A stretch of DNA of 64,000 bases, from NCBI GenBank assembly GCA_041666545.1, contig JBAYGS010000001.1:217942-281941 (forward strand). The letters run 5' to 3'. Below, one piece after another: positions 1-64,000 of the stretch. The stretch comes from Minisyncoccota bacterium. GTDB taxonomy: Bacteria > Patescibacteriota > Minisyncoccia > Phycocordibacterales > JBAYGS01. Under the pieces are notes generated by a model. That model saw only the letters and a list, made by a program, of their open reading frames with translations, did no database searches and was not told where the DNA came from. Both the position numbers and the translations under genes were made by a program. Each line of letters begins with the position of its first letter. Position 1 is the first letter of the stretch.

Positions 1-1
1 T

Positions 2-448
2 ATTCCGGATTTTCGAATTGATGAGCGCGTCTTCCAAATTCTTTTGCGCTTGAGGTCTCTAAGCACCGAGAACTTTCTAATTCAAACTCGCAACCCGGAA
101 AAGAAGCTTTTTGAATACGCGCTTTCCGGCAATACCATCGACTTTTACAAAGATGAAATCGAGGTGCGCCAAAGCTTTAATTATCCGCCTTTTACCGTAC
201 TGATTAAACTGTCGCTCCGCGGCACCAAGGAATACGCGCTTGGTGAAATGAAAAAGTTTGAGATTGATTTTACCAAATTTAAGCCGGCGGTTTTTCCAGC
301 CTTCGTCGCTGTTATTAAAGGCAAGCACATTATGAATGCCTTAATCAAAATTCCTAAAGCCCAGTGGCCAAATGAAGAGTTGCTCAATAAACTTCGGAGC
401 TTATCGCCGGCCTGGAGTATCGCGATTAATCCGGAAAACCTTATCTAG
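2..448 (+). CDS. priA: primosomal protein N' (PriA), C-terminal ~150 aa; 5' end lies left of the window
   Basis: Frame is open from the window edge (IPDFRIDERVFQILLRL...); PriA-like C-terminal motifs (ERxFQxL, YPPF, AWSIAINPEN). Track ORF 44..448 is only an internal TTG. Confidence 0.55.
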   Translation: MPDFRIDERVFQILLRLRSLSTENFLIQTRNPEKKLFEYALSGNTIDFYKDEIEVRQSFNYPPFTVLIKLSLRGTKEYALGEMKKFEIDFTKFKPAVFPAFVAVIKGKHIMNALIKIPKAQWPNEELLNKLRSLSPAWSIAINPENLI

Positions 449-489
449 CCCCGACGCTTCGGTCGGGGTCCCGACTTCTGACGTCGGGA
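449..489 (+). terminator. two tandem GC hairpins (CCCCGAC/GTCGGGG and TCCCGAC/GTCGGGA) directly after priA stop; no T-tract
   Basis: Inverted repeats read directly; absence of U-tail makes terminator role uncertain. Confidence 0.3.
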
Positions 490-573
490 TTGGTAGTGGG
501 TAGTGGGTAGTTAGCAGAAAGTAGCGAGAAGAAGAGATTTGATAGAAAACTCTGCCACAAAAAAGAATGGCCT

Positions 574-617
574 CACCCTGCACTAATTGTAGCAATCGCC
601 ACAATTAGTGCAGGGTG
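574..617. repeat. perfect 17-bp-stem hairpin (CACCCTGCACTAATTGT / ACAATTAGTGCAGGGTG, 10-nt loop)
   Basis: Perfect inverted repeat seen in sequence, intergenic between priA and small ORF. Confidence 0.6.
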
Positions 618-716
618 GGAAATCAAGAAAAGTCAAAGAAAAGTTGACATTTTTGTGATATGTGATAGTCTACCGGCAGAGCAGTGAACCCAACAAAACC
701 CGAGAAAGGACCGTCT

Positions 717-893
717 ATGGAACTATTTCCTGACTCATTCGATCTCAAGCCGGAGCATAAAAAGTGCAGCACAAGTTTGACTCGCTTCGACAAATTCAAG
801 CCGGAAGTGCAGGTGGCGATTCGTGCCGTCGGCAGAGCGACATTTCAGAGCAATGGCAACTACAATGCAATCTACCCGCCGAAACAGAAATAG
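717..893 (+). CDS. hypothetical small protein (58 aa); paralog of N-terminal part of next gene
   Basis: ATG 717 preceded by GAGAAAGGA (track ORF 684..893); ~50-aa similarity to product of 932..1447 (EHxxC..VxxAxRAxGxAT..PPxQK). Confidence 0.4.
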   Translation: MELFPDSFDLKPEHKKCSTSLTRFDKFKPEVQVAIRAVGRATFQSNGNYNAIYPPKQK

Positions 894-931
894 TGTAGCA
901 AGGAAACAAACCGCAAAGAACAGAACCGCAA

Positions 932-1447
932 ATGAAGATTATACTGAACACTAGCGACCTGCGGGGTGAACACTCCAACTGTCATGCCGATGAGGTCACT
1001 TTCTGGATGTTGAATAACCGAGCGCAAGCGGTGGTCAGGGCCGCCGGAGAAGCCACAATCTATACCGACAGTGGCACGCGGGAGGGCACAATTCGACCAC
1101 CTCAGCAAAAATCGTCCTTACCCATCGTTCTTTCCGTGAACAACTACCAACAAGAACTGGACGAGATGAGCAAGAAGGGAGAATTGCCGGCAGAGCTGGC
1201 ACGCCTCCTCAAGGCTTTGGTGAACTCACATTTAAGAAAAAGTATCTCCCCGACTGCCACTCCCACAGAAGTGAAACAGGCCTGGGAATATCTTTCCGGA
1301 GGGATTTTCCTGAGACAGGACGGCAGTGACGGATCATTTCACTCTGCGGCAGTCTTCGAACCTGACCCGGAGCTAGCGGGAACCGCCAGAATCTTCCTCC
1401 AATTGGTCCGCCGGTGCCCACTAGGAAAAATCGTAATCTTCGAATAA
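932..1447 (+). CDS. hypothetical protein (171 aa)
   Basis: Track ORF; followed by GC hairpin + T6; N-region paralogous to upstream small ORF. Confidence 0.45.
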   Translation: MKIILNTSDLRGEHSNCHADEVTFWMLNNRAQAVVRAAGEATIYTDSGTREGTIRPPQQKSSLPIVLSVNNYQQELDEMSKKGELPAELARLLKALVNSHLRKSISPTATPTEVKQAWEYLSGGIFLRQDGSDGSFHSAAVFEPDPELAGTARIFLQLVRRCPLGKIVIFE

Positions 1448-1451
1448 CCTC

Positions 1452-1493
1452 CCCACTCTCACCCGCCTTAGCGCAAGCGACGGTGGGTTTTTT
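1452..1493 (+). terminator. probable intrinsic terminator (GC-rich hairpin + TTTTTT)
   Basis: GC-rich inverted repeat ending GACGGTGGG followed by T6 at 1488-1493. Confidence 0.5.
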
Positions 1494-1543
1494 GTTAAGG
1501 ACCTTTACGAATAGGACACATGAATATTCGTGTCATTCGTCCC

Positions 1544-1564
1544 CATTCGTGTATTTGTGTCGTG
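1544..1564 (-). repeat. 21-nt motif CACGACACAAATACACGAATG (copy 1, reverse orientation) inside a cluster of ATTCGTG/CGAATA short repeats (1505-1580)
   Basis: Identical 21-mer also at ~18669 and ~50379. Confidence 0.7.
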
Positions 1565-1585
1565 TACATATTCGTGGTTCTATTA

Positions 1586-1591
1586 TATAAT
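1586..1591 (+). promoter_or_regulatory. perfect TATAAT -10 box 8 nt upstream of def ATG (possible leaderless or near-leaderless def-fmt mRNA)
   Basis: TATAAT at 1586-1591, no SD between it and ATG 1600. Confidence 0.35.
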
Positions 1592-1599
1592 GCTAAATT

Positions 1600-2130
1600 A
1601 TGCTGGAAATCGTAAACCGTGACAACCCAGTCCTTAGAGAAAAGGCTAAGGAAGTTCCGGTCTCGCAAATCGGTAAACCGGAGATTCAGAAAATAATTTC
1701 TGAAATGAAGGAGGCTCTAGCCACTCAGGATGACGGCGTTGCTATCGCCGCCCCGCAAATCGGTGAACCGTTGCGGATTTTTGTTGTCTCTGGAAAAATT
1801 CTCGCCCAGCAGTCAAAGAAGGTCAGGTCGACTAAAAAAGACGGCTCTGATTTAGTTTTCATCAACCCCAAAATTATCAAGCTCTCTCGCAAGAAGGATT
1901 TTATGGAAGAGGGCTGCCTTTCAGTCCGCTGGCTATACGGTCGAGTCAAACGCTCCGAGAACGCCACCGTCGAGGCTTACAACGAAAAGGCGGAAAAAAT
2001 CACTCGCGGCGCCAGCGGTCTTTTAGCTCAAGTTTTCCAGCACGAGGTTGATCATCTTGAAGGTATTCTCTTTATTGATAAGGCCAAGGACATCGTTGAG
2101 ATCCCCCCGAAGAAACTGCATGATAAATAA
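1600..2130 (+). CDS. def: peptide deformylase
   Basis: GxGxAAPQ, EGCLS and HEVDHL metal-binding motifs. Confidence 0.9.
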   Translation: MLEIVNRDNPVLREKAKEVPVSQIGKPEIQKIISEMKEALATQDDGVAIAAPQIGEPLRIFVVSGKILAQQSKKVRSTKKDGSDLVFINPKIIKLSRKKDFMEEGCLSVRWLYGRVKRSENATVEAYNEKAEKITRGASGLLAQVFQHEVDHLEGILFIDKAKDIVEIPPKKLHDK

Positions 2131-2980
2131 TCAAAAAACAAAATTTGCTTTCTTCGGCACGCCAAGTCTGGCGGCAGATTTGCTTGAGGCCTTAAAAGGG
2201 GCCGGTTTTGTTCCTGCCGTTATAATTACCAACCCCGATCAACCAGTCGGCCGAAAAATGATTGTCACACCACCACCAGTTAAAACCTGGGCTATCGAAA
2301 ATAATATTGAATGCCTCCAACCCACTTCTTTAAAAGATTCTGAATTCATCAGTCAGTTGTCAAAGGTCAATTGTCAAATGTTCCTAGTTGCCGCCTACGG
2401 CAAAATCATCCCGGAATCAATTTTACAAATTCCTCAACTTGGCAGTTTTAATGTCCACTATTCCCTACTACCAAAATATCGTGGCGCCACACCGGTTGAG
2501 TCGGCAATTCTAAATGGAGACATTGAAACCGGAGTTTCAATCCAAAAAATGGTTTACGAGCTTGACGCCGGAGATGTAGTAGCAAGCGAGAAAACGGAAA
2601 TCCGACCGGATGAAACTGCCCCGGAATTGCGAATGAGACTAAATGAAATCGCCAAGAGCCTTTTAATTAAAACTACTGAAAAAATAATTTCCGAAAACAT
2701 CGCCCCAGAGACACAGGACCCGGCCAAAGCGACTTTTTGTCACAAAATTAAAAAAGAAGACGGACTCATCAATCTCACGGCCGACCCAAAAACTAACTAT
2801 TTAAAATATCGCGCTTACTTCGGCTGGCCGGGCACTTATTTCTTTGCAGAAAAGGGTGGCAAACAAATTCGAGTCATTATCAAAAAAGCCAGTTTCAGAG
2901 ATGGCCAATTTGTAATCGAAAGAGTGGTTCCCGAGGGCAAAAAGGAAATTAGCTACCAAGATTTTGCGACTAGACCCTAA
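2120..2980 (+). CDS. fmt: methionyl-tRNA formyltransferase
   Basis: FFGTP N-terminus, HYSLLPKYRGATP motif, C-terminal domain; start taken at ATG 2120 (11-nt overlap with def) rather than track 2048. Confidence 0.9.
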   Translation: MINNQKTKFAFFGTPSLAADLLEALKGAGFVPAVIITNPDQPVGRKMIVTPPPVKTWAIENNIECLQPTSLKDSEFISQLSKVNCQMFLVAAYGKIIPESILQIPQLGSFNVHYSLLPKYRGATPVESAILNGDIETGVSIQKMVYELDAGDVVASEKTEIRPDETAPELRMRLNEIAKSLLIKTTEKIISENIAPETQDPAKATFCHKIKKEDGLINLTADPKTNYLKYRAYFGWPGTYFFAEKGGKQIRVIIKKASFRDGQFVIERVVPEGKKEISYQDFATRP

Positions 2981-3001
2981 ACCAATCCGATTGGTTTAGG
3001 G
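2975..3001 (+). terminator. hairpin CCCTAAACCAATCCGATTGGTTTAGGG overlapping fmt stop (no T-tract)
   Basis: Perfect 11-bp-arm inverted repeat read in sequence. Confidence 0.35.
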
Positions 3002-3083
3002 TTGCCCGAACAAATTCTTAATTTGTTTTAGGGAAAAAATTAAAAACACCCCGCCGAAGCGAGGTGCTAGATCTGCCAAACCT

Positions 3084-3362
3084 TTACGAGCCGGAACGGC
3101 AAGAGTTGATATAGGTCGCTACCAAGAGGACAAAACAGTTAAGCTCGTTTTGAACTCTCTCACGGGAATTTTCACGCTCTGCAAAGCGAAGATGCCTAGC
3201 CTTGGTGGTGATATTCTCAACCAAATTTACCTGCTGATACTCTGACAGAACAACCCCCGGATTCACAGCAAGAAGGATCTTTGCTACTAACTCCTGGGCT
3301 TCAGAAAAGCGCATCTCAGCATCCTCGGCAATTCCCTGGAGAACATGTTCGGCTTTTTTCAT
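3084..3362 (-). CDS. hypothetical protein (92 aa)
   Basis: ATG 3362 preceded by AGGAAAA SD (track ORF extends to 3413); hairpin + T5 on minus strand at ~3040-3075. Confidence 0.45.
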   Translation of the reverse strand: MKKAEHVLQGIAEDAEMRFSEAQELVAKILLAVNPGVVLSEYQQVNLVENITTKARHLRFAERENSRERVQNELNCFVLLVATYINSCRSGS

Positions 3363-3513
3363 AATTTTTCCTTTCTCTTTCAGCACAATAGCAAATCCTC
3401 GCCAATTTGTCAAGCACTAAAACGGCCCTGTCCTTGGGGCTGTTTTAGTGTCTTTTATCCCATATTTCTTTCCCTCTTCATACCATATACCATACACCTA
3501 ATACTATATACTT

Positions 3514-4182
3514 TTATTTCAGTTCTATTGAATTAATCACAATCGGCGTCTTAGGAATATCACTCTCCCCTGTAATTACATTGTTGATTTTATCCACGAC
3601 ATCCATCCCGGAAACAACCTTGCCGAAAACAGTGTGTTTACCATCGAGCCACGGAGTGGCGGCCGCCGTGACAATAAAAAACTGACTGCCGTTGGTGTTT
3701 GGTCCGGCGTTCGCCATGGCAATCACACCACGAACAATTTTTTGGTCATTGATCTCATCCGGAAAAGTGTAGCCGGGACCACCTCGGCCATAGAGAGCAG
3801 TGTTATCGCCTTTGCTTAGAGGATCGCCGGATTGAATCATAAAATCCTTAATAACTCGATGAAATTTAACTCCGTCATAAAAACCGGACTGCGTGAGTTT
3901 CACAAAGTTGGCCACGGTTGCCGGCGCTTTGTCACTGAAAAATTGGATTTCAATATTGCCGGAAGTGGTTTTCAAAATTGCTCTACTAATTTGCTGTTCG
4001 CTCGATTTAACTGCCATATTTTTTGTATTTAAACTATTAGTGGTTGATAAGTTGGTCGTGTCCGTCTCCTTTGGACTTGGCCGCCAAGGACCGAGAACAT
4101 AGGCTAGAATGCCCAAAATAATTACTATTGCAAGCGCAAGTTCGAGCGGCAACAGTTTTTGCTGTGTCTTTGATTTCACCAT
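3514..4182 (-). CDS. ppiB: peptidyl-prolyl cis-trans isomerase, cyclophilin type, with N-terminal membrane anchor
   Basis: Cyclophilin core motifs ([35 protein letters not shown]); hydrophobic N-terminus. Confidence 0.85.
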
Positions 4183-4191
4183 AAATTGAAT

Positions 4192-4584
4192 TTATTTTTT
4201 GTTAGGACGCCAATTGCTGATACCTTTAATCAAATTCTTGATCTGTCGGCCACTTCGTCTAATCAGACTGATTTGCTTGGTTTTATTGCCTCGCAACTCT
4301 TGCAACAACTCATCCTTAACTTTATCAATCGCTGAGTGCAGATCGGCCATTTCCGAGACGGCTCGAAAACTTTGCCCGCCCAAATGGAGAGTGAGTTCGG
4401 CTTTAAAAATATCTCCGGCTTTATGATGAGAAGTGGTACGAGCCAATTCAACAAAGCAAATGTTGGCATCGTCCTCGGCATCGACGAATTTTTCCAAAGC
4501 TGAAAGTCTCTTGTCGAGGTAATCGGAAATTTCCGGAGTTAAAGTTATGTCGGTGGCTTTAATTTTAGTATTGATTTTTGTCAT
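4192..4584 (-). CDS. hpf: ribosome hibernation promoting factor / RaiA (sigma-54 modulation protein family)
   Basis: Size (130 aa) and characteristic N-terminal region (ITLTPEI..YL..KL..LEKF....I.F.......HKAGDIF..E..L.L.G....A). Confidence 0.75.
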   Translation of the reverse strand: MTKINTKIKATDITLTPEISDYLDKRLSALEKFVDAEDDANICFVELARTTSHHKAGDIFKAELTLHLGGQSFRAVSEMADLHSAIDKVKDELLQELRGNKTKQISLIRRSGRQIKNLIKGISNWRPNKK

Positions 4585-4619
4585 AGTTTAATTTTAGCAA
4601 AAATTATTAAGACTGCCTA

Positions 4620-4841
4620 TCAATCCCCGACCGCGACAAGCTTGCTCGGGCTATGGTGCCCATTCACAATCCGGATTTGACCGGCTTTCGGCCCGAAATG
4701 TCGTCGCAAGAGCTCAATCACGCGAGTATTGGCCAGATTGCGCTCGGCCTTTTCCTTGACCTGTATCTTAAAACTCGTGTCCGAGACTTTTTCAAACAAC
4801 TCCTCGTCCGAATTGGTTTTGACTTTTACCTTGATGTACAT
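4620..4841 (-). CDS. DUF167 / YggU-family protein (73 aa)
   Basis: MYIKVKVKTNS...IRIVNG pattern; start taken at internal ATG 4841 (track uses GTG 4883, which would run into the MITE inverted repeat). Confidence 0.55.
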   Translation of the reverse strand: MYIKVKVKTNSDEELFEKVSDTSFKIQVKEKAERNLANTRVIELLRRHFGPKAGQIRIVNGHHSPSKLVAVGD

Positions 4842-5030
4842 CCCGTTAGAGATAGGAAGCGTGAAGTTGTGTACTTTTGACACCCCTATGTGAAATTAAC
4901 ATTAGATGAATAATACCCCACACCGACAAATTAACGAAACGCTTCCGAAGTCTGCGGAGCAAAACGAAAGACAATTTTTCACAGCAACTTGAGAAAATCT
5001 TTAAATTCGAAACAAAATATCTCTAACGGG
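4842..5030. mobile_element. MITE-like element copy 1 (189 bp) with terminal inverted repeats CCCGTTAGAGAT...ATCTCTAACGGG; flanks ACAT/ACAC
   Basis: Same 12-13-bp TIR as elements at 18517 and 29221; internal sub-terminal hairpin (GGAAGCGT...ACGCTTCC); non-coding; left TIR abuts yggU start codon. Confidence 0.6.
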
Positions 5031-5120
5031 ACACATCTCCCACTATCGAGGATTCGATATGTATTATATAGTATATGACAAAAGGTTGGCCTTTTCACTT
5101 AATTAGAAATTAAAAAAAAT

Positions 5121-5681
5121 ATGGAGACTAAATCAAAATTTGTCGCGACCATTCCGGAGCCAAAGTTGGCCAGACTTTTATTTGCCGACACCCGACTGGC
5201 CATGCTTTGGCTCGTTATCCGACTCTATGTTGGTTATGAATGGCTAATGGCCGGAATTTCAAAACTTAATTCTCCGGCTTGGTTAGGCGAACAGGCTGGC
5301 ACCGCCCTCAAAGGATTTCTGGCAGGAGCCCTACAAAAAACCGTAGGCGAGCACCCTGATGTTGCCGGCTGGTATGCGAGCTTCATTCAAAATTTCGTAC
5401 TGAATCACCCAATCGTTTTTTCCAATCTGGTAGTTTATGGCGAAATCGCGGTTGGTCTGGGATTGATTTTGGGTTTGTTTACCGGCATTGCCGCCTTCTT
5501 CGGCAGTTTTATGAACCTCAACTATCTTTTGGCTGGCACCGTGAGCACCAACCCTGTTCTGGGCATTTTGCAGTTATTTTTGATTCTAGCTTGGCGTATT
5601 GCCGGCTGGTACGGACTAGACCGTTTCGCTTTGCCAAAGCTTGGGACACCCTGGAAGCACGGCGAGATGTTTGAGAAGTAA
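5121..5681 (+). CDS. DoxX-family membrane protein
   Basis: Four predicted TM segments, DoxX-like spacing (LRLYVGYEWL..G..K). Confidence 0.6.
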   Translation: METKSKFVATIPEPKLARLLFADTRLAMLWLVIRLYVGYEWLMAGISKLNSPAWLGEQAGTALKGFLAGALQKTVGEHPDVAGWYASFIQNFVLNHPIVFSNLVVYGEIAVGLGLILGLFTGIAAFFGSFMNLNYLLAGTVSTNPVLGILQLFLILAWRIAGWYGLDRFALPKLGTPWKHGEMFEK

Positions 5682-5706
5682 ATTTTCGAAAAACTAGGGA
5701 TTAATG

Positions 5707-5734
5707 AAAACCACTAGCACCCGCTAGTGGTTTT
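5707..5734 (+). terminator. intrinsic terminator AAAACCACTAGC..GCTAGTGGTTTT
   Basis: 12-bp stem with flanking A/T tracts (bidirectional-capable). Confidence 0.65.
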
Positions 5735-5797
5735 CATTCTGACTTTTGCAACTCTCAAAAATTTTGCTATTATAAGCCAGCTCTTTGATTTATCACT

Positions 5798-6111
5798 ATG
5801 CCAGATAATAGAAAATACGCAGATCGTCGAGAAGCCTTGATTAAGGCCGTAGCAAAGCGTAGAAAAAAATTAAGCTGCTGGCTATTGAATACAAGGGCGG
5901 AAAATGCCAAGTTTGCGGTTATGAAAGGTATCCGGGAGCATTAGAACTTCATCATCTAGACAAGCGAGACAAAAGTTTCGCAATTGGTGATAAAGGGTAC
6001 ACAAGATCCTGGGAAAAAGTAAAAGCGGAACTAGATAAGTGTGCCTTGCTGTGTGCCAACTGTCACCGAGAAGTCGGAGCGGGCATAACGAAATTAGACA
6101 GCGCAGAGTAA
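5798..6111 (+). pseudogene. HNH endonuclease (~104 aa) interrupted by a -1 frameshift in an A7 tract (either a pseudogene or programmed/transcriptional slippage)
   Basis: Frame 1 ATG 5798..stop 5944 (MPDNRKYADRREALIKAVAKRRKK...); frame -1 continues from the A-run at ~5863 to 6111 with the HNH motif (CQVCGY..LELHHL...CALLCANCH). The frames join at AGAAAAAAATTAAG. Confidence 0.6.
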
Positions 6112-6143
6112 ATTGAAAACCGAATAATAAATGACAATTAAGC

Positions 6144-6425
6144 TCCGGGATAGCTCAGCGGTAGAGCAGTCGCCTGTAGAGTAATGCAGCTTTTTATCGA
6201 AAGGTAAATCGAAAACTTCGGGATAACGGTGGAACCCTACTATTTAAAAATTGAGGGCAATACCGTGGGAACCGAGCACATAAAGTTTATATGCTCGGGC
6301 GCCGTAGAGACTAGATACCGAGGCACCTAAATCCGCAAGGATATGGTGGTGATATAGTCCACGCCATCAGTAATGATGAATTAAGTGTAAGCGATTGGTC
6401 ACTGGTTCGAATCCAGTTCCCGGAG
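6144..6425 (+). tRNA. tRNA-Asn(GUU) interrupted by a group I intron between anticodon-loop positions 35/36; exons 6144-6177 and 6388-6425; no encoded CCA
   Basis: Acceptor stem TCCGGGA/TCCCGGA with U1-A72, G73 discriminator, D-arm GCTC/GAGC, anticodon stem GTCGC/GCGAT, T-arm ACTGG-TTCGAAT-CCAGT. Spliced loop is CUGUUAA (GUU anticodon). Confidence 0.75.
6178..6387 (+). ncRNA. group I self-splicing intron (~210 nt, small IC3-like) within tRNA-Asn
   Basis: 5' splice site after U with an IGS-like GCAG 8 nt into the intron (a CUGU/GCAG P1 with U.G at the splice site); terminal G6387. Core sequence CGCCGUAGAGACUAGAUACCGAGGCACCUAAAUCCGCAAGGAUAUGG resembles the P7/P3/P8 core of Azoarcus/cyanobacterial tRNA introns as I recall them. 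Confidence 0.7.
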
Positions 6426-6441
6426 CTTAGAGGTCATTTAG
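6411..6441 (+). repeat. direct repeat copy 1 = genuine tRNA 3' end (ATCCAGTTCCCGGAGCTTAGAGGTCATTT) followed by hairpin 6443-6466
   Basis: 30-nt block repeated at 6614 and 6818. Confidence 0.8.
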
Positions 6442-6613
6442 CAAACCGCCCGTCTTGGGCGGTTTTGCTTCATCTAAGGTCCGGGAAAGGACGCAAACTG
6501 CTTTGCGTCCGTCTGGATTCGAACGCCGGAGTTGTGTTTTTGTCAGCAGACAAAACCAACGAGGCGGTGCCCAGACAAGGCCGAGCGGCGGCGAGGTTTT
6601 AGTCGCGGGCGAA

Positions 6614-6677
6614 TCCAGTTCCCGGAGCTTAGAGGTCATTTGCAAAAACAGCGTTTCGGCGCTGTTTTTGTTTGACC
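6614..6677 (+). repeat. direct repeat copy 2 of tRNA 3' end + hairpin/T-tract (GCAAAAACAGCGTTTCGGCGCTGTTTTTG)
   Basis: 30-nt identity to 6411-6441; hairpin identical to copy 3. Confidence 0.8.
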
Positions 6678-6817
6678 TCGCTCCGAGGAAGCAAGTGAAC
6701 GATTTCACTTGCGGACTGGATTCGAAGCCCGATTGAGCATTTTTTCAAGCCACAGTGGCGCGGGAAAAATCCAATCGGGGTACTGAAACTGTAAGTTTCG
6801 AAAAACGTACCCGCGGT

Positions 6818-6880
6818 CCAGTTCCCGGAGCTTAGAGGTCATTTGCAAAAACAGCGTTTCGGCGCTGTTTTTGTTTAACC
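6818..6880 (+). repeat. direct repeat copy 3 of tRNA 3' end + same hairpin/T-tract
   Basis: CCAGTTCCCGGAGCTTAGAGGTCATTTGCAAAAACAGCGTTTCGGCGCTGTTTTTG identical to copy 2; degenerate extra copies (CTGGATTCGAA..CCGGAG) at ~6508 and ~6723. Confidence 0.8.
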
Positions 6881-6929
6881 CATTGTGATAGGCTGACCCT
6901 AGATAGAAGCCCGTCAACCCAGCAAAATT

Positions 6930-7199
6930 ATGAACCTTCACACCGCCGAAGTTTTTGTTAAAGATGTCCTTTTTGAAATGACGGGCTTCAGCGTCGCCCC
7001 TCATTTATGGGGATCAATTCCCCTTTCAGATATTGGCCTGACTCCCGAATCATGCCGAAACTTATCAGTCACGCTGGGTCTTAAACCTGAAGACCTGACT
7101 CCGGCCATGACCCTCGAGGAAACCGCGAAGAAGGTCGAGAAAGACAGTCCACTCGACATGAGGGTTGAAACGGAGCCGATGTGGGCACTTAATTTTTAG
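6930..7199 (+). CDS. hypothetical protein (89 aa)
   Basis: Track ORF followed by clear terminator at 7215-7247; no recognisable domain. Confidence 0.35.
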   Translation: MNLHTAEVFVKDVLFEMTGFSVAPHLWGSIPLSDIGLTPESCRNLSVTLGLKPEDLTPAMTLEETAKKVEKDSPLDMRVETEPMWALNF

Positions 7200-7214
7200 A
7201 GTTTGCCTCACCTA

Positions 7215-7247
7215 CCGACCACTTCATTTTGAAGCGTGGTCGGTTTT
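7215..7247 (+). terminator. intrinsic terminator CCGACCAC..GTGGTCGG + TTTT
   Basis: 8-bp stem, T-run 7244-7247. Confidence 0.65.
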
Positions 7248-7291
7248 AATTTACCAAAACCATTACGGTGCTTTGACACATTGCTATATTT

Positions 7292-8167
7292 ATGCTAGAA
7301 ACAGACAAGAACAGCAGAAAAAAGTTTAAAGAGAAAGGCAGAACCTTGATAATCGACATCCACGCACACACATCAAATCACCAGATGAAGGGTCTCCACG
7401 TTACTTCGGCGACCATTGCCACACTAGAGGAGTTGGCCAAGCAGTATGGCATCTCAGCCATTATTCTGTTGGCAACCTACTTCCCCCACCGGGGAACCGG
7501 TGTCCACAATCACGATCTGCTAAAACGGATCGAGGGACGACCACTGTTTCGAATGTTCGGCAGTCTAAATGTCATAAATGGACTGCGTACCGGAATCGAC
7601 GAGCTTGAGAAGTTGGCCCAACTTGGTTTAATCGCCGGCATCAAACTGTATCCCGGCTATCAGAGTTTTGAACCAAGCGAAACCCAACTTGTCGGGATCT
7701 ATCAGCTGGCGGAAACTTATCGCCTGCCGGTGATGCTTCATGGTGGCGAACTGCATCGATGCCCAAAAGAATGGAACGAGCTTTCCCGACCAAAGTATGT
7801 TGAAAAACCGGCCCGGGATTTTCCGAAAGTTAAATTCGTCGTCAGTCACCTCTCGAACCCTCACTTTGAGGAACTTCGCGAAGTGATGACTCGTTGCCCG
7901 AATGTCTTTACCGACATCTCCGGACAATTTGTCTCCGGCGCCGAAGAGGACATGCCCGAGTATCGCAAACTTATCGTCGAGGAAATCCAAAAGTTTCTTT
8001 TACTTCCGAACGGAGAAGATCGGGTCATGTTTGCGACCGACTTCCCTATCCAGAGCTATGAAGATTCTTTGGATCTGGTCTGGCGCTTGAAATTGAGTGA
8101 GGTTGGGTTAAAGAAAATTCTGGCAGGAAATGCTATCAGGTTTCTGGACAGAACACACGCAACATAA
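7292..8167 (+). CDS. amidohydrolase-family (TIM-barrel metal-dependent hydrolase) protein
   Basis: N-terminal IDIHAH metal-binding signature typical of amidohydrolase_2/TatD-like folds; 291 aa. Confidence 0.65.
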   Translation: MLETDKNSRKKFKEKGRTLIIDIHAHTSNHQMKGLHVTSATIATLEELAKQYGISAIILLATYFPHRGTGVHNHDLLKRIEGRPLFRMFGSLNVINGLRTGIDELEKLAQLGLIAGIKLYPGYQSFEPSETQLVGIYQLAETYRLPVMLHGGELHRCPKEWNELSRPKYVEKPARDFPKVKFVVSHLSNPHFEELREVMTRCPNVFTDISGQFVSGAEEDMPEYRKLIVEEIQKFLLLPNGEDRVMFATDFPIQSYEDSLDLVWRLKLSEVGLKKILAGNAIRFLDRTHAT

Positions 8168-8182
8168 AGAAAGGCAGATCAA

Positions 8183-8881
8183 ATGAGCATAAAGAGAATA
8201 CTCGTGACAGCCGGCAACACCCGGGTCCCGATTGACAGAGTTCGCGGTATCGACAACATTTTCAAAGGTCGAACCGGAGTCGCAATCGCAAAATATTTCG
8301 CCACGCAGGGTTGTAAGGTGACTCTACTCACATCGCATCCTGACCTCGCAAAGCAGTGTCATCCGAATTTGGAAGTCCTGTCATTCAGTTCGTTTGAACA
8401 ACTGCGTTTTAAAATGAGGGCATTGGTCCAAGACCTAGCCTTCGACGCGATTATTCATTCGGCCGCGGTCTCTGACTATAAGGTTGCCGGCATGTACAAA
8501 CAGACCGGCGAGGCTGTCGAAATTGGTGGGCACCTCCTGCGCGAGCTCAGCCAACTGGACAGCTCTGGCAAAATCGGTTCCGATCACCCCGAGTTGTGGA
8601 TGAAAATGGTTCCAACAGTGAAGATCGTCGACCTGATTCGTGAACCGTGGGGCTTCAAAGGAATACTCGTTAAATTCAAGCTCCAGGTAGACATGACCGA
8701 CGCCGAGCTCATTGAAATCGCCACGAAAAGTATGAAGCACTCCTCGGCCGACTTCATTGTTGCCAACACCCTGGAAGGTCTGACGGCTAAGGCCTTCATC
8801 ATCTCGGTGAAGGGCGGAAATCCGATTCGCACCAGTCGAGACAAACTGCCCGAGAACCTCTACCAAGAACTCGGCCTATGA
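8183..8881 (+). CDS. coaB: phosphopantothenate--cysteine ligase (CoaB domain, stand-alone)
   Basis: ILVTAGNTRVPIDRVRGIDNIFKGRTG matches CoaB motif; ATGA overlap with coaC. Confidence 0.65.
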   Translation: MSIKRILVTAGNTRVPIDRVRGIDNIFKGRTGVAIAKYFATQGCKVTLLTSHPDLAKQCHPNLEVLSFSSFEQLRFKMRALVQDLAFDAIIHSAAVSDYKVAGMYKQTGEAVEIGGHLLRELSQLDSSGKIGSDHPELWMKMVPTVKIVDLIREPWGFKGILVKFKLQVDMTDAELIEIATKSMKHSSADFIVANTLEGLTAKAFIISVKGGNPIRTSRDKLPENLYQELGL

Positions 8882-9429
8882 AATTACTCCTTGGCGTGAC
8901 CGGCAGTGTGGCTGCCAAACTTACTCCGAAACTGGTTCGAACCCTCATGGAAAGAGTACCCGAACTTGAGCTCAAAGTCATCGCGACTGACCGGGCCCTG
9001 TACTTTTTCCGAAAGGAAGATGTACCGATTCCGGTGCTCACCGACAAGTCTGAGTGGACCGAAGGCGGTTATGTCAAAGACACTCCTGTTCTCCACATTG
9101 ATTTGGGTGAATGGGCCGACCAACTGTTGATTGCCCCGCTTTCGGCCGACACTTTGTCGGACATGGCACACGGCAAAGCCAACAAGTTCCTGACCAGCAC
9201 GGTCTTGGCCTGGCCGAGGGAAAAGCGAATTATCTTGGCTCCGGCCATGAACACTCGGATGTGGTCAAATCCAATCACTCAAGACAATCTGGCAACGATT
9301 CAGCGAGTTTACAATACAGGCACAATCGAACCAGTTGAAGGTATGTTGGCCTGCAAGACAAAAGGGGTGGGAGCGATGGCCCACATCGACACCATCGTCG
9401 CTTCCTTGCTCCCAAAAAAAGTACATTAG
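8878..9429 (+). CDS. coaC: phosphopantothenoylcysteine decarboxylase (CoaC flavoprotein, stand-alone)
   Basis: LLLGVTGSVAA flavoprotein N-terminal motif, PAMN motif. Confidence 0.7.
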   Translation: MKLLLGVTGSVAAKLTPKLVRTLMERVPELELKVIATDRALYFFRKEDVPIPVLTDKSEWTEGGYVKDTPVLHIDLGEWADQLLIAPLSADTLSDMAHGKANKFLTSTVLAWPREKRIILAPAMNTRMWSNPITQDNLATIQRVYNTGTIEPVEGMLACKTKGVGAMAHIDTIVASLLPKKVH

Positions 9430-9434
9430 CTATC

Positions 9435-9461
9435 GCCGCCCGGCCTCCGGGCGGCTTTTTT
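9435..9461 (+). terminator. intrinsic terminator GCCGCCCGG-CCTC-CGGGCGGC + T6
   Basis: Near-identical terminator sequence recurs at 10155-10180. Confidence 0.75.
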
Positions 9462-9571
9462 ATTTCCAAAAATCGCACAGGAATTTAAAAAACTTCAAAC
9501 TGACAAAATGTATTACTTTAGAAACAAATGCTTATCGGTCTCGCGAACAATATTTGTGATATGATTTTCGC

Positions 9572-9739
9572 ATGAACAAAAAGAGGATAATTTACTCGGT
9601 TATTGAAATCACACTTGGAGCACTGATGTTTGTCTACGGCGAGATTGACGACAGCCCCGGGGGACAACTGCTTGGGCTTCTGGCAGTCATTTTTGGCATT
9701 GTCGGCATAATGAAAAGCCAAAAGAAAAAGATTGGCTAA
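9572..9739 (+). CDS. possible small membrane protein (55 aa, two hydrophobic segments)
   Basis: Unlisted ORF (<60 aa), ATG..TAA, followed by hairpin/T-tract; no SD. Confidence 0.3.
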   Translation: MNKKRIIYSVIEITLGALMFVYGEIDDSPGGQLLGLLAVIFGIVGIMKSQKKKIG

Positions 9740-9831
9740 CCGCGCCCAATGGTGCGGTTTTAATTTGTGACATTCAATTCAATGTATGCTAAGTTATTTT
9801 CGGAGTTAATTGAAACCGAAATTCACACTTT

Positions 9832-10083
9832 ATGCCTACAATCTTGCCTGACACCAATTGGGAGGAGTCACTTGCTCAACTGCCCATAACCGACGAACAG
9901 AAGAATGTTTTACGGTTGGCAATTGGAAAAATCCTGCGAAAATCTCGGACTTTTCCGAAAATCGGGGAGGCTGAGTTTGACGACCTAATCAGAAAGGTTT
10001 GGTTTATTAAATTCCAACCTTCGGGAGCGAATTACATCCTAGCGCGCAAGCGCGGACGGCTTTGCTTACAGCATGAGGACTGA
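9832..10083 (+). CDS. hypothetical protein (83 aa)
   Basis: Track ORF; terminator at 10155-10180. Confidence 0.35.
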   Translation: MPTILPDTNWEESLAQLPITDEQKNVLRLAIGKILRKSRTFPKIGEAEFDDLIRKVWFIKFQPSGANYILARKRGRLCLQHED

Positions 10084-10154
10084 ATCACGGGGACGGCTAC
10101 CCAAACCAACACCGTCGTCACTTGCCCATTATCACAAAACAATGTTTCGATAGC

Positions 10155-10180
10155 GCCGCCCGGCCGCCGGGCGGCTTTTT
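10155..10180 (+). terminator. intrinsic terminator GCCGCCCGG-CCGC-CGGGCGGC + T5 (second copy of the 9435 terminator)
   Basis: Read in sequence. Confidence 0.7.
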
Positions 10181-10272
10181 CATTACTCTGCCCATACTTG
10201 ACAACACCAAACAGTATGTTATCGTTGTAAAAGAAACCGTAAACCGATTCGGTTCCTTAACAAGGGAGAAAA

Positions 10273-11313
10273 ATGAAAGGATTACGCTTAAGTTCCCTTT
10301 CGTGGGAACTCCATAAATTAAGTCCGGATTTTGATTCTCAGCCAGCCACCTCGATTGCAAGCATCGCGAAACGCTTTGGTGAATGGGGCGAAAGGCTCCT
10401 CGAGAATACCGACGATGACGCCGAGATGATTGATAAGTATCACGCACTGCCGCTTGAGGCTTTCGCCGGATTCACTTTTGAGGAACTCTGTATGCTCAAG
10501 CATTCCTCAAAATTTAGGATGAGTAGCTCGGTCCGAGACTTCTTCGAGCGAAACGTGCGACACGAAGTGATCCAAAAAATCACAAATTCCATGTGGCGCT
10601 GGTCATTTTACAAGAGTGGTTGGAATGAGATCGTCGAAATTTATGACCGTCTACGTCATTTCACCTTCTCGGATGATCCAAATTTTGAAGTTCGTTTGGA
10701 TTACACGACCTATCACAATGAGTACGGCCACGCCAAGTTCAGTCGAGTTTACATCGACGGAACCTTTGCCTACTTGGTCTATTACAAACGCAAGCACATA
10801 ATGACCATCGGCTTTTCCTTAGCTGGCAAGAGCCGGATTCTCATCCAGCAGGTTCAGTCAGCCAAACAGAGTGGAAATCGGTATTTGTACAAATTACCAA
10901 AAAACCGACTGGAATTTGTGATTGAGTTGTTCAGGAAAAACTTCCCCACCTACTCGCTGTATCTAATCGACGGGAAGAGTCTGGTCAAAAAGACGCTCGC
11001 CGACTACCAGAGAACCCTGACAAGAACTCTGGAACACATCAAGGCGTACCGGAAGGAAAACAGCGATTTTGCCAGGAGAATGCTTGAAGATTACGAGAAA
11101 GATTGCGCCACCTTCGAACAAAAAATCGCGCACCTCGAGGCAGACAAAGCAAGGCTAATCGCTTTCTATAGCGATACCGGTCGATTCAAGTTCGGCCGTT
11201 CGGTATACGAAACCCTGTATCTTGTTCACCGCCAAATTGTGGCTCACCTGCAAGCATCCAGGTGTCGTAGTAAGGCCTCTGAGCCAAACAACTGCTTCTC
11301 TGTGGCAGCTTAG
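10273..11313 (+). CDS. hypothetical protein (346 aa) with a possible Walker-A-like GFSLAGKS
   Basis: Track ORF, AGGGAGAAAAATG RBS; weak P-loop-like motif only. Confidence 0.5.
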   Translation: MKGLRLSSLSWELHKLSPDFDSQPATSIASIAKRFGEWGERLLENTDDDAEMIDKYHALPLEAFAGFTFEELCMLKHSSKFRMSSSVRDFFERNVRHEVIQKITNSMWRWSFYKSGWNEIVEIYDRLRHFTFSDDPNFEVRLDYTTYHNEYGHAKFSRVYIDGTFAYLVYYKRKHIMTIGFSLAGKSRILIQQVQSAKQSGNRYLYKLPKNRLEFVIELFRKNFPTYSLYLIDGKSLVKKTLADYQRTLTRTLEHIKAYRKENSDFARRMLEDYEKDCATFEQKIAHLEADKARLIAFYSDTGRFKFGRSVYETLYLVHRQIVAHLQASRCRSKASEPNNCFSVAA

Positions 11314-11520
11314 ACACTTAACCCACAAACCACTTCCCGACGAGAGTCTCGAGGTGGTTTTTATTTGCCTCATGTGCACAGTTTTGAAACCTTTAGTCTC
11401 CACTTTCATTGTATAATTCAGAATTTTATATTTGACAATTTTCATAAATATGCTAGCCTGCGAAGAGAGTCTTTTGGAGTTAGATTGGTCAGACAAACAA
11501 AAACAAAAGAAAGGAAGCCA

Positions 11521-12051
11521 TTGAAAGGACAGGTCAGAAATCCGAACGATTCGTATGAACTGATGTACGAATTTTTGAAAATGCGCCGGGCCAGCACCGA
11601 AGCGGGCCAACCATTCACTTCGGCCGATGTCTCGGGTGAGACCGGGGTCAAGATCGAAATCGCTTGCAACTTCTTGAGGCGCCTTTCCGAGAAAGGCGGC
11701 CCGCTCATTCGCACTCGCGTCTCTTCCAGATTCGGACGGGGCACAATGTACACCTATCTTTTTGCACCCGAAATAAAATTGCCCAAGCCGCAGTTATCGA
11801 AGGGCGAAGTCGCAAATTTGGTCTGGAGAGTGTTCAAGCTGGCCAAGAAGCCGCTCAGCAAAACCGAGGTTGCCAGGCGAGTCGGTTGCCGAACCGGCAG
11901 ATTGGTGAGTCGCAATTCAGTAAGCACCGTAGTCTATCGGTGGTACGGATTCAACCACCTGGCCCGACTCAAGAGGGGCAAGTACCAGCTTAAAAACCGG
12001 CTTCCTTGCCGTCCGCTCACTCTGTCGCTTCCGACTCAGTCACAAATCTAA
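11521..12051 (+). CDS. hypothetical protein with two tandem winged-helix-like DNA-binding repeats (start uncertain: TTG 11521 or ATG 11563)
   Basis: Internal repeat (SADVSGETGVKIEIACNFLRRLSEKGG..IRTRVSSRFGRG / PLSKTEVARRVGCRTGRLVSRNSVSTVVYRW); AGGAAG RBS before TTG; terminator follows. Confidence 0.45.
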   Translation: MKGQVRNPNDSYELMYEFLKMRRASTEAGQPFTSADVSGETGVKIEIACNFLRRLSEKGGPLIRTRVSSRFGRGTMYTYLFAPEIKLPKPQLSKGEVANLVWRVFKLAKKPLSKTEVARRVGCRTGRLVSRNSVSTVVYRWYGFNHLARLKRGKYQLKNRLPCRPLTLSLPTQSQI

Positions 12052-12059
12052 ATCGTTTT

Positions 12060-12097
12060 GGCCCGAAAGTGTTCCGACACTTTCGGGCCTCTTTTAA
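12060..12097 (+). terminator. intrinsic terminator GGCCCGAAAGTGT-TCCG-ACACTTTCGGGCC + T-rich tail
   Basis: 13-bp perfect stem. Confidence 0.7.
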
Positions 12098-12227
12098 TTC
12101 AGGAAAGCGAGACCGCCCCGCGCCGGAGCGCTGGGCGACCTTTTGCACCTTGACTTTTGGCATGAATATGATACAGTCCCCGACAGAACAGAACGCCGGC
12201 TTGTAGCTGGTATAGCCAAAGGAATAT

Positions 12228-12461
12228 ATGCCAAGAGCCTTGAAAACCGACCGTTTCTTTCTGCAAAAGGCAGCAAGAAGCGGTAAAAACAAAGACAAAT
12301 TGCTTGTCGGGGTCCATAGTAGCCATAAGGACATCACGCTGCAAAACCTGCTTGATTTCCTGGAGGCGAACCAAATTGATCCCTCGCAGGTTGAGCTCAA
12401 ATTCGGCTTCGTCACCACCGTTAACCCGAAAAACGGAAAGGGTGAAAATGAGAAAAGTTAA
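12228..12461 (+). CDS. hypothetical protein (77 aa)
   Basis: ATG with AAAGGAA RBS; overlaps next gene by 14 nt. Confidence 0.4.
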   Translation: MPRALKTDRFFLQKAARSGKNKDKLLVGVHSSHKDITLQNLLDFLEANQIDPSQVELKFGFVTTVNPKNGKGENEKS

Positions 12462-12789
12462 GGACATAGTCGAAGAATTCAAGAAGAGCGGTGCTACAAG
12501 TGAGGCCTTGACCAAAGCGGTTAACGAACTGCTTGTCCACGACATTCCAGAAATGAAGCGAGTGAGAACTGTGACGACTGTCAGTGGTGTCCTCGGCATC
12601 ATCGCCACAGCGAAGGAACGTTTTGAGACCTTTGCCAGGCTCGCGCCATCAGTCGAAGGCAAGACTAGACTCAGCCCCGAACATTTCGGCCCCCTACTGC
12701 AGGAAGCCTGGCCAGAGGCGTTCGCGTTGTGGAAACTCTACAAGCCCAGGAATGTGTCAGGCGCACCCGAAAGAAAGGAGACCGAATGA
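12448..12789 (+). CDS. hypothetical protein (113 aa), tandem paralog A
   Basis: GGAAAGGGTGAAA RBS; N-terminus MRKVKDIVEEFKKSGATSEALTKAVNELLVHDIPEMKR is paralogous to next gene. Confidence 0.55.
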   Translation: MRKVKDIVEEFKKSGATSEALTKAVNELLVHDIPEMKRVRTVTTVSGVLGIIATAKERFETFARLAPSVEGKTRLSPEHFGPLLQEAWPEAFALWKLYKPRNVSGAPERKETE

Positions 12790-13115
12790 GACCCGTTAAA
12801 GAAATAGTGACCGAATTCGGAAGAAACGGTGCCACGATCGAGGCCTTAAACACGGTCATAAATGAGCTCGTGCTGCATGATATCCCCGAGCTCAAGAGAC
12901 AGAGGCGCGCACAGACAGACGAAGCCATCTTGGCAATCCTCAATACGGTCGAGGAGCGCTTCGGCGCCTTCGCCAACAAGGCACCCGCACTTGCCGACGG
13001 CAGAAAATTGCAGCCGAATCATTTCGACCTGATTCTGAAGGCGACCTACCCGGAGATACATGATCTCTGGCAAATCGGCAAGATGCTTAAGGGACGGCAA
13101 TTGGTCCGCCGTTAA
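12786..13115 (+). CDS. hypothetical protein (109 aa), tandem paralog B
   Basis: AAGGAG RBS, ATGA overlap; N-terminus MRPVKEIVTEFGRNGATIEALNTVINELVLHDIPELKR; terminator follows. Confidence 0.55.
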   Translation: MRPVKEIVTEFGRNGATIEALNTVINELVLHDIPELKRQRRAQTDEAILAILNTVEERFGAFANKAPALADGRKLQPNHFDLILKATYPEIHDLWQIGKMLKGRQLVRR

Positions 13116-13141
13116 CATCCAACCTCCCCACCCCGCACGCG

Positions 13142-13171
13142 CGAACGCGTGCGGGTTTTTTAATTGCGACA
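13142..13171 (+). terminator. intrinsic terminator CCCGCACGCGCGAACGCGTGCGGG + T6
   Basis: Read in sequence. Confidence 0.8.
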
Positions 13172-13248
13172 AACTTACTTTAGATATTTCATCTAAGAAA
13201 ACATTCAGGTATAATTGTCTACAGTAAACCTTTTTGGAAAGGAGGGTT

Positions 13249-13491
13249 ATGAGAATAGTAGTTTTTGATAACTCTCGGTTTTTGCAGCGACAGATTATCG
13301 AGGCCTTGACCTGCCCAATCAACCGACATTGTACCCGTTTGGAGCATAAGTGTGACGACTGGGAACTTTGGCACCATCCGGAGTGGTTAATCCAACACTT
13401 CATTGAGAATGGCGGAGCAGTGGCGTTTGCAAAACGCCGAGCCGAGTTTGTTCGCGAAGTGGAGGTTCCAGAAATCGAATACGAAATCTAG
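13249..13491 (+). CDS. hypothetical protein (80 aa, Cys/His-rich segment CPINRHCTRLEHKCDDWELWHH)
   Basis: AAGGAGGG RBS before ATG 13249; TATAAT at 13210-13215; terminator follows. Confidence 0.5.
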   Translation: MRIVVFDNSRFLQRQIIEALTCPINRHCTRLEHKCDDWELWHHPEWLIQHFIENGGAVAFAKRRAEFVREVEVPEIEYEI

Positions 13492-13509
13492 GATTACAAA
13501 TTCTAGAAC

Positions 13510-13541
13510 ATGTGGCGACACCTTGGTGTCGCCACATTTTA
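13510..13541 (+). terminator. intrinsic terminator ATGTGGCGACACC-TTGG-TGTCGCCACAT + TTTT
   Basis: Read in sequence. Confidence 0.8.
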
Positions 13542-13631
13542 ATCTGTTAAAAATTGTAAGATTTGGTCTTGCAGGATTGACCCGGAGGCCCAGCTTGATA
13601 TATCCTTCAACTAGATAGAAAGGACTAAATT

Positions 13632-13826
13632 ATGCCGAAAAAGAAATTGTCGAAAAGGACTCGAGAACCGACCAAAACACCGCGGAAAAACAGGGGTCGC
13701 AAGTCAAGCACGGAGAGGGAAAATCAATCCGATATGCAAGGAGGACAAGGCCCCATCATACACGATAGAAGCATGGAAGACGGTAGCTACCACCAAACAC
13801 TTGGTGGCTGGGGAATGCCCTACTAA
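13632..13826 (+). CDS. small basic protein (64 aa, Lys/Arg-rich N-terminus)
   Basis: AAAGGA RBS; terminator directly downstream. Confidence 0.45.
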   Translation: MPKKKLSKRTREPTKTPRKNRGRKSSTERENQSDMQGGQGPIIHDRSMEDGSYHQTLGGWGMPY

Positions 13827-13835
13827 GACCGCGAT

Positions 13836-13859
13836 GGACTCTCTCATGAGAGTCCTTTT
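13836..13859 (+). terminator. intrinsic terminator GGACTCTCTCATGAGAGTCC + TTTT
   Basis: Read in sequence. Confidence 0.75.
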
Positions 13860-13897
13860 AATTTGTAAATTAAAACTGAAAGCTCTATACTAAAACC

Positions 13898-14494
13898 ATG
13901 AATACAAAAAATGTTTCGACAATTTTAATAGTTATTATTTTGATTATAGCTGGTATTTACTTATTCAAGCCGAAAGCCCAAGTGGCCGCCCCTGTCCAGG
14001 GCGGAATTAATGAGAAAAATGCCACTTATGAAATCGGCAATCAAAAAGTCACTTTGGTTAATGGTGTAGCTGAGACTGAAAGCGCTCCGGAATCCGCGAC
14101 CAAAACTACCACCCGATATTTTGGCAACGAGATCAGACATGACCTCAATGATGACGGCCAGGAAGATGTGGCCTTTTTGCTAACTCAAGAAACCGGCGGT
14201 AGTGGCACCTTTTATTATTTTGTCGCCGCGCTCAATACTCCAAACGGTTACATCGGCTCGCAAGGATTTTTGTTGGGTGACCGCATTGCTCCCCAATCGA
14301 CAGTGCTGGAAGAAGGAATTACGGCGGTTGGGACGGCAAGAAAAAATGTTATTATCGTAAATTACGCCATTCGAAAACCCGACGAACCGTTTACCACTTC
14401 CCCATCAGTTGGCAAAAGCGTTTGGCTTAAACTCGATCCGGCCACCATGCAATTTGGCGAGGTGGCGCAGAATTTTGAGGGAGAATCAAGATAA
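13898..14494 (+). CDS. hypothetical secreted/membrane-anchored protein (198 aa)
   Basis: N-terminal TM/signal (ILIVIILIIAGIYLF); terminator follows. Confidence 0.55.
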   Translation: MNTKNVSTILIVIILIIAGIYLFKPKAQVAAPVQGGINEKNATYEIGNQKVTLVNGVAETESAPESATKTTTRYFGNEIRHDLNDDGQEDVAFLLTQETGGSGTFYYFVAALNTPNGYIGSQGFLLGDRIAPQSTVLEEGITAVGTARKNVIIVNYAIRKPDEPFTTSPSVGKSVWLKLDPATMQFGEVAQNFEGESR

Positions 14495-14508
14495 GACCCG
14501 TGTTGCTT

Positions 14509-14552
14509 GGCCTCCAATATCAAGGTCGGACCTTGATATTGGAGGCCTTTTT
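14509..14552 (+). terminator. intrinsic terminator with 19-bp perfect stem (GGCCTCCAATATCAAGGTC...GACCTTGATATTGGAGGCC) + T5
   Basis: Read in sequence. Confidence 0.8.
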
Positions 14553-14664
14553 GGTTATTTGACAAAATACTCAATCTATGATAACATTCTAGGCAGAAAG
14601 TCAAACCAAAAAACAAACTCGGAACGACTCAAAAGGTCGCTTCGAATAAAAAGAAAGGACAAAA

Positions 14665-15147
14665 GTGAAGATCTTGTTCGCAAACGGTAATCCGATTTTT
14701 TCATCAACAAGAGTCCGGATACTCACAGATCTGGGCTTCCGGGTGGACTTCCGTAGGGACGCGGCTCAGGTACTCGAGGCCTTCACCGGCCCCAAGGAGA
14801 CATGGCCGGACATCCTGGTCATGGACAACTTCCTTCCTCAGGGTGATACCGAGGAGGTCAACGAACACAGCACTTATGGCTACATCCGGACAGGGATGGC
14901 CATTTATGCAGTCCTCCGGAGAAAGTACATCGCAGTGCCGACACTGATTTACACAACCGACCGCCAAGGACATGAGGAACTGAAGCTGCTCTGTCTTGCC
15001 GATTCACGCTTGTGCGCAGTTTACGAATGTGTCGATAACTCAACGAAGGAAATCACTACCACGGTCCAAAAGCTGGCCAAAATTGTCGAAGCCGAAGCCA
15101 AGACTGCACCGGCCTCACCCACGAAGATGGATCTTAGCGAGTGTTGA
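14665..15147 (+). CDS. stand-alone CheY-like receiver-domain protein, probably a pseudo-receiver (acidic pocket residues replaced: ANGN)
   Basis: GTG start with AGAAAGGA RBS; DILVMDNFLP phospho-acceptor-like region; no kinase or output domain nearby. Confidence 0.5.
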   Translation: MKILFANGNPIFSSTRVRILTDLGFRVDFRRDAAQVLEAFTGPKETWPDILVMDNFLPQGDTEEVNEHSTYGYIRTGMAIYAVLRRKYIAVPTLIYTTDRQGHEELKLLCLADSRLCAVYECVDNSTKEITTTVQKLAKIVEAEAKTAPASPTKMDLSEC

Positions 15148-15340
15148 CAAACCTGCCGGCTCAAGGTCAAAATTGGTGACGCAATCTCGGTCGTGAAGGT
15201 GCTCATGGCACATCCGTGCGACGAGGGTCGCAACAAACGACCGGTCGGCAACCGAGTTCATCTGGTCCCGGGTGGCTGGTTCGAGACCAGCCGAGTCGAA
15301 GTTCTCGAGCTTCTTCCGTGGGAAGAATAACTTCCCCGCC

Positions 15341-15378
15341 CCGCCCAAGAAACCTCCGAGGTTTCTTGGGCGGTTTTT
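15341..15378 (+). terminator. intrinsic terminator CCGCCCAAGAAACCTCCGAGGTTTCTTGGGCGG + T5
   Basis: Read in sequence; plus-strand orientation. Confidence 0.8.
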
Positions 15379-15387
15379 AATATCAAA

Positions 15388-15427
15388 CTACATAAGACCG
15401 TCTTACGCGTAAGACGGTCTTATGTAG
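15388..15427. promoter_or_regulatory. perfect 40-nt palindrome (20-bp arms) CTACATAAGACCGTCTTACG|CGTAAGACGGTCTTATGTAG, candidate operator or bidirectional terminator
   Basis: Perfect inverted repeat ~35 bp upstream of a consensus promoter. Confidence 0.5.
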
Positions 15428-15461
15428 AGAAAACTCCCTTTGTTGAGGGATTTTTTATTGA

Positions 15462-15490
15462 TTGACTTTTAGTATGAGATATGATATAAT
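15462..15490 (+). promoter_or_regulatory. sigma-70 consensus promoter TTGACT-17-TATAAT driving 15615 gene through a ~120-nt structured leader
   Basis: -35 15462-15467, -10 15485-15490, 17-bp spacer. Confidence 0.6.
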
Positions 15491-15614
15491 TGCCGGCAGA
15501 AAGTTGGACCGAACATTGTCCAATTAGTCCCTAAACAACCAAGGCCTAAAGCACCAAGTGCTCGGCTAAGACCCTAAAACAGATTGCTAAATCTGCTCGG
15601 GTAAGAAAGGAAAA

Positions 15615-16358
15615 ATGATAGATAAACTCATGCCGAAAGGCTATTTCGACGGGGTCCAGCGTGAAATGGTTCGCGCCGGATTTGCTCACATCTCAACGGT
15701 GCCGATCGACAGCACCGAATGTGAGTACCATGTCCCGACAGTCGCCGCTCGGGCCACTTCCATATTCTTTCACAAGCACGGGAAGGGGTTCGTCGTGATG
15801 CTCCGGTACAACGAACACATTGAGGACTCCGGGAATCCGCGAAAGGGAAACTGGCGAGTGGACTTTTACATTCGTTTCAAATCCTTCCGAACCCTACTCC
15901 AAGAGAATCCTCACTGGCTCGAGGACACCCTTCACGAGCACGGGGGTGGCATCTACCACGACATGCCGATCTTCGGGTCAACAAAGGTGGAGATCGAGGG
16001 GTTCAGAAGTTACGGCAGTATGAGCATTGAACGAGACTGCGAGAACGAGCAGGTCGTTCTGCATTTTGAAGAGCCTTACAGCCGGTCCGAGACCCTATCA
16101 CCAACCGAGCTGATTGTAAAAGTTGATCGGGTGTATCGGGCTGTCAAGAAATACCTCGACCGCGGGCCAATTTTTAAGCCCTCACTTCTCGACCTCGTCC
16201 CCCACTATACCTTCTCTGGACAAGACAATTTCACCCTGCCGTGGAAGACGGAGAAGCTGGAAGAAACCTTCTGGTCCAAGTTTGACTGGCACTACTTCCG
16301 CCATTTGGTCGTTCGCCCTTGGGGCTACAACTATCGACGGAAGGAGGCTACCGCCTAA
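15615..16358 (+). CDS. hypothetical protein (247 aa)
   Basis: AAGAAAGGAAAAATG RBS; terminator downstream. Confidence 0.55.
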   Translation: MIDKLMPKGYFDGVQREMVRAGFAHISTVPIDSTECEYHVPTVAARATSIFFHKHGKGFVVMLRYNEHIEDSGNPRKGNWRVDFYIRFKSFRTLLQENPHWLEDTLHEHGGGIYHDMPIFGSTKVEIEGFRSYGSMSIERDCENEQVVLHFEEPYSRSETLSPTELIVKVDRVYRAVKKYLDRGPIFKPSLLDLVPHYTFSGQDNFTLPWKTEKLEETFWSKFDWHYFRHLVVRPWGYNYRRKEATA

Positions 16359-16363
16359 TTCAC

Positions 16364-16400
16364 CCGCTCCGCGTGCGCAAGCATGTCGGAGCGGTTTTTT
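16364..16400 (+). terminator. intrinsic terminator CCGCTCCGCGTGCGCAAGCATGTCGGAGCGG + T6
   Basis: Read in sequence. Confidence 0.75.
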
Positions 16401-16419
16401 ATTTGATGATGTGGCGCGA

Positions 16420-16497
16420 CCGAAGTTTTGCGAGGGCAAAACTTCGGCTTTTTATCTTCTTCGCTATTGCAGTGTTTTGCAAAACACTGCAATAGCG
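16420..16497. terminator. two further hairpins between convergent genes: CCGAAGTTTTGC..GCAAAACTTCGG+T5 and the perfect palindrome CGCTATTGCAGTGTTTTGCAAAACACTGCAATAGCG
   Basis: Inverted repeats read in sequence. Confidence 0.5.
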
Positions 16498-16558
16498 AGC
16501 ACGGCAATTAAAAAATCCCCCGAGCGACTAGCGCTAGAGGGACTATGACGAAAACAAA

Positions 16559-17551
16559 CTACTTCCCTGCCCCATGGCCGTTTCCGTTCAGAGCCACTTC
16601 CGAGAATTTCCCGTTTTTCGGGTCTTCCTCGGTTGAGAGTGTCCGAAACGAATCCGGATGAGACAAGTTGAACTTGCTCACATGGACGCGATGTTCCGGC
16701 CGGAAGCCTTGCTCCAAGACCTTAGCCACCATCGCTGCAAACTCCGGCGTGGTTTTGACCTTGGTCGAGAGAGCCTGGCGCGGCAAGAGCTGATCAAAGA
16801 CAATCCTCGCTCCGGTCGTGATTGAATTGCCCGAAACATCCGGCTGCCAGAACTGTGAGAGAGTGACGATTCGCGAACCAAGAAAAACCGCTTCCTCGAT
16901 ATCGTGGGTGACGAAAATCACCGTCGTCTTGTACTTCTCCCAAAGCTCCAGGATGAAGACCTGCAACTCTTCACGAGTCGACGGATCCAAAGCCCCGTAG
17001 GGTTCGTCCATGCAGAGAATTTTCGGCATAGCGAAGAGGTCGATTGTAATCAGCGTTTGGGCAATCGCCACTCGCTGTTTCATCCCACCCGAAAGTTCGT
17101 GAGGATACTTGTCCCCGGCGCCTTCGAGCCGAATTTTTTTGAGATATCCTTCGGCCAGCAATCTGGCCTGTCGGTTCCACTTCGGCGACCATAGTTCCCG
17201 CCAAGGATCTGCTTGGTACTTGAGGCTCAAGAGGATATTCCCTAAAACAGTGAGATGTGGAGCCAGAGTGTAATTCTGAAACACCACACCACGCCTGCGA
17301 TCAGGGAAACCGGCCGGACCGCCCATAATTTGAAACTGCAGAGCGGTATCGACTTGCTCCTGCCCAGTAATCAAACGGAGAAGGGTCGACTTGCCACAAC
17401 CGGAAGGCCCGACCATGGTCACGAACTCGCCACTCTTGATTTTGATGTCCACATTGTTGAGCACCACTTTGCGGCCACCCGGAACTTTCGGATCCGGATA
17501 GCCGTGGTAAGCGCTCTCAACCAGAATGTCGTACTTGGTTTTTGTCTCCAT
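16559..17551 (-). CDS. ABC transporter ATP-binding protein, NitT/TauT (SsuB/TauB-like) family, with C-terminal extension
   Basis: Walker A GPSGCGKST, signature LSGGMKQRVAIA, Walker B, H-loop. Confidence 0.85.
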   Translation of the reverse strand: METKTKYDILVESAYHGYPDPKVPGGRKVVLNNVDIKIKSGEFVTMVGPSGCGKSTLLRLITGQEQVDTALQFQIMGGPAGFPDRRRGVVFQNYTLAPHLTVLGNILLSLKYQADPWRELWSPKWNRQARLLAEGYLKKIRLEGAGDKYPHELSGGMKQRVAIAQTLITIDLFAMPKILCMDEPYGALDPSTREELQVFILELWEKYKTTVIFVTHDIEEAVFLGSRIVTLSQFWQPDVSGNSITTGARIVFDQLLPRQALSTKVKTTPEFAAMVAKVLEQGFRPEHRVHVSKFNLSHPDSFRTLSTEEDPKNGKFSEVALNGNGHGAGK

Positions 17552-17560
17552 ATTTCCTTT

Positions 17561-18412
17561 CTAGTTGCTGACTTTGCTATACCAAGCGAAGCAACGCAAC
17601 TTAAGCGAGAGCTTTAGGATGTAGTCGCAACTGTAGGCCAGGGCGGTGATATACATCACATACGGAATAATCAGGGCCATGTTCATGTACCTCTGTTGGA
17701 GGTAAACCCGATAACCCAAACCTTCCGTTGACGCTACCGCTTCTGACGCAATCACAAAGATCCAAGCGGCGCCGAGCGACACTCGAACCAAGTCAATGAG
17801 TCGCGGAAACATCTGTGGCACCACGATGCGCATCAAGACTTCAAACTGCGACGCACCAAGAGTCAATTGCTTGACCTTAACCTCGTTCGGGATTTGCTCC
17901 ACCATTTGTTCGACGCTTCGCGCAATCGGGATCCCGATGCCGAAAACAATCAGAAAAATTTTGGAAGCTTCACCGATACCAAGCGCCACCAAGACGATGA
18001 CTAGCACCGCCAAGGGGTTGATATTTGAGAGGACAGTAATAATCGGCATAAACAAGGACCGCAGGCCCGGGAAAAGTCCGATCATAATTCCGGCCACATA
18101 GCCAAAGACTGCGGAAATACCGACACCGATGGCAAGCCTTCGCAGACTCGCCTTGGTATCTTCGAGGAAAAAATTCTTGCCCGAACGCTTGTCCGGGACA
18201 GTGATTATTTCCTTCATTTCGCCGTACATCTGACTGAAGTACGGCATCAGTTTGTCATCCGGATTTTTTTCGTGACGCTTTTGGGCGATCAGGAAATAAA
18301 CCAGGAGCAAGAGCGCAACCGGCAAGAGTCCGAGAAGTTTTGAAAGCTTCTCGCCCGGTTTGGCATTGATGCCAAAGAATAACGGAGTCCGACAATGGAT
18401 GTTGTTGTCCAT
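17561..18412 (-). CDS. ABC transporter permease, SsuC/TauC-like (BPD inner-membrane component)
   Basis: 6 TM segments, EAA-like loop region. Confidence 0.8.
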   Translation of the reverse strand: MDNNIHCRTPLFFGINAKPGEKLSKLLGLLPVALLLLVYFLIAQKRHEKNPDDKLMPYFSQMYGEMKEIITVPDKRSGKNFFLEDTKASLRRLAIGVGISAVFGYVAGIMIGLFPGLRSLFMPIITVLSNINPLAVLVIVLVALGIGEASKIFLIVFGIGIPIARSVEQMVEQIPNEVKVKQLTLGASQFEVLMRIVVPQMFPRLIDLVRVSLGAAWIFVIASEAVASTEGLGYRVYLQQRYMNMALIIPYVMYITALAYSCDYILKLSLKLRCFAWYSKVSN

Positions 18413-18488
18413 TTGGTTCCTTTCTAGTTTGTTTGTTTTTAAAGAACAAGCTTTTTAGGGCTTAAATCCTTACTGGGTTCTGATTTTG

Positions 18489-18516
18489 AGTATACACATT
18501 TTCAGCCGTCTGTCAA
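18489..18516 (-). promoter_or_regulatory. candidate sigma-70 promoter (TTGACA-16-TATACT) for permease/ATPase genes; -35 sits at the MITE insertion junction
   Basis: Minus-strand read GGGGTTGACAGACGGCTGAAAATGTGTATACT. Confidence 0.45.
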
Positions 18517-18634
18517 CCCCGTTAGAGATAGGTCGTCGCAACGACGACCGTGGCCGTCACTGTTTCCAAACATTTTGTGTAAAAGCTAAGTTGGTTTCGT
18601 GATCGCTATTCCTAACAAAAAATCTCTAACGGGG
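18517..18634. mobile_element. MITE-like element copy 2 (118 bp), TIR CCCCGTTAGAGAT/ATCTCTAACGGGG, flanked by 4-bp direct repeat TCAA
   Basis: 13-bp perfect TIR; internal hairpin GGTCGTCGCAACGACGACC; ~85% identical to copy at 29221; lies between the binding-protein and permease genes of the ABC operon. Confidence 0.7.
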
Positions 18635-18668
18635 TCAAGACAAATAACGACACCGGTACGCGTTAGCG

Positions 18669-18690
18669 CACGACACCAATACACGAATAG
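18669..18690 (+). repeat. 21-nt motif CACGACACCAATACACGAATAG (copy 2) followed by ATTCGTG/CGAATA short repeats (to ~18745)
   Basis: Match to 1544-1564 and 50379-50399. Confidence 0.7.
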
Positions 18691-18740
18691 CTGAATTCGT
18701 GTGTGCGTATTCGTGGTCTCGCTATTCGCGTACTTTATTC

Positions 18741-18812
18741 GTATGCCCTATTTGTAAGGGTTCTTAACATAAAAACCCCTCGCCTGCCGTAGCAGATGAG
18801 GGGTTGGGCCGG
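18741..18812. repeat. degenerate copy of the palindromic repeat module (TTACAAATAGGGCATACGAATA, palindrome core deleted) + terminator hairpin for the binding-protein gene
   Basis: Shares flanks TAAGGGTTCTTAACA and CGAATA with copies at 22305, 25890 and 42040. Confidence 0.5.
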
Positions 18813-18836
18813 AACGCTTCGCGCTCCGGCAAATAA

Positions 18837-19871
18837 TTACTTCAAATAACTGGTGGGATCCTTGTAGTGGATCTTCACATTCTTCGGATTGCCGTAAACC
18901 GACCCATCGGGAAATTCGATCCCGATATGTTGGGCCGACTTCGCACCTTGACCAAGCAGGCCATGATCGAAACAGAACTCCGCCACGGTCTTGGCTGCCT
19001 TCTTAGCTTGCGGGCCGCTGGCAAAAGCCTGCGCATCCGCCGGCTTGTAGAACATGTAGGTCGTCTTCAACTGGGCCTTGAACTCGGCGACCGTACCACC
19101 GGCGAATTTCGCCATGGCCGCAATCGCTTCATCCGTTTTCTTGCCCTGGCCGGTCATGATCTCCATCGCCTCAAACCATGCTCCGACCAGTGCCCTTTTG
19201 ACACCTTCCGGAGCGTCGCGACGAACCACCATAAGATCCTGGATTTCGCCGGGAATCTTGGATGAGTCGAAGACCATCTTCGCGCCGGGCAAATTACGCA
19301 CCTGCATCAAGATCGGGTTCCAGGTGACGCAAGCGCCCTTGGGACCGGAACTGGCGAAGGTGGCACCGATGTTAGCATCCGAAGTGTTGACCTCGGTCAC
19401 ATCGCCGTCCTTCATTCCTTCGGCCTTGAGAGCTTGGGAGAGAAGATAGCTGGAAACCGAGTCCTTCACGATCATGAACTGTCGACCCTTCGCTTCGCGC
19501 AAAGATTTGGCATTCATGAGCACCACTCCGTCGTTGCCGTTCGAGTAGTCACCGACCACGAGGATGTCGGAATCGATACCGCCGGAGGCCGGCATATCGA
19601 GACAGTCCATGATGGTCATCGCGCAACCCACAGCCGAACCGGCGGTGTACTGGTTGATCGAGGTGACATAGTCATTGATGAGGACAATCTCGACTTTCAC
19701 GCCGTGCTTGTCCGCATGCTTTTTCATAATGCCGGAGTCGCTGATGTATTGCCACGGCTCCCAGCCGGTGTAATGGGACCAGAGATACCGATAGGTTTCG
19801 CCGGCCTGCACTGCAGTGGAAGCAACCAAACTGATGATGGTCAAAATAAGAAGGCTGAGGTATTTTTTCAT
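18837..19871 (-). CDS. ABC transporter substrate-binding protein, NMT1/SsuA/TauA-like, with signal peptide
   Basis: MKKYLSLLILTIISLVASTAVQA signal; NMT1-like periplasmic binding fold features. Confidence 0.75.
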   Translation of the reverse strand: MKKYLSLLILTIISLVASTAVQAGETYRYLWSHYTGWEPWQYISDSGIMKKHADKHGVKVEIVLINDYVTSINQYTAGSAVGCAMTIMDCLDMPASGGIDSDILVVGDYSNGNDGVVLMNAKSLREAKGRQFMIVKDSVSSYLLSQALKAEGMKDGDVTEVNTSDANIGATFASSGPKGACVTWNPILMQVRNLPGAKMVFDSSKIPGEIQDLMVVRRDAPEGVKRALVGAWFEAMEIMTGQGKKTDEAIAAMAKFAGGTVAEFKAQLKTTYMFYKPADAQAFASGPQAKKAAKTVAEFCFDHGLLGQGAKSAQHIGIEFPDGSVYGNPKNVKIHYKDPTSYLK

Positions 19872-20035
19872 GCTGACTTTTCCTTTCTTGCCCGAACAGG
19901 CGGAGCCTGTTTTAGGGCTTTCTGACTTCTCGTTTTTGTTTTACCCGAGCAATTCTTATTGCTTTAGGGTTTTGTTTTCTGACTGATGGCCCACGGCAAG
20001 ACCGTCCTGCCGTGGGCCGATTCCTTCCCAACCAA

Positions 20036-21271
20036 TTAGGCATTGAGAGGGGCACCGGAAGGCTCGAGCTCGAGGCTAATCGTCGAACGTTGCGCGTTGC
20101 CGCGTTCCATCCGACCAATCACCTTCTCTCCTTCGCCAGCCATCCGATCCATCTCCGCAATGTTTTGCGCCATTTGCGGCAAAGCTTCCTGCTTAAACCG
20201 AGAAATGTCGTCAACAGCAGACACCACGTCTGCGAAACACGTCTTCAGCTTATCAAGACTCAGAGATTGCCCGGAAGCCCGCTTGTTGACATCGGCCACA
20301 CCTGTTTTGACAAGTTGGCCCATTTGGACAAGCATTTCGTTGGCAGTCTCATCCATGGCTTCGAGACTCTTCAGAATCACACGCTGATCAGCAAGGGCGA
20401 TTGACGCCGCGGCACCAATCCTGAGAGCATTGACTGTCACCTCTTCACACCGGCGCACTCCGCGAATCAATTCGCGATTAGTACGACGGATAACTTCGAA
20501 GACGATCACGCCGTTCTGATTGATCAGTAGGTTTTGCTGAAGGTCCACGATCCGTTGGCGGAGAGGGAACAAGACTTCTTCGTTAAGAAATTTGCACTTC
20601 TCGCTTTCCGGATCAATGCTGGCAATTTTCTCTGCAAGCTTATCGTCGAGACGTCTCGCAACCTGAACCGTCTTCTGCAGACGCAAGATCAGGCTGCGCA
20701 TTTCCGCTTGATCCTCACTCAGAAAATCGTTGTCCCTCTGCAATTGGGCTGCCCCTTCTCGCATTTGGAAAACGATCGCCTCGATTACGCCACTGGCCGA
20801 TTGGTACTTGGTAAAGTACCGGTTGGCCGTAATCCCCACAAACGGAATGTACGACAACACTCGTCCAAAGGCACCGGGTGCCAAGATGTTGTAGCGAGCA
20901 GGATTGATATGATCAACCTGCACTTTGAGATCAATCAGCGATTTCGCCACCGGCCGACCTTCGGTTGTGGTTGCCAATTTCCCAACTTGTCGATTAAGGA
21001 GGCCGCTTTTGGCGAGCAATCCTTTGACGAGCGGGGCGCCGATTGATTCAACAGCTGCCTCCATCTGGACTCTTTGGCTGGGCTGATTCAGATCACAACC
21101 AAGAATCTTGTCGAGCACTTCTTGAGCGGTTTGATCCACCTGAAGATCGACTTTTTTCTTGCTGTCCAAATCATCCGCGCTCAAAAAACCCAAATCCCTT
21201 CTGACCTGATCAGGTTTTGCAACCTGTAAAGGCGCCACTGGCGCCGCTGACACGAGAACTTGTTCTGACAT
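20036..21271 (-). CDS. TelA-like (toxic anion resistance / YaaN-like) coiled-coil protein
   Basis: 411-aa all-helical Q/L/A/E-rich protein recalling the TelA family; immediately follows an XpaC-like gene as in Bacillus xpaC-yaaN; AGAAAGGAAG RBS. Confidence 0.5.
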   Translation of the reverse strand: MSEQVLVSAAPVAPLQVAKPDQVRRDLGFLSADDLDSKKKVDLQVDQTAQEVLDKILGCDLNQPSQRVQMEAAVESIGAPLVKGLLAKSGLLNRQVGKLATTTEGRPVAKSLIDLKVQVDHINPARYNILAPGAFGRVLSYIPFVGITANRYFTKYQSASGVIEAIVFQMREGAAQLQRDNDFLSEDQAEMRSLILRLQKTVQVARRLDDKLAEKIASIDPESEKCKFLNEEVLFPLRQRIVDLQQNLLINQNGVIVFEVIRRTNRELIRGVRRCEEVTVNALRIGAAASIALADQRVILKSLEAMDETANEMLVQMGQLVKTGVADVNKRASGQSLSLDKLKTCFADVVSAVDDISRFKQEALPQMAQNIAEMDRMAGEGEKVIGRMERGNAQRSTISLELEPSGAPLNA

Positions 21272-21303
21272 ATGTTATCTCTTCCTTTCTTCTGTTCTGC
21301 TGT

Positions 21304-22161
21304 TTAGGTTTGCTTTTCCACTGGCAAATCGAGAGGATTAACCTTCGATCTGTTATTGACTCGATTAATCAGACCGACCAATTCACTCATGGCACCTTCC
21401 AACTCGCCATTGCCTTGACCTTTGATTTTGAGCGCAGCGGAGCCGGCCTGATCGATAGCTGTGAGCACTTCTTCGTTTCGAGCCAAAAGCTCGGCGACCT
21501 CAGCTTGGCTGTCGTCGTAAAGCTTGGCTCGCTCCTCCAAAGTTTTCACAGTTCGCTCGTCAGCCGAAGTGCGTATCAACTTTCTTTTCAACAAGTCGAG
21601 CTTCCTCGAAATATCACCGCGATTGATATCGCTGATGTTAGTGAGAATGTTCGCAACTCGCTCCAAATTACTGACGGCAGAAGCGTAAACCACTTCTGCC
21701 GAACCCAGAAATCTGGTAAAAGACAGCTCGCCTTCGTTGAGAACTCGGGAAAGAACAGTTCGCAGATTTTCAAACTTGTCTGCCAACTGCCCGACCTGTT
21801 CTCGACCTTGATTGCAACCAAGTTTTTTCAAGTCAGTCGCAACCGTCTCCAACTTTTGCTCTTTCATGACTTCAAATCGATCGTGAAGCTCCGCGTAATA
21901 CCTTTGCAGGCACGCGTCGCGTCCACCGAAAAATTTGATGGCCCAATTGGCGGCACCGACGAAGGTGCAACCGGCGGCAATCCCAAGCGCTGCCGGGACT
22001 GTCACCATGCCAAAAAGTCCCAAACCAAATCCTGCCGCCACGCCTAGGGCCGGGGGCCAAAGGGTAAGCGGATGCTGAATCGTATCTGACAAAGCCGCCC
22101 TGCGAGCGGCCGTTTCGCTGTAATCCAGCTCAACTGACGCGCCTTTCGGGTTTTCGTTCAT
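21304..22161 (-). CDS. XpaC-like membrane protein (two TM helices + long coiled coil)
   Basis: TM pair (LGVAAGFGLGLFGMVTVPAALGIAAGCTFVGAANWAIKFF) followed by helical region; AGAAAGG RBS; identity by architecture and synteny only. Confidence 0.45.
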   Translation of the reverse strand: MNENPKGASVELDYSETAARRAALSDTIQHPLTLWPPALGVAAGFGLGLFGMVTVPAALGIAAGCTFVGAANWAIKFFGGRDACLQRYYAELHDRFEVMKEQKLETVATDLKKLGCNQGREQVGQLADKFENLRTVLSRVLNEGELSFTRFLGSAEVVYASAVSNLERVANILTNISDINRGDISRKLDLLKRKLIRTSADERTVKTLEERAKLYDDSQAEVAELLARNEEVLTAIDQAGSAALKIKGQGNGELEGAMSELVGLINRVNNRSKVNPLDLPVEKQT

Positions 22162-22223
22162 TTTCAGCCTTTCTATATATTTTTAGTTATTTGAAGTTTT
22201 CAACGAACACAAATCTGTTTCCC

Positions 22224-22251
22224 ACTATACACAAAGTATAGTTTTTGTCAA
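22224..22251 (-). promoter_or_regulatory. candidate sigma-70 promoter TTGACA-16-TATAGT for xpaC-telA-like operon; shares an identical 26-nt block with the promoter at 25837
   Basis: Minus-strand TTGACAAAAACTATACTTTGTGTATAGTGGGAAACAGATTTGTG. Confidence 0.5.
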
Positions 22252-22304
22252 GCATTTAGGCCAAACTTGGCGTGGTCTCGGATATTAAAAAACAGTTAAT
22301 AACC

Positions 22305-22345
22305 GTTACGAATACGCCTGCCTGCCGGTAGGCAGGGCACATGAA
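22305..22345. repeat. palindromic repeat module copy: TTACGAATACG-CCTGCCTGCCGGTAGGCAGG-GCACATGAATA (20-bp palindrome, one central mismatch)
   Basis: Copies at 25890-25935 and 42040-42080 (perfect palindrome), degenerate at 18741. Confidence 0.7.
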
Positions 22346-22354
22346 TATATAAAA

Positions 22355-22382
22355 AACCGTCTCCCTCTTCGGAGAGACGGTT
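22355..22382 (-). terminator. intrinsic terminator AACCGTCTCTCCGAAGAGGGAGACGGTT + T6 (minus strand) ending the AAA gene
   Basis: Read in sequence. Confidence 0.75.
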
Positions 22383-22389
22383 GCTTCGA

Positions 22390-24033
22390 TCAGACACCGA
22401 TCTGATGAAGCTTTTGCACATTGGCAATCTGGTCCATGAAGTCGTGCGTGAACTCCCGCAATGCATCTCCATGGTCCATGCCAAACTCCTGCCGTGCGAT
22501 ATTGTCGACGGCTCCGACCAGATCCGCATCGGTCAAACCTTCGGTCGGCTCCGGCTTCAAGAGTTCCCGCTCCAAAGCCAGACGCTTGGCATCGGCGACA
22601 ATCGCCGGAATCATAGACCCACTCACAATATGGGCCAAGGTGAAGTCAACAGTCGTACCGTCAGCCTTCTTGATTTCGTAGATTCTCCGCTCCGGAGAAA
22701 AAACCGAAATCGCGCCGACTTCGGCCAACAATTCAGCCGAGGTAGTGGAGGAAATCGCCACACCCTTAAAGTTCTTGAGAAAGATTTCCCGAACCGCTAC
22801 CTTCGTGGGCCGTTTGATTTCGATTTTCACATCGATTCGACCGGGCCGAATTGCCGCACTATCCAAACTCTCCGGCTTGTTGGTCGCCAGAATCACAATC
22901 GCGCCCGATTCCCGCACGCCTTGCATCTGCGCCAGAAAGGCCGGCACAATCGTCTTCAAGACATCACTCGAAATCCCCGAATCGCGTTTGGCCAAAATCG
23001 CTTCAGCCTCGTCGATGAAGATAACCGCCATGATGCCGGTCCGACGATAGAACTCGCGGGCTCGCGCAAAGATGTGGCGGATGGTCGCTTCCGGCACGCC
23101 GACATACTTGTCGAGCAACTCCGGACCAGAAACCAGGATGAAGCCGCCTTTGGGACTCACACCTTTCTCTTCGCAACGTTTGACCAAGGAAGTGTAGACC
23201 GCCTTGGCAAACATTGTCTTGCTACAACCCGGAGGGCCGTAGAGCAGAAAGCCGGCCGCCGGCTTCTTGCCAAAGAATTTGTAATGCTTTGGAAAGCGCA
23301 TCGGCCTCTCCATCGAGTCCAAGAACAACGCCTTGGCCGCTTCTTGGCCACAAATGTCGTCCCAAGTGATGCCGGTCGCCTGATCGAGCTCAAACGAGTC
23401 GTCTTCGAGACCGTAATTTTCGAGCACGATCGCGAGGGCCGAGTCGAGTACGACTCGGCCATTCGGAACCAGTTTGCCAGCAAACTTACCGGCAAAAACT
23501 GTCCGGCGTCCACCCGAAACATCTACCACCGCCAATTCCTTGTCGATAATCTGGGAGACGAAAGCGATGCTACCGGTCGGAACTGCGGGCTCCACACCAA
23601 CGGCGCGGAGAGTTTCGCGTTCCAGCTTGACCACATCACCCGGTTCGATGTTGAGACCGTCGATCGGCACCTCAATCATCTGACCCGAGTAATTCACGGT
23701 CGCAAACCGCTCTTTTTCGCCTTCGGCGAGTTCCAGATCGCAAGCGCCACCCTGCACACCGAACATACCGATGCGATAACGATTTTTGGCACCGTCAGGA
23801 AAGCTGACCCACGACCAGCCCTCTTCCCTCGGGTCTGGCGCAAAAATCCGGCCAACCCCTTTCGGGGCTGAAGCGGCAAACTTACTGCCGGGATTAACCG
23901 TGACCAGAGTCCCAGTTTTCCGGAGCATGCTCGGAGTCGGTTTCGGCATCCGAGAACTCACTTTGAGAACTGTCGCCTGAACCAGAGGGTAACGAATTGG
24001 ATTTTGTTCCAAGTCTTGATTGAAGTCTGTCAT
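22390..24033 (-). CDS. AAA+ ATPase, classical (CDC48/FtsH-like) clade, with ~270-aa N-terminal beta-rich domain
   Basis: ITWDDICGQEAAKALF...LLYGPPGCSKT (Walker A), IFIDEAEAIL (Walker B), ILATNKPESLDSAAIRPGRID (SRH); start at ATG 24033 with AAAGGAAA RBS (track start 24087). Confidence 0.85.
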   Translation of the reverse strand: MTDFNQDLEQNPIRYPLVQATVLKVSSRMPKPTPSMLRKTGTLVTVNPGSKFAASAPKGVGRIFAPDPREEGWSWVSFPDGAKNRYRIGMFGVQGGACDLELAEGEKERFATVNYSGQMIEVPIDGLNIEPGDVVKLERETLRAVGVEPAVPTGSIAFVSQIIDKELAVVDVSGGRRTVFAGKFAGKLVPNGRVVLDSALAIVLENYGLEDDSFELDQATGITWDDICGQEAAKALFLDSMERPMRFPKHYKFFGKKPAAGFLLYGPPGCSKTMFAKAVYTSLVKRCEEKGVSPKGGFILVSGPELLDKYVGVPEATIRHIFARAREFYRRTGIMAVIFIDEAEAILAKRDSGISSDVLKTIVPAFLAQMQGVRESGAIVILATNKPESLDSAAIRPGRIDVKIEIKRPTKVAVREIFLKNFKGVAISSTTSAELLAEVGAISVFSPERRIYEIKKADGTTVDFTLAHIVSGSMIPAIVADAKRLALERELLKPEPTEGLTDADLVGAVDNIARQEFGMDHGDALREFTHDFMDQIANVQKLHQIGV

Positions 24034-24215
24034 ATCATTTCCTTTTTTTGAGTTTTTCCAAATAACAATCTGAAATATGTTTAGCATAAAACAATGATTT
24101 TGTCAAACAAAAAACCGGTAGTGCCTCCCAGTCTTATGCATCGCCCGGACCCGCCGGACGAAATAAGATGGAAGACACCACCGGTAAACTCAGCCGACTA
24201 ATCGGCCCAAACCAG

Positions 24216-25790
24216 TCAGTAGGATTCGGCCATGAGCGTAATCTCCACTCGTGGCAGACGATACCCATACGCCCGATCAGATTCGCCCGGGGCCCGAGGC
24301 AAGGGTTTCTTGCCACCGAAGCCTTCGGTCCGCATTCGGTTTTCGTCAATCGAATAGGTAATCGAGAGATACCTCGAAACCGATTCGGCCCGCTGTTCCG
24401 AGAGGGTGGCATTGGCAGTCTGGTCACCATCAAGCGAGGTGTGTCCGCCGATAAGAATCCGAAAAGTCGGATAGTGCTTCAGCCTTTCGACCGCCGCGTC
24501 CAACTTTTCTTTCTCGGAAACTCCTAACTCAGAAGAGCCGGTCTGAAAGATAATCGGGTCAACCCGAATACTTCCGACTGATCGAAGCTTGCTCCACTGC
24601 GCCGGAGTCAAAACCTTGAACGACCGCGCCAGCGCCGCCGTCGGATCGAGAGCTTTGACTCCCCCATCGAGACTTGCGAAACCGGTCCGCAAACCATTTT
24701 GGTAAATCGCCGTAATGAAGGTGCTGTTGATAATCCGATAAGGATCTTTGTCCGGTAAGGGACTCTCCTTGAAGTCGCCGGCCTCCAAAAGAATGGAGAC
24801 TGTCGAACCAATCGTATCAACCAAGCCTTGCTCAGCAATCTGCCCAGGACCGCTCACTCCAAACCACTCTTGGCAATTCTCGCTAAGATTTACAAAGCGT
24901 ACGCCATCGAGCATGGTCTGGATTGCCTCCTTGGGCACCTTGAGTTCGTCGTGAATGTCCTTCTTAAACTCTTCGGGGTTGTCGGCATAAAACTTCAACA
25001 CTCGGAAGTAGGTTTTGAGGAACAGGTCAACCCGCTCCGGATACTTGGTGGCAAACTCGCGGTTCACTACCAAAATATCGACTACGGCCCGGCTGATGCT
25101 TTCCGTCCCGATAATCTTGCCAACGCCCGGAATCTGCAGAGCCTTGGAGACATTCGGCTCCCAGAGTATTGCCATCGAAACTTTTTTGCTCTGCAACAGG
25201 CGCAAGGCTTCTTGAGAATCTTTGGTCTCGAAACGATGTTCGCGATCAAGATTTTTCAGAGCCGGCACATTGAAGTGCGAAGCGACCGTTTTTAGCAATT
25301 GATGACTCGGCGAACCTTGCGTGTAAGCAATCCGTGGCGAGACCCCACTTTTCAGCGAGTCGAGGTTTTGCACCAAATTGGTGTAGGCCACGATTGCGTC
25401 ATCGCCTTTGGATTCGTCGATGACCATGATAATCGTCGCCGGAAAATCGTGGGCGGCGGCGTTCAGGATTTCGGAGTCGACTGTCATCACCGCAAAGTCC
25501 AATTTGCCATCGCGCAGATTTTTATTCCGCGCTTGGTAATCGGCTCCGTCGTTCTGACACTCGAGCAAATAGCCCTCGTTGCGAAGGAACTTTTTCATCC
25601 GTCCGGAACTGACCGGGAAATACCCGATCCAATCGTCGTAGGCCAAAGTAATCTTGGCTTTGACATCTTTGGCGTCACTCGTTTTCTTCTGCAAATGGCT
25701 TTTGACCATGAGCAGAATTTTGAACGCGCCGAAGATGCCCAACATCACCACGACCATAACGATAAACGGGGCGAAGCTACTTTTTTTCAT
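24216..25790 (-). CDS. membrane-anchored fusion protein: NMT1/SsuA-like substrate-binding domain + C-terminal OmpA-like peptidoglycan-binding domain (paralog 2)
   Basis: N-terminal TM; ITLAYDDWIGYFPV binding-domain start; C-terminal OmpA_C motifs (LIGGHTSLDGDQTANATLSEQRAESVSRYL, RMRTEGFGGKKPL, RLPRVEITL); AAAAGGATAAAAATG RBS. Confidence 0.7.
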   Translation of the reverse strand: MKKSSFAPFIVMVVVMLGIFGAFKILLMVKSHLQKKTSDAKDVKAKITLAYDDWIGYFPVSSGRMKKFLRNEGYLLECQNDGADYQARNKNLRDGKLDFAVMTVDSEILNAAAHDFPATIIMVIDESKGDDAIVAYTNLVQNLDSLKSGVSPRIAYTQGSPSHQLLKTVASHFNVPALKNLDREHRFETKDSQEALRLLQSKKVSMAILWEPNVSKALQIPGVGKIIGTESISRAVVDILVVNREFATKYPERVDLFLKTYFRVLKFYADNPEEFKKDIHDELKVPKEAIQTMLDGVRFVNLSENCQEWFGVSGPGQIAEQGLVDTIGSTVSILLEAGDFKESPLPDKDPYRIINSTFITAIYQNGLRTGFASLDGGVKALDPTAALARSFKVLTPAQWSKLRSVGSIRVDPIIFQTGSSELGVSEKEKLDAAVERLKHYPTFRILIGGHTSLDGDQTANATLSEQRAESVSRYLSITYSIDENRMRTEGFGGKKPLPRAPGESDRAYGYRLPRVEITLMAESY

Positions 25791-25836
25791 TTTTATCCTT
25801 TTTGATTGGTTTTAAAGGTTCACAAATCTGTTTCCC

Positions 25837-25864
25837 ACTATACACATAAAATTTGTTTTGTCAA
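25837..25864 (-). promoter_or_regulatory. candidate sigma-70 promoter TTGACA-16-TATAGT; identical -10/leader block to 22224
   Basis: Minus-strand TTGACAAAACAAATTTTATGTGTATAGTGGGAAACAGATTTGTG. Confidence 0.5.
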
Positions 25865-25889
25865 CATAAATTCTGGATGGCTTTCTTAT

Positions 25890-25935
25890 TCGCATGCCCT
25901 GCCTGCCGGCAGGCAGGCCTATTCGTAAGGGTTCT
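25890..25935. repeat. palindromic repeat module copy with perfect 20-bp palindrome CCTGCCTGCCGGCAGGCAGG (25898-25917) flanked by TATTCGCATG / CCTATTCGTAAGGGTTCTTAACA
   Basis: Lies between the VWA-gene terminator and the 25837 promoter. Confidence 0.75.
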
Positions 25936-25945
25936 TAACAAAAAA

Positions 25946-25973
25946 GCCCCACACATGCATGCACGTGTGGGGC
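25946..25973 (-). terminator. intrinsic terminator (CCCCACACGTGCATGCATGTGTGGGG + T-tract, minus strand) after the VWA gene
   Basis: Read in sequence. Confidence 0.65.
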
Positions 25974-25987
25974 GACTGACATTGCAA

Positions 25988-26713
25988 CTAGAACTTGTCG
26001 GACTCGGCCAACACCTCCGCCAAACCCTTTTCAAGGTCCGCCGGATTGTTGGCTTCCTTGTAAACCGTTCGTCCCGGTTGATTGAGCGAGTGCCGGCTAC
26101 CAATGTGGAAGCCAATGGTGTGAATCACTACGGGTGAATCCCGCAAGATGATGTTCACATCATTTCCCGGATCAAAGCCTGCGTTGGCTTCCCCGTCGGT
26201 CACAATGACCAAGTGGTACTCGCCATAGCCAAGTTGCCGAACCGCTTGCTTGCGCAGTTGTTCGTAGCCGAGGCGAACCGCACTCGAGAGCGGAGTCGCA
26301 CCGCCGGCACCAGCTGACTGTACAGTTTGGTAGAACTGCTTGCGATTGTTAACCCCCAGGGGCACTCTTTCGGAGGGTCCGTTCGAGTCGAAGATGGCCA
26401 AACCAAGAGAAGTCTCGGCCGGGATTTTCCGACCAAAGGCTTCAATTGCCCGCTTGGCCGTCACAATCTTCGGCTCGCCGTTCTTGGCATCCGCCATACT
26501 GCCGGAGCAATCAAAGACGAGGTAGATGTTTCGTCGCATCAAATCGGCGTCGAGCACCACGCCCTTGGTCTCCACTCCCTTGATCCAGACATCTCCGAGA
26601 CGACTGGGATTGGGCGGAGCGGCCGTGGCCTGACTCGGCGGTTGATCGCCACAGCCCGAGATGATGAACACCCCGAGGAACAGTAAACCGAAGCGCTTGA
26701 TGAGCTTATTCAT
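25988..26713 (-). CDS. lipoprotein with von Willebrand factor type A (VWA) domain
   Basis: Lipobox LFLGVFIISGC; MIDAS motif DCSGSM; LVIVTDGEANAG; ATGA overlap with upstream gene. Confidence 0.8.
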   Translation of the reverse strand: MNKLIKRFGLLFLGVFIISGCGDQPPSQATAAPPNPSRLGDVWIKGVETKGVVLDADLMRRNIYLVFDCSGSMADAKNGEPKIVTAKRAIEAFGRKIPAETSLGLAIFDSNGPSERVPLGVNNRKQFYQTVQSAGAGGATPLSSAVRLGYEQLRKQAVRQLGYGEYHLVIVTDGEANAGFDPGNDVNIILRDSPVVIHTIGFHIGSRHSLNQPGRTVYKEANNPADLEKGLAEVLAESDKF

Positions 26714-28449
26714 TTCGCACCTCCCGCCGGCGCGAAGACCTGCATTTCAGTGTCACCAACAGGGATGAGATTGAACACCACCCGCATGTTGGAAGCCCAC
26801 TCTTGTTGAGTCTTGGGACGGATTGGTTCGCCATTCGCAATGCCGGTCTTGGGTTGTTCAAACCCGTGACCAACCACCGCATATTGCGACGGGTCCATCA
26901 CCACACCCTTCGACTTGGCGTAGTTGAGCAAGCTTTCCCGAACCGCGATTGCCCGCGTCAAGGAAAGATTCTTGGCCGACTGCCGCAAACGCGACAGAAC
27001 CAACTCCGGCGCATTCGCCAATTTCTTGTCGATATACTGCGTCGGGTCGGCATGACCCTCAACCGTGAGAATCGCACCGCCGTAGGTAGCTGCCAATTCA
27101 ATCGCCTTGTCATAATCAGCCTTGTACAGTTCAGCGTTGAAGCTGTTCTGGTTCGGGCTGAAGTAGATTTCGAGTGAAAGAATCGAGCCGTTGGCCAGGG
27201 GTCCTTGCTTCGTCCTTTGGTCAATAACTTTGGCAACTTCGCTCACTTGAAACCGAGGAGTTTCGCTCGCCACGGTTTGAGTCAGACCCCTTTTCAGAGC
27301 TTCGTAATCAAACCCGGCATGGGATAGACCGACCTTGCTGGTCAGAAGACCCATCGCGAGAAATGCATCCTGCATCTCCTTCGTCAAGGTCTCAAACTTA
27401 CGAACTTCCGTCGGTGTCGCAAAGAACTTCACGTTCCCCACATAGCCGACAAACTCACAATCGCCGTAAAGTCCCTTGGCATCAGCAACCGCCTGCTCGC
27501 TGTCGAGTAAGATTTTCGCCGAAGCCGTCATCAACTTGTCATACTCGGCCTTGCGATTGGCACTACCGATTACGAGCTGACTGAGACTTTCCTGAGCCGA
27601 CAGAAGTGCATGGACGAACTTTCCAACCTCCGCTTTATGAGCCTCGAAGTAATCGCTTCTCACTCCGTAAACATCGGGAATGATTCGGCTGGCAAGGGTG
27701 CGGAGAAGGATTTTCGCCCCCTTCACCGACCCTTCAGAGCCGGTGCCGACGGTGCCGTTTGAAGTCAAAGCCGCCGCATCGGGCGAGATGACAAAACAAG
27801 CGTCCACAGAGGGATCCTTCTTGAAGGCCTCGCTAGGAGCTTCCGCCGTACCCGTCAAGTCTTTCACCCAGCGGATTTTGACGTCGCTCATCTGGAGGCC
27901 GGCACTCTTGAGGACCGTGGCAAGATATTCAACATGCGGGCTGTAGGCCTGCAAGCAGACGGTCTTGCCTTTCAAATCCTTGATTGTATTGATGCCGGAT
28001 TTAACCACCAAGCAGTCGCCACCAGATGACCAGGTCATCTGGTAGATGACAACCAATTTGGTGCGCGGGTCCTTCGCTGTCAATTCGGAAGCCTGATTCA
28101 TCATTCCTGCTGTGCCCCGCAGATACGGAGTCACGCCGGAAATATAATGCTCCAACTGCTTGGCGAAAACATCCTCGCGAACCAACTTGAACTTCAAACC
28201 GGCTTGGGCGAAGATACTGCCTGGCGCCGTATTCACGCCACCGCCATTCGCATGGATGGTGGCGATGTCGCCACCCCAGGTGATAATCGGAAGCTCCATC
28301 ACGGAACCTTCCTGAACCGGGCCAACCTTCGTCTTGACCACCTCGGTAAGAGGCGGCGAAGCGATGTACTGGGCCGCGGGGAGACTTAGACTGAACGCCG
28401 CCAAAAGGCCCACAAAAACTGCGAGCAACTTTATCTTGTATTTTTTCAT
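26710..28449 (-). CDS. secreted fusion protein: NMT1/SsuA-like substrate-binding domain + C-terminal OmpA-like domain (paralog 1)
   Basis: Signal peptide MKKYKIKLLAVFVGLLAAFSLSLPAAQ; C-terminal OmpA_C motifs (ILTVEGHADPTQ, LSLTRAIAVRESL, NMRVVFNLI); start ATG 28449 with AGGAAAGG RBS (track extension to 28515 rejected). Confidence 0.7.
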   Translation of the reverse strand: MKKYKIKLLAVFVGLLAAFSLSLPAAQYIASPPLTEVVKTKVGPVQEGSVMELPIITWGGDIATIHANGGGVNTAPGSIFAQAGLKFKLVREDVFAKQLEHYISGVTPYLRGTAGMMNQASELTAKDPRTKLVVIYQMTWSSGGDCLVVKSGINTIKDLKGKTVCLQAYSPHVEYLATVLKSAGLQMSDVKIRWVKDLTGTAEAPSEAFKKDPSVDACFVISPDAAALTSNGTVGTGSEGSVKGAKILLRTLASRIIPDVYGVRSDYFEAHKAEVGKFVHALLSAQESLSQLVIGSANRKAEYDKLMTASAKILLDSEQAVADAKGLYGDCEFVGYVGNVKFFATPTEVRKFETLTKEMQDAFLAMGLLTSKVGLSHAGFDYEALKRGLTQTVASETPRFQVSEVAKVIDQRTKQGPLANGSILSLEIYFSPNQNSFNAELYKADYDKAIELAATYGGAILTVEGHADPTQYIDKKLANAPELVLSRLRQSAKNLSLTRAIAVRESLLNYAKSKGVVMDPSQYAVVGHGFEQPKTGIANGEPIRPKTQQEWASNMRVVFNLIPVGDTEMQVFAPAGGAK

Positions 28450-28565
28450 TATTCTGCCTTTCCTGTTTGTTTTCTGACAGCTCGTCTGTCTTTGCTTCTT
28501 GGCTTTTCCTTTCATTTAAGCCGTTTTTTCTAGATGCAAATGTCAACGAACGAACTTCTCCTACC

Positions 28566-28594
28566 TATATTGCATAAATATCAAGCTTTGTCAA
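28566..28594 (-). promoter_or_regulatory. candidate promoter (AAATGCTTGACAAA -35 region, as at 22246) for 28449 gene; -10 ambiguous
   Basis: Minus-strand TTGACAAAGCTTGATATTTATGCAATATAGG. Confidence 0.35.
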
Positions 28595-28672
28595 GCATTT
28601 TCGCGGGTTGGACTATTTGACTTTTTATATTTGATATGTATAGTTGAAAAAGAAATTCCGACAAAAAAAATT

Positions 28673-29173
28673 ATGAAGACCTTCCTCACCCTCGTCACAC
28701 TTACACTCTGCGTCACTTTTGGAATTTATTTCTACCCGAACTACAGCAGTTGGATCAAGCAAAAAATTTCCGAATTCCGAAAGCACCAAAAGGACAAGGT
28801 GAAAACGGCCAATTTTGAGTTCATCGAAGTTCAGCCCGACAATCCCACCAATTCCGAGGTGGAAGTTCTCAACAGGTGGCTCAAGGACAACAGGGGGCAG
28901 AAAATTGCCGCCTTTACTCAAGTAGGTCTTGGCTATCTACTTTTGACCGAAGAGGGTGACAACTCTCGCCAACTCTTTGCCGCCCTCAATTGCGGTAGCC
29001 GAGATAGTTGGACCGCTGATAACGGATTTGGGGTTGCCGATTTGCAAAGACAGTTTCAACTTACCTGGCCAGCGAGCAAAATAACAAGTTTTGCTCCCTC
29101 GCTACAAATCCGGGCAAAAAAGGCTTACATAATCCTTTATGAGAGTCAGCTCTCTAATTTGCCGACAAGATAA
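28673..29173 (+). CDS. hypothetical membrane-anchored/secreted protein (166 aa)
   Basis: ATG 28673 (track 28631); hydrophobic N-terminus; terminator follows. Confidence 0.5.
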   Translation: MKTFLTLVTLTLCVTFGIYFYPNYSSWIKQKISEFRKHQKDKVKTANFEFIEVQPDNPTNSEVEVLNRWLKDNRGQKIAAFTQVGLGYLLLTEEGDNSRQLFAALNCGSRDSWTADNGFGVADLQRQFQLTWPASKITSFAPSLQIRAKKAYIILYESQLSNLPTR

Positions 29174-29181
29174 TCGAGTTC

Positions 29182-29208
29182 GGGCCGCGCGTTTCGCGCG
29201 GCCCTTTT
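29182..29208 (+). terminator. intrinsic terminator GGGCCGCGC-GTTTC-GCGCGGCCC + TTTT
   Basis: Read in sequence. Confidence 0.8.
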
Positions 29209-29220
29209 AAATTGATTTGA

Positions 29221-29339
29221 CCCCGTTAGAGATAGGTCGCCGCAACGACGACCGTAGCAGTTAAGGTGTCTCCGGTGTTCTAAACAAAAAGGAGTTTGGC
29301 TTTGTGACTGCCATTCTTAACAAAAAATCTCTAACGTGG
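29221..29339. mobile_element. MITE-like element copy 3 (119 bp), TIR CCCCGTTAGAGAT/ATCTCTAACGTGG, flanked by 4-bp direct repeat TTGA
   Basis: TIR, internal hairpin GGTCGCCGCAACGACGACC and sub-terminal TTCTTAACAAAAAA shared with copy 2; TTGACT immediately outside right TIR. Confidence 0.7.
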
Positions 29340-29416
29340 TTGACTTCCTACTTGAATATGATAATTATAGGTCAGAGTTCAAGCACAAAACCGAACTCGG
29401 AAAAGAAAGGAAAAGT

Positions 29417-29695
29417 ATGAAGAAGGAAGAGATCATTGACGCCATCAAAGTTAAAGGTGGCGAACTGCTCCAGAAGGTCAAAGACATCATCGCCAAAGGC
29501 AACGCCAGCAAAATCCGCATCAAGGGTGAAGACGGCAAGACCGTTGCCAGCTTCCCCATCAATGTCGGCCTCATCGCCACCATCGGCGCGCCTGTCTTCG
29601 TCGCCGTTGGCGCGATGGCCGCGGTCATCAACGACTGCACAATCGAGGTGGTTCGAAAGACGGACGATAGCGAGAAATCCAAGAAAAAAAAGTAG
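29417..29695 (+). CDS. hypothetical small protein (92 aa, hydrophobic central segment, Lys-rich tail)
   Basis: GAAAGGAAAAG RBS before ATG 29417 (track 29336); terminator follows. Confidence 0.5.
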   Translation: MKKEEIIDAIKVKGGELLQKVKDIIAKGNASKIRIKGEDGKTVASFPINVGLIATIGAPVFVAVGAMAAVINDCTIEVVRKTDDSEKSKKKK

Positions 29696-29705
29696 CCCTT
29701 CCGCC

Positions 29706-29732
29706 GGCCAGACACCAAGTGTCTGGCCTTTA
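29706..29732 (+). terminator. intrinsic terminator GGCCAGACAC-CAA-GTGTCTGGCC + T-rich tail
   Basis: Read in sequence. Confidence 0.75.
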
Positions 29733-29951
29733 TATTTGGCATCGACCGAATATCAGTGGCACCAATCAAAACCTTTTCCCAACATACAATTTACTCGCGG
29801 TCGCGATAAAATTGTATGTTGGAAAATCATGCTCGGGGAAATCTTGCTTGTTGGTAAATACCGTAAGAGGATATAGATTATGTCATTTGACTTTTTTGAT
29901 TTTAACTGTAGATTAGAACTTAGAGAAACCTGAACATTTTAAAAAAGGCTA

Positions 29952-30617
29952 ATGATGAATACTGACGAAAGGCCCGTTTACATTACTAATGATGTTGAGG
30001 CCGCCGGGAATCGACTTGGCCACCACTGCGCCCTATCCTTTGGAACCTGCGTTGTCACAAGAGACGCAAACCTAATCGGCAATCGAATCACATCGTTTCC
30101 TGATCTGATTTTCTACACTGAACTCCGGCCTAGCACGATTAATTTCGAGGTTGAAGCATTAAAAGTCGGCTGCCGACAACTCATCTGTCTCGAAGAACGC
30201 ATCCGGACCGACAAGAGATTTGATCCTGACAGTAACCTGTTTGAGCCGGAAAGAGTGATGGCTTACCTACAAAAAGTTGGCGAGGATCCGAGGCTGGCCA
30301 TGGAGCGCTTTCTGGCTTGGATTGAGCGGGTGACCCTTGGCAATAAACTCAAAGTTGAGGCCGTAGCTGACACCGTCTTTTTTGACAGTGGCTTCATCAA
30401 TCTTTTCTTTGGTCCGAATCACCGAAACAAATCCCCTTACGGTTGGGGCGGGCTCGATCTCGACTCGTTGTACCGGGGTTACACCCAAAGATGGAATGCC
30501 AACCTGAGAGAGCTCGGCATTCCGGACACCAGAATCAAGCCGCACCGGGCCGATCATGACGCCTTCCTCTTGGCCCAAGTCGCCCAGAAATTGCTTTTTA
30601 TAGAGCTTGGGTGGTGA
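29952..30617 (+). CDS. DEDDh-type 3'-5' exonuclease (DnaQ/RNase T-like fold)
   Basis: Exo I DVEAAG, Exo II-like FFDSGF, Exo III HRADHDA. Confidence 0.6.
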   Translation: MMNTDERPVYITNDVEAAGNRLGHHCALSFGTCVVTRDANLIGNRITSFPDLIFYTELRPSTINFEVEALKVGCRQLICLEERIRTDKRFDPDSNLFEPERVMAYLQKVGEDPRLAMERFLAWIERVTLGNKLKVEAVADTVFFDSGFINLFFGPNHRNKSPYGWGGLDLDSLYRGYTQRWNANLRELGIPDTRIKPHRADHDAFLLAQVAQKLLFIELGW

Positions 30618-30634
30618 GTAATCTGATTCCTTCG

Positions 30635-30665
30635 CCCCGCAGGTGTACCCACCTGCGGGGCTTTT
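30635..30665 (+). terminator. intrinsic terminator CCCCGCAGGTG-TACCC-ACCTGCGGGG + TTTT
   Basis: Read in sequence. Confidence 0.8.
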
Positions 30666-30734
30666 AATTGACAAAATCGACTTTTCAAGTAGATTGATGA
30701 AAGTAGCTCATTTCAAAAAAGGGAAAACTCTGGA

Positions 30735-31007
30735 ATGAAAATCGAAAAACGCCCAGATCAGCTTTTCTGCATTTACCAAAGAGTCGGCGACCCGAAGAAA
30801 CAGCTCTGGCGTCTGAAAAGAAAAATCTGGAACACAACGGTTCCAGGCGCTCTTGAAGTCTGGCTCGGAGTTTCCTTTGCCAGGTGGCAATCTCGGCCCA
30901 TTCGGTTTTTAGCGATCACCGAAGAAATCCCCAGCCACAAGATTGGTGGCCTCTACCCTTTCCGAGCAATCAAAAGCAAATATTTTTACCTCTACCGAGG
31001 CTGGTAG
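30735..31007 (+). CDS. hypothetical protein (90 aa)
   Basis: Track ORF; terminator follows. Confidence 0.4.
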   Translation: MKIEKRPDQLFCIYQRVGDPKKQLWRLKRKIWNTTVPGALEVWLGVSFARWQSRPIRFLAITEEIPSHKIGGLYPFRAIKSKYFYLYRGW

Positions 31008-31018
31008 ATGGTTTACCA

Positions 31019-31040
31019 CCCGCATTGCAATGCGGGTTTT
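31019..31040. terminator. intrinsic terminator CCCGCATTGCAATGCGGG + TTTT shared by convergent genes
   Basis: Read in sequence. Confidence 0.7.
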
Positions 31041-31042
31041 AA

Positions 31043-31363
31043 TTACTTTAATTCTTCTCGCAATTTAGCCAAGTCAGCTTTAATCTCATCTCGTCTCAAG
31101 CGGTATTCCTCCAAAAGAGCACTCGGGTTCGAAGCTAGCCAGTCTTTTTCCCCTTCATCATAAAGGTGATAATTCGGCTCGCGACCGGTTTCAATATCTC
31201 TAATTTTAGTATTAAGTGTAATTTCTTCCTTCACCAAGGCTTCGATTTCGGCGGTCAGTCTTAAGCGGCGCTCATAAAATTCCGAGTCGTCTCGATTAGA
31301 CTCAATTTTTTCGGGTCTTTTGGGAATCTGACCAAAATTTTCAAATGGATTTTTAAACATCAA
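31043..31363 (-). CDS. hypothetical protein (106 aa, charged/helical)
   Basis: Track ORF ending at the shared terminator. Confidence 0.45.
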   Translation of the reverse strand: MMFKNPFENFGQIPKRPEKIESNRDDSEFYERRLRLTAEIEALVKEEITLNTKIRDIETGREPNYHLYDEGEKDWLASNPSALLEEYRLRRDEIKADLAKLREELK

Positions 31364-31401
31364 AGTGAGTCTGGTTAACCTAATTACTTATATGCTAACA
31401 T

Positions 31402-32298
31402 ATGAGAACTATGTCAAACAAACCACTGGAACTGCTTTATTCTAAAAATTGGCAAGATTATGAACTGATTGATTCCGGGAACGGCCAAAAGCTTGAGCGT
31501 TTCGGCCAAACTCTTTTTGTTCGTCCCGATTCGCAAGCTATCTGGCCTCCCCACTTGCCCCAAGACGAGTGGCAAAAAGCCTCAGCGACTTTTGAAACCG
31601 GCGAAAAGGACAAGGGCGGTTGGAAATATCGAAAACAATTTACCAAGCGATTCAAACTGCAATATCAGAAACTCGTTTTTTGGGCTGAGCCGACACCATT
31701 CCGGCATCTTGGCGTTTTTCCGGAACAGGCGCCACACTGGGATTTTGCTAGTGAGCAAATCGGTAAAACTAAGCAACCAGTAAAAATTTTAAACCTTTTC
31801 GGCTACACCGGATTGGCCAGCCTGGCGACCGCTTCGGCCGGAGCCGAGGTTGTGCATGTTGATGCTTCCAAAACTAGCATCGCCTGGGCCAAGGAAAATC
31901 AAAAACTCTCCGGCTTGGAGAAATCGATCATTCGCTGGATTGAGGACGACGCCTTAAAATTCGTCCGCAGAGAAATCAAGCGGGGCAATTTTTATGACGG
32001 TATTATCATGGACCCGCCAAAATTTGGCCGAGGACCAAAGGGTGAAATTTGGAAATTCGAGGAACTCTTCCCTACTTTGCTTGCTGAATGTGCCAAAATC
32101 TTGAAGCCGAGACCGCTCTTTTTCATTATCACCTCCTACGCTTCCGAAATTTCGGCCGTGAGCCTGGGCAACGCCTTAAAGATCGCGCTCAGAGCCGACG
32201 ACTCTCAAATAACTTCCGGCGAACTGACCAATCTGGAATCGGCGACCGGCAGATTGCTTTCGGAAGCTCGCTTCGCCCGCTTTCAGGGCCAAAACTAA
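31402..32298 (+). CDS. class I SAM-dependent methyltransferase, RlmI/YccW-like catalytic domain
   Basis: SAM-binding LNLFGYTGLASLATASAGA..VVHVDAS, catalytic DPPKFGRG. Confidence 0.7.
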   Translation: MRTMSNKPLELLYSKNWQDYELIDSGNGQKLERFGQTLFVRPDSQAIWPPHLPQDEWQKASATFETGEKDKGGWKYRKQFTKRFKLQYQKLVFWAEPTPFRHLGVFPEQAPHWDFASEQIGKTKQPVKILNLFGYTGLASLATASAGAEVVHVDASKTSIAWAKENQKLSGLEKSIIRWIEDDALKFVRREIKRGNFYDGIIMDPPKFGRGPKGEIWKFEELFPTLLAECAKILKPRPLFFIITSYASEISAVSLGNALKIALRADDSQITSGELTNLESATGRLLSEARFARFQGQN

Positions 32299-32340
32299 TC
32301 TGGGGATTGGCCAAGACTCCGGTCATGGTAAAATTGATTT

Positions 32341-32589
32341 ATGAAATTCACCCGCCGACCAATTAATGTCTTGGAATTCAAGAAAAATCGTCGCTACTGG
32401 CCATACTTACTGATTTCGCTTTTATTTCTGATAATCGCCTGGCTTGATGCTTTGCGAATTATTTTGGGCATCGACTCACGCTTATTTGGTTTTACTTTTC
32501 CGATGTGGCTTTCGGGCATCATTTTGGTTTTCGCCATCTACTTCGCCTACCGGTCTTTCGTCTTCTGCTTTGATTGTGACGGAAAGTAG
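32341..32589 (+). CDS. small membrane protein (82 aa, two TM)
   Basis: Track ORF; followed by 20-bp-stem hairpin. Confidence 0.4.
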   Translation: MKFTRRPINVLEFKKNRRYWPYLLISLLFLIIAWLDALRIILGIDSRLFGFTFPMWLSGIILVFAIYFAYRSFVFCFDCDGK

Positions 32590-32605
32590 CCACAAATACA
32601 AAAGT

Positions 32606-32650
32606 GGGGCTAAAACAAAAACTCCCTTGAGGGAGTTTTTGTTTTAGCCC
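32606..32650. repeat. hairpin GGGGCTAAAACAAAAACTCCC-TTGA-GGGAGTTTTTGTTTTAGCCC; 16-bp arms identical to hairpin at 47933
   Basis: Near-identical copy at 47933-47968. Confidence 0.75.
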
Positions 32651-32683
32651 AATTACAATTACTTATTTAGCATTTACGCTAAA

Positions 32684-32887
32684 TTACATTGCTTGGCCAG
32701 TACCGCAAGCCTTGCAATTGCCCTTATGGCTGAAAACTTCAACCAAAGCGGCTAGACCGACAAGGACATAAATCACCTTGGAGATCGTTGCTGCCTGTCC
32801 GCCGAAGATGACGCCAATATCCCAGCTAAAGAGGCCTACCAAAAGCCAGTTTAGACCACCGATGATAAGGAGGATAAAAGCGACCAT
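32684..32887 (-). CDS. DUF378 (YuzA-like) small membrane protein
   Basis: GGLNWLLVGLF...IYVLVGLAAL pattern; start at ATG 32887 with AAAGGA RBS (track 32902). Confidence 0.55.
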   Translation of the reverse strand: MVAFILLIIGGLNWLLVGLFSWDIGVIFGGQAATISKVIYVLVGLAALVEVFSHKGNCKACGTGQAM

Positions 32888-33051
32888 GTGTAATCCTTTC
32901 ATAACTTTTAATAAATTAACTATTAATGATCGACTTTAATTACCCCATTATTATACTCCTAAGTCCAAGAGGTAAACAGCGAGTAATACACAGGTCCAGG
33001 TATTTAAAAACCCCTCCCGCAAAAGTGCGCAAGGGGCGAAAAGCCAAGAAA

Positions 33052-33348
33052 TCAGGCCGCCATAACGACCCTTTTCCAGGCCGAACGCTTTTGGGGGCTG
33101 TTGAAAAGAAACGATACGTGGATTCCACGGGTATCAACTCGACAAAAAACCGTAAAATTCAAGCCGAGCTTCCGGCGATTTCCCGCAAGCATTGCCACCT
33201 GATGAGCCGGAACCCGCCAGAGGTTTCTGGCCTGGCCATCGCCACAAATGATTCCCGGACACTCCTCGGCATCCGGCACTTGCTCCGCGATGATTCGGTT
33301 GGTAGCTTCATCAGCTTCGATAAACCATTCAGTTTTGGCTTCACTCAT
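33052..33348 (-). CDS. hypothetical protein (98 aa)
   Basis: Strong RBS AAAGGTGA before ATG 33348; hairpin + T5 on minus strand at ~32992-33025. Confidence 0.5.
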   Translation of the reverse strand: MSEAKTEWFIEADEATNRIIAEQVPDAEECPGIICGDGQARNLWRVPAHQVAMLAGNRRKLGLNFTVFCRVDTRGIHVSFLFNSPQKRSAWKRVVMAA

Positions 33349-33413
33349 AAGTCACCTTTCTTTTTCTATCTATTTATACAATACAGCTAATTATCTGCGT
33401 GTCAATAACTAAT

Positions 33414-33442
33414 TTGACATCGCTAAGCCGGCACGGTATCAT
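33414..33442 (+). promoter_or_regulatory. candidate sigma-70 promoter TTGACA-17-TATCAT upstream of a 44-codon ORF and the MFS gene
   Basis: -35 33414-33419, -10 33437-33442. Confidence 0.45.
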
Positions 33443-33610
33443 ATTTCCATGCCTAATTTTTACGGCCAAATGAATATTAATAAGAACACCACCTATCCTC
33501 GTGGCACTTTTGGCGTTTCTCTTAATGACGCCGATTGTGAACGCTTATATTCAGCCGTAATTTTTTTAACTCCCCAATTTTAATTTAACCAGCTATTAAT
33601 TTTGCTTAGA

Positions 33611-33642
33611 AAAATCCCGGCTGAATGAAAGCCGGGATTTTT
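33611..33642 (+). terminator. intrinsic terminator AAAAATCCCGGC-TGAATGAAA-GCCGGGATTTTT located between the small ORF and the MFS gene
   Basis: Read in sequence. Confidence 0.7.
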
Positions 33643-33732
33643 CATTTTGCCTAAAGCCGCGTGGCTCGGCCAAAAAAATCTCAACCTTCATTCAGATTTG
33701 TTCTTTAAAAATTCAACCAGGAAAGCATAGTT

Positions 33733-34923
33733 ATGGCTAAACAAATTATCCATCGATATCTAGCATTAGTCGCTTTAGTGGGAATGTTTGGGACCGGCAT
33801 CGGCTCAGCAACTTACGTCTTATTTCTCAAATCTCATGGTTTGGACTTATTCGAAGTTAACCTAGTCAATGTAGCTTTTTTCACGACCTTATTCATCTGT
33901 GAAATCCCAACTGGGGCTTTCGCAGATGTCTTCGGAAGAAAGCCGTCCTTCATCATATCTTGTTTCCTCTATGCTTTAGGGCTAGGCGCCTACGCCTTTT
34001 CTCAAAGTTTTTGGGGATTCGTTATGGCAGAAATGGTTCTGGCTGTTGGGGCGACTTTTTCAAGCGGAGCATTCAGTGCTTGGCTAGTTGATAGTCTGAA
34101 ACACCACGGCCATGCTGAACCGCTTGCACCGATTTTCTCAAAAGCTGGAGCAATCGGCAGACTCGGCAGTATGGCTGGCGGACTGATAGGGGCTGTCATC
34201 GCTGAATGGGATTTGGCCTTACCCTGGTTTGTCGGATCAATCGGCATGTTCATAGTTGCCGGCTACAGCTTAATAGTTTTACGCGAAGACTATTTTGTCA
34301 AACAAAAACTGAACTGGCGTGAAGGTTGGCAGGCTTTTATTCGAACCGTCAAAACCAGCTTCCACTACAGTCGCAATAACCGGGCAATTAGATTTGTTCT
34401 GATTATTATGGCCCTTCAGTATGTGGTTGTAATGGCGCCGAATATGCAGTGGCAAATCTTTTTCCAGAATAGCGGAGTAAGCAAAAGTATTCTGGGAATG
34501 ATCTGGGTCGGAAACTTGACTCTCTGTATGATCGGATCAGCTTTGGCTCCAAGACTAATAAAAAAATTTCATGGCAACGAGCGAAAAGCTCTGCTTGCTT
34601 CTGAAATTTCTATTGGGATTCTGATCACCATTATGGGGCAATTTGGCAACTACGGATTAGCGATTGCTTTGTTCCTGCTCCACGAACTGCCTCGAGGCAT
34701 GGTTGTGCCCATCAAAGATGCTTACCTGAACAACAACATCGAATCGAAAGAGCGAGCTACAATCCTGTCCTTCGAATCGATTGCCCACCACTTCGGTGGT
34801 GCCATCGGCCTACTGTTAAGCGGACTGCTCGCCAGATCGGCTGGTATTCCCCTCACTTGGTTGGTTTTCGGTTCGTTCTTGGTGATCGGCACAACGCTCG
34901 TTGCCAAAAATGGCCGGCATTAG
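33733..34923 (+). CDS. MFS transporter
   Basis: 12 predicted TM segments; GRKP-like loop motif (DVFGRKPSF). Confidence 0.85.
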   Translation: MAKQIIHRYLALVALVGMFGTGIGSATYVLFLKSHGLDLFEVNLVNVAFFTTLFICEIPTGAFADVFGRKPSFIISCFLYALGLGAYAFSQSFWGFVMAEMVLAVGATFSSGAFSAWLVDSLKHHGHAEPLAPIFSKAGAIGRLGSMAGGLIGAVIAEWDLALPWFVGSIGMFIVAGYSLIVLREDYFVKQKLNWREGWQAFIRTVKTSFHYSRNNRAIRFVLIIMALQYVVVMAPNMQWQIFFQNSGVSKSILGMIWVGNLTLCMIGSALAPRLIKKFHGNERKALLASEISIGILITIMGQFGNYGLAIALFLLHELPRGMVVPIKDAYLNNNIESKERATILSFESIAHHFGGAIGLLLSGLLARSAGIPLTWLVFGSFLVIGTTLVAKNGRH

Positions 34924-35014
34924 TCGGCATTAGTTAGGTTCAGCCCGATTTTCGCAAAGCGAAAATCGGGCTTTTTGTTTGATTAATACGCTCATTTGTC
35001 ATATGATTTTATAT

Positions 35015-35791
35015 ATGGAAAATAATCTTGAGGCAAATCAGGGGGGTGATGAAAATCATGAGTCAGCCGAAAAAATGATTGACGCAGTAAAGATCTCTGC
35101 AATCTTTAGCGAAGAGGCAACACTAGAGACAATCGCCGAGAGACTTTTGTCAGACGGATCCATCTCCGGATTCACAATCGAGCCGGTAAAGTCTGGCTAT
35201 TTGTACAAGGGTGAGAAAGTTGCAGAAGGACAATTTTCCTTAAATATCCTGACTGAAGGTGACTTGACAAAAGGTCAGCACATTCGAGACGAAATTGAGA
35301 GGCAAATTGGCGACAAATGGGATGTACCGGCCATCACAGAGGAACAGGTCAGAATAAACGAGAAATTTTTAACATTTATTGAAAGAGCCGGAGTCGAGCA
35401 TAAAAAATACGTTGGTGAGAAAAAAAAGAAACTGGCTATTGCCCTATCCGGATTATTGGCCATTGCTGCAGCTCTAGGTTGGATCGGCAAGAAATATGGA
35501 GACGAGAGAGCGAGCGAAGCTGCCAGAGTCTCAGCAAAAAGTGAAAAGACGGAAGCGGAGAAAAAAATATATAAACTTACTGAGGATGTTAGATTTAAAA
35601 TTGTTGATATAGAACGAAAAATAAACGAAGTAACAGAACTGCTTCCGCAGGACCTTAAAAAGCGAGCTCAGGAGGAAATATTCCATTCTGCAAAAACTGA
35701 TATGGCTGTTGCAGGTTTTGACGAGACAGATGAAATTGTAAAAAAGATGCAGGATTTAACCCTTGAAATGGGCAAACTGGCAGAAAAATAA
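35015..35791 (+). CDS. CutA/PII-like fold domain fused to a TM segment and a C-terminal coiled coil (start uncertain)
   Basis: N-domain resembles CutA1 (AVKISAIFSEEATLETIAERLL..SGYLYKGEKV.EGQFSLNILT); central hydrophobic LAIALSGLLAIAAALGWIG; Lys/Glu-rich tail. Confidence 0.4.
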   Translation: MENNLEANQGGDENHESAEKMIDAVKISAIFSEEATLETIAERLLSDGSISGFTIEPVKSGYLYKGEKVAEGQFSLNILTEGDLTKGQHIRDEIERQIGDKWDVPAITEEQVRINEKFLTFIERAGVEHKKYVGEKKKKLAIALSGLLAIAAALGWIGKKYGDERASEAARVSAKSEKTEAEKKIYKLTEDVRFKIVDIERKINEVTELLPQDLKKRAQEEIFHSAKTDMAVAGFDETDEIVKKMQDLTLEMGKLAEK

Positions 35792-35848
35792 ACCTCGTTT
35801 CTTTCCCCATACCATATACTCTATACTTAATACTTTATACTTCCTACC

Positions 35849-36565
35849 ATGTCTCGCCTTGATGTCGAATTAGTGAATCGCGGTTTGGCTCGAAGTCGGA
35901 CTATCGCTCAAACCTTAATTGAACAGGGTGCGGTTTTGCTAAACGAACAGCCGGCCGAAAAATCCAGCACCAACATCTCCCCGATCGATAAACTGGAAGT
36001 TATTGCCGATTTGCCATACGTCAGCCGAGCTGGAGTCAAACTGGAAAAAGCCCTGGATGAATTTGAACTAAATCCTAGCGGTTTAGTCGTACTTGATGTT
36101 GGCTCTTCAACCGGTGGTTTTACCGATTGCCTAATTCAGAATGGTGCAATCAAAGTCTACGCCGTCGATGTTGGCACCGGCCAACTTAATCCGGAATTAA
36201 AGAAAAATCTAAAAGTAGTTTCAATCGAGCAAACCGACATTCGCAATCTGGCTTCCATACCGGAACAGGCAGATTTGGCAGTAATCGATGTCTCTTTTAT
36301 CTCCCTAACCAAAGTCTTACCGGCCGTCAAAAAATTCTTAAAACCTCAAGCTAAAATTATTGCTTTAGTCAAACCCCAATTTGAAGTCGGGCCGGATATT
36401 GTGAATAAAAAGGGTGTAGTCGCCGATGTGAAAATCCGAGAAAAAGCTCTGCAAGATGTAATCGCTTGGACCGAACAAAACGGTTTTGTTTTCTTGAAAC
36501 AAATCGAGTCCCCGATCCACGGCACCGACGGCAACACGGAGTATCTGATTTATTTATCAATCTAA
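35849..36565 (+). CDS. tlyA: TlyA-family rRNA (cytidine-2'-O)-methyltransferase with S4 domain
   Basis: S4 N-terminus (RLDVELVNRGLARSR), FtsJ-like LDVGSSTGGFTDCL. Confidence 0.85.
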   Translation: MSRLDVELVNRGLARSRTIAQTLIEQGAVLLNEQPAEKSSTNISPIDKLEVIADLPYVSRAGVKLEKALDEFELNPSGLVVLDVGSSTGGFTDCLIQNGAIKVYAVDVGTGQLNPELKKNLKVVSIEQTDIRNLASIPEQADLAVIDVSFISLTKVLPAVKKFLKPQAKIIALVKPQFEVGPDIVNKKGVVADVKIREKALQDVIAWTEQNGFVFLKQIESPIHGTDGNTEYLIYLSI

Positions 36566-36609
36566 AAACCATTCTGGAATTCTCAAGAACTTCAGAATAG
36601 TTGAAAATT

Positions 36610-36635
36610 AAAAAACCCCCGGATTGCTCCGAGGG
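36610..36635 (-). terminator. probable intrinsic terminator (CCCCCGG..CCGAGGG hairpin + T-tract on minus strand) after GHKL gene
   Basis: One mismatch in stem. Confidence 0.5.
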
Positions 36636-36645
36636 TTACCACTTT

Positions 36646-38331
36646 TTAATCAGTGGAATTTTTCTTGCGACCTGCCAACATTAGACCAACGAAAGGCCCG
36701 ATGAGTTCGGCAAGGGTCAAACGGCTAGTGTCCCGCCAATCACCGCGCGGGATAGTTTGCAGGACGAGAGCGTGAATCAGGATATGCAGTTGGAGTTCTT
36801 CCAACCGGCGATCCGATGATTCACAGGCCACCCAATGGGGATGCCGGATATTGATGTGGAGTACGCCAGCTTCAGCGTCCAACTGCCAAAGATCATCCGA
36901 ACCTTCCATCAAACTGTGATTGAAGCGGAGACCGAGACTGTTGCGCTTGACCGGCACCCGAAGACCACCACTAGGAGAATCGACCACGAGCGGATGATGC
37001 TCTGGCTTTTCATCTGTCGGTGGCTTCGGCACCGCGACCGGATCAGGATCCTTGCTCGGTTCCTTTTCCTTACCGGCGCCACCTCCGACTGCCGTACCAG
37101 TAAACTCCTCGCCCTCAAGCACCTTCGTGTCATCGGGTTTAGTGTGTCTGGTACCAACACTGCCAATCTTGAAACTCTTAATGACGCCGAGCAGGCCCGC
37201 GAAAGCTTCAGTCTTAATCACCGACTGAAATCGCTCGAGAGTTTGAATTCCCAAACGAACATAGCGCTCTTCGGTTTGAGTCTTAACCGTCTCTTCGTAG
37301 TAGCTTGAACCGACGCCGACAAACCAGGCATTAATTGCCGTACAAAAGCCCCTCAAGGCTTCGTTGGCAATGAACTTCTCCCGGCCGACATGCAGCTCAA
37401 GCTTGGTGCCGACAATTTCGCCCTCGAAAACTCCGGAGGACAGTGCTTCCGCCACGTCCGGCAGAAGCCAATCCTCATCTTTCACCTGACGAAGCATCTT
37501 CGAGAGAGCGAATGTGTAAGGATTGTTGACAATCCCGACTTTTACCACGCCCCGCCGCCGACCACGCTGATCAGCTTGAGCAAGCCAGAGCCGAAAGTAG
37601 CTCATCCCGCAGGCAGGATCATCGATAAACTCGTCGGTCAGTTGTTTGCCGGTATAGGCCCGACCTGAAAAGCTGCCTCTGGCAAGCTCGCCATCTTCGT
37701 CAACGAAATCGACAAACACCACAACCTTATGCTTCAACAGCACGACATTGTAGCGCTCGATAATTCCGGAACGAAGCGACTCGGTAGACATCCGGCGCGT
37801 AATCGCGTCAGTCGTAGTTTCGTAGAGTCGAACTTCAGTGTTCCACTCCACATCACGAATATCACGCCGCAAACGGTTGGGAATATAGATCTCGCCAACC
37901 TGGCGACGAATGTCTTCGGTCACGAATTCCCACTCGACAAAATGGTCGGAACTGCCTCTCAACTTTGAAATGAAGGTGTTCCGTTTGCATTTGCCAAGAG
38001 GACTGATGAGACCTTGGCCAAACCGACCAAACTTGTCGGTCACATCAATCTTGGATGAAACCAAGCAGGAAGTCAGCGCCCTGTCGAAGTTTTCCCGACT
38101 CGTGCCGCCGCCGTTATCCCGAATGATGATTTGGTTCTTTTTCTGATCGACATAGATCCAGATTTTGGTTGCGTTAACATCCAAAGCGTTCTGGACCTGT
38201 TCGAAAATGACGAGCGGTAGTGTCCGATAATCTTCGGCAAACCGCAGGAGTCCAATTCCTAACGGATAAGCCACCCGGCTAAGGTTGCGAGTGCCACTTG
38301 TAGGCGACAGCTCAACTGTTGCAGTGCTCAT
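36646..38331 (-). CDS. GHKL/Bergerat-fold ATPase (HATPase_c) protein, 561 aa, no kinase, MutL or Hsp90 accessory domains recognisable
   Basis: N-box EQVQNALDVNAT, G1 box IRDNGGG, G2 box GRFGQGLIS; CGAGGAAAAAAATG RBS; 15 nt after the HTH gene. Confidence 0.75.
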   Translation of the reverse strand: MSTATVELSPTSGTRNLSRVAYPLGIGLLRFAEDYRTLPLVIFEQVQNALDVNATKIWIYVDQKKNQIIIRDNGGGTSRENFDRALTSCLVSSKIDVTDKFGRFGQGLISPLGKCKRNTFISKLRGSSDHFVEWEFVTEDIRRQVGEIYIPNRLRRDIRDVEWNTEVRLYETTTDAITRRMSTESLRSGIIERYNVVLLKHKVVVFVDFVDEDGELARGSFSGRAYTGKQLTDEFIDDPACGMSYFRLWLAQADQRGRRRGVVKVGIVNNPYTFALSKMLRQVKDEDWLLPDVAEALSSGVFEGEIVGTKLELHVGREKFIANEALRGFCTAINAWFVGVGSSYYEETVKTQTEERYVRLGIQTLERFQSVIKTEAFAGLLGVIKSFKIGSVGTRHTKPDDTKVLEGEEFTGTAVGGGAGKEKEPSKDPDPVAVPKPPTDEKPEHHPLVVDSPSGGLRVPVKRNSLGLRFNHSLMEGSDDLWQLDAEAGVLHINIRHPHWVACESSDRRLEELQLHILIHALVLQTIPRGDWRDTSRLTLAELIGPFVGLMLAGRKKNSTD

Positions 38332-38345
38332 TTTTTTCCTCGTGT

Positions 38346-39047
38346 TTAGCGTTTATCAGCTCCGCGAGCTTTTTCGCCGCAGAGTCGATTGAGATGATTC
38401 GCGAGCTTAAAGATGCTGGTCGCACCGGCCAACTCCCTGAGTTTGTTTCTCTCTTCCGGAGTAAAACCGTCCGAAACCACCAACTGGGCGAGTGGCAAAA
38501 TTGCCTGAACCTGGAAGGCCAAGGCCGAGATTATAAGATCGTGACTGAGATCGGTGTGAATGTTGGCTTCGAATACCGGAACAACTTGCTCTCCCGCCGA
38601 CGACGATTCGCCGGCCGTGAAGACCCGGATTTTCTGAACCAATTCGGCTTGCTTCAGGGCCAGAAATTCCGCAATCTTTTTGAGCCGAACAGGATAAACT
38701 CCGGACCGACCCAAAAGAACTCGCATCAGCGAGTGCGCATTGGGATAGTCCGCAACCTTGGCCGCCTCCCCGAAAGTTATGACCTTAAAGGCCACCAACC
38801 TGCCCAATTCCAACACTTCAGGACTAATCCCTTTCAGTTCGGAAACTTCACAACCGTGGGCATCCAAAAAGTAGCGGAGCCTGACCAAGTTTTCGCCTTC
38901 TGGCATTCTCTTGGTGACAATCCAGTTTTGGACAGTATTCGGATGAAGACCGGTGAATTCCACAATCTTGGCAATTTCCAACGGGTGCTTCGAAACCAAC
39001 TCTGTAAAGCAAAACTCTACACTTCCAGATATTTTTTCCATTTGCAT
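38346..39047 (-). CDS. HTH-domain protein (233 aa)
   Basis: Helix-turn-helix-like LEIAKIVEFTGLHPNTVQNWI; GAGAAAGG RBS; own promoter upstream. Confidence 0.5.
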   Translation of the reverse strand: MQMEKISGSVEFCFTELVSKHPLEIAKIVEFTGLHPNTVQNWIVTKRMPEGENLVRLRYFLDAHGCEVSELKGISPEVLELGRLVAFKVITFGEAAKVADYPNAHSLMRVLLGRSGVYPVRLKKIAEFLALKQAELVQKIRVFTAGESSSAGEQVVPVFEANIHTDLSHDLIISALAFQVQAILPLAQLVVSDGFTPEERNKLRELAGATSIFKLANHLNRLCGEKARGADKR

Positions 39048-39114
39048 CCTTTCTCATTAACTAGCGTTTTCAAAAGCTAAAAGCGTTGGCTTTGAGCTAA
39101 ACTATTCTGTCCTA

Positions 39115-39142
39115 AATATACATAACTAACTAGATTTGTCAA
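39115..39142 (-). promoter_or_regulatory. candidate sigma-70 promoter TTGACA-16-TATATT for the HTH-GHKL unit
   Basis: Minus-strand TTGACAAATCTAGTTAGTTATGTATATT. Confidence 0.45.
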
Positions 39143-39162
39143 CAATTTTTGGTATTTAAAAA

Positions 39163-39182
39163 CCCGCCACTTTGGGCGGGTT
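39163..39182 (-). terminator. intrinsic terminator AACCCGCC-CAAAGT-GGCGGGTT + T5 after the ParB-like gene
   Basis: Read in sequence. Confidence 0.7.
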
Positions 39183-39207
39183 GTCTCACTCGAAAAACTT
39201 TGACGAA

Positions 39208-40050
39208 TTAGGGCTTCTTTCCCGGCTTGGCCAGTTTGCGGTTGGCATCAAAAGATGCCTCAAACCGTCGTTCCCATTCCTTGAATGACTTCTCCGTCCG
39301 CCTGACCAAACGCTTCACGTGGCAGATAATCGCCTTGGCTGAAGTCTCCGAGATGGTACCATCATCAACACCATTCTTGAGTGTCCTCATTTGGCGAGCC
39401 ACACTCGCCGAATGACTACGGAACTTGGTACTGAAGGCCGCGTTGAATTCTCCGGCACCGATTTTCTTGACCGGCTTGCCCGACAATTTGCCCCGAAGAG
39501 TCCGACCGTCGACCTCGTATCTCGCCGCCGCCTCCACAACCGTGAGCCCTTCGTCAACAACTGCGTGGACTGCTTGATTGAGCCGCGCCTCGGCAATGTT
39601 TGACTTGGCATCATCCACTACCCGAATGGCAAATTCGCGCGGGAAGCCGCTGATTCCAATCAGCTGATCGATAATCTGGCGCCGCGTCTGCTTTTGTTTG
39701 AAAAGCAACTCGGCGGTATGGACCAAATCCTGTTGAGTCGGCGGCAGAGACCCGCCCAGATTGGCTTGGCAAGCCAGAACGATGAGCTTCGTCCGGTCTT
39801 GCTCCTTCGCAATGCCGAATTCAGCTTCAACCACTTCAAGGCGCTCGAGGGCCGCGAAGCGATGCCGACCATCCACCAGATTGTCAGACTGATCAATTAC
39901 CGGCAGATCAACCGCCGCCTTAGCCGCGTAAAGGCCCATAAAAAAAGCCACTCGACTTTCAATGAGGTGAGTCCGGACATAAAACGGCACTTTGACAACT
40001 GCAAGCTTGCGATTTTCCCGACGACTGATTTCAATACCGTTGAGTTGCAC
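39208..40050 (-). CDS. ParB/sulfiredoxin-fold (ParB N-terminal nuclease-like) domain protein
   Basis: PVIDQSDNLVDGRHRFAALERL matches the ParB-N DGxHR core; GTG start with GAAAGGA RBS. Confidence 0.55.
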   Translation of the reverse strand: MQLNGIEISRRENRKLAVVKVPFYVRTHLIESRVAFFMGLYAAKAAVDLPVIDQSDNLVDGRHRFAALERLEVVEAEFGIAKEQDRTKLIVLACQANLGGSLPPTQQDLVHTAELLFKQKQTRRQIIDQLIGISGFPREFAIRVVDDAKSNIAEARLNQAVHAVVDEGLTVVEAAARYEVDGRTLRGKLSGKPVKKIGAGEFNAAFSTKFRSHSASVARQMRTLKNGVDDGTISETSAKAIICHVKRLVRRTEKSFKEWERRFEASFDANRKLAKPGKKP

Positions 40051-40099
40051 ACTAATCCTTTCGTTGAGTTAAACTTGTTGTTTTCGAACTTCTTTTCGC

Positions 40100-40128
40100 A
40101 GTATACACAGATAGCAAGTCCTGTCAAT
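40100..40128 (-). promoter_or_regulatory. candidate sigma-70 promoter TTGACA-17-TATACT for the ParB-like gene
   Basis: Minus-strand TTGACAGGACTTGCTATCTGTGTATACT. Confidence 0.45.
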
Positions 40129-40147
40129 ATTTACAATAGTTTTTTAA

Positions 40148-40801
40148 TTAGTTTAATTTTTCGGCTTGTCCGATTGAAAAATCGCCGATTTGGGTCCGCC
40201 TTAATGCCTGAAGGGTGGCCGGTAGGCCTAGTTTATAACCAATTTCTTCGGCCAGAGTACGAATGTAGGTGCCACTGCCGACTTCAAAATCAGCCTTGAT
40301 AATCTGATACTGACCGTCTTGTAAAAAACTCTTAAGAATTATTTTTTTCACTGTCATCGGCTTTTTGGGTAGCTCAATTTTCTCTCCCCGCCGAGCTTTT
40401 TTGTAAAGCGCTTCCCCACCCTGTTTGATTGCTGAATACGCCGGCACGGCAAACTCGTGCGTGCCGATTAGCTCCTTAAGTGCCACTTTTAAAGCCTCGG
40501 CTGTAACCTGGGCAGAAACCGTCTCCAAAATTTTCCCCTGAAGATCACCTGTATCAGTTTTCACGCCTAACAAAATTCCCGCCTCGTACACTTTTGGTAA
40601 TTTAAGAAATTCATTCAGCCTCTTGGTAGCTGGGCCATAGGCAATAATCATTAAGCCAGAAGCCATCGGGTCAAGTGTGCCGGCGTGACCCATCTTCCAT
40701 TTTGGTTCACCTTTTTTGGCGCCGAATTTAGTCCTTAGCCGACGAATCACATCGAAAGAAGTGATGCCGGACGGTTTATCAATTAGAATTATTCCTTCCA
40801 T
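40148..40801 (-). CDS. truB: tRNA pseudouridine(55) synthase
   Basis: ILIDKPSGITSFDV..GHAGTLDPMASGLL catalytic motif. Confidence 0.9.
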   Translation of the reverse strand: MEGIILIDKPSGITSFDVIRRLRTKFGAKKGEPKWKMGHAGTLDPMASGLMIIAYGPATKRLNEFLKLPKVYEAGILLGVKTDTGDLQGKILETVSAQVTAEALKVALKELIGTHEFAVPAYSAIKQGGEALYKKARRGEKIELPKKPMTVKKIILKSFLQDGQYQIIKADFEVGSGTYIRTLAEEIGYKLGLPATLQALRRTQIGDFSIGQAEKLN

Positions 40802-40906
40802 AAGCCAATTCTAGGCAAAGTTGAAGGAAAAACAAGCCCTGCCTCCGGCTTTTAGAGCTTTTAACGGCTCAAATGGTGGAAATGAGCCGTTAACTAAAAT
40901 GTAGAT

Positions 40907-41245
40907 TTAAGCCAACTGTCGACGCAACATTAAGCCGTCAGTGATTCTAAGTGACCGATAAATATCCCGAATCAGAAAAAGTCCAGAGGCTAAAATCGCC
41001 AAAATCGATAACTGAACAATAAAATCAGTGCGCAAAAATGCCTGGGCAAAAAATTCGATTGCCGCCAAGCGGTCGGCCACACCCATCGAGTTGGCAACCA
41101 CATGACCGACCGAGACCAGGGAGGCTGTGAGACCGGTAAAGAGCACGACGGCCGAGATCTCCAAAACTACAGGCTGGAAAACCCGCTTTAGATAGAAAAG
41201 GAACTTGACCCTCGCCATGACATTTTGTTTGATAGTTTGAGACAT
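40907..41245 (-). CDS. small membrane protein downstream of the ECF sigma factor (possible anti-sigma factor)
   Basis: Two or three TM segments; 3-nt gap to sigma gene. Confidence 0.4.
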   Translation of the reverse strand: MSQTIKQNVMARVKFLFYLKRVFQPVVLEISAVVLFTGLTASLVSVGHVVANSMGVADRLAAIEFFAQAFLRTDFIVQLSILAILASGLFLIRDIYRSLRITDGLMLRRQLA

Positions 41246-41248
41246 TTT

Positions 41249-41839
41249 TTAAATTAGATTAGTGCTGGCTTTTTTGTATTCCTTCTTGGCTCGGTGCAAT
41301 CTGGTCCTGACGGCTGAAATCGAAATTCCTTCGGCGGTCGCGATATCTTCAGAAGTTTTGCCATCTACCACGATACTCTGCAGTAGGCTTTTGGCTCCGG
41401 AAGAAATTTTGGAAATAACTGACAAAAATTCATCAAGCTCGAGGTGCTTTTGCCAACTATCAGCCTTATCAGGCAGATTCTCCACCACCTCCGGTTCCAA
41501 ATCCATCAGACGAGTCTTCTCCAGATTTAGCTTCTTCATCTTGGTGAAGCAGGTGTTGAGCAAAATTCGATAGGCCCAAGATTTGAATGAAGCACCGGGG
41601 ACCGGCCGATACTTGGAGGCGTTAAGATAGATTTTCACGAAAGCATCCTGAACAATATCTTGCACCTCATCCGAAGCGCGTAGCATCATCCGCAGTTTTC
41701 GCACAAACGCATCCTCGTAGCGATCCACGATAACTGAAAAAGCATCTGGATTTTTGATTGAATACACCAAAACTTCCTCATCGGAAAGATTTTCGAGATG
41801 AGAGTTCAGATTCACGATTTCAGCTTCTAGTAAAGACAT
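41249..41839 (-). CDS. ECF-type RNA polymerase sigma factor (sigma-70 regions 2 and 4)
   Basis: Region 2 (QDAFVKIY...SFKSWAYRIL) and region 4 HTH (SEDIATAEGISISAVRTRLHRAK). Confidence 0.8.
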   Translation of the reverse strand: MSLLEAEIVNLNSHLENLSDEEVLVYSIKNPDAFSVIVDRYEDAFVRKLRMMLRASDEVQDIVQDAFVKIYLNASKYRPVPGASFKSWAYRILLNTCFTKMKKLNLEKTRLMDLEPEVVENLPDKADSWQKHLELDEFLSVISKISSGAKSLLQSIVVDGKTSEDIATAEGISISAVRTRLHRAKKEYKKASTNLI

Positions 41840-42039
41840 GCCGATTACTAAATAGACTAAGAATTTAAAGGCATTAGGGAAGGTTGCCCTTCCCTAGAAC
41901 CCACTTCCATATTTTAAATGGGTCCTTAGCCAGCTTACAATTTGCGACCTTTGCTTTATATAACCGTAAGCTAGCGATTTCATTTCAACAACTACACTGT
42001 GCCAAAAAAATGAAATTTAGTCAAAAAAGTTAAGCACCC

Positions 42040-42110
42040 TTACGAATAGGCCCTGCCTGCCGGCAGGCAGGGCATGCGAATAAAAAATCCCCACATGCAA
42101 GCATGCGGGG
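42040..42110. repeat. palindromic repeat module copy: TTACGAATAGG-CCTGCCTGCCGGCAGGCAGG(42052-42071)-GCATGCGAATA + hairpin CCCCACATGCAAGCATGCGGGG
   Basis: Perfect 20-bp palindrome; ~200 bp upstream of the ECF sigma gene. Confidence 0.75.
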
Positions 42111-42111
42111 A

Positions 42112-42292
42112 AATAGTGGCCGGTTCACGGGTCGGGTTCAAGCCCTGCTCAAGGGCGTCAGTTGTCGGCCAGAAGGGCGACACCTATCAGCTATTGGGCT
42201 TTCGGCTCTCGGTTGTTTACGGACTCCTCGGCAGCATCGGCAAGGAAGTGGATAGCACTCCGTTGCGTCATTAGCGCGAGGGGCGCTTTTTT
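42112..42292 (+). ncRNA. GC-rich structured element of unknown identity ending in an intrinsic terminator (GCGCGAGGGGCGC + T6); alternatively a 59-66-codon ORF (42074/42095..42274)
   Basis: Local GC well above surroundings; nested hairpins (GGCCGG...CCGGCC, GCCCT-GCTCA-AGGGC), T-loop-like GGGTTCAAGCCC; no flanking plus-strand gene. Confidence 0.3.
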
Positions 42293-42368
42293 ACCCCCGT
42301 TCCTAAGACATGAACTAGCCAAGGTCGATACTAGCACAACCATAATTTTACGCAAGTCTGGACCAAAT

Positions 42369-43004
42369 TTAATGGATTTTGGTTTGCCTCTGATTTGTCG
42401 TGTCTACAGAACGTAGTGTGACTGAAATCAGGGAATCCATCGCACTCTTCACCGGGCTAACCCGATAATCAACATCGTACTGCATCAGCCGATTCAAAAT
42501 CAGCTCGCCTTTGCTTAAGACTAGGACCAGGCCGACCGAATCGCCACCACTTTCACTATCTTGGGCAGAGCCGGGCACAACCGAAAAGATGTCGACATCC
42601 GGCAATTCACGATGGATAAATGTCCGGCCATGGTTTTTGATAAGCACCAACCAATTATCATCAGACGGAACCGGAAATGGCGTACTCCCCTCCGTCTCCG
42701 GAAAAACTCTAATCCAGAGGTGGTGCGTTCTGGAATCAAAACGGACTTCGAAATCAACCGGCGTGTTGTCAAAAAGTCTTTCGCTTAGATTCAAGGTGAT
42801 ACCCCAGCCGATTAGATCTCTGGGTTCCAAAATCATCGCACTTTTACCGTAAGCATCCTTAACCGTGGAGAGGCCGGACATCGCCATTTTGAAAGGACTT
42901 CCCAATATTTTTTCCGGCGACGCGACAGTCGAAACTGGCCGAACCGGCGAAGCGCAACCGACAAAAAGCACTGACAAGAAACCGAGCAAGCTTATAATTT
43001 TCAT
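42369..43004 (-). CDS. hypothetical lipoprotein (211 aa)
   Basis: Lipobox LFVGCAS. Confidence 0.55.
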   Translation of the reverse strand: MKIISLLGFLSVLFVGCASPVRPVSTVASPEKILGSPFKMAMSGLSTVKDAYGKSAMILEPRDLIGWGITLNLSERLFDNTPVDFEVRFDSRTHHLWIRVFPETEGSTPFPVPSDDNWLVLIKNHGRTFIHRELPDVDIFSVVPGSAQDSESGGDSVGLVLVLSKGELILNRLMQYDVDYRVSPVKSAMDSLISVTLRSVDTTNQRQTKIH

Positions 43005-43459
43005 AAGTGCCTTGAGCTGAATTTTCTATAACCAAGGTATGCCTAAAAGAACTTCATGTCAACGAATTGCCACATTATTCCCAATCTGCTATCGTACAGA
43101 CAGGTCAAAATCTCCATAAACCCCAAACCGACCTAAAGCATCGCATGCTCGGTCAAGAAAGGTGGTGATTCAGGTGTTAGTACAGCAAGCCTTCCCCGGT
43201 CGACAAGTCCAAAAAGGCAGTCGCATCGGGACAGTATTCAAAATTCTGCCGGCCACCCAGCAGATTATTGTGGAATTACCGATCCCTCCGGGCAGTGAAA
43301 GTCGCAAGACTCCAAAACTGGAAACCTGGAACGCTTCGGATTGCACCTCGCTCGCAAGAAGCGAAGTGACTGAAACAAGTCAGGAGTAACACGGGAAGCG
43401 TTGACGCACGCTTCCCTTTTTCATTTCATTTCTAAATACCGGCACAACCACTTTTGGGA

Positions 43460-44698
43460 TTACTCATACCTTAGGGCCTCAATCGGACTTTTCTTAGCCG
43501 CCTGTTTAGCCGGATAAACTCCGAACACCAGACCAACTGAACCGGAAACCGCCAGGCCGATAATGAGCGCCAGATAAGGGAAATCGTACTGCCAGCCCAG
43601 TCCAACCACTTTGCCAATTATAATTGAGGCGCCAAAAGAAATAATTACCCCCAGAATGACTCCGACCAACCCGCCGAGCAAAGTTAGAATAACCGCCTCA
43701 AATAAAAATTGAAGCATAATGTCGCGATTGGAAGCGCCGACAGCTTTGCGTAAACCAATTTCTTTCGTTCGTTCCGTCACCGACACTAGCATAATATTCA
43801 TGATGCCAATACCGCCAACTACCAGAGAAATCGCGGCCACCGCCACCAAAAATAAGGTTAGCGCTGTAGTGATGACACTAAGCCGGCTCGCCAAGTCAGC
43901 TTGAGTTTGCACGAAAAAGTCATCTTTGCTCGGGTCACTAATCGAGTGATTGGCCCGCAAAGTCCTCTCCACATCAAACACGGTAGCCGAAATCAATTCT
44001 TCAGACTCGGCCTCAATCATAAAGCGGTGAAAGTATTTGATGCCGAAAATAAATTGTTGAGCCGTGGTATAGGGCACGATCGCCACCTCGTCAAAATTGA
44101 AAAAAGAAACCTGGCCTTTGGCCGCCAAAACTCCGACTACCCGAAAAGTCCGGCCTTTAATTTTGATTTTTTGTCCCAAAGCGTCGCTCTGTCCAAAAAG
44201 TTCTTTCTTGACCTTGGAACCGATTACCACCACATCGGCCCGACCACGAACATCATCTGCCGTTATAAAAGATCCGGTCTCCGGTTCCATGTCAAAAATC
44301 TGGGCCATTGCCTCCGAGGCACCGAAAATCGTCAATCGATAGGTTTCGTTGTCATAAGATGCCTGTTCACCGCCAAAAACCACCGGCACAATTTTGGCGA
44401 TTGTCGGAGCATTTATTTTTTGTCGCAGAGACTCGAGATCCTTCTGCTTAAGCGAATCGCTAAAAATCTGAGCCGAATCGGCCGGCCCGCTTGGTTCTCG
44501 GCCCGGGATAACCACAACAGTTTTTGAACCCATGCCCTGGATCTGACCAAGGATTAGATTTTGCGCGCCGTTGCCCAAGGAAACAATCACAATAATCGCC
44601 ATAATACCGATAACGATGCCGAGAATCGTCAAAATCGAGCGGCTTTTATTCACCGAGAGACCTCTAACCGCCGTTCTGGCTATATGTTTCAGAGTCAT
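43460..44698 (-). CDS. ABC transporter permease, FtsX/MacB-like
   Basis: N-terminal TM, large periplasmic domain, C-terminal FtsX 3-TM bundle. Confidence 0.85.
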   Translation of the reverse strand: MTLKHIARTAVRGLSVNKSRSILTILGIVIGIMAIIVIVSLGNGAQNLILGQIQGMGSKTVVVIPGREPSGPADSAQIFSDSLKQKDLESLRQKINAPTIAKIVPVVFGGEQASYDNETYRLTIFGASEAMAQIFDMEPETGSFITADDVRGRADVVVIGSKVKKELFGQSDALGQKIKIKGRTFRVVGVLAAKGQVSFFNFDEVAIVPYTTAQQFIFGIKYFHRFMIEAESEELISATVFDVERTLRANHSISDPSKDDFFVQTQADLASRLSVITTALTLFLVAVAAISLVVGGIGIMNIMLVSVTERTKEIGLRKAVGASNRDIMLQFLFEAVILTLLGGLVGVILGVIISFGASIIIGKVVGLGWQYDFPYLALIIGLAVSGSVGLVFGVYPAKQAAKKSPIEALRYE

Positions 44699-44701
44699 AA
44701 A

Positions 44702-45433
44702 TTATTTCATAAAAACACTTCGCTTTGACACCTTGCTATCGCTCTCAATCGAGCCGTCCTTGATCCTGATAATCCTGCCGGCCTGTTCGGCCGTATAGGT
44801 CTCGTGGGTAATCAAAACAATCGTGTGCCCGTGCTCCTCATTAAGTTTACGGATAATATCCATGACCACTTGGCCAGATTTTGAATCCAAATTGCCAGTT
44901 GGCTCATCGGCGAAAATAATCTCCGGCCTGACAACCAGAGCGCGGGCAATAGCCACTCGTTGTTTTTCTCCGCCGGAGAGGCCGGCTGACTCGTGGTGCA
45001 TCCGGTGCGACAAGCCGACCGAGTCAATGGCCCGCTCGGTCCGCTCTTGCCATTCAGATTCCGGAATTCTTGAATAGAAAAGGGGCAAGCGAACATTTTC
45101 AAAAACCGTAGTCCTCGGCAACAGGTTGAAGGCCTGAAACACAAAGCCAATTTTTTCATTACGCAACTTGGCCGACTCGTCCTCGCCAAAATGCTCAAAA
45201 CGACGGCCACCAAAATAATATTCGCCGGAAGTCGGGTAATCCAAAAAACCCAAAATGTGAAGCAGGGTCGATTTACCCGAACCGGACGGTCCCATAATCG
45301 CCACAAACTCGCCTGCCTTGATTGAGAAGGAAATCCCTTGGAGAACCTTGGTCTCTTCCCCGCCTTCATCAAAATAAGACTTGTGTATATCGCGAGTCTC
45401 GATTGCCACTGCCGAATCTTTAGACTGGGACAT
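44702..45433 (-). CDS. ABC transporter ATP-binding protein (MacB/LolD-like)
   Basis: GPSGSGKSTLL Walker A, LSGGEKQRVAIARAL signature, IFADEPTGNLD. Confidence 0.9.
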   Translation of the reverse strand: MSQSKDSAVAIETRDIHKSYFDEGGEETKVLQGISFSIKAGEFVAIMGPSGSGKSTLLHILGFLDYPTSGEYYFGGRRFEHFGEDESAKLRNEKIGFVFQAFNLLPRTTVFENVRLPLFYSRIPESEWQERTERAIDSVGLSHRMHHESAGLSGGEKQRVAIARALVVRPEIIFADEPTGNLDSKSGQVVMDIIRKLNEEHGHTIVLITHETYTAEQAGRIIRIKDGSIESDSKVSKRSVFMK

Positions 45434-45438
45434 GTTTT

Positions 45439-46971
45439 TTAATTTATGATCACCGTATCGCCCACTTCCAGTCCGGAAATCACCTCCACCAGGCCATCGT
45501 TGCTACGAATGCCGATTTTTACATCCTTATTCACGATTTCATTGCCGACCAGAACTTTAACAAAACTACCACCATTTTGACCGATAACCGCCCGCTGTGG
45601 CACAGCCAAAGCCTTTTCTTTGGTGGCGGTAATAATATCCAAGTTTGCCGTCATACCAGAACGAATTCTCTCATCTTCAGTTTTGAATTCGAGCAGAATT
45701 CGATAAGTGGAAACATTTTCAATCACTGTTTCAGCTGGGTCCATGAAGACCACCTCGGCTGGAAATTCTATTTCACTGCTATAGGCGTCTAAGGTCACCC
45801 GGGCCTGATCCTTGAGATGGATTTTGGCCACATCCGCCTCCGGCACATAAGCCTCAATGTGCAAGGTTGAACCAAAGAGTGATACTAAAATCTTACCGGC
45901 AGTAGCAATCTCGCCAACCTTGGCATCCTGAACGCTCACTACTCCGGCGAAAGGCGCGCGGATTACGGTTTTCGCCAGCTGGCTTTTCAGATTGAGGACA
46001 TTGGCTTCGGACGATTTCAGTGAAGCCTCTGCGGCCTCAAGGTCTCCGGCTGTCGCGCCGGCCAATGACAACTTGAGATTATTATTTTCCAGACGCAAGT
46101 TGGAATCGGCCGCCCGCAACTTTTCACCGGCGGTTGTCAAATTGGAAATAGCAGTATTGATATTCGTGCGCGCCGTTAGAATATCGGCCTTATAGGAGTC
46201 AATTGTCGTCTGGGTCAAACTGGCCGAAGCCTGCAAGGCGTTGACCACAAAAGACACATCGTTTAGGAAATTGTTGATGACAAAAAGATTGTCGCTGGCG
46301 CTTGCCAAATAAGTTAGGAGGTCGGAGCTTATGGTCAGGTTGACCAAGCTTGTCTGCCAGAGAGTCAGGGTCCCTTCCAGGGCCAGCCGTGTTGATTCGA
46401 TCTTGGCCGCCAGTTGAGAATCGACTTGAAAATTTAGTTTAGGATTTTGAGCGCGCGGATTGGTGATAAACTGATCAACTTTAGCTCGAATCGCGTCATC
46501 CGACTTTACAAAGGCGTCATTAAGCTTGTCGACCAAATTTTTCCGAGCATCCGTAAGCGTCACTTCGGCGTTGTCGACTTTCACTCTGGCAATGTCGATT
46601 TCCTCCGGTCTCGTGCCGCGTTTCAGCTGATCAAGTTCAGCCTGCGTCCGGTCTCTTTCCGCTTCAGCTTGAAGCAACTTGGCGAAAATTTCCGAGCTAT
46701 CTAGGGCCACGATGGCGTCGCCAGCCTTGACGACACTACCGACATCTCGATACACCGCGCTAATTAGGCCGCTATTTTCAAAGCCCAGCTTAACATCATT
46801 TTTCGCAACCACTTTGCCGGTCACGCTTACCTCTTGAGTTAAAGTCTGCGGAGATACCACAATAGTTTGCAATTCAACTTTTTTGGGCGAGAAAATCAAA
46901 AACAAAGCGATGACGATTAAAACCAGAACGATTGAGGGGATATAGAAAATCGGCTTTTTTAGATGTTTCAT
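45439..46971 (-). CDS. HlyD/MacA-like periplasmic adaptor subunit with long coiled coil
   Basis: N-terminal TM, biotinyl/lipoyl-like hairpins, extended coiled-coil, C-terminal beta domain. Confidence 0.75.
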   Translation of the reverse strand: MKHLKKPIFYIPSIVLVLIVIALFLIFSPKKVELQTIVVSPQTLTQEVSVTGKVVAKNDVKLGFENSGLISAVYRDVGSVVKAGDAIVALDSSEIFAKLLQAEAERDRTQAELDQLKRGTRPEEIDIARVKVDNAEVTLTDARKNLVDKLNDAFVKSDDAIRAKVDQFITNPRAQNPKLNFQVDSQLAAKIESTRLALEGTLTLWQTSLVNLTISSDLLTYLASASDNLFVINNFLNDVSFVVNALQASASLTQTTIDSYKADILTARTNINTAISNLTTAGEKLRAADSNLRLENNNLKLSLAGATAGDLEAAEASLKSSEANVLNLKSQLAKTVIRAPFAGVVSVQDAKVGEIATAGKILVSLFGSTLHIEAYVPEADVAKIHLKDQARVTLDAYSSEIEFPAEVVFMDPAETVIENVSTYRILLEFKTEDERIRSGMTANLDIITATKEKALAVPQRAVIGQNGGSFVKVLVGNEIVNKDVKIGIRSNDGLVEVISGLEVGDTVIIN

Positions 46972-47177
46972 TTAGTTTAGAAAATTTAGTTTATTCATCT
47001 TAGCACAGATTTTTGCCAAAATTAAAGAGGGTCTCGGTTTGGGTAGTCTTTGGGTATAATAGGTTCAATCGATTGACAACAATTTATTACCCTGATACCA
47101 TTTTCAACTGGTTGTTCTTTGCAAGATTGCAGGAACTAGGTATAAAGCACAAACAAAAACAAGTAAAGAAAGGCAGA

Positions 47178-47861
47178 ATGAGGCATATCAAAACTGCAGT
47201 GGTGTTGATCGGTCGGAGCGGTTGTGGCAAGGGCAAGGGCGCAGAACCTCTTCGGCAAATGGGTATCTCGGTTCTGGAAACTGGAGCACTCTTCCGCGAG
47301 ATGAAACAGCAGGCCAAGCATAGTCCGTCCATCGACTGCATCGATTCCGGAATCTTGGTGGCCGACGAAACGGTCATGTGGCAAGTCAAACTTTGGCTCA
47401 CCGCGCACAAGGAAAAGATGATTGTGCTCGATGGCGCTATCCGGACAGAGCAACAGGCCAACACTATCGTCCAAGAACTGAAGAGTCGTGGCTATCAGCT
47501 GGCCACCTTTTGGTTCAACGCCTCGGAGCAGGCTTGTCGGAACAGAATCACCAAACGGGCTTCCGAAACCCAGGACGGCCGCGTCGACGACTCGACTGTC
47601 GAATCGATCGACCACAAACTGAAGGCCTTCGACCAGAAGACCTTGCCAATCAAGCCCTTCATGCAGAGTCCGCAGGTCAGCCACCAATTCGTGGAGGTTG
47701 CTGAGGATCTCGGCGTGCAAGAAGTCCAGAGCCTGATCATGCACAGCCTGGGACTGATCTCTAACGCCCGAATCACCTCAAGCAATCAGCCGGCAGTCTT
47801 CGTGGCGCCGGCGCTCGCTCGCCAGATCTTCAAGGATGAGCCACACCCGGTTGAGCCTTGA
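47178..47861 (+). CDS. adenylate kinase-like nucleoside-monophosphate kinase (P-loop)
   Basis: LIGRSGCGKGKGA P-loop, VLDGAIRT like ILDGFPRT; start ATG 47178 with AAAGAAAGG RBS (track 47013). Confidence 0.55.
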   Translation: MRHIKTAVVLIGRSGCGKGKGAEPLRQMGISVLETGALFREMKQQAKHSPSIDCIDSGILVADETVMWQVKLWLTAHKEKMIVLDGAIRTEQQANTIVQELKSRGYQLATFWFNASEQACRNRITKRASETQDGRVDDSTVESIDHKLKAFDQKTLPIKPFMQSPQVSHQFVEVAEDLGVQEVQSLIMHSLGLISNARITSSNQPAVFVAPALARQIFKDEPHPVEP

Positions 47862-47886
47862 AGTTCTTAGCATTTAGTTCCGCAAC

Positions 47887-47916
47887 CAAGCCAGCACGCG
47901 CCCTTCCTCCGGAAGG
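47887..47916 (+). terminator. intrinsic terminator GCGCCCTTCC-TCCG-GAAGGGCGC + T6
   Basis: Read in sequence. Confidence 0.8.
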
Positions 47917-47932
47917 GCGCTTTTTTATACCT

Positions 47933-47968
47933 GAAATGTCGGTAAAACAAAAACTCCCCCTAGGGAGT
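47933..47968. repeat. second copy of the 16-bp-arm hairpin TAAAACAAAAACTCCC..GGGAGTTTTTGTTTTA (see 32606)
   Basis: Arms identical to 32611-32646. Confidence 0.75.
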
Positions 47969-48036
47969 TTTTGTTTTAGCCTGCGCTTTCGCTTTCATTT
48001 TCTACAAACTACTCACTACTCACTACAAACTTCTGC

Positions 48037-48345
48037 TTAGAAGCTGCGTCGATCACCTCGATCGCCACCGCCAAAGCCACCTCGTCGTGGAGGTCGATCA
48101 CCCATTGGGCGAGCCTCGTTGACGATGATCTTTCGGCCTCCTAGATCAGTTCCGTTCATTGCGTCAACCGCTTTCAAAGCGTCGTCGTCATTCATCTCCA
48201 CGAAACCAAAGCCGCGTGAGCGACCGGTCATCTTGTCGATGATAACATTTGCCGAAATGACTTCACCCATTTTAGAGAAAGCGTCCTTCAATTCATCATT
48301 GGTAGTTGAATATGGAAGACCGCCTACATACAATTTCTTAGCCAT
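48037..48345 (-). CDS. RRM-type RNA-binding protein with Gly/Arg-rich tail
   Basis: RNP-2 LYVGGL, RNP-1 RGFGFVEM. Confidence 0.85.
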   Translation of the reverse strand: MAKKLYVGGLPYSTTNDELKDAFSKMGEVISANVIIDKMTGRSRGFGFVEMNDDDALKAVDAMNGTDLGGRKIIVNEARPMGDRPPRRGGFGGGDRGDRRSF

Positions 48346-48522
48346 GTATCGTAAACTATTTTATTAACCTGTAGAACGACCTTCACTATGGCCAAGGAAA
48401 CCTTTACCCCTAGAGAAACTCTACAACGAAAACAGTATACACGACCAGCCCAAAAACACAAACCCAGACAATTGTTTCCAAAAACTTGACAAAACACCGT
48501 AGGTATACTATGATACCGAAAC

Positions 48523-48975
48523 ATGAGTAGCAAAGACAACAAGCCGTATTATAAGCAGGTTTTGGGCTTTTATTTCGCCCCGCTTTTGCGTTCCTTTGTC
48601 ACCGTGCTTTATCTCGGTTTTTTCGTGTATTTCGCCCTTTTTTACTTTGAAAATGTCATTTTGGCCCTTAAATTCCTTTGGTACACTTTTAATATTTCTA
48701 CCCCGCTTTTGGATATTGCCTACCTATTCTGGGGAGCCCTGTTCTTCATCACACTCCTAATTCCCTTCTCGCTTTCAGTCTATGCCATTGTTTTACCTTA
48801 CGAAATTATGAAGCATCTGACTTGGGATAATATTCGCAAGTGGTTGATTGTCGCTTTGGTTTTTGTGGCCACTATTGATGCCATTATCATCGCCGACAAA
48901 GCTATCCATATGATCGCCGATCAGCCGCCAATCGTCCCTTTCGTGGAAATGCAGGATTTAGGTTTTAGAATTTAA
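48523..48975 (+). CDS. hypothetical membrane protein (150 aa, 4 TM)
   Basis: Track ORF; terminator follows. Confidence 0.5.
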   Translation: MSSKDNKPYYKQVLGFYFAPLLRSFVTVLYLGFFVYFALFYFENVILALKFLWYTFNISTPLLDIAYLFWGALFFITLLIPFSLSVYAIVLPYEIMKHLTWDNIRKWLIVALVFVATIDAIIIADKAIHMIADQPPIVPFVEMQDLGFRI

Positions 48976-48986
48976 ATTAAAGCCTA

Positions 48987-49018
48987 AAGCCCCGCCCCCG
49001 CAAGGGGGCGGGGCTTTA
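48987..49018 (+). terminator. intrinsic terminator AAAGCCCCGCCCCC-GCAA-GGGGGCGGGGCTTT
   Basis: Read in sequence. Confidence 0.8.
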
Positions 49019-49050
49019 GTTTACTCGTTTAGTCTGTTAAAATTAGCCTC

Positions 49051-50376
49051 ATGTCAGAAAAAAATACCAAAACACCAAAACTCTCAACTGAACCTTACAA
49101 AGGCGTAAGAGATTTTTACCCTGCCGACCAATTCACCCAAAACTACATTTTTGGAGTCATGAAAAAAACTTTGGAAAGTTTCGGTTATGAAGAGTACGGG
49201 GCTTCCGTGCTGGAGCCAGCCGAACTCTACCGAGCCAAAAGCGGTGAGGAAATCGTCAACGATCAAACCTACACCTTTACTGACCGCGGTGAGCGCGAAG
49301 TCACTTTAAGACCGGAAATGACCCCAAGTGTCGCACGATTGATCGCCGCCAAGCGAAAAGAAATGGCCTTTCCGGTCCGCTGGTATTCGATTCCCAATCT
49401 TTTTCGTTATGAACAACCCCAGAGAGGTCGTTTGCGCGAACATTGGCAATTGAACGCCGACGTTTTCGGCATCAAAAATATTCAGGCCGAAGTTGAGACC
49501 CTGACTCTCGCCTCTACCCTACTTCGTAATTTCGGCCTGAAGGATAACCAATTCGAAATCCGAATCAATAGCCGCAAAATCATGAATTATATTTTGCGCG
49601 ATCTTTTTATGCTTAATGAAGGCGAATCCTACCAAATTTCCAAACTGATTGACAAGAAAGAGAAAATCTCAAAGGATGAATTTGCCGGAGAAATCAAGAA
49701 AATGATTGGCGAAAGAAGTGATGACTTTCTCACACTCTTAAATACCGAGAACTTTGCCGAATTTATTAAGGTTATCGGCAGTGCCGAAAAAGTTGCACCC
49801 GCTGTCGCCGAAATCAAGACGCTGATTGAAAAATTGGAACAACTTGGCATCACCAATGTGGTCTTTACCCAAACCCTGATGCGTGGCTTCGATTATTACA
49901 CCGGCATTGTTTTTGAGGTTTTCGACACCAATCCCAAGAATCGTCGCTCAATTTTTGGTGGTGGCCGCTATGATGACCTCTTGGCCATATTTGGAGAGGA
50001 AAAGATTCCGGCCTTCGGATTTGGCATGGGAGATGTCGTCATCCGTGATGTTCTGGAAACCTATGGCCTACTTCCAAAATTTGAACCGAAAACTCAAATC
50101 TATATCTGCTCCACCAATCTAGAAGCCGCCGATTACACCAACGAAATCGCCCAAAAGATGAGGGAGGTTGGTATTTCTGCCGCTGTCGACTATACCGAGA
50201 GAAAAATCGGCGACCAGATTAAATATGCCGACAAGAACAAGATTCCTTTTGTCACAGTCATCGGCGAAGATGAGGTCAAATCCGGCAAGTTTAAAATCAA
50301 GCGCCTTTCTGATGGTAAGGAGACTGAAATCGGTGATAGCGAGGTTGAATCTTTAGTAAAAATTATTAAAAAGTAG
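49051..50376 (+). CDS. hisS: histidine--tRNA ligase
   Basis: Class II aaRS motifs, HisRS signature (GGGRYDDL), anticodon-binding C-domain. Confidence 0.9.
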   Translation: MSEKNTKTPKLSTEPYKGVRDFYPADQFTQNYIFGVMKKTLESFGYEEYGASVLEPAELYRAKSGEEIVNDQTYTFTDRGEREVTLRPEMTPSVARLIAAKRKEMAFPVRWYSIPNLFRYEQPQRGRLREHWQLNADVFGIKNIQAEVETLTLASTLLRNFGLKDNQFEIRINSRKIMNYILRDLFMLNEGESYQISKLIDKKEKISKDEFAGEIKKMIGERSDDFLTLLNTENFAEFIKVIGSAEKVAPAVAEIKTLIEKLEQLGITNVVFTQTLMRGFDYYTGIVFEVFDTNPKNRRSIFGGGRYDDLLAIFGEEKIPAFGFGMGDVVIRDVLETYGLLPKFEPKTQIYICSTNLEAADYTNEIAQKMREVGISAAVDYTERKIGDQIKYADKNKIPFVTVIGEDEVKSGKFKIKRLSDGKETEIGDSEVESLVKIIKK

Positions 50377-50378
50377 CA

Positions 50379-50399
50379 CACGACACAAATACACGAATG
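50379..50399 (+). repeat. 21-nt motif CACGACACAAATACACGAATG (copy 3) + CGAATTA/ATTCGTG short repeats and a CACTAAT..ATTAGTG inverted repeat (to ~50475)
   Basis: Identical to reverse complement of 1544-1564. Confidence 0.7.
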
Positions 50400-50487
50400 A
50401 AGACGAATTACACTAATGCAGAACTTGGATTTGATTTTATTAGTGTCATTCGCGCTAATTCGTAATTCGTGTCGAGTCAAACATCTT

Positions 50488-51063
50488 ATGCACAAGATCG
50501 TCTTTGATATCGAGACTAGCAATCTTTTTTCCGATGTTGGTGTTAATGACCCGGCCGCCCTCACGATTTCTGTCGTGGGCATTTATGATTCCGAAACCGA
50601 TTCTTACAGCAGTTTTTTGGAATCCGAGCTCAAGAAGCTTTGGCCAATTATTGAAAAAGCTGATATTTTGATAGGCTACAACTCCAACCATTTCGATATT
50701 CCGCTTTTAGATAAATATTACCCAGGCGATCTAACCAAAATTAAAAGTTTAGACCTGATGAAGGAAGTCCAGAATGTTTTAGGCCGAAGAATCAAATTAG
50801 ACACTTTGGCCGAAGCAACTTTGGGTAAAAATAAAACCGGCAACGGTCTGGAAGCAATTAAATTATGGAAGCAAGGTGAAGTTGAAAAAGTTCGTTCTTA
50901 CTGTCTACAAGATGTCAAAATCACCAAGGAGCTTTACGAATATATGCTTGAAAACGGCAAAGTTAAATACCTCGACGGCAAAGACACCAAGGAATTAAAA
51001 ATCGACACCAGCAAATGGGAAGAAAAAAGTCACTCGGCGATGACTCATACGCTGCCTTTTTAA
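50488..51063 (+). CDS. DEDDy-type 3'-5' exonuclease (RNase D/DnaQ-like fold)
   Basis: Exo I FDIETS, Exo II YNSNHFDIPLL, Exo III YCLQDVKITKELY; start ATG 50488 (track 50416). Confidence 0.65.
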   Translation: MHKIVFDIETSNLFSDVGVNDPAALTISVVGIYDSETDSYSSFLESELKKLWPIIEKADILIGYNSNHFDIPLLDKYYPGDLTKIKSLDLMKEVQNVLGRRIKLDTLAEATLGKNKTGNGLEAIKLWKQGEVEKVRSYCLQDVKITKELYEYMLENGKVKYLDGKDTKELKIDTSKWEEKSHSAMTHTLPF

Positions 51064-51148
51064 GGCCTTGACATATAGCATGTAATATGCTATACTTGCA
51101 AAAGAGACCTCTTATAGGAGGTACAGAACCGCAAACCAAAGGCCACAA

Positions 51149-51598
51149 ATGAAAAACGTGTCTGACGCAGAAGTCCGCTCGCAAATTGGAGCATTTTTCC
51201 AAAGCCGGGATTTCGCCCTTCTTAACGCCAACCTCGGCAAACCCGCCGATCAACAAGCCACCCTTGCTGACTGGAAGAAAGTCGCCATGAGTCTGCCGCG
51301 GCTGTATGCTGTGGTGGAAGCGGCCGAAATCGCCATCGCACTCGGAGTCAGCCCCGACCTCGCTTCCGCATTGAAGACGATGGCGAGTGAAGGGACGGAC
51401 GCCGAGCCGACTTCCAAGATCGGCCAAATCGCGGCCCGCTTGGCTTGGCAATCCCAACAGCCACTGCTCGGAGAGGAGCGTTTGGATCGTCCCATCATGG
51501 GTTGCACCTCCGGCAGTTTGCCCCCGGGCGAGCTGGAAAAGGACATCGTCCGGATCCGCGCCACTGCGCAGCTGGTTCTCGACCATTGCCTGGCCTGA
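51149..51598 (+). CDS. hypothetical protein (149 aa)
   Basis: Track ORF; terminator follows. Confidence 0.45.
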   Translation: MKNVSDAEVRSQIGAFFQSRDFALLNANLGKPADQQATLADWKKVAMSLPRLYAVVEAAEIAIALGVSPDLASALKTMASEGTDAEPTSKIGQIAARLAWQSQQPLLGEERLDRPIMGCTSGSLPPGELEKDIVRIRATAQLVLDHCLA

Positions 51599-51616
51599 GC
51601 CAAACACTGTCCTCCG

Positions 51617-51650
51617 CCACCAACAAGACGCAATCTTGTTGGTGGTTTTT
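51617..51650. terminator. intrinsic terminator CCACCAACAAG-ACGCAAT-CTTGTTGGTGG + T5, shared by convergent genes
   Basis: Read in sequence. Confidence 0.8.
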
Positions 51651-51664
51651 ATTTACAATAAATA

Positions 51665-52396
51665 TTAAATCCCCGCCAACTTAATTGCGCCGTAGAGAAC
51701 GGCAATACCTAAAACAGTAGTGACTGTTGTCCAAATGGTTGGATGACGATGATGACTTTCCGGCAACAAGTCGCTCGCGCCAATATAGAAAAAGAAACCA
51801 CAAAAAATCGCCAGTAAAATTCCTAAAATTTGTTCCGGCACCTTTAGAAAATAAGCCACAATAATTCCCAAGACCGGCGCCAAAGCATCGAGAGTTAGCC
51901 AACTGAAAGCTTGTTTTTTGGTGCCACCATTTTTAAGAATCATGCCCACGGTATTAATACCGTCAGAAAAATCGTGGACCAAAACCGCAATCGCCACCAC
52001 AAGACCAACTGAAACCGAAACCTGAAATGCCAAACCCACAGCTAGGCCATCTAAAAAACTGTGGAAGGATAAACTCCCCGCCCCTAAGCGTCCGCGATGA
52101 CTTTGGTTTTCACAATGATCGTCATCATGATGACAGGCCGCCAAAACTCGGTCCAAAATCATGAAGAGAACAAAGCCCAGGGCAATCACACTAGAAACTG
52201 TAGAAATATCGAATGAACCGGACGAAAGCCCGACGGCCTCCGGCAATAAATCAAAAAAGGCCACGCCGATTACCGCACCGGCGCTAAAACCCAAAATTAA
52301 ATGCAATTTATCTTGATAGCGCAAGGCGAACAGTCCCCCAAGAAGGGTGGCCGCAAAAGCACCGATGGCAATGACAATAATCATAAGTAAAAGCAT
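51665..52396 (-). CDS. ZIP-family metal (zinc) transporter, ZupT-like
   Basis: 8 TM, His-rich loop HHDDDHCENQSHRG, HDFSDG motif in TM. Confidence 0.8.
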   Translation of the reverse strand: MLLLMIIVIAIGAFAATLLGGLFALRYQDKLHLILGFSAGAVIGVAFFDLLPEAVGLSSGSFDISTVSSVIALGFVLFMILDRVLAACHHDDDHCENQSHRGRLGAGSLSFHSFLDGLAVGLAFQVSVSVGLVVAIAVLVHDFSDGINTVGMILKNGGTKKQAFSWLTLDALAPVLGIIVAYFLKVPEQILGILLAIFCGFFFYIGASDLLPESHHRHPTIWTTVTTVLGIAVLYGAIKLAGI

Positions 52397-52473
52397 TCTA
52401 GCACAAAATTTGAATAGATTTAATTCTTAATCATGCTAAGATTGAACCTGTTAGCAACTAGCAAAAATATCAA

Positions 52474-53271
52474 ATGGAGAAAAATTCTTTAACCTTACCG
52501 GCCGCAATTGTGATTGCCGGAGCTCTCATTGCCGGGGCGGTTTTTTACGCTTCTTATACGCCAAGTACTACCCCATCAGTCCCAACCGGAAGGGCCGTGA
52601 GCAATGAGAGTGAGATAAATCTCAAAGCAGTTTCCGCCGACGAACATATTTTGGGTAATCCTAACGCCCAACTAAAAATTGTTGAGTTCTCTGATACTGA
52701 ATGCCCATTCTGCAAGACTTTCCACACCACCATGCAGCAAATCGTGAGTAAGTACGGCAAAACCGGAGAAATTGCCTGGATTTACCGCCACTTCCCGCTT
52801 GATAACATTCACCCAAAAACTCGCAAAGAAGCCGAGGCCACCGAGTGCGTGGACGAGCTTAAAGGCAACAGTGGTTTTTGGACATATCTCAACGCAATTT
52901 TCAGCACTACTCCGGCCAATAACAATCTTGACCCGGCGGTGCTACTTCAATTGGCCAAAGCCGAGCAAGTTAATGAGCAAAGTTTCCAAACTTGTTTGAA
53001 TAGCGGCAAATACGCGCAAAAAGTAGACGACCAATATCAAGACGGCATCGGGGTCGGAGTCCAAGGCACGCCCCACTCGGTGATTATTGCCGACAAGCCG
53101 TTTTCTAGCCAAACCATCGCCTCCGTTTTGGCTCTATACGAAAAATATCGAGACTCGCAGACAGGCGAACTGCCAGTCAAAACCTCGACCGATGGCCTAA
53201 AAGTTAGCGTAAGTGGCGCCATTCCCTACCCATTGTTTGAGCAAACAGTTTCTCTCTTACTCGGCAAGTAA
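52474..53271 (+). CDS. DsbA-like thiol:disulfide oxidoreductase, membrane-anchored
   Basis: CPFC active site in thioredoxin fold; N-terminal TM. Confidence 0.75.
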   Translation: MEKNSLTLPAAIVIAGALIAGAVFYASYTPSTTPSVPTGRAVSNESEINLKAVSADEHILGNPNAQLKIVEFSDTECPFCKTFHTTMQQIVSKYGKTGEIAWIYRHFPLDNIHPKTRKEAEATECVDELKGNSGFWTYLNAIFSTTPANNNLDPAVLLQLAKAEQVNEQSFQTCLNSGKYAQKVDDQYQDGIGVGVQGTPHSVIIADKPFSSQTIASVLALYEKYRDSQTGELPVKTSTDGLKVSVSGAIPYPLFEQTVSLLLGK

Positions 53272-53297
53272 CCTGAGAATCTCAACTCAGAAGCGGA

Positions 53298-56267
53298 CTA
53301 AACTGACAGACTCGATTTGAAATTTTTTGCCAGAACGCAATACTCGCACTCTTTTTGCCTACCAAAAGGTTTAAAATTACAAGGTAAGTCGAGCCACTTA
53401 CCCGAAGAAAGCAGGAAGTTGTAATCTTTGATGTCCTTGCGTAAAAGTTCAATCTCAGTAGAGCCAATCTGTCTTTCATAAAATCTATCCCTATCACCAA
53501 CCTCAGCCTCGACAAAGAAAAGTCGTGAGAGCGATACCGGTTTTTCATTTTTTACCTGCATCAACAAATATGAATACATGGCCAGCTGACGCAACAGATC
53601 ACTCATTCGCCCATCCTCCGTATTCTTCTCAATCTCCTTTCGGGTTTTAACCTTACCAGTTTTAAAATCAGTGACGGAAGAAGTGCCGTCAGGCAAAGCC
53701 TCAATCAAATCAATTTTTCCGGTAATCGCAATATTCGGAACGTCGGGGTCTCGATAAGAAGCAATGTTTGTCTCTGACCGAGCTTCGCCAAGTTTAGGCA
53801 CAAAATCGACAACCAAAGGTTCCAAAATTGCGAATGCATCTCTAGAAAATCGAACCCTTTCGCGATCATCCCAAATCAAGAGTTCATCCAATACTCCCGA
53901 AATCAAAACCGGCAACTCCTTTGGGGCAGTAATTTTATTTTTTAAAATTTTTTCAATCGCCGAGTGAACGAGATTACCAAAATGTAGACTCTCAGACTCC
54001 GGCTCAGGCAAACGGATAAAGTTCCTAAAATACCACTTCCAAGGGCAGCTAAAAAAGTTGTTGAGATGCGTGACCGACAGTGACCGGTCCGAGTACTCTT
54101 TCTTTACAAACTCGACAATTTCTTTCCTGGCATCCTCCGGGACAACAATCGGAGTCGCCGCAACATAAGCGAATAAATTTTCAGCTTGAATACTTTTTTC
54201 TGTCTCTCCGGCACTCCTTCTTTCAAAAAGTCCCTCGGGCATTTCCGCAATCACCTTGGCCAACTTCAAATCATTCCCGGAATAACTCATAACCGGATAA
54301 GATAGCGTCGAGTGACGTTTGGCGCGGGTAATCGCCACGTAGAGCTCACGTCTCGCGGTTAACTCATCCTTCTTAGCAATCTTCTCTTTGATTGATTCCG
54401 GCAAGGTAAAGCCTGAGTGCCTCCCTTTCATAATCGAATTCTCATCCAAATGCGCAATCCAAACGTATTCAAATTCCAAACCCTTAGAGCCGTGCATCGT
54501 GCTCACCCTTACCCCCTCATCACTTTCGAAAACCGCTAGCGGCACATCTTCACCGTAAGATTCAAGCCGATCAAGAAATTCCAGGAAATTCGACAAAGTC
54601 AGCTTATGATTCTTTTCCATTGAAACCAGGGCCAAGTGCAGCAAAGTCCGTACCACTTCAATTTCGGTAAGCAGTTTTCTGTGGCTGTCGGCATTCTGGA
54701 AAAATAATTCCGCGCCGACATATTGAATAAGTTCATAGACATCCTTCTCTCGTCCAACCTTGACAAAGCCGACAACAAGTTCGCCTAATTGTTTGATTTC
54801 GTTCTCCGCTTTTTCAAACGACTCAAGTGAAATTTTCTTACCTTGCAGACGTAAAAATTTATGAGCCTGAAGAAACGGTACGCCAGAAATAGTATCCAGC
54901 AAGAGTTCACCCAAATAAACAGGATCCGCCGGTGAGGCGATTACCCGAAAAATCCGTAGCAAGGATTGCGTCACCGGCAAACCCAAAAGCCTGGCAGATT
55001 TACCTCGCGCCACCGGCAAACCCAAATCCCTAAGAACCGCGACCGCCGTCCTGACCTGGGCTTGTTTGGGCACCAACAAGGCACACTCGTGAGGGGCGAT
55101 TCCTTCCTCAATTTTTTTCTTAATTTCAAGACCGGCCGACAAAATTTCGTCTCGAGGATACTGCGCCTCAATCAAACGAATCGCTTGCGACCCGGCCTTG
55201 TTACCGACAAGCGGCTCTTTAACCAAATCACTTTGAAGCAGTTCCCCGGCCAAATCCAAAATATTCTGAGTCGAGCGGTAATTTTGCGTGAGCGCAATCA
55301 GCTTGGTACCCTGAAACGTTTCAAGAAAATTCTGAAAATGTGACAAAGAAGCTCCGCCGAAACCGTAAATAAGCTGACGATCGTCACCAACCACAAAAAT
55401 ATTTGGTTTCTCGACATCCGCCCAAACAGCACTCAAAAAACCATTTTGTACCCCACTTGAATCCTGGTGCTCATCAACCAGGACATAGAGAAAACGCTCA
55501 CGAATCGTGTCGCGAACTTCAGACGACTTCGAAACCAGCTCAAGCAAATAGTCCAAAATATCATCGTAATCAACAAGATTGCGTGCCTTTTTAGTCCGCT
55601 CGTAAAGTTCGTAAAACCTAGCCGTCTCCGCCGTGCGCCCTTCAAGATTTTTGACCTTCTCTTTTTCTGCCGACTTCAATTGACCCTTCGTGGGTCCACG
55701 CGAAGACAAACTTTCGGGATTATTTTGAATTCTCACAACTTCCGATTCAATCTCTTTGGCGAAAACTGCCGGCACCATTCTCTCGCGCTTTAAAAGTGAA
55801 ATTAGGGACTTTAAATCGCCGAAATTGTGCTCGCCACCACTCCGTAAACGCAAACACTCCCAGTCATTGTTTTCAAGCAATTCATCATAAAGCAGAACCG
55901 CATCTTTTTCATCAAGCAATTTCGGGGGGCGCTCCAAGGATAACTCCTCATAAAACTCTTCAATCAAGGAACTGGCAAAACTGTGAAAAGTGGAAATAAC
56001 CACGCGCAGGGCCGATGGTCCGATGATTTCGGTCAAACGCTCACGCACGGCCTTCACGCCGGTATTAGTAAAAGTTAGACATAAAATCCCATCGGCCGGC
56101 GACAAGCCTTCCGCCAGAATTTTCGCAATTCGCATCGTCAAGACTTTGGTCTTACCAGTACCCGGCCCGGCAATTACCATCACTGGGCCATCAATAGTAT
56201 CTACGGCCTTTTTCTGCTCCGGATTGAGATTCTTGTACAGCTCAACAAATTTTTCGTCTTTTTTCAC
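53298..56267 (-). CDS. UvrD/PcrA-family helicase fused to C-terminal RecB-like nuclease domain with 4-Cys cluster
   Basis: Walker A AGPGTGKT, helicase motifs (DEHQD, QNYRST), C-terminal PD-(D/E)xK-like region and C..CEYC cysteine cluster. Confidence 0.85.
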   Translation of the reverse strand: MKKDEKFVELYKNLNPEQKKAVDTIDGPVMVIAGPGTGKTKVLTMRIAKILAEGLSPADGILCLTFTNTGVKAVRERLTEIIGPSALRVVISTFHSFASSLIEEFYEELSLERPPKLLDEKDAVLLYDELLENNDWECLRLRSGGEHNFGDLKSLISLLKRERMVPAVFAKEIESEVVRIQNNPESLSSRGPTKGQLKSAEKEKVKNLEGRTAETARFYELYERTKKARNLVDYDDILDYLLELVSKSSEVRDTIRERFLYVLVDEHQDSSGVQNGFLSAVWADVEKPNIFVVGDDRQLIYGFGGASLSHFQNFLETFQGTKLIALTQNYRSTQNILDLAGELLQSDLVKEPLVGNKAGSQAIRLIEAQYPRDEILSAGLEIKKKIEEGIAPHECALLVPKQAQVRTAVAVLRDLGLPVARGKSARLLGLPVTQSLLRIFRVIASPADPVYLGELLLDTISGVPFLQAHKFLRLQGKKISLESFEKAENEIKQLGELVVGFVKVGREKDVYELIQYVGAELFFQNADSHRKLLTEIEVVRTLLHLALVSMEKNHKLTLSNFLEFLDRLESYGEDVPLAVFESDEGVRVSTMHGSKGLEFEYVWIAHLDENSIMKGRHSGFTLPESIKEKIAKKDELTARRELYVAITRAKRHSTLSYPVMSYSGNDLKLAKVIAEMPEGLFERRSAGETEKSIQAENLFAYVAATPIVVPEDARKEIVEFVKKEYSDRSLSVTHLNNFFSCPWKWYFRNFIRLPEPESESLHFGNLVHSAIEKILKNKITAPKELPVLISGVLDELLIWDDRERVRFSRDAFAILEPLVVDFVPKLGEARSETNIASYRDPDVPNIAITGKIDLIEALPDGTSSVTDFKTGKVKTRKEIEKNTEDGRMSDLLRQLAMYSYLLMQVKNEKPVSLSRLFFVEAEVGDRDRFYERQIGSTEIELLRKDIKDYNFLLSSGKWLDLPCNFKPFGRQKECEYCVLAKNFKSSLSV

Positions 56268-56358
56268 GAGTTAAGTATAACATTCGGCAATTTGAGCCAA
56301 ATTAAATCCTGACTTGCTTTTATCTGTAAAATATGTATAAATTATATAAGAAAAACTT

Positions 56359-56535
56359 ATGAATATTATCAATATCATTCCCGTATTCTTTGACGGCCAG
56401 GGGACAGCAACCAGCTACAAGTTCAAGCCAAGAATCGTCCGAATGAGTCGGGTCGGCAAGAGGTTGCACTTCCTCCTTCGTCCGGCCAAAGGCCGCAAAA
56501 AACCCCACCTCAAGACCCCTCTTAAAACGGCCTAA
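56359..56535 (+). CDS. possible small basic protein (58 aa) ending at a strong terminator
   Basis: Unlisted ORF; TTGCTT-16-TATAAA promoter-like upstream; competes with antisense track ORF 56320..56508. Confidence 0.3.
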   Translation: MNIINIIPVFFDGQGTATSYKFKPRIVRMSRVGKRLHFLLRPAKGRKKPHLKTPLKTA

Positions 56536-56550
56536 CTATTTTCACCACAA

Positions 56551-56576
56551 CGCCCCGAAACCTTCGGGGCGTTTTT
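56551..56576 (+). terminator. intrinsic terminator CGCCCCGAAACCTTCGGGGCG + T5
   Basis: Read in sequence. Confidence 0.75.
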
Positions 56577-56634
56577 AATTAAAAACTCCATCCAACCTCT
56601 TGGTCAAATGGAGTCAGACTGACTATTCTAGAAA

Positions 56635-57186
56635 CTACTCCGGGAAGAACGCGGACCAGAGGCGATGTGATAAACGGCTTTTTACCACCGCCATCTTGTC
56701 GAAATAAAGACGAGGGTCAGACAAGGGAACTGTTCCAACCACCCATTCATCTGACACGAACGCCAAAAATGGCGACACCCTCTCCTTGTTCATAGTGGTC
56801 AAAATTTCCCCATCAAAAAAGATCCGACTGGCATGCTGACCTTGCGCTGCCTCTTGCCACTCTTTTGGAATGAGCGACGACTCAGTTATCAGCCGACACA
56901 AGACTTCGATACCGAGTGGGATCCATGTCTGATGTTGCCCCATTTCCCAAAGCACTTCTCCTCCACTTAAGCTAAGTCGACTAGGGCCAACAAAGGCATC
57001 GCCACCGAGTAGTCGGATGTCCCTAATCCGGACAAGATCCACGGCACTCCACAATCTATCGCTCCGCCAATCTACCATCTTGCCACCGAAAAGCTTTTCA
57101 AGAGTAGCGCGTGTGGCCTTGATGTCTTTATTGTCGGAACCTGACTCACGGTACCAGAGCGCCTGCCGACACTTTACTGTGCTCAT
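56635..57186 (-). CDS. hypothetical protein (183 aa)
   Basis: Track ORF with its own promoter. Confidence 0.5.
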   Translation of the reverse strand: MSTVKCRQALWYRESGSDNKDIKATRATLEKLFGGKMVDWRSDRLWSAVDLVRIRDIRLLGGDAFVGPSRLSLSGGEVLWEMGQHQTWIPLGIEVLCRLITESSLIPKEWQEAAQGQHASRIFFDGEILTTMNKERVSPFLAFVSDEWVVGTVPLSDPRLYFDKMAVVKSRLSHRLWSAFFPE

Positions 57187-57254
57187 GTCAATCTCCTTAT
57201 TTGAATTTTCATTCTTTGTTTTGGGTCAGAATTTGCACCTGTCTATCTTCTTTA

Positions 57255-57282
57255 ATTATACACAAAACACCCGAACTGTCAA
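57255..57282 (-). promoter_or_regulatory. sigma-70 consensus promoter TTGACA-16-TATAAT for 57186 gene
   Basis: Minus-strand TTGACAGTTCGGGTGTTTTGTGTATAAT. Confidence 0.5.
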
Positions 57283-57312
57283 TAGTCGAGCGTCCTTGCG
57301 CTTTTTCGGTAA

Positions 57313-58542
57313 TTAATAGTTTCGCAGTCGGTTCACTCTCTCGTGCTGGCGGATTTTTTCGTGGGCCTTGGCTTCAATCTGACGAATTCGTTCGCGCGTG
57401 ACCCCGAACTCCTTCCCCACTTCTTCGAGAGTATGAGTAATACCGTCCATCAAACCATGACGCATTTCCAAAATCTTTCTCTCCTTCGGTGAAAGATCGC
57501 CCAAAATTTGTTTGACTTGGTCAGCCAAAATTCGTCTCGAGGATTCCTGATCCGGTGAAAGGATTTTATCATCCGGCAAAAAGTCACCCAGGGTCGATTT
57601 ACCGTCGTCACCCTCATCACCAACCGGTGATTCCAGAGAAACGGTATCTTGGTCAATTTTTTCAATTGAATAAACCTTTTCAACATCCAGACCCATTTCG
57701 GTCGCAATTTCTTCCGGCAAAGGTTCTCGGCCCAAGTCCTGTGACAGGCGTCTAACAACTTGTTTGTATTTGGCGATTGTTTCCACCATGTGCACCGGCA
57801 CGCGAATCGTGCGCGACTGGTCGGCCAAGGCTCTAGTAATCGCTTGCCTAATCCACCAGGTGGCATAGGTCGAAAACTTGTAGCCTTTGGTCCAATCAAA
57901 TTTATCAACGGCCTTGAAAAGGCCGAGGTTGCCCTCTTGAATCAAGTCGAGCAAGGTTAGATCAGGACTGCGGCCAACATATTTTTTAGCAATCGAAACC
58001 ACCAAACGCAGGTTGGCGCGTGCGAGCAGATTTTTTGCCTCTTCGTCACCCTTCTCAATTCGCTTAGCCAAATCTTTTTCGGTTACGGCGGAAATCAAAG
58101 GATACTGGCCAATCTCCTTAAGATAGATCTGAATGGAGTCGTAAGATGAATCGCCTCGGCTATAGGAATATTTTCGGCTCGGCGCGACAGCTTCCGGCGC
58201 ATCAATCTCCAACATGCCTCCCCCCTCCAAAATATCGATACCGGCCACCGAAAGTTTGTTGTAGAGCTCATCCAAAAACATCACATCCTGTTCAATGTTC
58301 GGAAATTCCTTGAGAATCTCGTCGTAGGTCACAAAGCCGCGTTCTCGGCCTTTCGTAATTAATTTTTCAGCCTTAGATAGCCAATCCCGATGCTTCCGGT
58401 CGGGCTTTTTCCCGGCAACCTTCGGCTTAACCCCCGTTTTTTTGGCTTTTACTTTGGCAACCTTCTTTTTTGGCTTTGAAGAGGCTTTCTTTGTGGAGGC
58501 TTTCTTCTTGCCAACTTGGCGTTTAGTAGTTTTTTTGGGCAT
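57313..58542 (-). CDS. rpoD: RNA polymerase sigma factor RpoD (sigma-70)
   Basis: Regions 1.2-4; [31 protein letters not shown], region 4 HTH; basic N-terminal extension. Confidence 0.9.
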
Positions 58543-58594
58543 TTTGTAAAGATTAATTATATATAAAAATAGAGTTTAAAGCGAGATGGGCTAT

Positions 58595-60277
58595 TCAGGT
58601 CTTAAGTTTGAGCGAAATTTCGTGGCACTGCTTTAAAATCTTTTCAGCTTTAGCTTTATCACCCAAAACTTCGGCTTCTCTCAATTCGACCATGGCCGCA
58701 CTTAGCTCTGACCTTAGGTTTTCCTTATAAAACTCACTGAACAACTCCGCGACTTCTCGATCCAATTTATTGGCATCAGCATAGGCCACTTCGGCCTCAA
58801 AGGATAACTCGGTTGCTTTCTTCTCATAAAACTTATCTACCTCCGCAAATTTTTCGACCCCTAAAATTTCCTTAAATTTTTGTTCCATCTCGGCAACCGA
58901 GATTAACGGTGTCGCGGCCAATCTCTGCCAATAAAGAATCGCAATTAGGCGTTTGCCGATATAATTTTTGCGAGTGACTTTTGGACCTTCCGCCACCTCC
59001 TCCTTTTCGATCTGCCTTTCTTCCTGATGCCTGACCTTGCCCAAATCTTCCCAGACGGCCTCTTCTTTCACCCCGAGTGCCCTGGCAACTTTGGCAACGG
59101 CTTGGGACTTCTCAATCGCGCTCTCCAAAAATGCTACATAAGGTAAAACTTCCTGACGGACTGCCTTAACTTTGTCGCGGCCACCTTTTTCAATCGCTCG
59201 CTTTAGGGCAAAATCAATTACATCAGTGCTTTCTTTGATGACCTTTTTCCAAGCCTCTTTGTCTTTAAGAATGAGCGAGGCCGGATCCTCGTCGGCCGGC
59301 AAATTGGCAACTTTCACCTCAAACCCCCTTTCCAGAGCCAGTTGGGTGCTTCTTAGGGCCGCTTTATAACCCGCACCATCAGCATCAAAAGCCATGATAA
59401 TTCTTGATGACAGCCGATTCAAAAGAACCAATTGTTCTTCGGAGAGCGCTGTGCCAGAAGAAGCTACTGTGTTGATAAATCCGGCCTGGTGGGACATTAG
59501 TAAATCCATCTGCCCCTCAACCAAAATAGAATAATTAAGAGTCCGAATCTGCTGTTTCGCCTTATCAAAGCCAAAAAATATTTTCGATTTGGTGAAAAGC
59601 GGAGTTTCCGGACTATTGAGATACTTGGCCGACTTGCCGTCGTCGTGAAGAATTCGGCCGGAAAAAGCCACAACCCGACTGGAAGCATCACAAATCGGAA
59701 AAGCAATCCGGTCTCGGAAGGTGTCATAGACTCGGCCTTCAGATTTCTTAACCAAACCGGCCCTAAGCAAGATTTCCTCGCTAAACTTTCGACCCGCAAG
59801 CTCGTGCTCAAGAGTGTGCCAATCATTTAACGCGTATCCCAGCCGGAAGTCCGAGATAGTCTTTTCGGTCAATCCCCTTTTTAAGAGATAATCTTTCGCT
59901 TCAGAATTTTGCACCAAATTTTCTTCATAAAACTTGGCCGCTTCCTCCATTGCCTCAAACAATTTTTCTCTTTCATCTTTAACGGCGGGATTTTCAAAAA
60001 CCACCGGCACTCCCGCGCGTTCACCCAAAAGCTTCAAGGCGCCAACAAAATCCAGACCGTCAATTTGCTGAACAAAACTGAAAATATCACCTTTCGCCCC
60101 GCAACCGAAGCAGTAGTAAGTTCCGCGATCCGGCGACACGAAAAAAGACGGCGTTTTTTCATTGTGAAATGGGCACCGGCCTTTTAGATTGGCGCCGGCG
60201 CGCGTCAGCTTCACATATGGCTCAACCACATCTTCAATCGAGAGCCGCTCTTTAATTTTTGAAGCGGTACTGCTCAT
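58595..60277 (-). CDS. dnaG: DNA primase
   Basis: Zinc ribbon CPFHNEKTPSF..CFGCG, TOPRIM domain. Confidence 0.9.
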   Translation of the reverse strand: MSSTASKIKERLSIEDVVEPYVKLTRAGANLKGRCPFHNEKTPSFFVSPDRGTYYCFGCGAKGDIFSFVQQIDGLDFVGALKLLGERAGVPVVFENPAVKDEREKLFEAMEEAAKFYEENLVQNSEAKDYLLKRGLTEKTISDFRLGYALNDWHTLEHELAGRKFSEEILLRAGLVKKSEGRVYDTFRDRIAFPICDASSRVVAFSGRILHDDGKSAKYLNSPETPLFTKSKIFFGFDKAKQQIRTLNYSILVEGQMDLLMSHQAGFINTVASSGTALSEEQLVLLNRLSSRIIMAFDADGAGYKAALRSTQLALERGFEVKVANLPADEDPASLILKDKEAWKKVIKESTDVIDFALKRAIEKGGRDKVKAVRQEVLPYVAFLESAIEKSQAVAKVARALGVKEEAVWEDLGKVRHQEERQIEKEEVAEGPKVTRKNYIGKRLIAILYWQRLAATPLISVAEMEQKFKEILGVEKFAEVDKFYEKKATELSFEAEVAYADANKLDREVAELFSEFYKENLRSELSAAMVELREAEVLGDKAKAEKILKQCHEISLKLKT

Positions 60278-60309
60278 TTAATAGATTTTAACCGACCCGA
60301 AAACTCCTA

Positions 60310-63300
60310 CTAGTAGGCTTCGCCACTACCGTCAAAATAATCTTCTCGCACTTCCTGTTTAATGCTTCGAAGCATAATTTCTTTTGGACTGCCACGGAAA
60401 CCGGTACCGGCTGGAATCAAGCGGCCAAGGATAACATTTTCTTTCAGACCGGCGAGATGATCGACACTGCCCCGAACGGCACTCGAGATCAAAACTCGGC
60501 TGGTGTGTTGGAAGGAAGCCGCCGACAAGAAACTGCGTCGTGACAAGGAAACTTCGGTAATACCCATGACCACCGAATCAGCCTTGGCTTCGAGTAAATT
60601 CTTTTCTTTAATCTCGTCATTGACTTGGCTAAGGTGTCGATTCTCGATGACATCACCCACTGAAAATTCGCTGTCACCGGCTTCTTTGACTCGCTTTCGC
60701 GAGAACATCTGACGAACAATGATTTCGATGTGTCGACGAGCTACTCGTTCACCCTGCAATTCATAAAGTTTGGAAACTTCGCTAATGATATAGCTTTCGG
60801 CTCGTTCTTTGCCGGCATATTTGAAGACTTCGTCGATATCAGCCGAACCGTCGGTGATAATATCGCCCTTCAAAACTTTGTCGCCAACTTTAACCAAAGG
60901 CATGCGTTTGTAGTGAACGAGATACTCAACTTCGGCTTTCTTCTTAGTTTTGCTCTTATCATGAATTTCCGGGGTGACAACAATAATCTTCTCCTTACCG
61001 TCAGTTTTGATTTCTGTGACCATTCCATCAACCCGATTCACCACGGCCGGATTTTTCGGACTGCGTTTTTCAAAGACTTCCTCGACTCGAGGCAGACCTT
61101 GAGTGATGTCGCCACCAACTGAAGCGGTACCACCGGCGTGGAAAGTACGCATAGTAAGTTGAGTTCCCGGCTCACCAATCGCTTGAGCAGCCACAGTACC
61201 GACAGCCTCACCCAATTCTACCGGTTTGCCTTTACCAAGATCCAAGCCATAACACTTGGCACAAATACCTTGAGAGGTTTTGCAGGTCAAAGGCGAGCGT
61301 ACTTTAACTTCTGTAATTTGAGCGTCCTCAATTTCTTGCGCCTCGACTTTAGTCAGCAAATGCCCCTTTTTGAAAAGCACTTTGCCATTATGAACCAAAT
61401 CATCTGGTAGAAATCTACCCTTGATGCTCTTGGCAATTGAGACATCCATACCAAGAGAAAGGTCTTTCCTGATAATTGCACCCTCTTTGGTACCGCAATC
61501 ATCTTCAGTAATAATCACATCGTGAGCCACATCGAAAAGGCGTCGGGTTAGATAACCGGCTTTGGCGGTGTTTAGAGCGGTGTCAGTCAGACCCTTTCGA
61601 GAACCGTGGGTTGTAATGAAGTATTCAATCGGAGTAAGACCTTCCTTCATACAAGAAAGAATCGGGAATTCGATAGTTTCACCGCTCGTGCTCTGAATCA
61701 AACCTTTCATACCAACCATTTGGGTGATGTTGCCGAGTGAACCTCGAGCACCGGATTCCACCATGTCATGAACCGGGCCATTCTGATCCAAACTGTTAGG
61801 AATAACTTTTTCCAGCTCGGTTTTAGCAGACTGCCAAATTTCAATATTGATTCGGCGCTTTTCTTCCTCGGAGAGCAGACCTTCATTAAATTGCTCCTTA
61901 ACTTCGCTGGCTTTCTTTTTGGCTTTCGCGACAATCTCGGTTTTCTCCTCTGGGATCATAACATCGTCAATGCCCCAAGTGACACCCGAAACCGTAGCGT
62001 ATTTGAAACCGAAAGCTTTGATCCGGTCGAGAATTTCCGGAGTTTTGTCGATACCATAACGACCCATGACATCATCAATAATCTTAGCTAGAGCCTTCTT
62101 ATTGATTTCTTTATTGATATAAGGGTAGTCTTCGGGTAGTACGCCGTTAAATAACAGTCGGCCAACTGAGGTCTCGAAAATTTCGCCATTGAAGCCACTG
62201 AACTTTTTGCTGTCATTGGCCAAGATTTTAATTTTTGAGCGGATACCGACAACACCGTAGGTTCGAGCGGTAATCGCGCTGTTTGGTCCTGGGAAAATTT
62301 TGCCCTCACCCAAACCGTTTTCCTCCAACTTGGTCATCCAGTAACACCCGAAAATAATGTCGAGCAATTTAGCGGAGATGATTGGGTCACCAGATCCCGG
62401 TTTCAGGATGTTTTTGTCCGAGGCCATAATTTCTCTGGCTTCCATTTGAGCTTCTTTGGACAACGGCACATGAACGGCCATTTGGTCACCGTCGAAGTCG
62501 GCGTTGAAAGCGGTACAAACCAACGGGTGAACCTGGATGGCGTTGCCTTCAATCAGAATCGGCTGAAAGGCCTGAATACCAAGGCGGTGCAAAGTCGGCG
62601 CTCGGTTTAGGAGCACATACTTGTCTTTAATAATATCTTCCAAAATGGCCCAAACCTCCGGCACTCCTTCGTCGATCAAGCGACCAGCACCTCTAATGTT
62701 ATAAGCCAATTCTTTCTCCAAAATCTTTGAAATAACGAATGGTCGGAAAAGCTCTAGTGCCATGTGCTTTGGCAAGCCACACTGATTTAGGCGCAAGGTC
62801 GGACCAACCACAATGACGGATCGACCGGAATAGTCGACTCGTTTACCCAAGAGATTACCTCTTAGCAATCCGCGCTTGCCTTTCAGGTTGTCGGCCAAAG
62901 ATTTGAGCGGTCGCTTTTGAGCTTGGCTTAAAGCGCCGGCCGAATTACTACCGTGTCTGATTGAGTTGTCCAAAAGCGAATCTACCGCTTCTTGTAGAAT
63001 TCTTTTTTCGTTTCGCAAAATAACCTCCGGCGCACTGATTTCCTTGAGCTTTTGTAATCGATTGTTTCGATTGATAACTCGTCGGTAAAGATCGTTCACA
63101 TCAGAAGTGGCATAGCGACCACCATCAAGCGCCACCATCGGTCGAAGGGCCGGCGGGATAACCGGAATGCTGGTTAGAAACATCCACTCTGGCCTGACGC
63201 CCGAGCGCACCATGGATTTAACCAACGAAACTCGCTTCTGCAATTTTTCGCGCTCAGCCGCACTCACAGTTTCAAGTTGTTCAGTGACTGTCACCAACAA

Positions 63301-63999
63301 TTTTTTCAAATCAATACCCTTGAGCAAGTTGAAGACCGCCTCGGCGCCGATTGAAGCTTCAAATAAACCGCCGTATTTAACTGAATATTTGTGATAAGTG
63401 ACTTCGTCGATAATTGCCCCCTCTTTAACATCTTCGATTTCTTTCTTGGTGGTAAGCAAAAGCTCTTTTAGGGCTTCCTTGGTCTTTTCATCGTTAACCG
63501 ACTTAACTTTGCTCTTGTATTCGGAATCCAATTCTTTTAGCACCCGCTCTTTTTGAGCCGGCACAACTTTGGTGATGATGTAGCTGGCAAAATAGATAAC
63601 CTTCTCCAATTCGGCGGCCGGCATACCCAAAATCAAACCGATTCGAGATGGCATACTGCGCAAGAACCAAATATGAGAAACCGGCGAGGCCAATTCGATA
63701 TGACCCATGCGCTCCCGTCTCACAATTGAACGAGTAATTTCAACCCCACACTTCTCGCAGACAATTCCTTTATAACGGATACCTCGGTACTTTCCGCAGT
63801 AACATTCATGGTCTCGATCCGGGCCGAAAATTTTCTCGTCGAAAAGACCGCTCTTCTCGCTTCTTTGAGTTCGGTAATTGATAGTTTCCGGCTTGGTGAC
63901 TTCCCCGTGTGACCACTCTTTGATTCTCTCCGGCGAGGCCAGACGCAACGCGACGGCATTGAAATCTAGGAGGTCTTCTTTTTTAATTTGTTTTAACAT
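60310..63999 (-). CDS. rpoC: DNA-directed RNA polymerase subunit beta' (complete; start codon is 1 nt inside the window edge)
   Basis: [14 protein letters not shown] catalytic motif, zinc-binding CxxC pairs, 1229 aa. Confidence 0.95.
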
Positions 64000-64000
64000 G

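Follow-up and report, generated by a model that had tools for sequence, protein, structure and literature searches.

Copies of a widespread 20-bp palindrome between transcription units of a Minisyncoccota genome are probably solo insertions of a mobile element

The window, that is, the whole 64-kb stretch of DNA that was analysed (64,000 nucleotides), belongs to a metagenome contig of 341 kb, and a short Bacillus-type RpoD together with many proteins without a Pfam match fits a CPR genome, probably that of a Candidatus Paceibacterota bacterium. A gene cluster on its minus strand starts with an NMT1/OmpA protein, a VWA protein, an OmpA-like protein, an AAA ATPase, a 285-aa protein and TelA, and continues on the same strand with a substrate-binding protein, an ABC permease and an ABC ATPase. 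The gaps between the VWA and OmpA-like genes, between the AAA ATPase and 285-aa genes, and between the substrate-binding protein and ABC permease genes are occupied by copies of a short repeat, referred to here as the module (copies D, C and B, respectively). Its central part is a 20-bp palindrome, CCTGCCTGCCGGCAGGCAGG, referred to as P, of which the window holds three copies. P is composed of CCTG/CAGG repeats and forms an 8-bp stem with a CCGG loop (−8.0 kcal/mol folded as DNA). The chance expectation for P in the window is 0 (100 dinucleotide-preserving shuffles, up to 3 mismatches) versus the 3 copies observed, and window searches at up to 3 and then up to 4 mismatches give no P beyond copies C, D and E.

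The full module has the structure GTTAAGAACCCTTACGAATAGG-P-GCATGCGAATA. A fuzzy search with the left flank GTTAAGAACCCTTACGAATAGG yields five copies in the window (A–E, Table 1), which are all intergenic and represent both orientations. The initial annotation had placed the palindrome module at three sites, and P is indeed found there, perfect at 25898 and 42052 and with one mismatch at 22317; the flanks TTACGAATAGG and GCATGCGAATA and the motif AAGGGTTCTTAACA are also present as it described them. The palindrome-deleted relic that it had noticed near 18741 is real (18734–18768) and, compared with 25885–25939, exactly the 20-mer is gone. These four sites stand, whereas the total does not, since a fifth copy without P, at 1494–1527, had been missed. 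In the alignment of the five copies, the 20-mer is the sole element missing from modules A and B as compared with the filled copies, and the junction is exact. The pair A/C reads TTACGAATAGG/ACACATGAATAT in A versus TTACGAATACG-P-GCACATGAATAT in C, and the pair B/D reads TTACAAATAGG/GCATACGAATA in B versus TTACGAATAGG-P-GCATGCGAATA in D. Modules A and B may be either empty sites or products of a precise deletion, and the alignment fits both equally.

Table 1. Palindrome copies, module copies and neighbouring signals in the window (P, 20-bp palindrome; a slash marks the junction in modules without P)
Feature	Position	Strand	Description
P copy C	22317-22336	.	CCTGCCTGCCGGTAGGCAGG, 1 mismatch = C->T at position 13
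P copy D	25898-25917	.	perfect 20-bp palindrome
P copy E	42052-42071	.	perfect palindrome; ECF sigma start codon (41839) 213 bp downstream
Module A, without P	1494-1527	+	GTTAAGGACCTTTACGAATAGG/ACACATGAATAT; left flank 1494-1515
Module B, without P (relic of the initial annotation)	18734-18768	-	GTTAAGAACCCTTACAAATAGG/GCATACGAATAAA; left flank 18747-18768
Module C, with P (one mismatch)	22295-22348	+	GTTAATAACCGTTACGAATACG-P-GCACATGAATAT; left flank 22295-22316
Module D, with P (perfect)	25885-25939	-	GTTAAGAACCCTTACGAATAGG-P-GCATGCGAATAAG; left flank 25918-25939
Module E, with P (perfect)	42029-42084	+	GTTAAGCACCCTTACGAATAGGC-P-GCATGCGAATAAA; left flank 42029-42050
Array of degenerate ATTCG-containing words	1516-1585	+	after module A (without P)
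Array of degenerate ATTCG/CGAAT words	18660-18746	-	after module B (without P)
Intrinsic terminator of VWA gene	25946-25973	-	directly upstream (transcription direction) of module D
Intrinsic terminator of AAA gene	22355-22382	-	upstream of module C
Intrinsic terminator	42088-42111	-	upstream of module E
GC hairpin and T-run (TTTTTA)	18776-18803	-	after substrate-binding-protein gene, upstream of module B; seen in the sequence, scan made no call
TTGACA-16-TATAGT promoter, OmpA-like gene	25837-25864	-	downstream of module D
TTGACA-16-TATAGT promoter, 285-aa gene	22224-22251	-	downstream of module C

The module had been described as lying between the terminator of one transcription unit and the promoter of the next. 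This applies to copies C and D, where the intrinsic terminators are strong, whereas the copy at 42052 has a likewise strong terminator but no good promoter between it and the ECF sigma gene; the distance of about 200 bp to this gene, given for the copy near 42040, agrees with the 213 bp measured to the start at 41839. P precedes the inferred start site at a distance, measured from its centre, of approximately 78 bp in D and 110 bp in C, and module D is inverted with respect to modules C and E when referred to the upstream terminator. The spacing from terminator hairpin to −35 box amounts to 81 and 103 nt in the window, and the module makes up most of the extra DNA. No transposase, Y1 transposase, GIY-YIG or tRNA gene is present in the window (about 60 ORFs by Pfam; six-frame HMM for GIY-YIG; Rfam), and 10 kb added at each window end contain no further P or module and no tRNA, tRNA-linked cassette, GIY-YIG gene or transposase. 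A 56-nt repeat, GGGAAACAGATTTGTG, is also observed at 22196–22251 and 25809–25864; it comprises the TTGACA-16-TATAGT promoter with the first bases of the 5′ UTR and precedes the 285-aa gene and the OmpA-like gene.

Short degenerate word arrays are found beside modules A and B (1516–1585 and 18660–18746, ATTCG words) and also at 3469–3513 and 35798–35842, and ATAC words occur too. Comparable arrays lie beside P at many foreign loci (L020, L065, L071, L080, L090, L123). The Logan contig L122, an independent assembly of the same sequence, ends at 25915, inside P copy D, and at 18699, inside the word array of copy B; assemblies from short reads are fragmented by such elements.

The same gene order is conserved in relatives, which are labelled at NCBI as Candidatus Paceibacterota and, in one case, Verrucomicrobiae. 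The OmpA-like protein has syntenic homologues with 63–67% identity, and the order of genes is the same on three contigs. In the same intergenic gaps of L160 and L162, a terminator is followed by a TTGACA promoter within about 20 nt, and in L164 the orthologous genes are 16–20 bp apart. Neither P (up to 4 mismatches) nor the module is found in L160–L165, though terminators and TTGACA promoters are kept. Conservation in related genomes, which the initial annotation had proposed to check, is therefore lacking, as both P and the module are missing from the orthologous terminator-promoter gaps, and this indicates that the module with its P is a lineage-specific insertion. By sequence search, the module flanks are absent from related genomes and from all foreign P loci, so the module is specific to this genome. 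One of the relatives encodes, at L160:3969–4244, a GIY-YIG protein (91 aa) that belongs to another subfamily; its gene adjoins smpB and has no P nearby.

The distribution of P itself is of another kind. A search for CCTGCCTGCCGGYAGGCAGG with one genome per species returned at least 120 loci with P. The labels among the loci listed include Patescibacteria/CPR, Bacteroidota, Omnitrophota, Planctomycetota, Gamma- and Deltaproteobacteria, Nitrospirota and Chloroflexota, with the isolates Winogradskyella, Flagellimonas and Olivibacter among the Bacteroidota, and the flanks of P in these listed loci are unrelated from one locus to another. In viral contigs, exact P occurs in 35 stretches, as compared with 0 and 2 for two composition-matched, CCGG-centred control palindromes. 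One of these controls forms a hairpin no less stable than that of P (−8.7 versus −8.0 kcal/mol) and is not enriched, so the excess of P cannot be put down to hairpin stability alone. The sites are mostly intergenic, since 24% of them fall inside long open frames versus 62% of random positions. Across 119 sites, no target consensus is apparent at the flanks except at the first flanking base, where T is enriched and A depleted, and no target duplication of fixed length surrounds P. Direct repeats of at least 7 bp flank P in 18% of cases versus 2%, with variable length and offset, and inverted repeats in 9% versus 2%. Approximately 90% of the sampled sites are solo, away from a nuclease gene. On the contig that carries L143, L150 and L151, P is nested in two families of larger, contig-specific repeats, and this nesting reproduces the pattern of the window, namely, a universal P inside a local module. 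Selfish DNA normally diverges by lineage, and it is unusual to find one exact 20-mer in CPR, Bacteroidota, Omnitrophota, Planctomycetota, Proteobacteria-labelled MAGs and phages alike; this suggests that the P sequence or its hairpin is recognized by a conserved enzyme.

The sites at which P interrupts a recognizable sequence are particularly informative. In 29 of 31 partial tRNA copies, the tRNA sequence continues exactly across P, with nothing duplicated and nothing lost. The insertion points are found in the D-arm (positions 9–15 and 20–26), at the anticodon stem-loop junction (32) and in the T-arm (64, 70), and within the pseudo-copies of tRNA-Leu alone they fall at positions 12, 14, 15, 23, 24 and 32. 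P also inserts into itself. Such nesting was seen in 6 independent loci, and 5 of these have the inner copy placed behind base 11 of the outer one, in the CCGG loop; in Muricauda, another hairpin is nested within a P-like hairpin, and in L110 P occupies the loop of a terminator hairpin. P contains no stop codon in any frame, and being open in all reading frames it survives inside genes. Indeed, in-frame copies, which read LPAGRQ, are present within the FtsK motor domain (L018:5955) and within the HATPase_c domain of a histidine kinase (L097:1291), both confirmed by Pfam. Taken together, the exact insertions in tRNA copies, the nesting, the copies inside genes and the two presence/absence pairs of the window show that P is a discrete 20-bp mobile unit which favours loops and loop junctions of hairpin-forming DNA. 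Further in-frame copies reading LPAGRQ were observed at L104:5886, with a PMT-family glycosyltransferase domain upstream, and at L060:2000, in a long open frame without Pfam match. In two viral contigs (L147:2239–2330 and L124:~8570–8660), P occupies the variable loop of a tRNA-Met gene, and in L147 ARAGORN nevertheless recognizes the gene, P included, as a tRNA-Met of 92 nt.

All-against-all clustering of the ORFs around 155 P loci did not reveal any dominant neighbour family. The only ORF cluster that overlaps P in these loci is that of a small GIY-YIG protein of about 78 aa (PF01541), whose closest solved structures by sequence match are those of the UPF0213 proteins 1zg2 and 1ywl, with SLX1 next, and whose catalytic Tyr, Tyr, Arg, His and Glu are invariant. 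A metagenome scan seeded with three P-linked GIY-YIG proteins produced 80 loci, and P (up to 3 mismatches) is present in 62 of them, a figure (78%) that holds for one subfamily, as the seeds were drawn from P-linked genes. Counted over the 70 non-redundant loci, 50 copies of P precede the GIY-YIG ORF by no more than 200 nt (median 27.5 nt), and 17 follow closely behind it. A tRNA gene is found within 400 nt in 71 of the 80 loci. The layout of the cassette consists of a partial copy of the neighbouring tRNA split by P, the GIY-YIG gene and the intact tRNA, or the mirror image of this arrangement. Tandem double invasions are seen in L169 and L201, and in a few cases P is replaced by a different GC hairpin (L054, L234, L237, L243). 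The same layout is present in cultured isolates, namely, Muricauda sp. SCSIO 64092 (tRNA-Met) and Ekhidna lutea (tRNA-Leu). Outside tRNA genes, P and a complete GIY-YIG domain stand in frame between the halves of a type I restriction HsdS (L089:2751–4892). The three P sites of the window have no tRNA-like flanks, the window is without a tRNA gene, and a six-frame HMM search and Pfam give no GIY-YIG ORF within about 200 nt of its P copies.

The nuclease family itself is large, with 7902 of 8000 scored candidates reaching E ≤ 1e−10, and its annotation at source is limited to “GIY-YIG nuclease family protein” or “putative endonuclease.” The protein search among cultured phages returned only two weak Staphylococcus phage matches. 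In L154 (~840–1000) and L224, the tRNA copy that follows the GIY-YIG gene runs past the anticodon stem into unrelated, structured-looking sequence; ARAGORN calls no tRNA at these two downstream copies, which may represent an intron-containing tRNA gene.

On this basis, the palindromes of the window are probably solo copies of a 20-bp insertion element that is common to many phyla and phages, with putative mobilization in trans by a nuclease. At other loci P inserts exactly at loops or stem-loop junctions of hairpin-forming DNA, namely, in tRNA copies (D-, anticodon-, variable- and T-loop), in the loop of one terminator and in its own CCGG loop. A Slx1-like GIY-YIG nuclease encoded elsewhere in the genome could mobilize it by acting on hairpin-forming targets and on P extruded as a hairpin or cruciform. 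Branched and stem-loop DNA, the type of structure that P can form, is cut by SLX1; strand transfer, however, is not known for enzymes of the GIY-YIG type, which speaks against this proposal. In the source genome, P is nested at one fixed position of the genome-specific intergenic repeat, and this repeat entered the gaps that separate an intrinsic terminator from the following promoter. The solo copies of the window would be non-autonomous and largely neutral, adding at most a stable hairpin or cruciform to the untranscribed gap between terminator and −35 box. In the cassettes, the presence of P in the spare tRNA copy may shield the cassette from deletion between its direct repeats. A wider proposal is put forward tentatively: P and the minimal UPF0213/Slx1-like gene would form an undescribed pan-bacterial class of mobile element, in which P is inserted or excised at hairpin loops by a structure-specific nuclease lacking a DNA-binding domain, tRNA genes are invaded with partial duplication, and thousands of solo P copies, those of the window among them, are the non-autonomous offspring. 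The tight link of P to UPF0213 GIY-YIG genes provides a testable function for this very large and barely annotated family and would also explain tRNA pseudo-fragments, in-frame LPAGRQ inserts and the breaks of metagenome contigs at P sites.

Several other explanations have to be weighed. The initial annotation had favoured an operator bound by a dimeric transcription factor; such a factor would co-regulate the stress/envelope cluster and the ECF sigma gene. A perfect 20-bp palindrome upstream of three promoter regions fits this proposal, which is nonetheless highly improbable: orthologous promoters lack P, its distance (~−78, ~−110) and the orientation of the module vary, two module copies have no P, and the identical 20-mer recurs at 150 or more unrelated loci in different phyla, phages, tRNA pseudogenes and coding regions, with copies within FtsK and histidine-kinase genes. 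Absence from orthologous promoters and numerous copies elsewhere, some of them inside genes, are outcomes that the initial annotation itself had named as refuting. Besides, the 56-nt repeat is already common to both promoters and is the better candidate for shared regulation. Annotating the palindrome of the window as a site that regulates the stress cluster or the ECF sigma gene is therefore not advisable; it is not a local gene switch, and its copies are probably solo insertions. A structural role for which the host retains P, be it as backup terminator, as insulator between transcription units or as RNA-stabilising hairpin, would agree with its stable 8-bp stem and CCGG loop (−8 kcal/mol as DNA) and with its place between a terminator and the next promoter. 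This is very unlikely, given that no T-run follows P on either strand, that relatives manage without it and that an equally stable control palindrome is not enriched; moreover, P is located after a complete intrinsic terminator and is therefore mostly untranscribed. The probability is negligible that P is a chance, low-complexity (CCTG)n-derived hairpin or an assembly artefact. Its CCTG/CAGG make-up and the Logan contig end inside P might suggest so, but the control palindromes reach 0 and 2 versus 35 for P, isolate genomes and one curated complete genome also contain P, always in consistent biological contexts, and the two independent assemblies are identical up to the break. A sequencing-adaptor or assembly artefact was ruled out on the same grounds of isolate genomes and consistent contexts.

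More weight is given to the explanations that accept P as mobile. The P-GIY-YIG link is an association, and P could simply pile up in the dispensable tRNA fragments made by the cassettes. According to such an explanation, P moves by another route and accumulates in dispensable, hairpin-prone DNA, for example, the tRNA pseudo-copies of the cassettes, or is selected there for breaking the direct repeat that would delete the cassette. The variable position of P in pseudo-tRNAs within one tRNA type (the six positions in tRNA-Leu), its replacement by other GC hairpins in L054, L234, L237 and L243, and the location of the majority of P copies far from any nuclease gene argue in favour of this. We regard it as rather unlikely, since opportunistic insertion alone can hardly produce 78% occupancy with tight gene spacing, and P and GIY-YIG also occur jointly in a non-tRNA site, in frame in HsdS (L089). 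The other explanation, that P is a classical REP/BIME element moved by a RAYT (Y1 HUH transposase), comes close to the selfish, REP-like coloniser that the initial annotation had offered as its alternative. The spirit of a selfish repeat holds, but canonical REP does not. As in the REP/BIME elements of Proteobacteria, which are mobilized by RAYT, P is a short GC-rich intergenic palindrome at the 3′ ends of genes, it forms mosaics with short motifs in both orientations, it is non-autonomous and it inserts without target duplication, as elements of the IS200/IS605 type do. Conversely, P is one exact 20-mer over phyla, whereas REP sequences are species-specific; no Y1 transposase (PF01797) is encoded among the ~60 ORFs of the window and none recurs over ~155 P loci; the sole recurrent gene partner is the GIY-YIG nuclease, with no RAYT nearby; and P is found in tRNA pseudo-copies and in frame inside genes. 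The GTAG/GTGG head of REP is also absent, as the flanks of P in the window are AGG, ACG or GGC on one side and GCA on the other. A REP/BIME identity is accordingly unlikely.

P as a mobile insertion unit can also be compared with other known systems. Rickettsia palindromic elements (RPE) are about 100–150 bp long and restricted to Rickettsia. They resemble P as palindromic selfish inserts that survive in frame in protein-coding genes and in RNA genes, and differ from it in that P has 20 bp and occurs in many phyla. The GC clusters of yeast mitochondria are likewise very short, GC-rich, palindromic mobile inserts in AT-richer DNA without a gene of their own; unlike P, they are organellar, 30–50 bp long and variable in sequence, have characteristic flanks and have no established nuclease partner. 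The foreign P cassettes, to which this comparison is confined by the lack of a nuclease gene at the window copies, share with free-standing GIY-YIG homing genes (the T4 Seg genes, I-TevI) a selfish character and a location beside or within conserved genes, including tRNA regions, with the target remaining functional. The P-linked enzyme consists of the catalytic domain only (~78 aa; UPF0213/Slx1-like), without a DNA-binding domain, and, in contrast to homing genes, part of the tRNA gene is duplicated and the spare copy is split by a fixed palindrome. The nuclease matches SLX1 and UPF0213 (1zg2, 1ywl) in sequence, and its action on P is putative; the minimal bacterial proteins differ from the SLX1 system in the absence of the SLX4 partner and of the RING domain. 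As regards MITEs, a fixed target duplication is not seen, with 29 of 31 insertions exact and free of duplication; as to terminal inverted repeats, P consists entirely of inverted repeat; no longer element bounded by half-sites was seen, and the GIY-YIG genes adjoin P. P does not qualify as an intrinsic terminator either, as a T-run is missing after it on both strands and the true terminators stand separately beside it. In its behaviour P resembles REP elements, RPEs and mitochondrial GC clusters, yet it does not pass the tests that define REP/BIME and MITE elements, and it is rated as a kind of palindromic non-autonomous insertion element.

Neither the 20-mer, nor its 14-nt core, nor the GIY-YIG/tRNA/palindrome architecture was found in any paper in a full-text literature search. 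Dunin-Horkawicz et al. (2006, PMC1564403) described a cluster of Slx1 orthologues with bacterial members and mentioned neither palindromes nor a tRNA-gene context. Rfam gives no match at gathering scores for the whole window, one match far below threshold for each module region at relaxed E-values, and tRNA only for the foreign cassettes.

Other repeated or gene-free sequences of the window were observed as well. An element of about 125 bp is present in three copies (~4835–5030, 18511–18635 and 29215–29340), with 13-bp inverted repeats at its ends (ACCCCGTTAGAGAT ... ATCTCTAACGGGGT) and no significant Rfam match; the copy at 18516 borders on a TTGACA promoter that precedes the ABC permease gene. 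The 211-aa gene is separated from the terminator next to module E by about 260 bp (42112–42368) that are gene-free and without a significant Rfam match, and a plus-strand terminator-like site starts within this stretch at 42273. At 6412–6880, three tandem units of about 202 bp, each closed by a GC hairpin and a T-run (repeat family D1), are possibly an array of small paralogous genes. Finally, a 48-nt AT-rich long hairpin, AAAACAAAAACTCCC...GGGAGTTTTTGTTTT (repeat family D7), which is found at 32602–32649 and 47934–47981, is probably a bidirectional terminator present twice.

Follow-up and report, generated by a model that had tools for sequence, protein, structure and literature searches.

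The occurrence of two neighbouring genes for apparent fusions of a binding-protein domain with an OmpA-like domain in a Minisyncoccota bacterium raises the question of what a solute-binding domain would be doing at the cell wall. Both open reading frames are present on the minus strand of the window, i.e., the whole stretch of 64,000 nucleotides which was analysed. The short protein, here designated S524 (24216..25790), has 524 aa. The long protein, L601 (26710..28449), has 579 aa when counted from an internal methionine at 28449 (MKKYKIK...), and the NCBI record (P0119, 579 aa) uses the same start; the ORF call extends beyond it to 28515, and the designation L601 is used for the 579/601-aa protein.

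Domain architecture of the fusion proteins

The domain order of the original prediction, a signal or anchor followed by a binding domain and an OmpA-like end, was borne out in both proteins by Pfam and NCBIfam searches, AF2 models and Foldseek, and a type-II TauA/SsuA-like fold with an OmpA-like C-terminal domain was obtained in each case. S524 consists of an N-terminal TM anchor (aa 6–36), a TauA/SsuA-like binding domain (SBP domain; aa 45–~345, nt ~25658–24756) and an OmpA_C domain (aa 403–521, nt ~24584–24228), and the AF2 model (pLDDT 87) has the same limits. Its best PDB match in Foldseek was TauA (6ssy, E 4e-16), followed by SsuA, Thi5 and ThiY; the NCBIfam model SsuA_fam was matched at 1e-17, which is under that model's cutoff. 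The Pfam OmpA model was passed with 55.5 bits (cutoff 27.2) over residues 415–506.

In L601, a signal peptide is followed by a binding domain of TauA/SsuA-like type (aa 51–~390, nt ~28299–27280; Pfam NMT1 30.9 bits, cutoff 20.5; best Foldseek match TauA, E 6e-13) and a divergent OmpA-like domain (aa 424–563, nt ~27180–26761). The latter reached only 20.2 bits with Pfam OmpA, under the cutoff of 27.2, and therefore the description of both C-termini as "unmistakable" OmpA_C domains was overstated for L601 at the level of a single sequence. An OmpA-like nature of this domain is still supported by model and profile evidence: AF2 gave a beta-alpha-beta-alpha-alpha-beta-alpha-beta domain for residues 424–563, hhalign related it to the C-domain of the S524 family with a probability of 94.9% (E 4.6e-8) and a 16-residue insertion, PF00691 is precomputed for many homologs, and the canonical Asp/Arg are retained, the invariant C-domain residues of the family being GH[AS]D468, R499 and N554-M-R556.

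The two proteins had been called paralogous. Pairwise BLASTP found nothing significant between them (E = 3.7), but homology is detectable at the profile level, with a probability of 96.7% (E 3.9e-10) for the SBP domains in addition to the value given above for the C-domains. L601 and S524 are two old, separate families of one shared architecture. Type-II binding proteins of the SsuA/TauA/ThiY/NMT1 group are the best structural matches of both binding domains (TauA 6ssy, SsuA 2x26, 3ksx), and L601 has the NMT1 match; however, sequence identities are only 12–18%, the SsuA_fam and taurine models were matched well under cutoff, and the cleft residues in the cassette proteins are acidic and aromatic.

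With the OmpA_C anchors Pal, YiaD, MotB/PomB and TssL both fusions share a C-terminal beta-alpha-beta-alpha-beta-beta domain and the Arg of the LSxxRA motif, which does not vary in either family; in NCBIfam, the models of the anchor lipoproteins YiaD and PA1041 gave the best matches to the C-terminal domain. In the fusions, in contrast to those anchors, a whole binding-protein domain lies between anchor and OmpA domain. Two further differences are the insertion in the L601 family, which falls between Asp and Arg, and the canonical DAP-binding Asp, which is not conserved in the S524 family (position 452 is G24, S19, D4); because of this, binding of peptidoglycan by S524 is less certain.

The order of N-terminal TM helix, periplasmic domain and OmpA-like domain in S524 resembles that of MotB (and the anchor-plus-OmpA topology of YiaD), and ZorB and MotB models match its OmpA domain weakly. 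S524 could thus be imagined as a MotB/TolR/ZorB-like plug protein of a stator machine, with a 285-aa membrane protein encoded nearby (21304..22161, minus strand) as MotA-like partner. This is extremely improbable and already disfavoured: no conserved residue, acidic or other, was found in the TM helix of the S524 family, where D39 is the first near-invariant position; some 300 aa of binding-protein domain intervene before the OmpA-like domain; and the partner has one hydrophobic hairpin (aa ~37–71, with a long helical and coiled-coil-like stretch in the cytoplasm after it) instead of the 3–4 TM helices of MotA/ExbB/TolQ.

Gene content and conservation of the cassette

Between the two fusion genes a VWA-domain lipoprotein of 241 aa is encoded (25988..26713, minus strand); its lipobox reads IISGC, its MIDAS is complete (D68xS70xS72, T140, D173), and the start of its gene and the stop of the upstream one overlap by 4 bp. 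It matched Pfam VWA with 38.5 bits; the MIDAS is invariant in 51/51 homologs, which have a lipobox or else are TM-anchored at the N-terminus. All further genes are also on the minus strand: a AAA ATPase (22390..24087, 565 aa), the 285-aa 2-TM protein, a TelA-family protein (20036..21271, 411 aa, cytoplasmic; Pfam TelA 168.4 bits, cutoff 30) and an ABC importer. The importer comprises a free binding protein with a cleavable-type signal peptide, SBP344 (18837..19871, 344 aa), a NitT/TauT-type permease (17561..18412, 283 aa; Pfam BPD_transp_1), whose best NCBIfam matches (TauC, SaoP, NtrB) were all under cutoff, and an ATPase (16559..17551, 330 aa; Pfam ABC_tran), which matched nitrate- and taurine-type ATPases, likewise under cutoff.

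A common gene order was found in 82 loci from many phyla. Co-occurrence was counted in the 47 informative loci, i.e., those with enough flanking sequence. L601, the VWA lipoprotein and S524 occurred together in all 47, the 2-TM protein in 43 and TelA in 38; the importer, whose linkage to the fusion pair had been predicted correctly, was represented by its SBP in 40, its permease in 39 and its ATPase in 38. At least one importer gene is missing in 7–9 of the 47 loci, so that hand-over of a ligand to a cassette-encoded permease is not possible there, and some cassettes (L002, L010, L057, L070) consist of L601, VWA, S524, 2-TM protein and TelA only.

Signalling by the fusion proteins to a AAA+/VWA pair of the MoxR-VWA chaperone type had been offered as an alternative, since both gene types occur inside the cassette in this window. 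Compartment and co-occurrence already disfavour this pairing, and it is very improbable. The ATPase is of the classical AAA clade and not a MoxR protein (Pfam AAA 99 bits; Mpa/ARC-like N-terminal region; NCBIfam pup_AAA 244 bits, under cutoff; PDB matches Cdc48/VAT/Mpa), and, as no TM segment was found in it, is cytoplasmic, in contrast to the VWA protein, an exported protein held by a lipid or TM anchor; an unfoldase of this Cdc48/VAT/Mpa type is present in 11 of the 47 loci and absent from 36, the VWA protein from none. The ATPase is a lineage-specific insertion into the cassette. Other AAA types adjoin the cassette in 10 further loci; AAA ATPases of three types are found beside it in 21 of ~80 loci.

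Conserved operons in which genes for OmpA-like proteins accompany those for an exported VWA protein, whose MIDAS is intact, and for a membrane-associated component on the cytoplasmic side are also known as the FtsZl1-vWA-OmpA operons, for which membrane remodelling was predicted (Makarova and Koonin 2010, PMC2875224). The cassette differs in having TelA and an ABC importer instead of an FtsZ-like GTPase and a protein kinase, and the OmpA proteins of those operons are not SBP fusions.

Host, distribution and probable horizontal acquisition

The host is a CPR bacterium, as had been presumed: its RpoC (60310–63999) is 70–83% identical to proteins of Taylorbacteria, Paceibacterota and Patescibacteria. 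The cassette has a GC content of 52.3%, compared to 46.6–47.3% in the remaining window, and its proteins are closest to those of Verrucomicrobiia (57–77% identity); it was therefore probably acquired horizontally. Its flanks are non-syntenic, its distribution over many phyla is patchy, and Vibrio plasmids also carry it complete. Most carriers are diderms (Desulfobacterota, Gammaproteobacteria, Burkholderiales, Elusimicrobiota, Verrucomicrobiia), which, together with the apparent transfer, speaks against a rationale specific to monoderm CPR cells. Nor is the architecture uncommon, as had been thought: relatives are encoded by at least 415 GTDB species genomes and fall into 268 clusters at 50% identity (E ≤ 1e-30), and PGAP and IMG annotations already name relatives SBP/OmpA fusions. 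The SBP-OmpA fusion is thus widespread, and the cassette built on it is uncharacterised.

Patchiness, plasmid carriage, foreign base composition, non-syntenic flanks and the exchange of AAA ATPases for non-orthologous types would also fit a conflict system, and TelA was proposed to form sub-membrane structures which block the entry of phage or xenobiotics (PMC7824862). A Ter/TelA-like envelope defence with the wall-tethered proteins as surface sensors is nevertheless quite improbable, considering that the linkage to a nutrient-type ABC importer is tight, that PADLOC gave no matches to the cassette besides generic OmpA and AAA domains, and that its genes include none for a nuclease, a toxin or another effector.

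Putative ligand

SBP344 passed the NCBIfam model TIGR03427 ("putative urea ABC transporter substrate-binding protein") with 406.7 bits (cutoff 333.9); the fusion proteins, with 30.8 and 21.6 bits, remained far under it. Among the closest known systems is the GimABC guanidine importer of Synechocystis (Sll1080-1082), whose permease and ATPase the cassette parallels with its NitT/TauT-type components. GimA binds guanidine with a Kd of 97 nM (ITC), and a site of W59, W62, D135, F205 and D233 was proposed from docking into an AlphaFold model (PMC12704784). SBP344 has a corresponding set, W37, W40, D114, W184 and D212, conserved in 56–58 of 58 homologs, with a spacing of 3/74/70/28 against 3/73/70/28 in GimA, residue numbers and spacing being matched here rather than aligned sequences.

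A GimA-like set is retained in S524 (W54, Y57, D131, W210, D238), in line with the predicted link to the importer. BLASTP and hhalign both align D131/W210/D238 with D114/W184/D212 of SBP344 and place the two N-terminal aromatic residues in different registers. Y57, D131, W210 and D238 are invariant in 56/56 members of the S524 family, and the position of W54 is aromatic in 56/56. L601 keeps both GimA-type aspartates, lacks one tryptophan and has an aspartate near the position of the second aromatic residue; D145 and D259 are invariant. Such acidic and aromatic cleft residues would suit a cation rather than a sulfonate anion. GimA, unlike the fusions, is a plain SBP without a wall-binding domain, and its system has guanidine hydrolase neighbours, a guanidine-I riboswitch and NtcA control. 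None of these was found at the cassette: no guanidine riboswitch was detected in the window or in 12 loci, and no guanidine-catabolic gene recurred in the cassette flanks.

The conserved cleft also bears on a purely structural reading, by which the binding fold would be a protein-protein scaffold without small ligand, joining membrane to wall together with the VWA lipoprotein in the manner of Pal/YiaD. The VWA protein with its MIDAS is indeed always accompanied by two OmpA-like domains, and the YiaD/PA1041 models head the NCBIfam list for the C-terminal domain; yet the invariant residues of the S524 family are the cleft positions conserved in SBP344, a pattern expected from selection on a ligand pocket, which makes a mere tether improbable.

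Proposed role of the cassette

In the XpaC-TelA (YaaN) pair of Firmicutes, the TelA gene directly follows one for a small membrane protein, which has a hydrophobic hairpin at the N-terminus and a helical part in the cytoplasm. The TelA gene of the cassette is likewise directly preceded by a gene for a hairpin membrane protein. The likeness is architectural only, since the 285-aa protein and 54 homologs matched no Pfam family, XpaC's PF10112 included, and the Firmicutes pair is not known to be linked to SBP-OmpA, VWA or ABC genes. A pure uptake model does not account for what TelA, the 2-TM protein and the AAA ATPase do.

It is possible, though rather unlikely, that the tethered domains act as a sensor instead of supplying a transporter, and that the state of ligand binding is relayed by the TM helix of S524 and the 2-TM protein across the membrane to a TelA module, which the AAA unfoldase would remodel where present, so that the envelope is protected from a toxic cation. 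The importer-less cassettes, the recruitment of three AAA types, the toxicity of guanidine at millimolar levels (PMC12704784) and the presence of TelA/XpaC pairs in envelope-stress regulons of Firmicutes (PMC3498285, PMC6811118) are in favour of a sensor; no recognisable signalling domain was found anywhere in the cassette, however, the TM helix has no conserved residue, and importer genes are present in ~80% of the loci.

We tentatively prefer, at somewhat less than an even chance for the explanation as a whole, a receptor tethered at the wall for the guanidinium-type ligand of the importer. On this view, L601 and S524 are anciently diverged binding proteins held at the cell wall; together with the VWA lipoprotein and its MIDAS they make up the invariant extracytoplasmic core of a widespread, horizontally mobile cassette of 8–9 genes, which is completed by the 2-TM coiled-coil protein, TelA, in some lineages the AAA unfoldase, and the NitT/TauT-type importer. 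The N-terminal helix fixes S524 in the membrane, and the OmpA-like domain probably attaches it to peptidoglycan. The ligand of S524 would most likely be the importer's own small guanidinium-type cation, and S524 could serve in the gap between membrane and wall as a non-diffusible receptor for capture or for hand-over to the permease, or as a buffer. L601 probably binds a related ligand or is a regulatory partner, and the VWA protein probably bridges L601 and S524 by its metal site. We infer that the cassette would thus serve to capture or to sense a guanidinium-like cation by means of proteins tethered to the wall.

Organization of the genes

Nine consecutive genes on the minus strand were found to span positions 28515..16559 of the window, and the pair of fusion proteins described in the original prediction lies within the first three of them. 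The run opens with L601 (28449..26710; 579/601 aa, numbered here from the Met at 28449), which contains a signal peptide, an NMT1-type binding domain and a C-terminal OmpA-like domain. The second gene encodes a VWA lipoprotein of 241 aa, and its start overlaps the stop of L601 by 4 bp. The third gene product, S524 (25790..24216; 524 aa), contains a transmembrane helix, a binding-protein domain and an OmpA_C domain; these first three proteins are called the triad. Then follow, on the same strand, an AAA ATPase (565 aa), a membrane protein (285 aa), a TelA-family protein (21271..20036; 411 aa; Pfam TelA, PF05816, 168.4 bits at a cutoff of 30), the free binding protein of an ABC importer, SBP344 (19871..18837; 344 aa; TIGR03427, 406.7 bits), and the permease and ATPase of this importer.

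Domains of the fusion proteins

AF2 models were obtained from alignments of 56 (S524) and 43 (L601) sequences, with pLDDT values of 87 and 84, respectively. For both proteins TauA (6ssy) was the top Foldseek match in the PDB (E values of 4e-16 for S524 and 6e-13 for L601; target TM 0.68–0.78), and SsuA, Thi5 and ThiY ranked next among the solved structures. By these models and matches the middle domains are type-II periplasmic binding protein folds of the NitT/TauT (SsuA/TauA/NMT1) group, and thus structure prediction upholds the fold that had been proposed. In S524 the model places a transmembrane helix at aa 6–36 and the binding-protein domain at aa 45 to about 345; L601 is recognized by Pfam NMT1 (30.9 bits, cutoff 20.5). 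Both fusion proteins scored below the thresholds of more specific models, namely TIGR01728 SsuA_fam (64.3 and 50.9 bits, cutoff 163.5) and the taurine binding protein equivalogs (20–28 bits, cutoffs 304–490), and they are not members of TIGR03427 (30.8 and 21.6 bits, cutoff 333.9).

PGAP labels relatives of S524 as [quoted passage not shown], and both domains are named by IMG. The fusion proteins are new members of database families, and their architecture is already named by annotation pipelines. An identity as PstS or phosphate-binding protein, which the PGAP name implies, was not supported. The best matches were SsuA, TauA and TIGR03427; no PstS or phosphate-binding family or structure was among the matches listed from Pfam, PDB sequence search and Foldseek, nor was such a model among the best 25 of 31 NCBIfam matches of S524. 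Weak matches to PF12974 (phosphonate-binding) occurred in some homologs.

The two proteins had been considered paralogous. Homology is detectable only from profile to profile; a pairwise comparison showed no recognizable similarity (BLASTP, E 3.7), and L601 and S524 are two old families rather than recent paralogs.

As to the C-terminal domains, an OmpA_C ending had been claimed for both. In S524 it is recognized directly (PF00691, 55.5 bits, gathering cutoff 27.2; PDB profile match 5wtp at 4e-24). L601 scored 20.2 bits, which is below the same cutoff, and carries an insertion of 16 residues between the conserved Asp and Arg; here the claim is sustained by profile-profile comparison with the S524 domain (hhalign, 94.9%, E 4.6e-8) and by the invariant residues D468, R499 and N554-M-R556 of its family, many members of which have PF00691 matches. 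In OmpA-like domains the carboxylate of DAP is contacted by the GHTD Asp and the LSxxRA Arg (Asp271/Arg286 in A. baumannii OmpA). Within the S524 family the Arg, R467, does not vary; the position of the canonical Asp is occupied by G (24), S (19) or D (4), and 55 of 56 sequences retain D456 close by. Since the canonical Asp and Arg are both invariant in L601 and the Asp is not kept in S524, L601 appears to possess, despite its weak Pfam score, the more orthodox putative wall-binding site.

Distribution

The same fusion was searched for in other genomes and proved to be widespread. A word-indexed search yielded 118 full-length relatives of S524 (28–67% identity) and more than 1,500 of L601 (52–71% identity); an exhaustive search gave 268 clusters (50% identity) with E <= 1e-30, and in a scan of one genome per species relatives were encoded in at least 415 GTDB species. 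Carriers include Desulfobacterota, among them cable bacteria, Gammaproteobacteria, Burkholderiales, Elusimicrobiota, Verrucomicrobiia and several CPR (Patescibacteriota-type) MAGs. The cassette ranges over hundreds of species in at least six phyla, and over plasmids; it is complete on six Vibrio plasmids of 240–320 kb, for example NZ_AP025146.1 (10982-30397). On these numbers the supposed rarity of the architecture is refuted, and with such carriers a rationale specific for CPR cells is not borne out. On the Vibrio plasmids the ABC ATPase gene is situated upstream of the triad, and genes of the PRTRC system and of RctB replication are nearby.

When the nine proteins were run by tblastn against 82 loci (L001 to L082), the gene order of the window was found to recur almost everywhere. 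Co-occurrence was counted in the 47 loci with enough flanking sequence. L601, the VWA protein and S524 were present in all 47, the 285-aa membrane protein in 43, SBP344 in 40, the permease in 39, TelA and the ABC ATPase in 38 each, and the AAA ATPase of the window type in 11. Every domain of the cassette is familiar; as a unit it appears not to be described in the searchable literature, in which searches for the gene combination found no description.

Companion proteins

In the VWA protein the MIDAS motif is invariant in 51 of 51 sequences, and the homologs possess either a lipobox or an N-terminal transmembrane anchor. In E. coli, an Asp following the lipobox Cys keeps a lipoprotein in the inner membrane, and Asp is often found at this position in the VWA proteins. 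Because of the anchors and this Asp, the protein is predicted to be exported and tethered to the cytoplasmic membrane.

The AAA ATPase (PF00004) groups with Cdc48 D2, VAT and Mpa in the classical clade of unfoldases and lacks transmembrane segments. It had been suggested that the ATPase and the VWA protein act as a pair, which would resemble MoxR-VWA chaperones. With a cytoplasmic ATPase outside the MoxR clade and a VWA protein predicted to be exported, the partners would reside in different compartments and a MoxR-type pairing would be impossible; in addition, only 11 of 47 loci contain this ATPase. The pairing was dropped, and a MoxR-VWA-like function is considered highly improbable.

Only Verrucomicrobiia and genomes labelled CPR were found to contain the window-type ATPase. 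Next to the cassette of some lineages without it two further AAA types occur, one of about 495 aa (AAA_lid_3; six loci: L011, L012, L018, L022, L045, L064) and one of about 730 aa in which ankyrin repeats are combined with two AAA domains (AAA_lid_6; four loci: L052, L062, L074, L082), which suggests that an unfoldase was recruited to the cassette repeatedly. Apart from these two types, clustering of 579 flanking ORFs revealed only signalling proteins and one family of about 340 aa with no Pfam match, located beside or inside the cassette in seven loci, among them L012:16662-17681, L035:16366-17403, L031:15249-16238, L030, L048 and L061. In two gammaproteobacterial genomes a divergent DUF6471 gene is situated directly upstream of the cassette (L001:7176-7499 and L002:6963-7286, both minus strand); its product could be a regulator.

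The 285-aa protein possesses one hydrophobic hairpin followed by a long helical tail and matched no Pfam family. An identity as XpaC (PF10112) had neither Pfam nor PDB support: PF10112 was not among the matches of the window protein itself, nor among the 25 families most often matched by 55 members of its family (E <= 1). For TelA, no relative was found in the PDB. A membrane helix followed by an OmpA-like domain would also be compatible with a stator-like machine of the MotB/TolR/ExbD/ZorB type, with S524 as the plug-bearing subunit. This was ruled out as an assignment and is regarded as extremely unlikely, since no residue is conserved in the helix at aa 6–36 of S524, hence no acidic one, and the candidate partner has a single hairpin, not the multiple transmembrane segments of MotA.

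Prediction of a ligand

SBP344 is the sole binding protein of the cassette to pass the curated cutoff of TIGR03427 (406.7 bits, cutoff 333.9), a model entitled "putative urea ABC transporter substrate-binding protein". This family took its definition from a link to "urea carboxylase" genes, which later proved to act on guanidine. GimA (Sll1080), the NitT/TauT-type binding protein of the GimABC importer of Synechocystis, binds guanidine with a Kd of 97 nM, and W59, W62, D135, F205 and D233 were proposed from docking as its site (2025 PNAS, PMC12704784).

A GimA-type pocket was defined as two aromatic residues three positions apart, followed by Asp, an aromatic residue and Asp. SBP344 contains W37, W40, D114, W184 and D212 with practically the spacing of GimA, the comparison being one of residue numbering with a docking model; these five are conserved in 56–58 of 58 cassette homologs. 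The candidate set of S524 is W54, Y57, D131, W210 and D238; each position is invariant or aromatic in all 56 sequences, and all but W54 are invariant throughout the family. D131, W210 and D238 align with D114, W184 and D212 of SBP344 by both BLASTP and hhalign; W37/W40 are paired with W54/Y57 by BLASTP and shifted by three residues within an aromatic ladder by hhalign. L601 retains the aspartates (D145, D259), and the Trp is absent; an Asp (D61) lies close to where the second aromatic residue would stand, according to a reading of the ITWGGD motif without alignment. The simplest reading of these residues is that S524 would bind the same small guanidinium-type cation as SBP344, and L601 something related. 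No guanidine or other riboswitch was detected in the window or in 12 loci (Rfam, gathering threshold), and no guanidine-catabolic or other metabolic genes were recurrent among the 579 flanking ORFs.

In all copies of SBP344 and its 58 homologs, those labelled CPR included, the signal peptide is of the cleavable type and a lipobox is absent; for a monoderm cell, a binding protein without an anchor is unusual. The mature N-terminus of this family carries a nearly invariant motif, AWSHYTGWEPW.

The host genome and the probable source of the cassette

Genes for RpoD (409 aa), DnaG (560 aa) and RpoC (1229 aa) are arranged in a row at 57313-63999 (minus strand). RpoC, at the edge of the window, shares 70–83% identity with proteins from Taylorbacteria, Paceibacterota and Patescibacteria; with these nearest relatives the host is assigned to the CPR bacteria, as had been assumed.

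The cassette has a GC content of 52.3% (GC3 55–71%), compared to 46.6–47.3% in the rest of the window and a GC3 near 49% in housekeeping genes. Its proteins are 57–77% identical to Verrucomicrobiia counterparts, and, one small ORF excepted, there was no flank synteny with CPR-labelled relatives. Base composition, identities and non-syntenic flanks together indicate that the cassette was probably acquired horizontally. The small ORF (119 aa; 29336-29695, plus strand) precedes the cassette by about 800 bp in the opposite orientation. Its match of 44% identity, L013:6891-7139, immediately precedes the cassette of one CPR-labelled relative; this was the sole flank similarity.

Elsewhere in the window, at 43460-46971 (minus strand), a MacB-type permease, an ABC ATPase and an HlyD-like membrane-fusion adaptor are encoded, a tripartite-efflux set in a host that presumably has no outer membrane. 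A region at 36646-40050 (minus strand) encodes a GHKL ATPase of 561 aa (HATPase_c_3) with a GC content of 52.6%, which is above the window mean; two ORFs without family match adjoin it (38346-39047 and 39208-40050), and the region may be a second foreign island.

Possible function and significance

What persists from the original interpretation is wall-tethered capture or sensing linked to an importer; rarity, a logic specific for CPR cells and the AAA+/VWA pairing do not. Tentatively, we propose that the triad constitutes a stationary assembly outside the cytoplasm. S524 would span the distance from the membrane, by its N-terminal helix, to the wall, by its OmpA-like domain; L601 would be held on the wall, and the VWA lipoprotein may bridge the two via its metal site. 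S524 could then capture the ligand of the importer near the permease, or buffer it. On the cytoplasmic face TelA and the hairpin protein would act, joined in some lineages by an AAA unfoldase. Cassettes which lack importer genes favour a different role, in which the tethered domains are purely sensors; this is considered rather unlikely. That the binding domains are ligand-free and serve as a structural tether is distinctly unlikely. A conflict or defence system is quite improbable: PADLOC-DB v2 contained no specific match for the cassette proteins among known anti-phage systems and returned only generic domain matches, to OmpA (ZorB) and AAA (IetA, TRIP13).

A wider version of the proposed assembly, which we consider unlikely, would be an undescribed trans-envelope system, where two wall-tethered receptors and a MIDAS lipoprotein detect a guanidinium-bearing compound on the outer side of the membrane, coupled to import and to a TelA-type protection of the membrane that is remodelled by AAA unfoldases. 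Free guanidine would be one candidate for this compound, arginine side chains in cationic peptides another, and the cassette would represent a new device for envelope stress or defence, spread by plasmids and now present in CPR bacteria.

The cassette joins an invariant triad to TelA and to an importer whose binding protein resembles the guanidine receptor GimA; apparently undescribed as a system, it now has a testable ligand hypothesis. For the CPR host, the cassette is an example of an entire envelope system that was probably acquired from diderms. Should the ligand prediction be true, TelA-family proteins would gain a first concrete physiological context, what is known of how guanidine is taken up and tolerated would be enlarged, and an example would be at hand of binding proteins which are fixed to the wall rather than freely diffusing.

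What the first reader, a model, noticed from the sequence alone, without database searches (positions are those of the whole stretch)
36646..40050. ParB-nuclease-like protein + HTH protein + GHKL ATPase: candidate novel NTP-dependent conflict/defence module
Three co-oriented minus-strand genes are flanked by housekeeping genes (tlyA, truB). The first is a ParB/Srx-fold protein with the DGxHR core (39208-40050), with its own promoter and terminator. Next come an HTH protein and a 561-aa Bergerat-fold ATPase (clear N, G1, G2 boxes) that lacks His-kinase, MutL or Hsp90 accessory domains; these two are separated by 15 nt and transcribed from a second promoter. Stand-alone GHKL ATPases and ParB-like nuclease domains recur in anti-phage/restriction-like islands, and this combination does not match any named system I can recall. 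There is no methyltransferase, helicase or SMC partner in the vicinity.
Basis: partly seen in the sequence, partly recalled or inferred. Interest (0 to 1): 0.75.

Follow-up and report, generated by a model that had tools for sequence, protein, structure and literature searches.

The report
HTH–GHKL ATPase cassette beside ParB-like gene
In this genome of a tiny candidate-phyla-radiation (CPR) bacterium, a DNA-binding protein and a MutL/MORC-like ATPase form a conserved, undescribed gene pair next to a ParB-like gene from a sister cassette, so two unrelated nucleotide-driven proteins appear to serve the same unknown DNA-directed job.

Summary
All three genes are real. The window comes from a Candidatus Paceibacterota (CPR) genome. 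The trio is not the conserved unit.

The HTH protein and the GHKL ATPase form a two-gene cassette, here called G-type. It was found in 37 non-redundant loci, almost all CPR, with the partner always adjacent. A small 70-118 aa protein precedes it in 12 of the 37.

The ParB-like protein is a true ParB/Srx-fold protein with HTHs and an invariant GRHR motif. It belongs to a much larger family of at least 403 clusters at 50% identity. That family usually sits in a sister cassette, here called P-type: a paralogous HTH partner, then a homologue of the same small protein, then the ParB-like gene. So two unrelated NTPases occupy the same chassis.

Only the window and one other locus (L114) place a G-type pair directly beside a ParB-like gene, and they do so in opposite orders.

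The GHKL protein has a MutL/MORC-type S5 transducer domain, a 49-residue helix and a novel C-terminal domain. It is not MutL, GyrB, TopoVI-B or Hsp90.

No nuclease or other effector, no defence-island context and no consistent PADLOC match was found. One clade has kept the cassette at a fixed housekeeping locus. A defence role is plausible but unshown. I found no published description.

The parts
40100..40127 (-). Sigma-70-like promoter (TTGACA-16-TATACT) of the ParB-like gene
   Evidence: Matches the consensus at 11 of 12 positions. This is a consensus match only.
39208..40050 (-). ParB/Srx-fold protein with HTHs (280 aa). It has an N-terminal ParB/Srx domain with R26 and D60-G-R-H-R64, a conserved 'ANxGGxLPPT' box, two HTH regions (about 106-134 and 154-187) and a helical C-terminus.
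   Evidence: The family has at least 403 clusters at 50% identity. The family profile matches sulfiredoxin, Noc, Spo0J and ParB. The AF2 model is confident only for residues 103-190.
39156..39182 (-). Intrinsic terminator after the ParB-like gene (8-bp GC-rich stem, 6-nt loop, U tract)
   Evidence: the folded 58-nt segment has a minimum free energy of -16.7 kcal/mol (centroid hairpin -14.3), z = -2.67.
39115..39142 (-). Sigma-70-like promoter (TTGACA-16-TATATT) of the HTH-GHKL operon
   Evidence: Matches the consensus at 11 of 12 positions.
39058..39142 (-). Two copies of a 16-nt direct repeat (TTGAnAAnnCTAGTTA on the coding strand), 69 nt apart. One overlaps the -35 box and the other lies just upstream of the ribosome-binding site. 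This is a candidate operator for the HTH protein.
   Evidence: 13 of 16 identical. The operator role is inference only.
38346..39047 (-). Xre/Cro-C1-type HTH partner protein (233 aa) of the G-type clade. It has an N-terminal HTH with the W42...P49-x-G51 motif, a second HTH-like region and a C-terminal helical domain.
   Evidence: It lies immediately beside the GHKL gene wherever sequence allows the test (upstream in all but L043).
36646..38331 (-). GHKL-S5 ATPase (561 aa). It has a Bergerat ATP-binding domain (about 16-200), an S5-fold transducer (about 204-320), a 49-residue helix (324-372), a disordered linker (418-447) and a conserved alpha/beta C-terminal domain (448-554) of unknown fold.
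36614..36637 (-). Intrinsic terminator after the GHKL gene (10-bp stem, U tract)
   Evidence: -17.1 kcal/mol, z = -3.5.

Best explanation
The region holds two transcription units from one family of CPR-specific cassettes.

Unit 1 is an operon with a 14-nt gap between its two genes. It encodes an Xre/Cro-type HTH protein and a MutL/MORC-class GHKL-S5 ATPase (the G-type cassette). Unit 2 is a separately transcribed ParB/Srx-fold HTH protein. Its relatives normally sit in a sister cassette (P-type) behind a paralogous HTH partner and a small beta-rich protein.

Proposed mechanism. The HTH partner binds specific DNA, probably including its own promoter, and recruits or restrains the NTPase. The NTPase is the GHKL-S5 protein, which dimerises on ATP like MutL and MORC, or the ParB-like protein, an NTP switch like ParB, KorB or ToxB. 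It then clamps or compacts DNA. The module most likely serves genetic conflict. It would either act as an addiction or abortive-infection-like module, or silence invading DNA. A housekeeping role is less likely.

Shown here: the gene content, the folds, the conserved catalytic motifs, the strict partner-NTPase linkage, the two co-evolving partner clades, and the swap of one NTPase for the other.

Inferred: DNA clamping, the partner acting as adaptor or repressor, and the conflict role.
For: Linkage of partner and GHKL:
- The partner is adjacent and co-oriented in every G-type locus with enough flank, with no confirmed exception. Thirty-seven GHKL and 37 partner loci were recovered; L035 and L037 lack a detected partner (GHKL at a contig edge, and truncated), and in L013 and L040 the GHKL ORF runs off the locus end. 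Gaps run mostly from -24 to +40 nt.

Sister cassette:
- Of 61 non-redundant ParB-like loci with at least 1.3 kb of upstream flank, 35 read partner-small-ParB, 3 partner-ParB and 10 small-ParB.
- The same small-protein family precedes the partner in 12 of 37 G-type loci.
- Partners split cleanly into a GHKL-linked clade and a ParB-linked clade. The window's partner falls in the GHKL clade.

Side-by-side occurrence:
- The G-type pair and a ParB-like gene are adjacent in two independent loci, in opposite orders and in different contexts. The window has ParB | partner-GHKL next to truB. L114 has GHKL | ParB next to pheST.

Active-site conservation:
- GHKL: E44, N48, D51, D72, G74 and G76 are invariant, and the G2 glycines G102, G105 and G107 are invariant or nearly so.
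- ParB-like: R26 and G61-R64 are invariant; N97, G99, G100, P103, P104 and D108 are at least 90% conserved.

Fold:
- The model shows a MutL/MORC/SMCHD1-type ATPase module followed by a long helix.

Hints of a conflict role:
- The distribution is sporadic: 34 of 185,579 species genomes.
- Sequences are highly divergent (29-41% identity to the window protein).
- Gene order is shuffled in L043, and between the window and L114.
- Two full-length homologues lie on IMG/VR contigs, and one cassette lies next to a DGR and a terminase.
- The operon starts with an Xre-type HTH gene, as many toxin-antitoxin and defence operons do.

Precedents:
- paraMORC GHKL proteins occur in restriction-modification-like systems (PMC2292703).
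- ToxB is a ParB-fold ATPase that is toxic through nucleoid compaction.
Against: - No nuclease, TIR, helicase, methylase or other effector domain was found in any component or any conserved neighbour.
- PADLOC gives only partial GHKL-domain hits, for example TmtA over 67 of 1486 profile positions, and nothing consistent for the ParB-like family.
- The 111 immediate neighbours of G-type cassettes are overwhelmingly housekeeping genes, with no integrase, transposase or restriction-modification enrichment.
- One clade keeps the cassette at ArgRS - P-type ATPase - cassette while ArgRS has diverged to 56-64% identity. That looks like a stably useful gene rather than a fast-turnover defence gene.
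- No match was found in GenBank phages.
- The partner, the small protein and the N-terminus of the ParB-like protein have no confident structure model (the partner and small protein were not modelled).
- DNA binding, NTP hydrolysis and protein-protein contacts are all untested.
Confidence: 0.45

Rival explanations
1. One reading: the three genes form one anti-phage defence system. The ParB-like protein is the nuclease effector, the HTH protein is the regulator or sensor, and the GHKL ATPase is the motor.
For: - The three genes are adjacent, co-oriented and higher in GC than both flanking genes.
- A second locus (L114) also joins a GHKL gene and a ParB-like gene.
- GHKL and ParB/Srx-like domains recur in defence systems (PMC2292703; VcSduA GHKL-Shedu).
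Against: - The trio recurs nowhere else. The other G-type loci first collected have no ParB-like gene within 6-8 kb, and about 100 ParB-like loci have no GHKL gene.
- The ParB-like gene has its own promoter and terminator.
- Nuclease activity is not indicated. The family resembles NTP-binding ParB/Srx proteins with HTHs.
- There is no consistent PADLOC hit and no defence-island context.
Confidence: 0.12
2. A non-conflict cellular module. It would be a CPR-specific DNA-organisation or gene-regulation system, resembling a nucleoid-associated protein, Noc, or KorA-KorB. A site-specific HTH protein would load an NTP-gated clamp (GHKL-S5 or ParB-like) to silence or organise chromosomal regions.
For: - Every component except the small protein and the GHKL protein carries an HTH, and no effector domain is present.
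- The cassette is inherited vertically at a fixed housekeeping locus in one clade, and neighbours are housekeeping genes.
- ParB-family clamps that regulate transcription are known: VirB, BisD and Noc (titles and abstracts).
- MORC and SMCHD1 are DNA-compacting clamps (structural hits; the function is from general knowledge).
Against: - G-type cassettes are present in only 34 of 185,579 species-representative genomes. The ParB-like family has only a few hundred 50%-identity clusters, which looks too patchy for a core function.
- The proteins evolve fast: partners share 33-39% identity where ArgRS shares 56-64%.
- Gene order and composition vary.
- Some copies occur on putative viral contigs.
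Confidence: 0.28
3. A remnant of a mobile element's maintenance or immunity region. A CI/Cro-like repressor plus a ParB-like partition or regulatory protein from a CPR phage or plasmid became stranded in the chromosome, and the GHKL protein is a phage-type (rIIA-like) protein.
For: - The partner resembles phage repressors (P22 C2 at 0.0025, with weak Phage_CII and CI hits).
- BFVD structural hits include rIIA-type GHKL proteins.
- L002 lies next to a DGR and a terminase.
- L043 and L042 are IMG/VR contigs.
- The region has a GC step against its flanks.
Against: - The cassettes are isolated units of 2-3 genes with no integrase, att-like repeats, tRNA genes or other phage genes around them.
- Only 5 of 2.9 million viral contigs match the ParB-like DNA pattern, against more than 119 metagenome contigs.
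- There is no hit in 50,697 GenBank phages.
- Long-term synteny in one clade argues against a recent insertion.
Confidence: 0.1

Closest known systems
Prokaryotic MORC/paraMORC GHKL-S5 ATPases (Iyer, Abhiman & Aravind 2008, PMC2292703)
   Same: Both have an N-terminal GHKL domain of the HATPase_c_3 type followed by an S5-fold domain. Both have family-specific C-terminal extensions, and both are sporadically distributed.
   Different: paraMORCs are defined by their neighbourhood: SF-II helicases, methylases and Vsr or restriction-fold nucleases. None of these is linked here. The obligate partner here is an Xre-type HTH protein. The C-terminal domain matches nothing known, and the family is restricted to CPR.
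[not shown]
   Same: The GHKL + transducer fold and the ExxxNxxD and DxGxG motifs.
   Different: The score against the MutL equivalog model is 25.6 bits against a cut-off of 180. No MutL C-terminal endonuclease or dimerisation domain was detected. Fold similarity to MORC, SMCHD1 and Hsp90 is equally strong.
KorA-KorB, Noc, VirB and BisD type ParB-fold NTP switches that regulate DNA or transcription
   Same: A ParB/Srx N-terminal domain followed by an HTH, with no ParA partner. KorB likewise works with a separate small DNA-binding protein. The profile matches Noc, Spo0J and ParB. Orphan ParB-like proteins are common (PMC12704722).
   Different: The Box II motif reads DGRHR (Srx-like), not GERRxRA. 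The region corresponding to Box III reads ANxGGxLPPT. Nucleotide specificity cannot be predicted. The partners here (an Xre HTH protein of about 250 aa and a protein of about 90 aa) are unrelated to KorA or ParA. The KorA-KorB comparison rests on my own knowledge and was not tested here.
Xre-HTH-led type II toxin-antitoxin and abortive-infection operons
   Same: The first gene encodes an Xre/Cro HTH protein. It is closely spaced with, or overlaps, a larger enzymatic gene. The units are isolated, carry their own promoter and terminator, and are patchily distributed.
   Different: The candidate 'toxin' is a 560-aa GHKL-S5 ATPase or a 270-aa ParB-like HTH protein, and neither is a known toxin family. 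Toxicity is untested. The partner is much larger than typical antitoxins.
CapK-CapS (PMC13373217) and TasParB of TIGR-Tas (PMC12045711)
   Same: CapK-CapS pairs a GHKL-type protein with a DNA-binding repressor. TasParB is a ParB-like gene in small operons of CPR bacteria and phages.
   Different: CapK is a small anti-sigma-factor-type kinase and CapS has a STAS domain; neither is seen here. No TIGR-like arrays lie near the cassettes, and no Nop-domain hit appeared in the partner proteins scanned.

Membership tests
GHKL (Bergerat-fold) ATPase superfamily | N box (ExxxNxxD), G1 (DxGxG) and G2 glycine-rich motifs, on a Bergerat fold | tested here: met
   [not shown]
MORC/paraMORC-type ATPase module | GHKL domain directly followed by an S5-fold (transducer) domain | tested here: met
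   [not shown]
MORC/paraMORC-type ATPase module | Conserved neighbourhood with SF-II helicase, DNA methylase or restriction-fold/Vsr nuclease genes (PMC2292703) | tested here: not met
   Among 111 immediate neighbours of G-type cassettes, no family occurs in more than 4 loci and there is no such enrichment. The only conserved neighbours are the HTH partner and the small protein.
MutL | Passes the MutL equivalog model and has the C-terminal dimerisation/endonuclease domain | tested here: not met
   TIGR00585 scores 25.6 bits against a cut-off of 180, and only residues 41-95 match. The PDB profile hits cover profile positions 33-92 only. No MutL C-terminal family appeared in Pfam.
GyrB, TopoVI-B and Hsp90 | Family equivalog score, a Toprim domain or A-subunit partner, or the Hsp90 middle and C-terminal domains | tested here: not met
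   top6b scores 15-18 bits against cut-offs of 274-381. HtpG scores 12.5 against 371. No Toprim domain or DNA_gyraseB family was found. Foldseek TM-scores are at most 0.44.
ParB/Srx fold (ParB_N, PF02195) | N-terminal ParB/sulfiredoxin domain with the conserved Arg-rich GxxR(H)R motif | tested here: met
   The family profile matches sulfiredoxin at 1.9e-5, and Noc, Spo0J and ParB at about 1e-3. Five of 64 members reach Pfam ParB_N. G61-R62-H63-R64 and R26 are invariant. The window protein alone is below Pfam detection, and the N-terminus of its AF2 model is unreliable.
Canonical ParABS ParB | parA partner gene, a GERRxRA CTP-binding box and parS sites | tested here: not met
   The flanking genes are truB and the HTH partner. 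The motif is DGRHR. Apart from the paralogous HTH partner and the small protein, no gene family recurs next to the ParB-like gene in more than 16 of 102 loci, and nothing recurs downstream. The neighbour families were not scanned against Pfam, so ParA was not tested directly. parS sites were not searched for.
ParB-like nuclease | Demonstrable DNase activity or catalytic residues | not testable with these tools
   Sequence alone cannot separate NTP-binding from nuclease versions of the fold. The survey in PMC12704722 reports that even nucleotide specificity cannot be predicted.
Xre/Cro-C1 HTH family (partner protein) | HTH_3-type helix-turn-helix | tested here: met
   HTH_3 is found in 5 of 60 members, HTH_31 in 2 and HTH_17 in 4. 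The profile matches P22 C2 at 0.0025 across the W...PxGE motif. The match is weak for the window protein alone.
Known anti-phage systems in PADLOC-DB v2 (for example Tiamat TmtA, MZA MzaB, DndB) | Full-length match to a system component and presence of the system's other genes | tested here: not met
   TmtA at 3.7e-9 covers only residues 41-108 of the protein, or profile positions 78-144 of 1486. MzaB is at 1.5e-3. Across 64 ParB-like members, no model is hit by more than 2.
Type II toxin-antitoxin or abortive-infection module | Toxicity of the second gene, neutralised by the first | not testable with these tools
   Only the operon architecture is compatible.
TIGR-Tas (TasParB) | Adjacent Nop-domain Tas protein and a TIGR repeat array | tested here: not met
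   TRF found no arrays next to any cassette. No Nop-domain hit appeared in the partner proteins scanned.

The most novel reading that the evidence does not exclude
These cassettes define a previously unrecognised, CPR-specific class of NTP-gated DNA-acting systems. The chassis consists of a shared Xre-type HTH adaptor and a small beta-rich protein. It can take either a ParB/Srx-fold NTPase or a MutL/MORC-type GHKL ATPase. This would be a natural non-homologous swap showing that ParB-type and GHKL-type dimerising clamps are functionally interchangeable. The window would be a rare hybrid that uses both.
Probability: 0.3. Interest if true: 0.8.

Novelty: new variant of a known kind. Interest (0 to 1): 0.62.

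Why it matters
ParB-type CTP/NTP switches and GHKL ATPases (MutL, MORC, SMCHD1) are the two best-known kinds of nucleotide-closed protein clamps on DNA. They have so far been studied in separate biological contexts. Here each occupies the same slot in a conserved cassette, next to paralogous HTH partners and the same small protein. That is comparative evidence that they can do the same job.

The finding also offers a compact experimental system of 2-3 genes for asking what that job is. CPR bacteria have tiny genomes, much of whose accessory gene content has no known function. Three of the four protein families carry no useful annotation: the partner and the small protein match no family, and the only named ParB-like homologue retrieved is labelled hypothetical. 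If the function is defence or addiction, this adds a new system type for a phylum-level group that is poorly covered by defence catalogues. If it is chromosome organisation, it would be a CPR-specific nucleoid system.

Tried and rejected
- Word-indexed homologue searches for the HTH partner and the ParB-like protein found almost nothing (1 and 3 hits). This wrongly suggested orphan genes. An exhaustive phmmer search and local HMM searches of fetched loci corrected it.
The partner was therefore never modelled.
- The ParB-like AF2 model, built from 3 sequences, has pLDDT below 50 for residues 1-102. It could not test the Srx fold, so a profile-versus-PDB search was used instead.
I replaced it with a hand-built degenerate DNA pattern (DGRHR, then 32 aa, then NxGGxxPP).
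- tblastn of the ParB-like and GHKL proteins against GenBank phages found no match.
- The afdb50 fold library was unavailable.
- Foldseek against the PDB and BFVD gave only generic GHKL + middle-domain hits and nothing for the C-terminal domain.
- The small protein has no Pfam or PDB relative.
- hhalign of the GHKL alignment against the other families gave 99% 'hits'. All of them map to the gap-rich basic C-terminal tail, so I rejected them as a composition artefact. Protein comparison on these alignments failed.
- I considered and rejected a TIGR-Tas link (no arrays) and a CapK/CapS link (different GHKL subfamily, no STAS domain).
- A search for att-like repeats or tRNA genes flanking the three genes found nothing.
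- The GC step at both borders is suggestive, but similar GC values occur elsewhere in the window.

Full report
OBSERVATION

Upstream on the same strand is TruB (40148-40801). On the other side is a convergent FtsJ/S4 TlyA-type methyltransferase (35849-36565). Promoter-like sites matching the consensus at 11 of 12 positions precede the first and second genes. Stable GC-rich hairpins with U tracts follow the first and third genes. The HTH and GHKL genes are 14 nt apart. The window comes from a Candidatus Paceibacterota (CPR/Patescibacteria) genome. This follows from 100%-identical NCBI proteins (P0001, P0028) carrying that label.

THE GHKL PROTEIN

Pfam calls HATPase_c_3 on residues 41-139. An alignment of 24 family members shows an invariant N box (E44, N48, D51), an invariant G1 box (D72, G74, G76) and a G2 box in which G107 is invariant and G102 and G105 are at least 90% conserved. 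Strongly conserved blocks also run through the rest of the protein, including 'SSGVFEGEI', 'ERYQxLG' and 'FNIRHPLW'.

After that module come a 49-residue helix, a disordered linker and a conserved alpha/beta domain (448-554). No search gave a match for this last domain. The protein falls far below the NCBIfam cut-offs for MutL, TopoVI-B and HtpG. PADLOC hits (TmtA, MzaB) cover only the ATP-binding core.

THE CONSERVED UNIT IS THE PAIR

The word-indexed search of 5.8 billion proteins returned only 27 clusters related to the GHKL protein. A scan of 185,579 species-representative genomes found 34 loci. All the informative record titles are Patescibacteria. A few 'Gammaproteobacteria' or 'Bdellovibrionales' titles share synteny, and 56-64% identical ArgRS, with Parcubacteria loci, so they are probably mislabelled bins.

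In every non-redundant locus where sequence allows the test, a co-oriented homologue of the window's 233-aa protein sits immediately beside the GHKL gene (37 GHKL and 37 partner loci; L035 and L037 lack a detected partner, at a contig edge and with a truncated GHKL). It lies upstream in all but L043, where the order is reversed. The two genes usually overlap or lie within about 40 nt of each other. I call this pair the G-type cassette. A third family, of 70-118 aa, precedes the partner in 12 of the 37 loci. It is beta-rich, carries the motif ITFSLxxWxxxxxPxxGQxVxL...GWRA, and has no relative in Pfam or the PDB. It is absent from the window.

The partner is an Xre/Cro-C1-type HTH protein. A 60-member profile matches the P22 C2 repressor (0.0025) across the typical W...PxGE motif. 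Several members reach HTH_3, HTH_31 or HTH_17.

THE ParB-LIKE PROTEIN

No ParB-like gene occurs in any of the GHKL loci first collected (L001-L045), and the word-indexed search found only two relatives. The exhaustive phmmer search changed the picture. It found 403 representatives of 50%-identity clusters at E <= 1e-3, and 295 at E <= 1e-10. Nearly all of those listed match over their full length and are about 260-300 aa.

A 64-member profile matches sulfiredoxin (1.9e-5), Noc, Spo0J and ParB (about 1e-3). Five members reach Pfam ParB_N and 22 reach HTH_psq. R26 and G61-R62-H63-R64 are invariant. The ParB/Srx assignment is therefore correct, even though neither the single sequence nor my shallow AF2 model could show it. 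There is no ParA partner. The arginine box is Srx-like (DGRHR) rather than GERRxRA. Whether the protein is a nuclease or an NTP switch cannot be told from sequence. The recent survey of the ParB-CTPase fold says the same even for nucleotide specificity (PMC12704722).

THE LINK BETWEEN THE TWO

The context of one ParB-like relative (L046) showed a partner homologue, then a small-protein homologue, then the ParB-like gene, with no GHKL gene nearby. A degenerate DNA pattern scan of JGI metagenome contigs returned 119 loci, and 116 of them encode the ParB-like family.

Among 61 non-redundant loci with at least 1.3 kb of upstream flank:
- 35 read partner - small - ParB-like;
- 3 read partner - ParB-like;
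- 10 read small - ParB-like;
- 12 have neither partner nor small protein;
- 1 (L114) has a GHKL gene directly upstream.

I call the partner - small - ParB-like arrangement the P-type cassette. Nothing downstream of it is conserved. A neighbour-joining tree of 81 partner proteins splits cleanly into a GHKL-linked clade and a ParB-linked clade. The window's partner falls inside the GHKL clade.

So there are two sister cassettes. They share a paralogous HTH partner and a homologous small protein, but carry unrelated NTPases. The window (ParB-like | partner-GHKL, next to truB) and L114 (divergent partner fragment-GHKL | ParB-like, next to pheST) are two independent hybrids. The gene orders are opposite, and the two ParB-like proteins share only 31% identity. 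In both hybrids the ParB-like gene lacks its own P-type partner and small protein.

CONTEXT AND EVOLUTION

None of the other loci lies between truB and tlyA. The 111 genes immediately flanking G-type cassettes are tRNA synthetases, ribosomal proteins, gyrase, MreB, the Pol III alpha subunit and similar genes. No family occurs in more than four loci, and there is no integrase, transposase or restriction-modification enrichment.

In one clade (L002, L026, L028, L030, L034, L039) the cassette has stayed behind ArgRS and a P-type ATPase. Over that span ArgRS has diverged to 56-64% identity, GHKL to 42-48% and the partner to 33-39%. This indicates long vertical inheritance with fast evolution.

Several points argue against a core function:
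- the family is very sparse;
- gene order and composition vary;
- full-length homologues sit on two IMG/VR contigs;
- one copy lies next to a DGR and a terminase.

In the window the three genes have 50-54% GC against 44-45% in both flanking genes. Equal values occur elsewhere in the window, and there are no flanking repeats or tRNA genes.

MECHANISM

What is shown:
- the folds, the intact nucleotide-binding motifs and the strict linkage;
- co-evolution of each partner clade with its NTPase;
- displacement of one NTPase by another.

What I infer is as follows. The partner's N-terminal HTH binds specific DNA. A 16-nt direct repeat overlapping the -35 box and recurring 69 nt downstream is a candidate operator. 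The partner's C-terminal helical domain holds the NTPase. The NTPase, whether a GHKL-S5 dimer closing on ATP or a ParB-like dimer closing on NTP, clamps or compacts DNA.

An operon that starts with an Xre-type HTH gene and stands alone with its own promoter and terminator is typical of toxin-antitoxin and abortive-infection modules. Together with the sparse, shuffled distribution, this makes a conflict role the most likely (about 45-50%). The ParB-fold ATPase toxin ToxB, which kills through nucleoid compaction, shows that such a protein needs no separate nuclease. A non-conflict DNA-organisation or silencing role remains a serious rival (about 28%). It is supported by the lack of any effector, the housekeeping context and the vertical inheritance.

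COMPARISON WITH KNOWN SYSTEMS

By architecture the GHKL protein belongs with the MORC/paraMORC radiation (PMC2292703). It fails the neighbourhood criterion that defines the functional context of those families. The ParB-like protein is an 'orphan ParB-fold' protein in the sense of PMC12704722, and that survey's text mentions no GHKL, MORC or Patescibacteria association. CapK/CapS, GHKL-Shedu and TasParB/TIGR-Tas are analogies only. PADLOC v2 recognises none of the components as a system. I found no description of either cassette in the searchable literature. Absence from this library is not proof that none exists.

VERDICT

The real finding is broader than the trio. It is an undescribed, CPR-restricted pair of sister cassettes in which a ParB/Srx NTPase and a MutL/MORC-type GHKL ATPase are interchangeable. 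The window is a rare hybrid of the two.

Noticed in passing
L044:10830-11072 (IMG/VR contig IMGVR_UViG_3300029305_005371): A tandem array with a 36-nt period and 6.8 copies lies on a 248-kb viral contig. That contig entered only through a weak GHKL-domain hit. The 36-nt periodicity recalls TIGR arrays (PMC12045711).
   Followed up: no
L002:11796-13178 and 16069-17577: A diversity-generating retroelement (RVT_1 reverse transcriptase plus bAvd) and a terminase-like gene lie 2-8 kb downstream of a G-type cassette. This suggests a prophage border.
   Followed up: no
L046:7720-8561: The ParB-like gene of this P-type cassette is split by a frameshift just after the DGRHR motif, into a 102-aa ORF and the 186-aa P0031. 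It may be a pseudogene, a sequencing error or a programmed frameshift.
   Followed up: partly
window 39058-39073 and 39127-39142: A 16-nt direct repeat (TTGAnAAnnCTAGTTA on the coding strand) occurs in the HTH-GHKL promoter region. One copy overlaps the -35 hexamer. It may be an operator.
   Followed up: partly
window 40907-41839 (-): An ECF-type sigma factor (Sigma70_r2/r4_2, 196 aa) is followed by a 112-aa hydrophobic protein with no significant family match that could be an anti-sigma factor (a guess). They lie directly upstream of truB.
   Followed up: no
window about 14600-28500: A block of genes has markedly higher GC3 (0.55-0.71) than most of the window (about 0.42-0.55). Its gene content was not examined.
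   Followed up: no
L067, L074, L077, L081, L092, L111, L125, L132, L154, L161: In these ParB-like loci the upstream small protein strongly resembles the G-type small protein (E 1e-20 to 1e-28), and no partner was detected. This is a two-gene small-ParB variant.
   Followed up: partly
L027:3070-3276: A tandem repeat with a 68-nt period and 3.1 copies lies about 2 kb upstream of a G-type cassette.
   Followed up: no
L007:4666-5304 (-): An HNH endonuclease gene lies convergent to, and immediately downstream of, the GHKL gene. This is the only G-type locus seen with an adjacent nuclease.
   Followed up: no
window 34979-35791 (+): A 270-aa ORF with no Pfam family has the lowest GC in the neighbourhood (40%). 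It lies between an MFS transporter gene and tlyA.
   Followed up: no
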